20,000 bases of DNA from an uncultured virus (IMG/VR IMGVR_UViG_3300027736_000024) (taxonomy: Duplodnaviria; Heunggongvirae; Uroviricota; Caudoviricetes). Shown piece by piece: positions 1-20,000 of the stretch (the first letter of the stretch is position 1; every line of letters starts with the position of its first letter). The notes under the pieces were generated by a model, which saw nothing but the letters and a program-made list of their open reading frames with translations, ran no database searches and was not told the DNA's origin. The translations under genes and the position numbers were made by a program. Location of the stretch: IMG/VR virus record IMGVR_UViG_3300027736_000024, positions 116,127 to 136,126 of that record; one strand, 5' to 3'.

Positions 1-2
1 AG

Positions 3-539
3 AATCTACTCCAGTTTTATCATGGATCTACAGATAAGAATCTAGCAGGTAAGAATGGAATACATGTAGGATCTAAACTTGCAGCAACTCAAGCACTCCA
101 AGCAAGAATAGGAGTTCCTGCTGAAGGTGAATGGGATGGTACAAGAGAATACGGTAAGACTAAACTAGCAGGAAAGAAAACCTTAGATAGAAGAGAAAAG
201 GAATTAGGATATTTCTTAAAAACAGGATATAATACTCAATCTGAAGTACCTGAAGTACCTGAAGAAGATTATTACCCTGAAGACAGAGGTAAATTGCCAA
301 CTTATTCGGATGGTACACATATAAGTTTAGACTCTAAACCTATAATATTTCCTGTGAAGATCAAAGGACCGATGAATAATACCGTAAGAAACCCGAAGAC
401 AGATATGGCAGCAAACTCACTCATGATGAGAGGACTAAGGAAAGGAAATGCCCGAAACGGATTCTATTATATAAATGATGGAGAAGATGAAGGATCAATA
501 TCTGCTGTAGTACCAAATAAAGATTGGTTAAGTTATTAA
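3..539 (+). CDS. 5'-truncated ADP-ribosyltransferase-fold-like protein (ART-PolyVal-like)
   Basis: The frame of track ORF 294..539 is open back to position 3 (NLLQFYHGSTDKNLAGKNGIHVGSKLAATQALQARIG...). Motifs FYHGS, GIHVGS..AA and YYINDGEDEGSISAVVP resemble the ART pattern YHGT / G.HFGT / Y.N..E..GS.S. The start lies upstream of the window. Confidence 0.6.
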   Translation, partial: NLLQFYHGSTDKNLAGKNGIHVGSKLAATQALQARIGVPAEGEWDGTREYGKTKLAGKKTLDRREKELGYFLKTGYNTQSEVPEVPEEDYYPEDRGKLPTYSDGTHISLDSKPIIFPVKIKGPMNNTVRNPKTDMAANSLMMRGLRKGNARNGFYYINDGEDEGSISAVVPNKDWLSY

Positions 540-583
540 AACGACTGGCTCAAGAAATAATAAAGGATATAATAAACACCAGA

Positions 584-781
584 ATGATAGATAAGAATAT
601 GGGTAATAAGAAAACCTCAACCCCTAATACTAATATAGAAAGTAAACCATTAACCCCAAAGGATAGAGAAGCCATAAGCCTGTGGATACTAAAGGCCAAA
701 CAAGACAAGGCACAAAGCTGGCTCGGTAAATGGTATTGGCAAATACGAATAGATAAGGAAAAGAATAAGAAGCAGGGCTAG
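584..781 (+). CDS. small basic hypothetical protein
   Basis: Track ORF 524..781 overlaps the previous gene. In-frame ATGs at 584 and 599 follow an A-rich leader and are more likely starts. Trp-rich basic C-terminus, followed by a terminator. Confidence 0.55.
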   Translation: MIDKNMGNKKTSTPNTNIESKPLTPKDREAISLWILKAKQDKAQSWLGKWYWQIRIDKEKNKKQG

Positions 782-804
782 AAGGATCTAGCCTTTCTCA
801 TTTT
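776..804 (+). terminator. intrinsic terminator
   Basis: GGCTAGA-agga-TCTAGCC hairpin (776-793) followed by tttctcatttt. Confidence 0.6.
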
Positions 805-869
805 ATGTGAATCTGGATATAAGAGAATAAAGATATACTAAGAAAAAAAGAGTAGCCATAAAATATAAA

Positions 870-917
870 GTGTAGAAGGGTGTTAGAATGTGTCAATTTG
901 TGTTAGAAAGTGTAGAA
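870..917. repeat. five GTGT(T)AGAA-like units in exact 10-bp phase
   Basis: GTGT starts at 870, 880, 890, 900 and 910 (gtgtagaa, gtgttagaa, gtgtcaat, gtgttagaa, gtgtagaa). Confidence 0.75.
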
Positions 918-957
918 ACTAGAATCTATAGGAAGTAGCCGTATCCTGCCCGCGTCA

Positions 958-986
958 CCTAAGTGATTGATTATCAACGGGTTAGG
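958..986. promoter_or_regulatory. spaced palindrome, operator-like
   Basis: CCTAA-gtga-TTGAT-t-ATCAA-cggg-TTAGG. It has the same TAA-N4-TTG-N5-CAA core as the sites at 1007 and 2041-2115. Confidence 0.6.
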
Positions 987-1006
987 AATTATAAATAAAG
1001 ATATAC

Positions 1007-1105
1007 ATAACTGATTGGTTACCAATAAAAACTTTCAAAAATAGTTACTCTAAAATTTTTTTATCTGACGGATTTGTCTTAATTTTACTATGTAACAAAT
1101 CAATA
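1007..1105 (+). promoter_or_regulatory. operator + promoter module, copy 1
   Basis: ATAACTGATTGGTTACCAATAAAAACTTT ... TTTTTTTAT-N15-TAATTTTACTATGTAACAAATCAATA, nearly collinear with 2094-2191. Confidence 0.75.
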
Positions 1106-1414
1106 ATGACTATGGACAGAATGACTATCCGCCTTACCTCCTCTAGATCTTATGCAAGACTTGCTAAAGCAGTAATTGACATGAATAAGAATATCTATGG
1201 CAATGAGATCTTTGCCGAAGACAGGATCGAATTTAAAGATGCTTATGATGCTGATGGGAACCTAACCCACTTTGAGATCACGGGAACAGCATTAGATATG
1301 TTCCAGATCGGCCTAAGATATGGACACATGGAAGAAAGGGAACACCTATCACCTTATTTAAGAGATATCTACAAAGACATCTTTACTCCTACACCAGAAA
1401 CCATTGCACAGTAA
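1106..1414 (+). CDS. hypothetical protein (early-type)
   Basis: 102-aa ORF directly behind promoter module 1. No family recognised. Confidence 0.75.
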   Translation: MTMDRMTIRLTSSRSYARLAKAVIDMNKNIYGNEIFAEDRIEFKDAYDADGNLTHFEITGTALDMFQIGLRYGHMEEREHLSPYLRDIYKDIFTPTPETIAQ

Positions 1415-1436
1415 TTAAAAAATAAAAATATATAAT

Positions 1437-1649
1437 ATGAAGATGAATGAATTAAAGAGGCTAGCGACAATGACTAGCACACAGTATCAGACAGAGAATC
1501 CTAATTATGAACCAATGTTCCCTGCCGGTTGGGAAGCCGATAAGAATTGGCCAGACCTATCAGTGAATAACTATGACAGCTTCAGATCTACCCAGATCCA
1601 GATCGATGACTATCAAGAACGTATGGCTGGCTGCTACGATACAGAATAA
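1437..1649 (+). CDS. hypothetical protein
   Basis: 70-aa ORF with an A-rich leader, in tandem with its neighbours. Confidence 0.65.
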   Translation: MKMNELKRLATMTSTQYQTENPNYEPMFPAGWEADKNWPDLSVNNYDSFRSTQIQIDDYQERMAGCYDTE

Positions 1650-1693
1650 AAGTGTGGCACTTAGAAGATCGGCAATAACAGGTTCAAAAGATT

Positions 1694-1716
1694 GTCTTAT
1701 ATTTACTATATAACAA
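1694..1716 (+). promoter_or_regulatory. promoter-like motif (-7 element type)
   Basis: GTCTTATATTTACTATATAACAA matches the proximal half of modules 1 and 2 (CTTAATTTTACTATRTAACAA) but lacks the upstream T-run. Confidence 0.65.
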
Positions 1717-1741
1717 TTAGCAATAAACAAAACAAACAGTT

Positions 1742-1987
1742 ATGCAAAATTCAAACAGGCCTTCGAGCTACCAAAAGTTGACTTACATCCAAAAGGTAAG
1801 TCGTATTAATCGCAAGCTCCGTACTGGAGACATCACAACCGTAGCTGAGACTACCGGTTTTTCTACTACTCACGTATCTGACGTGATCTCTGGTAAGTAC
1901 TTCAACGACAAGATCGTTAATGAAGCTTACGACATGACGCGTGGTCGTCTGTCAAATGCTGTTAAGCTTACTAGCTTAGAGGCATAG
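1742..1987 (+). CDS. small helix-turn-helix DNA-binding protein
   Basis: 81 aa and basic. ITTVAETTGFSTTHVSDVISGK fits an XRE/Cro-like HTH pattern (A..TG.S...VS.V..GK). Confidence 0.7.
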   Translation: MQNSNRPSSYQKLTYIQKVSRINRKLRTGDITTVAETTGFSTTHVSDVISGKYFNDKIVNEAYDMTRGRLSNAVKLTSLEA

Positions 1988-2013
1988 TCTATTCACTTTT
2001 ATGATTTGTTACC

Positions 2014-2043
2014 GGCCTGGGGTTTCTACCCTGGGCCTTTTTT
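2014..2043 (+). terminator. intrinsic terminator
   Basis: GGCCTGGGGT-ttct-ACCCTGGGCC 10-bp stem with two G.U pairs, followed by T6. Confidence 0.85.
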
Positions 2044-2115
2044 ATAACCCATTGATACTCAATACTTTATAACCCATTGATTTCCAATGCTTTATAACTA
2101 GTTGATTGCCAATAA
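2041..2115. repeat. three tandem 25-bp operator-like repeats
   Basis: tttataacccattgatactcaatac / tttataacccattgatttccaatgc / tttataactagttgattgccaataa, each with an internal TTG-N5-CAA dyad. Confidence 0.85.
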
Positions 2116-2192
2116 AAACTTTTGGAAAACACTAAAATAAATTTTTTTATGTCACCGGAATGGCTTAATTTTACTATATAACAAATCAATAA
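2094..2192 (+). promoter_or_regulatory. operator + promoter module, copy 2
   Basis: ATAACTAGTTGATTGCCAATAAAAACTTT ... TTTTTTTAT-N15-TAATTTTACTATATAACAAATCAATAA, collinear with 1007-1105 apart from one net indel. Confidence 0.75.
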
Positions 2193-2196
2193 CAGT

Positions 2197-2619
2197 ATGA
2201 CACAGATTATCAACACAACAAACATTCAAGAAATTGACTTTATCACAGGTAGAACAGGAGAGTACAGAGCTATATCAAAGGTTAGAGCCGGGTTCATGGT
2301 AGTGGTTGAAGATCTAGGGATCCAAAATAAATGGTCTACAGGAGCCGAGTGGAAGAAGGCTATCGATGTTTTCAGAAGCTTTAAGAAAGGTGCACTCCAA
2401 ACAATCCAATTCCGTGCAGAAGGTACAGATCATTGGTTGACTGTATTCGCCAAAGCAGGTACTAAGATTAAGATCATGGATGCTCAGATGTTCAGAGATA
2501 TGGAAGTTGGAGACATCAATCAAAATTGGAGTAACACTAATCTCTGTGATCAGAAACAATATGCCATGGTAAATGCCAAGACTTGGGCAAGTAAAGCATT
2601 TGTTAAGAATGCTGCCTAA
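2197..2619 (+). CDS. hypothetical protein (early-type)
   Basis: 140-aa ORF directly behind promoter module 2. No family recognised. Confidence 0.8.
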   Translation: MTQIINTTNIQEIDFITGRTGEYRAISKVRAGFMVVVEDLGIQNKWSTGAEWKKAIDVFRSFKKGALQTIQFRAEGTDHWLTVFAKAGTKIKIMDAQMFRDMEVGDINQNWSNTNLCDQKQYAMVNAKTWASKAFVKNAA

Positions 2620-2632
2620 CTCTAAAGATAAA

Positions 2633-2671
2633 TTTTTTACTCTCAAAATAAAGTCTTATATTACATTATAA
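2633..2671 (+). promoter_or_regulatory. degenerate promoter-like motif
   Basis: TTTTTTAC-N16-TATATTAC, sharing GTCTTATATT with the 1694 motif. Sits upstream of the DUF932 gene. Confidence 0.5.
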
Positions 2672-2686
2672 ATTAAAATAAAGGTT

Positions 2687-3490
2687 ATGTCAAAATTATC
2701 AATGTCAGCTATCAGTCCTATCAGTTTAGAAACAGCAAGAGAACAAGCACCAGCTATCTTCGCAACCTCACCGGCTCCTACAATCAAGAGTCCTAAGTAT
2801 CAGTTCACACCTACCTTCGAGGTTATTGACCACATGAAAAACATGGGGTACGAGTTAACAGCTGCTAAGCAGTCTAGATCTGGAGTAGACCTTCGTAAGA
2901 ATTGGGGTATCCACATCACTGAGTTCCAACATCCTGATCTCTACATCAAGGATCCTCAAGGTGATATCGAGGCACGTCCAACAGTTGTACTAATCAACTC
3001 TCACGATGGTACACGCCCACTTCAATTTGAGATGGGTCTCTTCCGTCTTGTATGTTCTAATGGTCTGATCATCAAAGACAAAGACTTGGGATCATTCCGT
3101 GAAAGGCACACTAAGTACAACTTCCAAGAGGTTAAGGACCTGATCGATTCAAAGGTGTCTGGACTTCAAGATGTTGTGGGTAAGATAAGCCAATGGAATA
3201 TGGTAGAGATGACAGACAAACAAAGGTATCAGTTTGCTGTAGAAGCCTTGGCCTTAAGATTGAATACCGATCGTCAGCCTGAACAGTACGAGGTACTAGA
3301 TATCCTTAACGCTAAACGTAAGGTAGATGCCCAACCTACACTATGGCACACCTACAATACCGTACAGGAGAACCTGATCAAAGGCGGCTTCCAATTGAAC
3401 AACCGTCAGGCTAGGGCTATCAAAAACCCTGTAGAGGATCTAGTTCTTAACCAAGGCCTATGGCAGTTGGCTGATGCTTACGCTAACTAA
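2687..3490 (+). CDS. DUF932 (DUF945-like) domain protein
   Basis: Characteristic motifs AP.IFA, Y.F.PT..V, LINSHDGT, GLFRLVCSNGL, LW..YN.VQENLIKGG and LN..LW..A. Confidence 0.9.
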   Translation: MSKLSMSAISPISLETAREQAPAIFATSPAPTIKSPKYQFTPTFEVIDHMKNMGYELTAAKQSRSGVDLRKNWGIHITEFQHPDLYIKDPQGDIEARPTVVLINSHDGTRPLQFEMGLFRLVCSNGLIIKDKDLGSFRERHTKYNFQEVKDLIDSKVSGLQDVVGKISQWNMVEMTDKQRYQFAVEALALRLNTDRQPEQYEVLDILNAKRKVDAQPTLWHTYNTVQENLIKGGFQLNNRQARAIKNPVEDLVLNQGLWQLADAYAN

Positions 3491-3548
3491 TCGGGTTAGA
3501 GAGGCGAGGTGCTAGTGCCTTACTAGTGCCTTGCTCTCGACCTTTAGC
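3482..3548 (+). other. long RNA hairpin at the 3' end of the DUF932 gene
   Basis: 3504-3516 pairs with 3522-3534 (three G.U pairs). The stem extends through bulges to 3493/3543, and GCTAA (3482) can pair with TTAGC (3544). Confidence 0.55.
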
Positions 3549-3678
3549 ATCGAGCTAGCATGATGGCAAAGGGATAGTTCTTGTAGATAGGGGCTTGCTG
3601 GCAGGGGGCCCCGCGTTGACCCATCCTGCACACCGGGGAAATTCCCAAAACCCCATAAAATATAAATATAAATTTACA

Positions 3679-3891
3679 ATGGATAATAATATAATAGACT
3701 CACTAAAGCGCTTAAGAGAAAACACGACCTTCATAGAGTTTGATGATATCCTTAATAATATAAAAAGAGCAAATGATCTTGGTGATCTAGATCGATACCT
3801 AGATTCAGTAGAATTTCTAATAGATGCTAAAAATTGTGATCTAGCCGAAGCCTTTGAAAAAGCAATTGTTGATCTCATTTCAGAACCGTAA
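3679..3891 (+). CDS. hypothetical acidic protein (70 aa)
   Basis: The track ORF starts at TTG 3595 inside a GC-rich structured patch. The in-frame ATG at 3679 (MDNNIIDSL...) after an AT-rich leader is more plausible. Confidence 0.7.
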   Translation: MDNNIIDSLKRLRENTTFIEFDDILNNIKRANDLGDLDRYLDSVEFLIDAKNCDLAEAFEKAIVDLISEP

Positions 3892-3922
3892 GCGATTTTT
3901 AAATATATAAAAAATAAAAGTT

Positions 3923-4216
3923 ATGTCAAAGAAACTATTTGAAAAGGTCTATCCGTTTGGATTCGAAGTTAATAAGTTTGAAGGAGATCGGAACTACACT
4001 ATTACCGGAAATCTTAGAAGAGAGTATTGCTTTAAGGAATACGGTAGTAACTATGATGTTGAGGAACATATACAGGAGCATATAAATTGTGAAGGGATCG
4101 GTTTTGATTCAGAGTTCAGCCAGTTTTTCGCTTATGCGGATACAGAAGAGAGAGCCATACAGTTTTGTGAAGATATCCAGGCTTGGTTTGGGAATATAAA
4201 AGAGTTAGTAGGTTAA
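3923..4216 (+). CDS. hypothetical protein
   Basis: 97-aa ORF. Its leader AAAATAAAAGTTATG is shared with the gene at 4578 and nearly with 2687. Confidence 0.8.
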   Translation: MSKKLFEKVYPFGFEVNKFEGDRNYTITGNLRREYCFKEYGSNYDVEEHIQEHINCEGIGFDSEFSQFFAYADTEERAIQFCEDIQAWFGNIKELVG

Positions 4217-4245
4217 TAATTAAATAAAAACAAAAACAGAATAAC

Positions 4246-4389
4246 ATGAGCGAATTCAGAGTCATTTCAACAGTCAGTCTTGAGAATTTTTCAGAAGTAG
4301 TAACAAAGTATCTACAACAGGGTTTTGAGCTTTGGGGAGATCCATTCTTTGCTAATGGTAATTTTTGCCAGGCTATAACTAAAAAGTAA
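4246..4389 (+). CDS. DUF1737-like small protein (not in ORF track)
   Basis: MSEFRVISTVSLENFSEVVTKYLQQGFELWGDPFFANGNFCQAITKK (47 aa). The pattern F...V...L..GF.L.G.P......QA..K is typical of DUF1737. Confidence 0.75.
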   Translation: MSEFRVISTVSLENFSEVVTKYLQQGFELWGDPFFANGNFCQAITKK

Positions 4390-4392
4390 TAT

Positions 4393-4554
4393 ATGTCAAA
4401 ATTACTTATAACAATCTTGGTTATTTGCCTAATCAGTACGATTGCTATATTTGCCTTTGTTAGATCCGGTGAATGGTTAGTGGAAAAGTTCCCCCATTCC
4501 GGGTTTAGCAGATGGTGGAGAAGAAACGTAGTAGATAGAGATCCTTGGGAATAA
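4393..4554 (+). CDS. small single-pass membrane protein (not in ORF track)
   Basis: MSKLLITILVICLISTIAIFAFVRSGEWLVEKFPHSGFSRWWRRNVVDRDPWE (53 aa). Starts 3 nt after the previous stop. Confidence 0.7.
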   Translation: MSKLLITILVICLISTIAIFAFVRSGEWLVEKFPHSGFSRWWRRNVVDRDPWE

Positions 4555-4577
4555 TAAAATAATAAAAAATAAAAGTT

Positions 4578-4820
4578 ATGGAAGTTTTAGAATTGATAAA
4601 GCAATTGAGTAAGGAAGAGATCCGTGAGTTATTAGGCTACCTAGAGCAACTCAATGAAGCAGGCCTTATAGAAGAATTTATCTACAAAGTGGATCCGGAA
4701 AGGGTAGCCGAGACTATGTATTATGCCTATTATGATCTCATGATCGATTCCGAAACCGGGAAATGGAAGCCCGAATTCCAAAAGCTATTCCCAAGCCCGG
4801 GGAAAGATCCAATCTATTAA
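4578..4820 (+). CDS. hypothetical acidic protein
   Basis: 80-aa ORF with the AAAATAAAAGTTATG leader. Confidence 0.75.
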   Translation: MEVLELIKQLSKEEIRELLGYLEQLNEAGLIEEFIYKVDPERVAETMYYAYYDLMIDSETGKWKPEFQKLFPSPGKDPIY

Positions 4821-4839
4821 AAAGAATAAATATGAATTT

Positions 4840-4941
4840 ATGGTTCAATTTGTGATCATTTGGTATCTAGTATTCGCAGGCACACTATTTGTACTAGAAT
4901 GTTACCGATTCTTTAAAGATGGCTATAATGAAGAAAACTAA
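4840..4941 (+). CDS. very small membrane peptide (not in ORF track)
   Basis: MVQFVIIWYLVFAGTLFVLECYRFFKDGYNEEN (33 aa) with one hydrophobic helix. It fills the gap between neighbours. Confidence 0.5.
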   Translation: MVQFVIIWYLVFAGTLFVLECYRFFKDGYNEEN

Positions 4942-4975
4942 ACACTATTTTTTAAAAAGCTTTAAATCCGAATTT

Positions 4976-5203
4976 ATGAAAAAAGAGAAGATTGACTACA
5001 CACCTCATTTCTTGACACATGTTCCAGGAGGCCGGAGGTTAGATATCGTATACCAATCAGGTAAAACCTTTAGACAGAATAACTGCCACTATCCAGAAAG
5101 GTACGTTAGGACTTTAATAGATAAACCTGAATTGGAACCAGTTCGTGAGGCATACTATAATGGAAAACCTTTTTACTTCAATGGTAAATTCAATTTCTCA
5201 TGA
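4976..5203 (+). CDS. hypothetical basic protein
   Basis: Track ORF 4919..5203. The ATG at 4976 (MKKEKIDY) avoids overlap with the upstream peptide. Confidence 0.65.
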   Translation: MKKEKIDYTPHFLTHVPGGRRLDIVYQSGKTFRQNNCHYPERYVRTLIDKPELEPVREAYYNGKPFYFNGKFNFS

Positions 5204-5328
5204 AGAGGCGAGATCGATTAAATAGGCTAGAGGATCTAGGGTTTTATATAGCCATGATGTTTACCTCTATAATAATAGGTTTCTTTATACTAGGTGCCAT
5301 TGGAAAGATAGCCTCACTTTTTTGGTAA
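5200..5328 (+). CDS. small single-pass membrane protein (not in ORF track)
   Basis: ATGA overlap with the previous stop. MKRRDRLNRLEDLGFYIAMMFTSIIIGFFILGAIGKIASLFW (42 aa) has a basic N-terminus and a TM helix. Confidence 0.65.
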   Translation: MKRRDRLNRLEDLGFYIAMMFTSIIIGFFILGAIGKIASLFW

Positions 5329-5381
5329 TTGATAAATTTGTATATATGATATTTTAGGGCCCCTTCAAAAACGTGCTTTTT

Positions 5382-5669
5382 ATGACATTCATAATTGTTT
5401 TACTTGCTGCAAGTATTATTATTGGTATAGCTTATTGTCTTAGAAAATTTCTATGGTATATAACTTGGTTTCTATTTAGTCTAGCTATGCTAGGGCTTCC
5501 TGCCATGTTCATAGATCTTGAGATTGGCTTATCAATGATAATCTATGGCTTAGTTATATTGCTAGGAACCTGGCTACTCATATACGCGTCTGCGGCTATT
5601 GTTGCCTTTGTTGCTATACCTATCGCTATTCTTGTAGCTTTTTTTAAAAGCATTTTTAAAATACGCTAA
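5382..5669 (+). CDS. multi-pass membrane protein
   Basis: Almost entirely hydrophobic (3-4 helices) with a basic C-terminus. ATG 5382 is preferred over GTG 5373. Confidence 0.7.
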   Translation: MTFIIVLLAASIIIGIAYCLRKFLWYITWFLFSLAMLGLPAMFIDLEIGLSMIIYGLVILLGTWLLIYASAAIVAFVAIPIAILVAFFKSIFKIR

Positions 5670-5695
5670 TATTTATTAATAATAAAAATAATATA

Positions 5696-5947
5696 ATGAG
5701 TAAGAAATTTAACTATGAAGTATACCTGAGAAACAATCCTCTACTTTCAGAAGCTTCGGGAGAAGACGAAACAAGCTCCGAGTGGCAAGAGGGCAGGATG
5801 ATGATGATAGGTGGAGATAAAATAGGCAGCGCAGTAGAAGATCTATTACAAAATAAGTACGCTCCTGAAGACATTTTAAAACTGTGTCAAAAGATCGTAG
5901 ATCAAAAACAGAAGCGCATGCAAGATTATCAAAACAAATTAAAGTAG
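5696..5947 (+). CDS. hypothetical protein, possible internal head protein
   Basis: N-terminus KKFNYEVYLRNNPLLSE resembles that of the next gene. Both have the leader AAAATAATATAATG. Confidence 0.7.
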   Translation: MSKKFNYEVYLRNNPLLSEASGEDETSSEWQEGRMMMIGGDKIGSAVEDLLQNKYAPEDILKLCQKIVDQKQKRMQDYQNKLK

Positions 5948-5998
5948 AAAAATTCCGAGTTTTTTACTAAAAAGAATTGACTATATAAAAATAATATA

Positions 5999-7471
5999 AT
6001 GGCAGAAAATTTTGATATTGCAAAATTCCTTAAAGAGAACGCTTTGGGTTCTTATGGAATCTTAGGTAATTATGTAGACCTTAAACCTCTTAAAGAAGAT
6101 GATGGATCAGGTTTTTCTGGAAAGATCAGTTTAGATTATTATGATCATCCAAGTATCACTAACTCATTTCAAAAAAGAGCAGTTAAAGCATTTCAGAAGT
6201 ACATAGCATCTGAATTTAATGGCACTGCTACTGTATTAAAAGATTCTTTTGATGAGATCATTTTCCAATTATCAGGTCTTCAAGGAGTTTCTTCTATCGA
6301 AGATGTTATAAGCGCATACAAAAAAATGAGAGCCGACGAAATGAATAAAGATTTTCTAGATTCAGGTGGTCCTTTTTCAATTCTAGCCTCTTGGATGGTA
6401 TCTAAACCAGAAAAATATGTTACTGATGATTCTGATGATGATAAAGGTTGGGGTAATGATGACGATTCTGAGAACAAGAGTTCTTATGTCACTGATTGGT
6501 CTGACGACGAAAAAGGTTGGGGCGATGATGAATTTATAGTAGAAAAAAAAAGTGAAAGCAAGGATAAAAAAGTAGATGTTTATAATGCTGATGAGATTAT
6601 TTACATGGGAGAAGAACCACTAATGGTGGATAAAAAAACTACTATCAAAAAAGGAGACGCCTTAGATTCAGATAAGTTAGTAGATGATGACACTAAATAT
6701 AGAAGAGCCATACTCAGTGTCGATGGTCCACAGTTTAAATACAAAAATCAAATGTATATTTTATATGATATAGATCCAGAAGATGATCGTTATGGTTTTG
6801 ATGACGATGATGATTATGAATCAGGAGGAAGAAGCATTCATTTGACTAAATCATTAGATGAAAAGAAAGAAGACCTTGGTGGTTGGGATGGTAATAAAAA
6901 GTATAATCAATATAATGGTCAATATGATGATGAATTTGGGCCTGCTATTGCCAACGAAAATGTAGAACAAGAAGGATTTGATCGTATGATGGGTCTTATA
7001 GATCAATCAGTTGTATCTAAACTTCCACTTCTAAAAAAGGCTGTAGATAAAGCTAGATCTAAAGGACTAAGTGATGATGCTATATTCAATATGCTATCTA
7101 GTAATTCTTTAGTTAGTAAATCAATCGGTGATTTAATTGATGATGGATTTGATTCTCAAGATATTGTAGATTTTTTCGCTACTGATTTTAATATGATGGA
7201 AGAAGGCGAAGGTGAATATATAAGTGCAAAAAACTTTGATTATATGTCGGATGATCAATTAGATGCCGCCGAAGCATCAGGAGATCTTAAACCAAGTACA
7301 GATTCGATTGGTCCAAATGAAGATGTGGATACAGATGTTGATAAAATGAAAGTGTGGGGAGTATATCATAGCATACTAGAATTTTTGAGAGATAAAATAA
7401 GTACTGATAAATTAAATCAGAGTGAGGTTGATCAATTAAGAACAAAGTTAGAAGACTTCTTTAAACGATAA
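5999..7471 (+). CDS. large acidic protein, possible internal head protein
   Basis: 490 aa and D/E-rich. N-terminus ENFDIAKFLKEN, several hydrophobic-x-E sites between segments, and an internal 23-aa-period duplication. Confidence 0.8.
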   Translation: MAENFDIAKFLKENALGSYGILGNYVDLKPLKEDDGSGFSGKISLDYYDHPSITNSFQKRAVKAFQKYIASEFNGTATVLKDSFDEIIFQLSGLQGVSSIEDVISAYKKMRADEMNKDFLDSGGPFSILASWMVSKPEKYVTDDSDDDKGWGNDDDSENKSSYVTDWSDDEKGWGDDEFIVEKKSESKDKKVDVYNADEIIYMGEEPLMVDKKTTIKKGDALDSDKLVDDDTKYRRAILSVDGPQFKYKNQMYILYDIDPEDDRYGFDDDDDYESGGRSIHLTKSLDEKKEDLGGWDGNKKYNQYNGQYDDEFGPAIANENVEQEGFDRMMGLIDQSVVSKLPLLKKAVDKARSKGLSDDAIFNMLSSNSLVSKSIGDLIDDGFDSQDIVDFFATDFNMMEEGEGEYISAKNFDYMSDDQLDAAEASGDLKPSTDSIGPNEDVDTDVDKMKVWGVYHSILEFLRDKISTDKLNQSEVDQLRTKLEDFFKR

Positions 7472-7511
7472 GATATTTAAAAATACTAAAAACCCTTGCA
7501 ACCCATATATT

Positions 7512-7537
7512 AAGGCCCTACTAGTTAGGGCTTTTTT
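7512..7537 (+). terminator. intrinsic terminator, + strand
   Basis: AAGGCCCTA-ctagt-TAGGGCTTTTTT. Confidence 0.85.
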
Positions 7538-7550
7538 ATTATATGAGCAC

Positions 7551-7572
7551 AAAAAAGCCAGCAAAAGCTGGC
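7551..7572 (-). terminator. intrinsic terminator, - strand
   Basis: A6 followed by GCCAGC-aaaa-GCTGGC on the + strand, which is a hairpin plus U6 on the - strand. It lies at the point where the two transcription units converge. Confidence 0.85.
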
Positions 7573-7606
7573 CTCTTATTAATATAAAATTAATAAAGAA
7601 TTAAAA

Positions 7607-7774
7607 CTAAGCGGCTTTCTTTTTAGACGCTACTGACCATGCAGCTCCTGCAAGAGTCATTATGCCTCCTAGGATTTCTTGAAATAACGCATCGTCAACT
7701 AGGCCTTTTGCAACGATAATACCGCCAACAAAAGTTAATGCATGTCTAATTAGACCTAAAGTTTGATCTTTCAT
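7607..7774 (-). CDS. putative two-TM phage holin (Pam3-gp28-like; not in ORF track)
   Basis: MKDQTLGLIRHALTFVGGIIVAKGLVDDALFQEILGGIMTLAGAAWSVASKKKAA (55 aa), with RH.LT..GG..V.KG and WS...K motifs and a basic tail. Confidence 0.75.
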   Translation of the reverse strand: MKDQTLGLIRHALTFVGGIIVAKGLVDDALFQEILGGIMTLAGAAWSVASKKKAA

Positions 7775-7831
7775 ATTATTTTTTTTAGTTAAAAATATGT
7801 ACCCTTGGTACTATAATAAATATCTTGATTT

Positions 7832-8284
7832 CTATTCTAAGTCTTTTCTATAGAATCTTCCTTGTATATTATCATTATATGAATCTATACGAAGCACATC
7901 TAATTTCATTTGCCAGTAAACTTCCCAATAAGTAAGTTGTTTTTTAGAAAAACAGAGTTGTAAGATCTCTCTAGTAAATATTTCATTACCTAATTCTTTT
8001 CTTTCTAAATTTAGAGTCTTATTACTTCCATAATAACTTAGCCAATCGCTTTCTTTTACCACTTTCTTTTTACGTGGGACGCGCCCAGGTTTGATCCAGG
8101 CCTCGATTTCCTTTTTGGTTAGTATTTTATTATTATTGTTATATAAGACCTTTCTACCTATGTAGAATCGATTTGTAATAATGTTTGTGACCTTATATAT
8201 AAAACCGACTGTATTCTCTGGAAAGTCTTCTACTTTGGTAAACTCTCTGTAGCTTCCTAAATTATCATGATGTAACCACTTCAT
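7832..8284 (-). CDS. GIY-YIG-like (Seg-like) endonuclease-domain protein
   Basis: GFIY-x10-YIG, ESDW..YYGS, F.REIL, a conserved E (YWE) and YN.NI.G. This is a compact type common in large phages. Confidence 0.8.
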   Translation of the reverse strand: MKWLHHDNLGSYREFTKVEDFPENTVGFIYKVTNIITNRFYIGRKVLYNNNNKILTKKEIEAWIKPGRVPRKKKVVKESDWLSYYGSNKTLNLERKELGNEIFTREILQLCFSKKQLTYWEVYWQMKLDVLRIDSYNDNIQGRFYRKDLE

Positions 8285-8293
8285 AAATCTTTA

Positions 8294-8596
8294 TTAACTA
8301 TCCCATCTGATAACAAAAGTCATATCTGTATTTTGTGGGATAGGATATGGCCTAGATAATTTTCCTACTATTAATAATTCATCTTGTGCATTATATAAGC
8401 CAACAGTAGTTGTATAAGGATGAAAATCAGATCCTGTTACTGCGTCTATATAAGATCCTGAGCTGCCTGCTTTATTTGCACTAGGATTTAAAGTATAGTT
8501 AAAATCATTTTCATTTATTTGGCATCTTACTTCATTTTGATAAATGGTAGATTCAGCTACAAAAGATAGTGTATATGGTACTGGTGGGAATGGCAT
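8294..8596 (-). CDS. probable virion structural protein (tail-collar/baseplate-like C-terminal motif)
   Basis: PY.TTVGLYN...ELL.VGKL.RP........F.IRWD resembles the T.VGL......L.A..K...P motif of tail-collar/baseplate proteins. Confidence 0.6.
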   Translation of the reverse strand: MPFPPVPYTLSFVAESTIYQNEVRCQINENDFNYTLNPSANKAGSSGSYIDAVTGSDFHPYTTTVGLYNAQDELLIVGKLSRPYPIPQNTDMTFVIRWDS

Positions 8597-8610
8597 ACTG
8601 TATATAAATA

Positions 8611-11091
8611 TTAGTTTTCCCTTCTTTCTTCAGGAGTATAGTGGGCTATTCTATTATGATTTACAGGACTAGCTAATAAAACAGCAGGTTTTAAATTTTC
8701 TTTTTTAGTTTCTTGAAACATATAACTCATCCAAGTCTGTTCATAAGGACGAGCCCATGTAGTATCTAAAAACATTTTTTGGTTTCCTTTCTTTCCTGCA
8801 ATAGTTGGCCAGTTGCAATAGTAAATATCCCCTGTAATATAACTAAGACCATCTACAACTTCTATTTTATCAAATTTAGTTTTAGGAGAATTTGGATCAA
8901 GACCTGTTGTTGGTAGTTCATTATATTCAGGCCAAAATTCATTTCTTATTTGTTGTGGAACATTATACCAAGATACTTGAATATTATTATCCATATAAAC
9001 TTCTGTATACGATAATTTTAAAAAATCAATATCAGAAGAATCTATAATTTTTAATACTTTATCATATAGATCTGAAATATATGTTCTGAAACCGTTTCTA
9101 CAAATTCCATTAACAGGTTCGTGTATTCCCATATCGTCTTCTAAAAAGATATAATAATCACTATCTGATTCTTGAAAGTGTTGTGCGGCTCTAAATCTAC
9201 CTCCATTAATACCAGTATTTTCATTTGTTATGATGTGTTCAAAATTATACTTTTTACAAATTTCTGCATTAGCTAATCTAGCTTCATCATTAGTAGAATT
9301 ATCTATTAAAATATTTCTAGTATTTGTTATCCATTTAGGATGTTTAAGCCAGGTATTTATTGTATGTTCTACTTGATGAGGAAAATTAAATGTCAACATG
9401 TAAAGCGACATTTTTAATTTAGAAGGATCAGTATTTTTTTTAATAAACCGAATTTTTTCCTCTGGTACGGGTTCTAACTCTACAGTATCATTTAATAGAG
9501 CTTGTATAAATTTAACTATTAATCCATTATCATCTAATGCATATCTTCTATATGTTTGAGGTTCTAAGTAAGACATTACGGTAAACAGACTTTCTTCTGT
9601 ACCCATATAGCCTTCACTAATAGATCTATCTAATAAAGAATAGTACATCGCATTAGCCTCATTTATAACTTCTTTTCTACCTCCAAATAATCCGCCTCTA
9701 CAGACATATTCTACTTTTTTAGCAGCATAACGATTAATTGCTTGAAAATCAAATCCATGAATTTCATCAGCAGCCTGATAAGGATAAGTTAAAAATAAAA
9801 ATGAATCTAAATGTGGAATTATTTTATCTAATGCTCTATTATCTGAAAAAAACTTTTCATATACTGTATTAGTAATTCCTGCATCTAACCAAATAAAATA
9901 TTTAGTATCAAATGGATTCCATATAGTAACATCATTTAATAAAAACATTTTTGATTGTACTATAGGATTATACCATTCTAAAACAGCTTGAGGACTTTGC
10001 TTAAGCCAACCGCCTTCCCCGGTTTTATTATACCAATCTGGATTAGTTCTTATTGATTGGGTTTTATCCCAAAAAGGTGCATATATATTTTTTACATCTT
10101 CTAATTCATATATTTTTACAGTAGTATTTTTTTTGTCTCTAATTTCCCAAATTAAATGTTCATATTTACTTTCTATGTAAATAAACATATTAACAGGAAT
10201 TTCTAAAAATTTTTTAAAATGCTCTATGTAATGATCAAAATCCCTAACAGGTCTTCCTATATTCCACAAACCCGTAACTACAGTTAAGTCTTTATTATTT
10301 ACCTCTATTTTAGAACGATTTTCTGTTAAATATTTTAATAACTGCTGAGATTCTTCTGTAGATAGTGTTTTTGTTTTTTCTATAATATCTGATAATTTTG
10401 ATTCTTTATTTTTATCGCTACCTTTAATTTCATCCCAAATATTTTTATCTACAGCATCAATATCTTGCCCAATTTCAATTACATAGCCATTATCAATTAA
10501 TTTTTGTTTAGTTAATTCTTTTTCTTCATCTGTTAAATTTATATATTCTAAACGAATAAACTTAGGTTTATATTTATTAAAATCTAATTGTTTTAAAATA
10601 TTCCAATCATATCCTTCAACATCACATATTAAAATATCAAATTTTTCAATATTATGTTTATTCATTAAAGAGTTTAAAGTTAATGTAGGAACTTTTATAT
10701 CTATTCCAAAATTCTTTTTTACATCTATATCTCTTTGATAATCTGTTCCAAAACCGTTTTTTAGTGGATATAAAGCACTCATACCTTTATAACCCGGATG
10801 TAGATTTTCTTTTTCTATTGCTATTTTTGGAATAGTTAACATTTCTACTTCGCCATCTATTTCTGTAATAGCACATTGTTCAAATGCATAATTTTCCCTA
10901 TCTCTAAAGTTATATTTTAATTCAGTAAATATTTCTGGAATTGGTTCTACTAATAACGCAGGCCATCTATACATGTCTAGAAAACCTCTTGTATCATCAA
11001 AATTTATTCCATCCATGGCTCCTATTTGAACTACAAATGTATCTTTATGATTTTTACCTATATGATGTAAAGTTTTTGATATTATATCCAT
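8611..11091 (-). CDS. triple fusion: FkbM-type methyltransferase + HtrL/YibB-like domain + GT-A-like glycosyltransferase
   Basis: N-terminal QIGAMDG, VEP and DVEGYD (FkbM/Methyltransf_21). Middle TVVTGLWNIGR, WLDAG, GGLFGG and GTEES (HtrL). C-terminal LIDNS, NTGINGGR and FLEDD (GT-A). Confidence 0.8.
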   Translation of the reverse strand: MDIISKTLHHIGKNHKDTFVVQIGAMDGINFDDTRGFLDMYRWPALLVEPIPEIFTELKYNFRDRENYAFEQCAITEIDGEVEMLTIPKIAIEKENLHPGYKGMSALYPLKNGFGTDYQRDIDVKKNFGIDIKVPTLTLNSLMNKHNIEKFDILICDVEGYDWNILKQLDFNKYKPKFIRLEYINLTDEEKELTKQKLIDNGYVIEIGQDIDAVDKNIWDEIKGSDKNKESKLSDIIEKTKTLSTEESQQLLKYLTENRSKIEVNNKDLTVVTGLWNIGRPVRDFDHYIEHFKKFLEIPVNMFIYIESKYEHLIWEIRDKKNTTVKIYELEDVKNIYAPFWDKTQSIRTNPDWYNKTGEGGWLKQSPQAVLEWYNPIVQSKMFLLNDVTIWNPFDTKYFIWLDAGITNTVYEKFFSDNRALDKIIPHLDSFLFLTYPYQAADEIHGFDFQAINRYAAKKVEYVCRGGLFGGRKEVINEANAMYYSLLDRSISEGYMGTEESLFTVMSYLEPQTYRRYALDDNGLIVKFIQALLNDTVELEPVPEEKIRFIKKNTDPSKLKMSLYMLTFNFPHQVEHTINTWLKHPKWITNTRNILIDNSTNDEARLANAEICKKYNFEHIITNENTGINGGRFRAAQHFQESDSDYYIFLEDDMGIHEPVNGICRNGFRTYISDLYDKVLKIIDSSDIDFLKLSYTEVYMDNNIQVSWYNVPQQIRNEFWPEYNELPTTGLDPNSPKTKFDKIEVVDGLSYITGDIYYCNWPTIAGKKGNQKMFLDTTWARPYEQTWMSYMFQETKKENLKPAVLLASPVNHNRIAHYTPEERREN

Positions 11092-11092
11092 A

Positions 11093-12706
11093 TTATTTTG
11101 TTATGTAATAATTTTCTATTACTAGTCCGTCTAATTGTGTATTATTTAATATTTCAAATGCGTCTTTTATTGAAGAAAGTATAGGTTTACCATCTACATT
11201 AAATGATGTATTTAGTAGTACGCCTATACCGGTTTCTTCTTCAAATTTTGTTATTAAATTATATAACCATTCATTTTGTTCTTTTGTTACTGTTTGTACT
11301 CTAGCAGTACCATCAACATGTGTTATTGATGGTAATTTATCTTTCCATTCCTCTTTTACTTTTGGACAAAAACTCATCCATCTAGATTCTTTATTCCATT
11401 CAAAATATTTATTTACATCTTCTAATCTAACTACAGGAGCAAATGGTCTATACCACTCTCTATGTTTTACTTTTTCATTTAATATAGATTTCATTTCAGG
11501 AATAGTCGGATTACAAATAATACTTCTATTTCCTAAAGCTCTCGGTCCATGTTCTGATCTTCCTCTTGCAACACCGATTATTTTTCCATTAATAAGATCT
11601 TTAACTAAATCCTCTTCTTTTAGATTATGAGAAGTAAAAAATATCTTATTATTTTGAATATAATCAGGTAATAAATCTAAGTCAAGTAAATTTGTACCAG
11701 AATAAGTACTATCAAAAGGTTTTTCAGGTTTTAAATTATCTAATATCATACCTAAACCTATTCCACAATCATTAGGATCAGGTCCAACAAATACTTCTTT
11801 ATTAAATTCATTAACTAATCTGGTATTTAATAAAATATTTAATCCACAACCTCCTGCTAAACATATTGGATATTCTTTATATTTTTCCATTTGAGGAATA
11901 GCAACTTCTAAAAAACAATCTTCAAAAGCTTTTTGAGATGTTGCAGCAATATCGTATGCTAATTGTCCTGTTAATCTATCAGTTATAGAAAATTCTACTC
12001 CTATAATATCACCTAAAACTTTTATTTTATCAAAATAATTTCCTCCATTAGGATCACTCTTATAAAAATTTATAAAGTGTGGAAGCCACTCTTCATTTAT
12101 TTTTCCATAAGATGATAGTCCCATTATTTTTCCTGAATAAACTAAATTACCCATTCCTAAATCTTCAAATCTAATATCATTTAAGTAATGAGCAAATATC
12201 ATATAAGGAAATCCTAAATCATATCCGATATAATGAAGATTTAAAATTGGATTAATTACGCTTTGAATTTGCTCAGGAGATTTTCCTCTTTCACAAGTAT
12301 AAACATTAAATTTTCCATCGTTTCCTCCACCATCAAAAGAAAATATTAGTGCTTTTTCAAAAGGAGATTGATAAAAAGATCCTGCGGCATGAGATAAATG
12401 ATGTTTACATTCTATATAATTTTTTGCGGGTATAAATTTATGTAAATAATAAAGTTCATGTATAACTATATCAGTGTTTATATAATAGCAATTATCAAAT
12501 TCTTCAATATTATATTTATTCATTATCCATTTAGGAATATATTCGGCTAAAAATACTATGTCTAAAACTTTTGGACAATAATATTGAGCTAATCCAGAAT
12601 TTTTATAATTTAAAAATCTTTCAACTTCTAAAACTAATTCTATTTTGCCGTCTATTTCTAAAACATACGACGCATTATGAGAACCATAAAAAGATATATT
12701 TACCAT
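11093..12706 (-). CDS. O-carbamoyltransferase, NodU/CmcH family
   Basis: HHLSHA, DGGG, GKIMGLSSYG, AGGCGLN, PND.G, EHGPRALGNRS, KHREWYRPFAP, HVDGTARVQTV and LLNTSFN. Confidence 0.95.
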   Translation of the reverse strand: MVNISFYGSHNASYVLEIDGKIELVLEVERFLNYKNSGLAQYYCPKVLDIVFLAEYIPKWIMNKYNIEEFDNCYYINTDIVIHELYYLHKFIPAKNYIECKHHLSHAAGSFYQSPFEKALIFSFDGGGNDGKFNVYTCERGKSPEQIQSVINPILNLHYIGYDLGFPYMIFAHYLNDIRFEDLGMGNLVYSGKIMGLSSYGKINEEWLPHFINFYKSDPNGGNYFDKIKVLGDIIGVEFSITDRLTGQLAYDIAATSQKAFEDCFLEVAIPQMEKYKEYPICLAGGCGLNILLNTRLVNEFNKEVFVGPDPNDCGIGLGMILDNLKPEKPFDSTYSGTNLLDLDLLPDYIQNNKIFFTSHNLKEEDLVKDLINGKIIGVARGRSEHGPRALGNRSIICNPTIPEMKSILNEKVKHREWYRPFAPVVRLEDVNKYFEWNKESRWMSFCPKVKEEWKDKLPSITHVDGTARVQTVTKEQNEWLYNLITKFEEETGIGVLLNTSFNVDGKPILSSIKDAFEILNNTQLDGLVIENYYITK

Positions 12707-13695
12707 TATTTTATGTGTAATAATTTTAAACCGTGTGATAACCTATTTTCAGGACTACAATAATCTAAATAATATTGTCTTGCATTTTTAGCTATATAAT
12801 TTAAAAACTCTGCGTCTTCTTTAACTTCTAAAAATCTATCTATATAAGCTTTTATATAATTTTCTCCACCTAATCTATCTAAGCCATTATTATAAGGTAA
12901 ATTATATTTAGCTCTATCTATTGCAATATAATGATAATTTGGTATTAATGGAGGATTTAATTGAGTCATATATTCAACTCTTAAAAATGGAACACCTATT
13001 GCCATATATTCCATTTCTCTATATGAGTATTCCGCAGTAGTTCCAATTGCTAATCCTATTTTATGTTTTATTAATTCCTCAAAGTATGTTCCCATTCTTT
13101 TTGGCGTTAAGTCTTTATTCAAATATCCTAATTCTGATAATTTAACAGGATCAAATCTTTGAGTAGTATATAGCATGAATAGCTTATCTTCTAAATCAGA
13201 ACTTGGAATATTTTTTCTTTTGGTATATATATCCTCTAAATTAATTCTATCTGGATTTATTATATCATTTGTAGAATTATCTTGGACAGGATAAAAAACT
13301 GTTTGAGAAACTGTAAAATTATAATCGGATAGATTCATATTGTCTTTACCTGTTTCTATAACTTTATTAAACCAATTATAAAATTGAGTTATTAATAATA
13401 AATCATTTTTATTATTTCTTTTAACAAATACATCTTCCCAAATTTTAGTATAATGTTCACTATAACTTATTCCTTTTAATATATCATTTTCTTTATCATA
13501 TATTAATAATTCACAGTCTGCCATTTCATAATCAAATTCTTCAATATACATTGTAATACCTCCTGGACCTGGATAATTAGTTTTTCTTATGACTTCTGCA
13601 CCATATTCTTTTTTGTAATATTCTACAATTTCTTTAAATAATCCTTGCCAACTACTATATGCATAGCTAACATTTTCAAAATAATAAATTACCAT
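12706..13695 (-). CDS. putative glycosyltransferase-like protein (GT-B C-terminal-like)
   Basis: C-terminal SYREMEYMAIGVP, LIPNYHYI and IAKNARQYY resemble CgeB/Glyco_trans_1_2/GT90-type nucleotide-sugar-binding halves. TAATG coupling to the carbamoyltransferase. Confidence 0.6.
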   Translation of the reverse strand: MVIYYFENVSYAYSSWQGLFKEIVEYYKKEYGAEVIRKTNYPGPGGITMYIEEFDYEMADCELLIYDKENDILKGISYSEHYTKIWEDVFVKRNNKNDLLLITQFYNWFNKVIETGKDNMNLSDYNFTVSQTVFYPVQDNSTNDIINPDRINLEDIYTKRKNIPSSDLEDKLFMLYTTQRFDPVKLSELGYLNKDLTPKRMGTYFEELIKHKIGLAIGTTAEYSYREMEYMAIGVPFLRVEYMTQLNPPLIPNYHYIAIDRAKYNLPYNNGLDRLGGENYIKAYIDRFLEVKEDAEFLNYIAKNARQYYLDYCSPENRLSHGLKLLHIK

Positions 13696-13711
13696 AAATT
13701 ATATATTAAAT

Positions 13712-14980
13712 TTAAATTGTGTGTTCTACTCTTTCTGCCCAACCAATTTCTTTACTATAACCCCAATAAACTACTCTAGTTGGTGTTTTATCAGTTAAAA
13801 AATACTCTTCATAGTGAATATTTTTTCCTTCCTCAATAAACTGCCTCAATTCTTCCCCGGTTATAAATTTATTATTTATTGAATTACCATTTGTATCATC
13901 AAATGCTACTAGTATATATTCATAATCATTTCTTAAAAAATCTTTACGTTCTACTGTAACTAAGTAATAAAATGACTTATTAAAACTATATTCCCATAAA
14001 TCATTATCATTAATAAGAGGATTAGGTGGATAATGATTATCTAAAGAGTATTGCTGAACAGACATTTTTTTAAAATTAAATCCAGCATATTTTTCATAAT
14101 CTCTTAAAGATCTAACTGTTCCTAAATCATAGCCTGTTAAATCTATATTAGGATCTTCTTCTGTTCCTAATAAAACCCGTATTTTTTTTCTAGCTAATTC
14201 TTGTTTATTCCACCAATCTACTCCTAATTTTGCATCGTCATCCCACTTTAACATTCCTGATCTCTCTTCACGCATAGTTGAATGCCAAACAACTAATCTA
14301 TGTGGATGAAATAAATCATATCCGTGAGTATATGATCTTACTGTTAAGTTTAATTCTTCACCTGAAAAATATATATCTGGATCGTGTCTTATTTCTTTTG
14401 CCCACTCTGATCTTGCAAAACAAAAGTGTCCTGATAAAAATCTACTCATCGGAGGTTCTGTCATATCTTGCCAGCCAGTAAGTAATCCAGGTCTTATGAA
14501 TATTGTTCCATGTGGATAGAAACATACAAATTGTTGTTGCCAGGGCTCCATTGTGCGGCCACCAGGATCATTAAAAGGTGTATACAATGGTAGATAGGCA
14601 GCTAATATAGGTTTATAACCACGAGCCTCTAAACCACTATGCATATCTATTAGAGTTTCATCCCAATCTTTAGCAAATCTATGATGTGAATCTAATTGAC
14701 AAACATAGTCTTCATCTGTTAATAATTTCTCATTTATAATAGATCTAGCCCAAGGAAGTCCTTGAGCCTCATTATATAAACATTCATAGATTTTAAAACG
14801 TTTATCATTTTTAAATTCTGATAAATCGTCGAATCCATCTTCTGGATGATATTGTCTGCAGATACCAAAGTGTATTCTTTTTGGGTGTTTTGCATTTAAT
14901 AAAGCATCTTTAATAGTAGGAATTAATTCAGGATCTCTGTAAGCTGGTAAATGTACCAGTATTGTTTTTTTATTATTCAT
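13712..14980 (-). CDS. GT60-like polypeptide GlcNAc-transferase, paralog 2
   Basis: AYRDPEL..T, G..WAR, QLDSHHRF, SGHF.F, DP.IYFSGEE and R.YTHGYDLF.P, typical of the Skp1-GlcNAcT ('GlcNAc') family. Confidence 0.88.
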   Translation of the reverse strand: MNNKKTILVHLPAYRDPELIPTIKDALLNAKHPKRIHFGICRQYHPEDGFDDLSEFKNDKRFKIYECLYNEAQGLPWARSIINEKLLTDEDYVCQLDSHHRFAKDWDETLIDMHSGLEARGYKPILAAYLPLYTPFNDPGGRTMEPWQQQFVCFYPHGTIFIRPGLLTGWQDMTEPPMSRFLSGHFCFARSEWAKEIRHDPDIYFSGEELNLTVRSYTHGYDLFHPHRLVVWHSTMREERSGMLKWDDDAKLGVDWWNKQELARKKIRVLLGTEEDPNIDLTGYDLGTVRSLRDYEKYAGFNFKKMSVQQYSLDNHYPPNPLINDNDLWEYSFNKSFYYLVTVERKDFLRNDYEYILVAFDDTNGNSINNKFITGEELRQFIEEGKNIHYEEYFLTDKTPTRVVYWGYSKEIGWAERVEHTI

Positions 14981-16229
14981 ATTCTATAACTTGTTCAATT
15001 CTTTCCATCCAACCTTTTGATTTTGTGTGAGGCCAAACTCTCCAAGAATGCGCTTTTCGATTATCTTCATACTCTCTCCAAATATGAATAAATTGATCAT
15101 TACTGTCTTGATTAATTAATCCACGTATTTCATTTTCATCACAATCTCTTCTATATAAATCATTTCCATCTTCGTCTAAAAATGCAACTGCAAATTGATC
15201 ATAATCAGATTCTATAAGTGATCCCTTATAAATATCAATACAATGTTTTATCTTACTCGCTAACCCAGACTCATAATCCCCTTTAATTGGAGGAAAATCA
15301 TTATTAAGAGTTTCTTTGTGTATCTGTCTTGTAGAAAATTTTAATCCGGCATATCTTTCATAAGCATCTAAAGTTTCAATATAACCAAAATAATTCGGAG
15401 CTAAAGCTCTTCTAGTGCAAGAAGAACAACCAGGATCCATTCCCATTAATTTTCTATATCTTGCATAAGATGCATCATCTCTTTCTTTCCAATCATTAGA
15501 ATCATCCCAATGTTTTTTCTTTCCTTCTCTTGTATATTCATGCCATATAACAGGCCTATGTGGAGAAAATAAATTATATCCAAAAGTAAAAGCTCTAGCA
15601 GCTAAAGAACTTTCTTCTCCATGAAAATATAATTCAGGATCATAAGGAACTTCTATTGGAAATGAACCTAATGTAAAAATAAAATGAGCAGATATAAATC
15701 TTGCAGGAAAAGGTTCTTTATGATCTTGCCAATTTGGAATATGGTGAGGAGCTAAAAATATAGCTCCCGCAGGCATGAATCTATCTATATTTAAACCCCA
15801 CACTTCATGAACTCTTGCATTCGGATCATTATTAGGAAAATATCCAGGTACATAAGCAGATAATAAAGGTTTTTTATATCCTTTACATTGTAAATAGTGT
15901 ATATAATCTTTTAAAGTTATATCCCAGTCTTGTAAAAATCTATGATGTGAATCTAATTGTAAATAATATTCCTGATCTGTATAATGTTTTTGAATTTCTG
16001 CACGCATCCAACAAACACCTTTAGCTTCTTTATATGGAATATCTAAAATAATAAATCTAGAATCATTTTTATATTCATCTAGATTATCCCAAGTATCTTC
16101 TTCTGAATGTTGCCAACCAATACAAATAGTAAAATTTTCTGGATTAACACAATTAGTTAATAAATCTTTTATAGTAGGAAGTAATTCTGGATCTCTATAA
16201 GCTGCTATCGAAACAAAAATTCTTGACAT
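14973..16229 (-). CDS. GT60-like polypeptide GlcNAc-transferase, paralog 1
   Basis: IFVSIAAYRDPEL, A.GVCW.R, LQLDSHHRF, VPYDP.LYF.GEE and WHEY.R. The start is moved to ATG 16229 (MSRIFV) because the track's extra residues overlap a promoter motif. Confidence 0.9.
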   Translation of the reverse strand: MSRIFVSIAAYRDPELLPTIKDLLTNCVNPENFTICIGWQHSEEDTWDNLDEYKNDSRFIILDIPYKEAKGVCWMRAEIQKHYTDQEYYLQLDSHHRFLQDWDITLKDYIHYLQCKGYKKPLLSAYVPGYFPNNDPNARVHEVWGLNIDRFMPAGAIFLAPHHIPNWQDHKEPFPARFISAHFIFTLGSFPIEVPYDPELYFHGEESSLAARAFTFGYNLFSPHRPVIWHEYTREGKKKHWDDSNDWKERDDASYARYRKLMGMDPGCSSCTRRALAPNYFGYIETLDAYERYAGLKFSTRQIHKETLNNDFPPIKGDYESGLASKIKHCIDIYKGSLIESDYDQFAVAFLDEDGNDLYRRDCDENEIRGLINQDSNDQFIHIWREYEDNRKAHSWRVWPHTKSKGWMERIEQVIEYE

Positions 16230-16232
16230 AAC

Positions 16233-16265
16233 GTAAATATACAAAATTTATTTGATATAAAAAAA
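16233..16265 (-). promoter_or_regulatory. promoter-like motif heading the glycosylation operon
   Basis: The minus strand reads TTTTTTTAT-atcaaataaattttg(15)-TATATTTAC-gtt-ATG, the same architecture and spacing as modules 1 and 2. Confidence 0.65.
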
Positions 16266-16271
16266 TTTATT

Positions 16272-19200
16272 TTAACATGGACCTGCGGCTATATTTGCTG
16301 TAAATCCTCTAGTAGGTGTTGCAGAATTTACAGCAGCTGTACACGTACCTCCTGCTGTAGGACAAGTACTGTTTGCAGATATACCACAATTATAAGGACT
16401 TCTATCTGCATTATTCACTAATTGAACTAATGCTGAATCACCTGCATTTAATATGAATGAAGCTCTAAATCCGCAAGTAGAAACAGCAAATGCGGCTCCT
16501 ACAGGAGTATAATTAAATCCACCATCTGTTGAATATTCAAATTGAACAAAAGTTGCATTATCACTAGTTTTACCATATAAATTAACAGTAAATGGACCAG
16601 ACGTAGACGGAGTTACACTAGGAGTTCTAGTTGGCGTTGGTGATGGTGAAGGACAAGCCGCTATACTTTGAATCAATCCACTACCTCCTGTTACTGTACC
16701 ATAATTCGTTCCATTAGAATAGAATCCGTTATTTACTGTATTAGATCCTATTGAATCCATAGCATTTGTTTTATATAGAATCATACCAGCTTGAAATGCT
16801 GAGGTATACGAATAATATGTTGTTAAAGTTTCTGTTGCTGTACATGCAGTTAATCCACTTGATGCATTATAGTATAACGCATAAGAATATACTACTCTAC
16901 TAGGACTAGGAGTATTACTAGGTGTTATACTAGGAGTTATACTAGGTGTTACTGTTCTAGTAGGAGTTATACTAGGAGTTATACTAGGTGTTTTACTAGG
17001 TGTTACTGTTCTAGTAGGAGTTATACTAGGAGTTATACTAGGTGTTACTGTTCTAGTAGGAGTTATACTAGGAGTTACACTAGGTGTTGTTGATCTAGTA
17101 GTACTTACACTAGGAGTCGGTACCGCTGTACAATCTTGAACATTAGTTATATTTCCTGCTCCATCCATTTCAACAGCGTATGTGACACCACTTCTAGTAA
17201 TATAGTGCCATGTAGTTCCTAAATATTTATTAGCCGGATTTAAAGTATCAGTAGTATATATAATGCCTCCTATTGCAGGAACATTATAAGATGAATTCAT
17301 CCATACAGGAAGGGACGCTCCAGCATTAGCGCAAGCTAATGTAGATGTTGCGTATGCTGTATTATTAATTAAATATGCAACAGGTGCCGCAGTAACACTA
17401 GGAGTTACGCTAGGAGTTATACTAGGTGTAATACTAGGAGTTCTACTAGGTGTTACGCTAGGAGTGCCGCTAACGCTAATTGACGGAGTAGGTGCAGGAG
17501 TACACGCTATATTTACTGTATATGTATCAGTTTTTGGATCAGCAGGATTATATGTTCCTGTTTCAACTAATAAGTAATATGTTATACTATTATTATAAGT
17601 AAAATCTAAATATCCAGTAGGTGATCCGAATGTATTAGGCGTTGGAAGGGTTGGACAATCCCAATCAGGCGCGGAATAACAAAAATCAGATCCTACCCAA
17701 CTTGAAGAAACGGCAGTTGCTATGCCATTTTCATAGACTGTAAATCTATTAGGCCTTTCATAAGCTTGATAAAAAAGTGATATTGCACTTCCATTAGGAG
17801 TAGATGAAAAATCTAAACAATAAAATTCCTGATGGTAATCATTACCACTATATCCTCCTGATATAATATCTCCACAATCATTTGGACATCCACCTGGACC
17901 ATATGCCGATCTTGTAGGACTTACAGAAGGTGTATTAGTTGCTGTGGGAGTGGGGGGTGGTGTACAAATAACTCTTATATAATAAGCATCTGTTATTCCA
18001 ATATCCTCACAAATATCAACTATCACATAATATGTTCTTGAACTATTGTATGTAAATGTTGTATCTACAGGGTTTATGTCAATAGGAGTACAAGGGGAAC
18101 TAGGTGCTGATGATGGTGATCCTAACCATCCAGTTGTAAATATCGGTGATGGATTTACGCTATCATACAATGTAAATCTGTCAGGCCTATCTCTTCCATC
18201 AAATTGTATATATATAGAAGAACCATTTGCCGTAGATGTTAAATCAAGATTTACTTGTTGTTGTGATGCATTATTAGGACTATAAGAACCTATATAACTA
18301 CCTCCACAACTTAATACTGGATTTGGTGTTGTTGAAGGTGTTATAGTAATACTAGGTGTTGTACTAACTGTTATACTAGGTGTTATGCTAGGAGTTCTAC
18401 TAGGTGTAATAGTAATACTAGGAGTAATACTAGGAGTAATACTCGGTGTTATGCTAGGTGTTACGCTAGGAGTTCTACTAGGCGTTGCGGTTACACTAGG
18501 TGTTGCAGTTACTGTTGGTGTAACACTTATACTAGGTGTTGCTGTTATACTAGGTGTTGCTGTTACTGTTGGAGTAATAGTTATACTAGGTGTTATACTA
18601 ACAGTAATACTAGGTGTTACGCTAGGTGTTATGCTAGGAGTTACACTAGGTGTTATTGATATGCTAGGTGTTACGCTAGGTGTTATGCTAGGTGATACAC
18701 TAGGAGTTACACTAATACTGGTAGTAATGCTAGGAGTTATACTAGGAGTTACACTAGGAGTTATACTAATACTGGTAGTGATGCTAGGTGTTATGCTAGG
18801 TGTTACACTAGGTGTTATTGATGTAGTAGTAGTAATGCTAGGAGTTATACTAGGTGTAATACTTGGCGTAATGCTAGGTGTTATACTAGGGGTAACTGTT
18901 GCTGTTACACTAGTAGTAATACTAGGAGTTATACTAGGTGTTACGCTAACAGATATACTAGGAGTTATACTTGGAGTTACACTAGTAGTAATACTAGGAG
19001 TTACGCTAGGTGTTATGCTAGGAGTTACTGATATACTAGGTGTTACACTAGGAGTCATTGTTATAGTTACACCTGGTGTTGATGTTGGACTAGCTGTCAA
19101 AGTTATAGTAGGAGTAATACTTATGCTAGGTGTTGCTGTTACTGTTGGCGTAATAGTTATACTAGGCGTTGCTGTTACACTAGGTGTTGCAGTTATACTA

Positions 19201-20000
19201 GGTGTAATACTAATACTAGGCGTTGCTGTTACACTAGGCGTTGCTGTTACACTAGGTGTAATACTTATGCTAGGTGTAGATGTTACAGTTGGTGTAATAG
19301 TTATACTAGGCGTTGCTGTTAAACTAGGTGTAATACTTATACTAGGTGTAGATGTTACAGTTGGCGTAATAGATATACTAGGCGTTGCTGTTACACTAGG
19401 CGTTGCTGTTACACTAGGTGTAATACTTATGCTAGGTGTTACACTAGGAGTCATTGTTATAGTTACACCTGGTGTTGATGTTGGGCTAGCTGTCAAAGTT
19501 ATAGTAGGTGTAATACTTATGCTAGGTGTAATAGTTACTGTCGGGGTAATAGTTACACTAGGTGTTGCTGTTACAGTTGGTGTAATAGTTATACTAGGCG
19601 TTGCTGTTACACTAGGTGTAGGTGTTACCGTTGGTGTAATAGTTATACTAGGAGTCGCAGTCATACTAGGTGTTGTTGTTACTGTTGGACTAATACTTAC
19701 ACTAGGTGTTGCGGTTACTGTTGGAGTAATACTTATACTAGGTGTTGCAGATACTGTTGGACTAATACTTACACTAGGTGTAGATGTTACCGTTGGTGTA
19801 ATAGTTATACTAGGTGTTGCTGTTACAGTTGGTGTTATGCTAGGAGTTACACTAGGTGTTATTGATATAGTAGTAGTAATACTAGGAGTTATACTAGGTG
19901 TAATACTAGGAGTTACGGTAACAGATATACTAGGAGTTATACTAACAGTTATACTAGGTGTAATACTCGGTGTTATAGAAACAGTAACAGATGGAGTAGG
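16272..20000 (-). CDS. giant mucin-like Ser/Thr/Pro repeat protein with Cys-bracketed globular domains (5'-truncated, at least 1242 aa)
   Basis: The frame of track ORF 16272..19664 stays open without a stop to 20000. Long (T-P-S/T-I/V)n tracts separate five globular domains. Confidence 0.92.
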   Translation of the reverse strand, partial: PTPSVTVSITPSITPSITVSITPSISVTVTPSITPSITPSITTTISITPSVTPSITPTVTATPSITITPTVTSTPSVSISPTVSATPSISITPTVTATPSVSISPTVTTTPSMTATPSITITPTVTPTPSVTATPSITITPTVTATPSVTITPTVTITPSISITPTITLTASPTSTPGVTITMTPSVTPSISITPSVTATPSVTATPSISITPTVTSTPSISITPSLTATPSITITPTVTSTPSISITPSVTATPSVTATPSISITPSITATPSVTATPSITITPTVTATPSISITPTITLTASPTSTPGVTITMTPSVTPSISVTPSITPSVTPSITTSVTPSITPSISVSVTPSITPSITTSVTATVTPSITPSITPSITPSITPSITTTTSITPSVTPSITPSITTSISITPSVTPSITPSITTSISVTPSVSPSITPSVTPSISITPSVTPSITPSVTPSITVSITPSITITPTVTATPSITATPSISVTPTVTATPSVTATPSRTPSVTPSITPSITPSITPSITITPSRTPSITPSITVSTTPSITITPSTTPNPVLSCGGSYIGSYSPNNASQQQVNLDLTSTANGSSIYIQFDGRDRPDRFTLYDSVNPSPIFTTGWLGSPSSAPSSPCTPIDINPVDTTFTYNSSRTYYVIVDICEDIGITDAYYIRVICTPPPTPTATNTPSVSPTRSAYGPGGCPNDCGDIISGGYSGNDYHQEFYCLDFSSTPNGSAISLFYQAYERPNRFTVYENGIATAVSSSWVGSDFCYSAPDWDCPTLPTPNTFGSPTGYLDFTYNNSITYYLLVETGTYNPADPKTDTYTVNIACTPAPTPSISVSGTPSVTPSRTPSITPSITPSVTPSVTAAPVAYLINNTAYATSTLACANAGASLPVWMNSSYNVPAIGGIIYTTDTLNPANKYLGTTWHYITRSGVTYAVEMDGAGNITNVQDCTAVPTPSVSTTRSTTPSVTPSITPTRTVTPSITPSITPTRTVTPSKTPSITPSITPTRTVTPSITPSITPSNTPSPSRVVYSYALYYNASSGLTACTATETLTTYYSYTSAFQAGMILYKTNAMDSIGSNTVNNGFYSNGTNYGTVTGGSGLIQSIAACPSPSPTPTRTPSVTPSTSGPFTVNLYGKTSDNATFVQFEYSTDGGFNYTPVGAAFAVSTCGFRASFILNAGDSALVQLVNNADRSPYNCGISANSTCPTAGGTCTAAVNSATPTRGFTANIAAGPC
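18321..20000 (-). repeat. coding degenerate 12/18/24-bp tandem repeats (TPS[IV], TATPS[IV], TPSISI)
   Basis: Dozens of variants of actaggtgttat / actaggagttac on the + strand. Confidence 0.9.

Follow-up and report, generated by a model that had tools for sequence, protein, structure and literature searches.

An uncultured T4-like water phage encodes a Thr/Pro/Ser (TPS)-repeat protein side by side with a set of putative glycan-building enzymes. Given that GT60-type genes and such repeats co-occur across phages and bacteria, its own fibre is probably what this phage decorates with sugars. From gene content and predicted structures, we consider it reasonably likely that the cassette is a cytoplasmic O-glycosylation system for the TPS stalks of this fibre, encoded together with its acceptor. 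A literature search found no papers on such a phage GT60/TPS glycosylation system.

The window, that is, the whole stretch of 20,000 nucleotides analysed here, is the final 20 kb of a 136,126-bp viral contig with a CheckV completeness of 82%, so the missing 5' end of the repeat gene reflects the end of the contig rather than biology. Six cassette genes, for the repeat protein and five enzymes, occupy positions 8611-20000 on the minus strand and are listed here with the adjoining features:

16272..20000, minus strand: Thr/Pro/Ser-repeat modular protein, open at the 5' end, at least 1242 aa
14973..16244, minus strand: GT60a, a PF11397 (GT60-type) GT-A glycosyltransferase; TTG start, likely true start ATG at 16229
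13712..14980, minus strand: GT60b, a PF11397 paralogue of GT60a; 8-nt overlap with GT60a
12706..13695, minus strand: p329, predicted GT-B-like fold, without a Pfam match; 16-nt gap from GT60b
11093..12706, minus strand: NodU/CmcH-type O-carbamoyltransferase; 1-nt overlap with p329
8611..11091, minus strand: FkbM-HtrL-GT2-like fusion; 1-nt gap from the carbamoyltransferase gene
8294..8596, minus strand: p100, the C-terminal part of a conserved fibre-slot gene as an ORF of its own, 80% identical to residues 190-280 of the unsplit protein P0002
7832..8284, minus strand: SegE-like GIY-YIG homing endonuclease (PF19835, 8e-26), which closes the island
7799..7811, minus strand: terminator-like site just 3' of the SegE-like gene, a consensus match only

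These ORF coordinates agree with the layout described in the initial annotation, a repeat protein of at least 1242 aa followed by five enzymes at the same spacings, and its five enzyme assignments hold at the level of a family or of a lead, as judged from Pfam, PHROG and structural look-alikes in a protein atlas. Relatives of GT60a start at the position equivalent to the ATG at 16229, which leaves a 42-nt gap after the repeat gene. A consensus scan found no minus-strand terminator-like site within the block from the TPS gene to the SegE-like gene, and the one at 7799..7811 is the sole such match on this strand between 7500 and 17000. A plus-strand ORF at 18385..19998 (538 aa, with L-G-V repeats) was rejected as a gene, as it is just the repeat read in its mirror frame.

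The repeat protein begins with about 570 aa of unbroken TPS repeat, followed by five or six small globular modules with Cys residues, which are joined by shorter TPS linkers. Ser, Thr and Pro make up 52.5% of it (652 of 1241 residues), the tripeptide TPS occurs 99 times, and the tracts cover 799 of the 1241 residues, with 388 Ser/Thr; these are the long, dense Ser/Thr/Pro tracts that define a mucin-type acceptor. At the DNA level, the repeats of the gene have periods of 12 to 216 nt with 61-93% matches and are old and degenerate. The C-terminal modules share 38-62% identity with TPS proteins at the equivalent position in relatives, and neither the TPS protein nor the split slot gene matches any Pfam or PHROG family other than the low-complexity phrog_15511.

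Both GT60a and GT60b belong to PF11397 (3e-61, 208.3 bits and 6e-50, 171.1 bits, respectively, against a cut-off of 21), share 38% identity and are the only PF11397 genes in the genome. We take this family to correspond to CAZy GT60, in agreement with a passage of PMC8724618. GT60a also matches phrog_24687 (8e-141), and 31 of 57 related phage loci have a second GT60 paralogue. A sequence search found no relatives of GT60a in the PDB; its AlphaFold2 model (pLDDT 93.7), however, yielded polypeptide GalNAc-transferases (ppGalNAc-T) of family GT27 for all of the best 50 Foldseek matches to the PDB (E 1e-10 to 2e-8), from animals, Drosophila or Toxoplasma, with TM values of about 0.45-0.52 at just 10-15% sequence identity. 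GT27 enzymes use a D-x-H metal motif and act on dense Ser/Thr/Pro tracts. The motif is shared by the phage enzymes: D97-x-H99 and H234 (GT60a numbering) are the same in all 54 sequences of an alignment that comprises both paralogues, and presumably bind the metal. The modelled GT60a is thus a GT-A fold with a D-x-H motif, related to GT27. Unlike GT27 enzymes, the phage proteins lack a signal anchor and a ricin lectin domain, and are predicted to act in the cytoplasm of bacteria and not in the Golgi; in addition, the GT60a model has a β-strand-rich C-terminal domain of about 120 residues.

PF11397 is also common to the polypeptide α-GlcNAc-transferases of Dictyostelium and Trypanosoma cruzi and to the Skp1 hydroxyproline GlcNAc-transferase. 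According to a passage of PMC8724618, protist GT60 enzymes start mucin-type O-glycans on Ser/Thr-rich domains, and they too lack the ricin-like lectin domain that is present in the animal enzymes. The phage enzymes differ from these in being soluble, in their extra C-terminal domain and in falling within a large prokaryotic branch. No prolyl hydroxylase (PF13640) was found in the 82%-complete genome, which leaves a Skp1-like hydroxyproline route without support. Based on sequence and model, we propose GT60a and GT60b as candidate initiating polypeptide HexNAc-transferases.

The remaining enzymes are proposed to extend and decorate the glycan. p329 has no Pfam or PHROG match; its structural look-alikes in the protein atlas include a PF13524/GT90 cluster (TM 0.65), a lead rather than a membership, and from this predicted fold we propose it as a candidate elongating glycosyltransferase. 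The carbamoyltransferase carries Carbam_trans_C (3e-66, 222.6 bits, cut-off 27) and Carbam_trans_N (4e-23, 82.9 bits, cut-off 24), matches phrog_1601 (2e-125), and is found in 8 of the 57 related loci; it also adjoins a GT60 gene in the Xanthomonas phages XacN1 and Xoo-sp13. The fusion protein combines an FkbM methyltransferase domain (Methyltransf_21, residues 22-192; 1e-13, 51.9 bits, cut-off 22.7) and an HtrL/WlaTC-family domain (HtrL_YibB, residues 268-514; 1e-14, 54.8 bits, cut-off 24.1) with a C-terminal domain that we call a GT2-like fold rather than a family member, since its Glycos_transf_2 match (residues ~555-826; 9e-4, 19.6 bits) is below the Pfam cut-off of 23.3 and its atlas look-alikes (residues 540-826) include a GT2 cluster (TM 0.63/0.79). 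Relatives of the fusion occur in 38 of the 57 GT60 loci. The middle of the cassette differs among relatives, where it comprises GT2, GT34-like, PLOD-GT-like, DegT, epimerase and methyltransferase genes, as expected for a glycan-building locus.

The distribution of GT60 genes and T-P-S tracts speaks for the repeat protein as acceptor. We searched for the tracts with a DNA motif of three T-P-[S/T/C/R/W] triplets separated by short gaps; as a control, the reversed pattern had no matches in any record except one, with a single match. In the present 136-kb genome, all 74 matches fall in the repeat gene. At least five were found in each of the 12 GT60-bearing phage records searched, compared to none in 16 of 17 relatives lacking GT60 and a single one in the 17th, so the pairing of GT60 with S/T/P-rich ORFs across large phages, which the initial annotation had put forward as a test, is indeed observed. 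The GT60-positive records include XacN1 and Xoo-sp13, with 68 and 64 matches, whereas five GenBank relatives without a GT60a match, including genomes of 484 and 595 kb, have none. Of the complete genomes, two combine both features and two lack both. Some of the records counted above belong to a set selected by capsid, in which 80 loci gave 20 contigs of at least 52 kb, 17 of which were searched: the five contigs with PF11397 have 5-88 matches, compared to zero in 11 and one in the last of the 12 contigs without. One 63%-complete contig (G010) speaks against the pairing: PF11397 is unmatched there, yet the fibre-slot protein has a Thr-rich stretch.

The genes need not be neighbours. An S/T/P-rich ORF lies within 10 kb of GT60 in 16 of the 57 related phage loci and is absent from this range in the other 41; all five large GT60-bearing records without an adjoining S/T/P ORF have 20-129 matches elsewhere, and in G014 the tracts still co-occur with GT60, with GT60 at 0.6-2.7 kb and the slot at 119-128 kb. 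The idea that the enzymes are encoded next to their proposed substrate therefore does not apply as a rule. Two GT60 loci (L051, L052) come from giant-virus bins.

Outside phages, a search of bacterial species genomes gave 490 places with full-length GT60 homologues. With the PF11397 family this common across bacteria, the earlier description of the system as eukaryote-style was overstated. An S/T/P-rich ORF lies within 10 kb in 28 of 80 bacterial GT60 loci, compared to 2 of 80 in reversed sequence, although a few of the 28, at high-GC loci, look like wrong-frame ORFs; the other 52 loci have none. In 15 of the 80, from many phyla, this ORF is located within 500 bp of the GT60 homologue.

The genomic position suggests what the repeat protein may be. 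The island is flanked by the two parts of a split gene, which is intact in relatives without the island and forms a single gene of 270-300 aa in most relatives. p100 matches residues 190-280 of the unsplit, 280-aa P0002 (E 7e-56), and in relative L011, TPS protein 1 begins with the corresponding N-terminal piece (48%, E 1e-39). The p100-SegE pair follows the cassette in many relatives. Split genes beside homing endonuclease genes have precedents in T4-like phages, and here too a conserved gene is split, with its end piece and a GIY-YIG endonuclease gene alongside; unlike in these precedents, the insert goes beyond the endonuclease gene and is a fibre-plus-glycosylation island of at least 10 kb. 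In Flavobacterium phage immuto, the genes in the equivalent slot, which follow baseplate wedge genes on their downstream side, carry the annotations tail fibre and tail spike, and in L036 the S/T/P ORF adjoining GT60 matches a ‘virion structural protein’ PHROG (4e-249). The unsplit slot protein had no Foldseek match at E ≤ 0.001, and its best VIA Z of 6.4 is within the tool's stated noise range, although many of the matches are phage virion parts. As there is no clear structural match for the slot protein, the term virion fibre draws on position and on the depositors' annotations. Taken together, the TPS protein is probably a virion appendage in the tail-fibre slot.

This shared position also allows a different interpretation: the cassette might glycosylate another phage product, such as the capsid, the sheath, other virion proteins or a small molecule, with the TPS tracts serving as no more than flexible linkers, carried along because they belong to the same mobile fibre-slot island. 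TPS proteins and cassette do share a single hypervariable slot, at the end of which lies a homing endonuclease gene, and the GT60 trait needs just three changes on the capsid tree, one of them forced by well-supported branches. The association within the lineage thus amounts to one to three independent events, too few for a sign test on them to reach significance. Furthermore, mycobacteriophages use their own glycosyltransferases to modify their virion proteins, and these glycans reportedly sit on the C-terminal ends of the capsid and tail-tube subunits (in a passage of PMC12619734, citing Freeman et al., 2023). By contrast, the acceptor proposed here is part of a fibre-slot protein, a mucin-like repeat that is hundreds of residues long, and the candidate initiating enzymes are of the GT60 type; this comparison covers the acceptors as that passage describes them. 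We nevertheless regard another target as unlikely: tracts and GT60 genes co-occur even when far apart (G001-G005, G014), the pairing recurs in Xanthomonas jumbo phages and as directly adjoining genes in the 15 bacterial loci, and the nearest solved folds act on exactly such tracts.

Phage sugar-gene clusters are usually read as remodelling host surface glycans, such as lipopolysaccharide or capsule, for instance to block superinfection or to keep progeny off debris. The HtrL_YibB family owes its Pfam name to an enterobacterial gene from the LPS core region, and NodU-type enzymes carbamoylate oligosaccharides. Both enzyme types are better known from lipopolysaccharide and oligosaccharide pathways. 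The genome also has a second large sugar-nucleotide cluster, and a passage of PMC12801897 offers a precedent in a cyanophage, whose 22 sugar genes are interpreted as modifying the host cell wall. Against this, the cassette proteins are soluble by sequence and have no membrane segment (Kyte-Doolittle mean of at most 1.35 in every 19-residue stretch), and a scan of 145 ORFs of the 82%-complete contig turned up no family of lipid-carrier initiating transferases, flippases, polymerases or exporters. Host-glycan remodelling would also leave the tracking of T-P-S tracts by GT60 unexplained, and the best 50 PDB matches of GT60a are to polypeptide transferases only; we find it quite improbable. Glycosylation of phage DNA, as hypermodified bases against restriction, is very improbable: DNA glycosylation is frequent among phage glycosyltransferases and the genome has a thymidylate-synthase-like ORF, a dCMP deaminase and a dUTPase, but these nucleotide genes are ~60 kb away from the cassette, and DNA-glycosylating GT-A enzymes are described, in a passage of bioRxiv 10.1101/2023.12.21.572611, as resembling the base-J glucosyltransferase and TarP, with R...DDD...EDY/F motifs. 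GT60, PF11397 and carbamoyl are absent from the main text of that preprint, and GT60a has the D-x-H motif and matches ppGalNAc-Ts.

Returning to the glycosylation of the fibre's own stalks, we infer acceptor, donor sugar, order of steps and role of the glycan from gene content, families, fold likeness, solubility, position and co-occurrence. During infection, soluble GT60a and GT60b would place the first sugar, probably a HexNAc, on Thr/Ser in the Thr-Pro-Ser tracts of the adjoining protein. p329 and the HtrL and GT2-like domains would lengthen the glycan, which the carbamoyltransferase and the FkbM domain may then decorate. The glycosylated stalks could serve as stiff, protease-resistant spacers that present the small binding modules. 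This role is proposed by analogy with fungal and bacterial cellulases, in which S/T/P linkers join short globular modules, and O-glycans make the linker stiffer and shield it against proteolysis; cellulases, however, are secreted and glycosylated by host pathways, whereas the phage has far longer tracts and encodes the enzymes next to the putative acceptor. The suggestion that the glycans act as decoys for glycan-binding host receptors found no support in this analysis. Self-decoration is familiar from giant viruses, where virus-encoded sugar-nucleotide synthesis and glycosyltransferases decorate structural proteins such as the chlorovirus capsid protein and the mimivirus fibrils. Likewise, the present phage has its own sugar-nucleotide genes, encoding a GDP-mannose dehydratase, a DegT aminotransferase and epimerases, but giant viruses infect eukaryotes and use different enzyme families and acceptors.

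More tentatively, PF11397 may represent a widespread, previously unrecognised form of cytoplasmic mucin-type O-glycosylation of Thr-Pro-Ser repeat proteins in prokaryotes and their phages. The phage cassette might then resemble an O-antigen locus for virion fibres, with conserved ends (the GT60 pair and the HtrL fusion) and a hypervariable middle that would give each phage a fibre glycan of its own, and the two GT60 paralogues may divide Thr and Ser sites between them.

At its minus strand, the window encodes a Thr/Pro/Ser-repeat protein (TPS protein), the proposed acceptor, followed by a cassette of sugar-modifying enzymes that includes two GT60-type transferases. Together they form what we refer to as the glyco-island in the following. 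The genes of this block and their downstream neighbors are:

Genes of the glyco-island and its downstream flank
16272..20000, minus strand: Thr/Ser/Pro-repeat ORF (TPS protein), open at the contig end
14973..16244, minus strand: GT60a, PF11397; relatives use the ATG at 16229
13712..14980, minus strand: GT60b, PF11397
12706..13695, minus strand: p329, 329-aa protein with a possible GT-B-like fold
11093..12706, minus strand: carbamoyltransferase, Carbam_trans_N and Carbam_trans_C
8611..11091, minus strand: 826-aa fusion protein, Methyltransf_21, HtrL_YibB and a possible GT2-like region
8294..8596, minus strand: 100-aa ORF (p100), C-terminal piece of a split gene (280 aa when whole)
7832..8284, minus strand: SegE-like GIY-YIG endonuclease gene (SegE GIY-YIG domain match, 8e-26)

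The overlaps and gaps between the cassette genes reported in the initial annotation match these coordinates exactly; its 42-nt gap between the TPS gene and GT60a results from taking the GT60a start at the ATG at 16229, as in relatives. Between 7500 and 17000, the minus strand has a single terminator-like site, which directly follows the SegE-like endonuclease gene, a position that weakly suggests that the stretch from the TPS gene to the endonuclease gene may be one transcription unit. A scan for sigma-70-type promoters yielded 53 sites against 64 +/- 8.7 in shuffled sequences and was uninformative, and no tRNA genes were found in the window. On its plus strand, positions 1-7500 hold small ORFs that match no family, along with genes for a DUF932 protein (2687-3490) and for a protein of 490 aa without a match (5999-7471); these are followed by two terminator-like sites (7512-7572) that are oriented against the minus-strand block.

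The window covers the terminal 20 kb of a viral contig of 136,126 bp (CheckV completeness 82%) from a distant T4-like myovirus with a GC content of 31%. T4-like markers include the gp20 portal, a gp21-type protease, the gp23 capsid protein, the tail sheath, a T4 baseplate protein, gp32 and a UvsX-like protein; the genome further encodes a family A DNA polymerase, DnaB, a class II RNR, GroEL/GroES and Hsp20, with the Hsp20, GroES and GroEL genes side by side (L007:15137-17699 in this genome, G000). Among cultured phages, Flavobacterium phage vB_FspM_immuto is the closest relative by capsid protein identity (54%), followed by Microcystis phage Mel-JY01 (51%) and Rhodothermus phage RM378 (35%), and a search of the GenBank phage collection for near-identical DNA gave no match.

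Profile searches returned the Pfam families that the initial annotation had expected: PF11397 for GT60a (3e-61) and GT60b (6e-50), Carbam_trans_C (3e-66) and Carbam_trans_N (4e-23) for the carbamoyltransferase, and Methyltransf_21 (1e-13) and HtrL_YibB (1e-14) for the fusion protein, in which Glycos_transf_2 stayed below threshold (9e-4). Leads from the protein atlas suggest that residues 540-826 of the fusion may adopt a GT2-like fold and that p329 may be GT-B-like (TM 0.65 to a PF13524/GT90 cluster). In an alignment of 54 GT60a/GT60b relatives, D97-S-H99-H-R-F and H234 are invariant. AlphaFold predicts the structure of GT60a with high confidence (pLDDT 93.7), and among the Foldseek matches in the PDB listed to rank 50, all are polypeptide GalNAc-transferases, from human (T1, T2, T4, T7, T10 and T12), Drosophila (PGANT9) and Toxoplasma (GalNAc-T3), with E 1e-10 to 2e-8 and an identity of 10-15%. 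Sequence searches of the PDB with GT60a alone and with a 54-sequence profile found only chance-level fatty-acid-binding proteins (E 0.17 or worse). As summarized in an excerpt of a review (PMC8724618), GT60 comprises protist polypeptide alpha-GlcNAc-transferases and is related to GT27, but is without its ricin-like domain. While the protist enzymes thus lack this domain, the phage proteins have an extra, beta-strand-rich C-terminal domain of ~120 residues. No membrane-like segment was found in the cassette proteins (highest 19-residue Kyte-Doolittle mean 1.35), and no prolyl 4-hydroxylase (PF13640), searched for as a test of a Skp1-like or plant-like hydroxyproline route, in the 136 kb.

Ser, Thr and Pro make up 52.5% of the TPS protein. 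About 570 residues form an uninterrupted (T/S)-P-(S/T)-(I/V) repeat, after which small Cys-containing modules are linked by shorter TPS stretches; overall, the tracts cover 799 of 1241 residues and contain 388 Ser/Thr. The underlying DNA repeats are degenerate (61-93% matches). To find such tracts in whole records, we used a DNA pattern of three T-P-[S/T/C/R/W] triplets, 3-12 bases apart, with the reversed pattern as control; all 74 matches in the 136 kb fall within the TPS protein, which is the only one of its kind there. Its modules share 38-62% identity with TPS proteins of relatives at the equivalent position. Homologs of the C-terminal modules (302 matches) are mixed modular proteins, matched largely via the linkers, some with Laminin_G_3 or DUF285, and no function emerges from them. 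Besides occurring in several of these TPS-linked homologs, Laminin_G_3 is found in the structural module of this genome, where four tandem genes encode concanavalin-like (Laminin_G_3) proteins of 224-242 aa (L005:16044 to L006:1493). Pfam and PHROG searches yielded nothing usable for the TPS proteins, the upstream proteins of 1290-1467, 230 and 345 aa or the unsplit 280-aa protein, with phrog_15511 matches falling mostly on the repeat stretch. A plus-strand ORF with Leu-Gly-Val repeats (18385..19998, 538 aa) was rejected as a gene, as it is the antisense mirror frame of the TPS repeat. Bacteroidota hosts have an O-glycosylation system that uses a D-S/T-hydrophobic motif. We rejected this system as the glycan source: Asp is not among the commonest of the first 575 residues, almost all of which are repeat, and, by inspection, the full-length TPS proteins of relatives have no signal-peptide-like N-terminus.

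The position of the island points to the tail. In a complete relative without GT60 and without TPS tracts, a 280-aa protein of the tail-fiber slot is encoded by one unsplit gene (L162:2537-3376), and this unsplit form is common (459 proteins, every one named hypothetical). p100 (window 8294-8596, minus strand) aligns with residues 190-280 of this protein at 80% identity, and in the close relative L011 the first TPS protein (L011:5659-6882) begins with 177 residues that match residues 1-169 of the 280-aa protein with 48% identity. By these sequence matches, the glyco-island splits a conserved gene, of which the N-terminal piece heads a TPS protein in relatives and the C-terminal 91 residues remain as the 100-aa ORF. 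This end piece adjoins the GIY-YIG endonuclease gene, and the C-terminal domain of a neighboring 345-aa protein is paralogous; the 345-aa gene and the end piece are 0.6, 2.9 and 5.6 kb apart in three GT60-lacking records, and in two GT60-bearing ones the distance is 7.4 and 10.7 kb. In phage immuto, the equivalent slot lies after annotated baseplate wedge genes, contains an annotated tail fiber and tail spike, and has as its last gene one labelled 'NAD synthetase', the counterpart of the SegE-like family. This label, carried by phrog_447 and the immuto gene (NC_055915 gp100), is probably a misannotation, as the protein's match is to the SegE GIY-YIG endonuclease domain (8e-26). With a model of pLDDT 75, the unsplit slot protein gave no clear fold match, with nothing at E <= 0.001 in Foldseek and a best VIA-wide Z of 6.4, within the tool's stated noise. 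We therefore infer that the TPS protein is a virion fiber from its position, the depositors' annotations and the match of one S/T/P-rich GT60 neighbor to a virion-structural PHROG.

A scan of IMG/VR identified 57 loci with GT60a relatives (36-81% identity), of which 31 carry a second GT60 paralog, 38 an HtrL-fusion relative and 8 a carbamoyltransferase; the mid-cassette content varies and includes GT2, GT34-like, PLOD-GT-like, GT25-like, DegT, epimerase and methyltransferase genes. In 16 of the 57, there is an S/T/P-rich ORF no farther than 10 kb away. The claim that the system is encoded next to its proposed substrate fits the window and L011, L012, L014-L018 and L025, where such an ORF is immediately upstream of GT60a. 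Adjacency is no rule, since the cassette instead adjoins an 860- to 863-aa ORF in L013, L019-23, L040 (copy cut at 636 aa) and L046; this ORF was rejected as a structural protein, as it reads, by inspection, as a family B DNA polymerase. The Ser fraction of the tracts, S/(S+T), follows the number of GT60 paralogs, being 0.32-0.60 in 15 two-paralog loci and 0.07-0.21 in five of six tract loci of single-paralog genomes (the exception, L058, has 0.54), in a comparison whose loci are not independent and of which one, L074, is possibly read partly in the wrong frame. This pattern suggests that the two paralogs may share out Thr and Ser sites between them.

Across whole records, the two features travel together. 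Five large GT60-bearing records without an adjoining S/T/P ORF have 43, 27, 20, 129 and 49 pattern matches elsewhere in the genome, and the Xanthomonas jumbo phages XacN1 and Xoo-sp13, in which a GT60 gene is followed by a carbamoyltransferase, have 68 and 64. In these two phages, an ORF of ~3300 aa (XacN1 ORF325, Xoo-sp13_296; L158, L159) adjoins the GT60-carbamoyltransferase block, and its C-terminal part shows short P/T/S linkers and paired Cys motifs. From 80 capsid-selected loci we drew an unbiased lineage sample of 20 contigs of at least 52 kb, 17 of which were searched: the five with PF11397 have 6, 55, 80, 5 and 88 matches, whereas 11 of the 12 without have none and one has a single match (5/5 vs 1/12, one-sided Fisher test ~0.001). 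Its complete genomes comprise two with both features and two with neither. Five GenBank relatives without a GT60a match, two of them of 484 and 595 kb, have no pattern matches, and the reversed control gave none in any record except for a single match in one. The co-occurrence proposed in the initial annotation is thereby borne out in 12 of 12 GT60-bearing records and in this genome, against 16 of 17 GT60-lacking records with no match and one with a single match. The latter, G010 (63% complete), has a fiber-slot protein with a Thr-rich stretch (TTTTSTTTSTTT; L160: 95014-96501, record coordinates); it is possibly an exception, or its GT60 gene lies in the missing part of the record. On the capsid tree, the GT60 trait needs three changes, just one of them forced by well-supported branches, so the lineage supplies few independent events. 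With only 1-3 independent pairs (not counting capsid row L136, which has 29 translation breaks and a very long branch), a phylogeny-corrected sign test is unable to reach significance. The independence of the association comes from genomes with unlinked genes, from jumbo phages and from bacteria.

In species-representative bacterial genomes, full-length GT60a relatives occur at 490 places, with carriers that include Saprospiraceae, Gemmatimonadota, Verrucomicrobiota, Acidobacteriota, Cytophagales, Chitinophagaceae and Proteobacteria, some of them isolates in culture whose contigs are of megabase size. Of the best 80 loci, 28 have an S/T/P-rich ORF no more than 10 kb away, compared with 2 of 80 in reversed sequence; a few of the 28, in loci of high GC, look like wrong-frame ORFs. 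In 15 of the best 80 the ORF is within 500 bp of the GT60 gene. In the cultured species Jiulongibacter sediminis (L202), 191 bp separate a GT60 homolog and a TP-repeat gene. The pairing of enzyme and repeat is therefore a general prokaryotic theme, and the term 'eukaryote-style' used in the initial annotation describes a resemblance rather than a demonstrated origin.

The reading that we consider most likely, with moderate probability, is that the two soluble GT60 enzymes initiate O-glycosylation of the TPS tracts in the fiber-slot protein. They would place the first sugars in the host cytoplasm, and the other cassette enzymes would then lengthen and decorate the glycan. In O-glycosylated S/T/P linkers and mucins, glycans stiffen the polypeptide and protect it from proteases; because of these properties, we propose that they would likewise stiffen and shield stalks that hold out the small binding modules. 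The cassette might instead have a different acceptor and the TPS tracts be linkers that co-travel with it, a reading for which the variable gene neighborhood leaves room and which the whole-record co-occurrence makes unlikely. Slightly less likely still, the cassette could remodel host surface glycans. That the transferases glycosylate DNA is highly improbable, as the DNA-glycosylating phage GT-A enzymes described in an excerpt of a preprint (bioRxiv 10.1101/2023.12.21.572611) are of a different type. Outside the window, at ~68-95 kb (L008:8208 to L009:14565), this genome has a second large sugar cluster with GT2 and GT1-type transferases, a DegT aminotransferase, a GDP-mannose 4,6-dehydratase, epimerases and a stand-alone FkbM, as well as a TPP enzyme, an acetaldehyde dehydrogenase and an HMGL-like aldolase. 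The last three could feed a branched or acylated sugar, and the cluster may supply donors for the cassette.

Giant viruses are known to glycosylate their own structural proteins with their own enzymes. For phages, virion glycosylation is a recent finding in mycobacteriophages, according to a citing passage (PMC12619734). In our literature search, no paper dealt with GT60 or PF11397 in phages or bacteria, or with mucin-like glycosylated phage fibers, and PF11397 appeared in a single paper, on a brown alga. A mucin-type phage system, with hundreds of Ser/Thr sites on a fiber and initiating enzymes akin to those of protist and animal mucins, is thus undescribed in the literature searched. If the proposed O-glycosylation is correct, many abundant aquatic phages bear a glycan coat on their host-recognition apparatus, which would affect adsorption, host range, stability and the stickiness of the particles. 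Bacteria, in turn, would have an unrecognized cytoplasmic O-glycosylation route for Thr/Pro-rich proteins, and the cassette would offer a compact, soluble enzyme set for producing mucin-like glycoproteins in bacteria.
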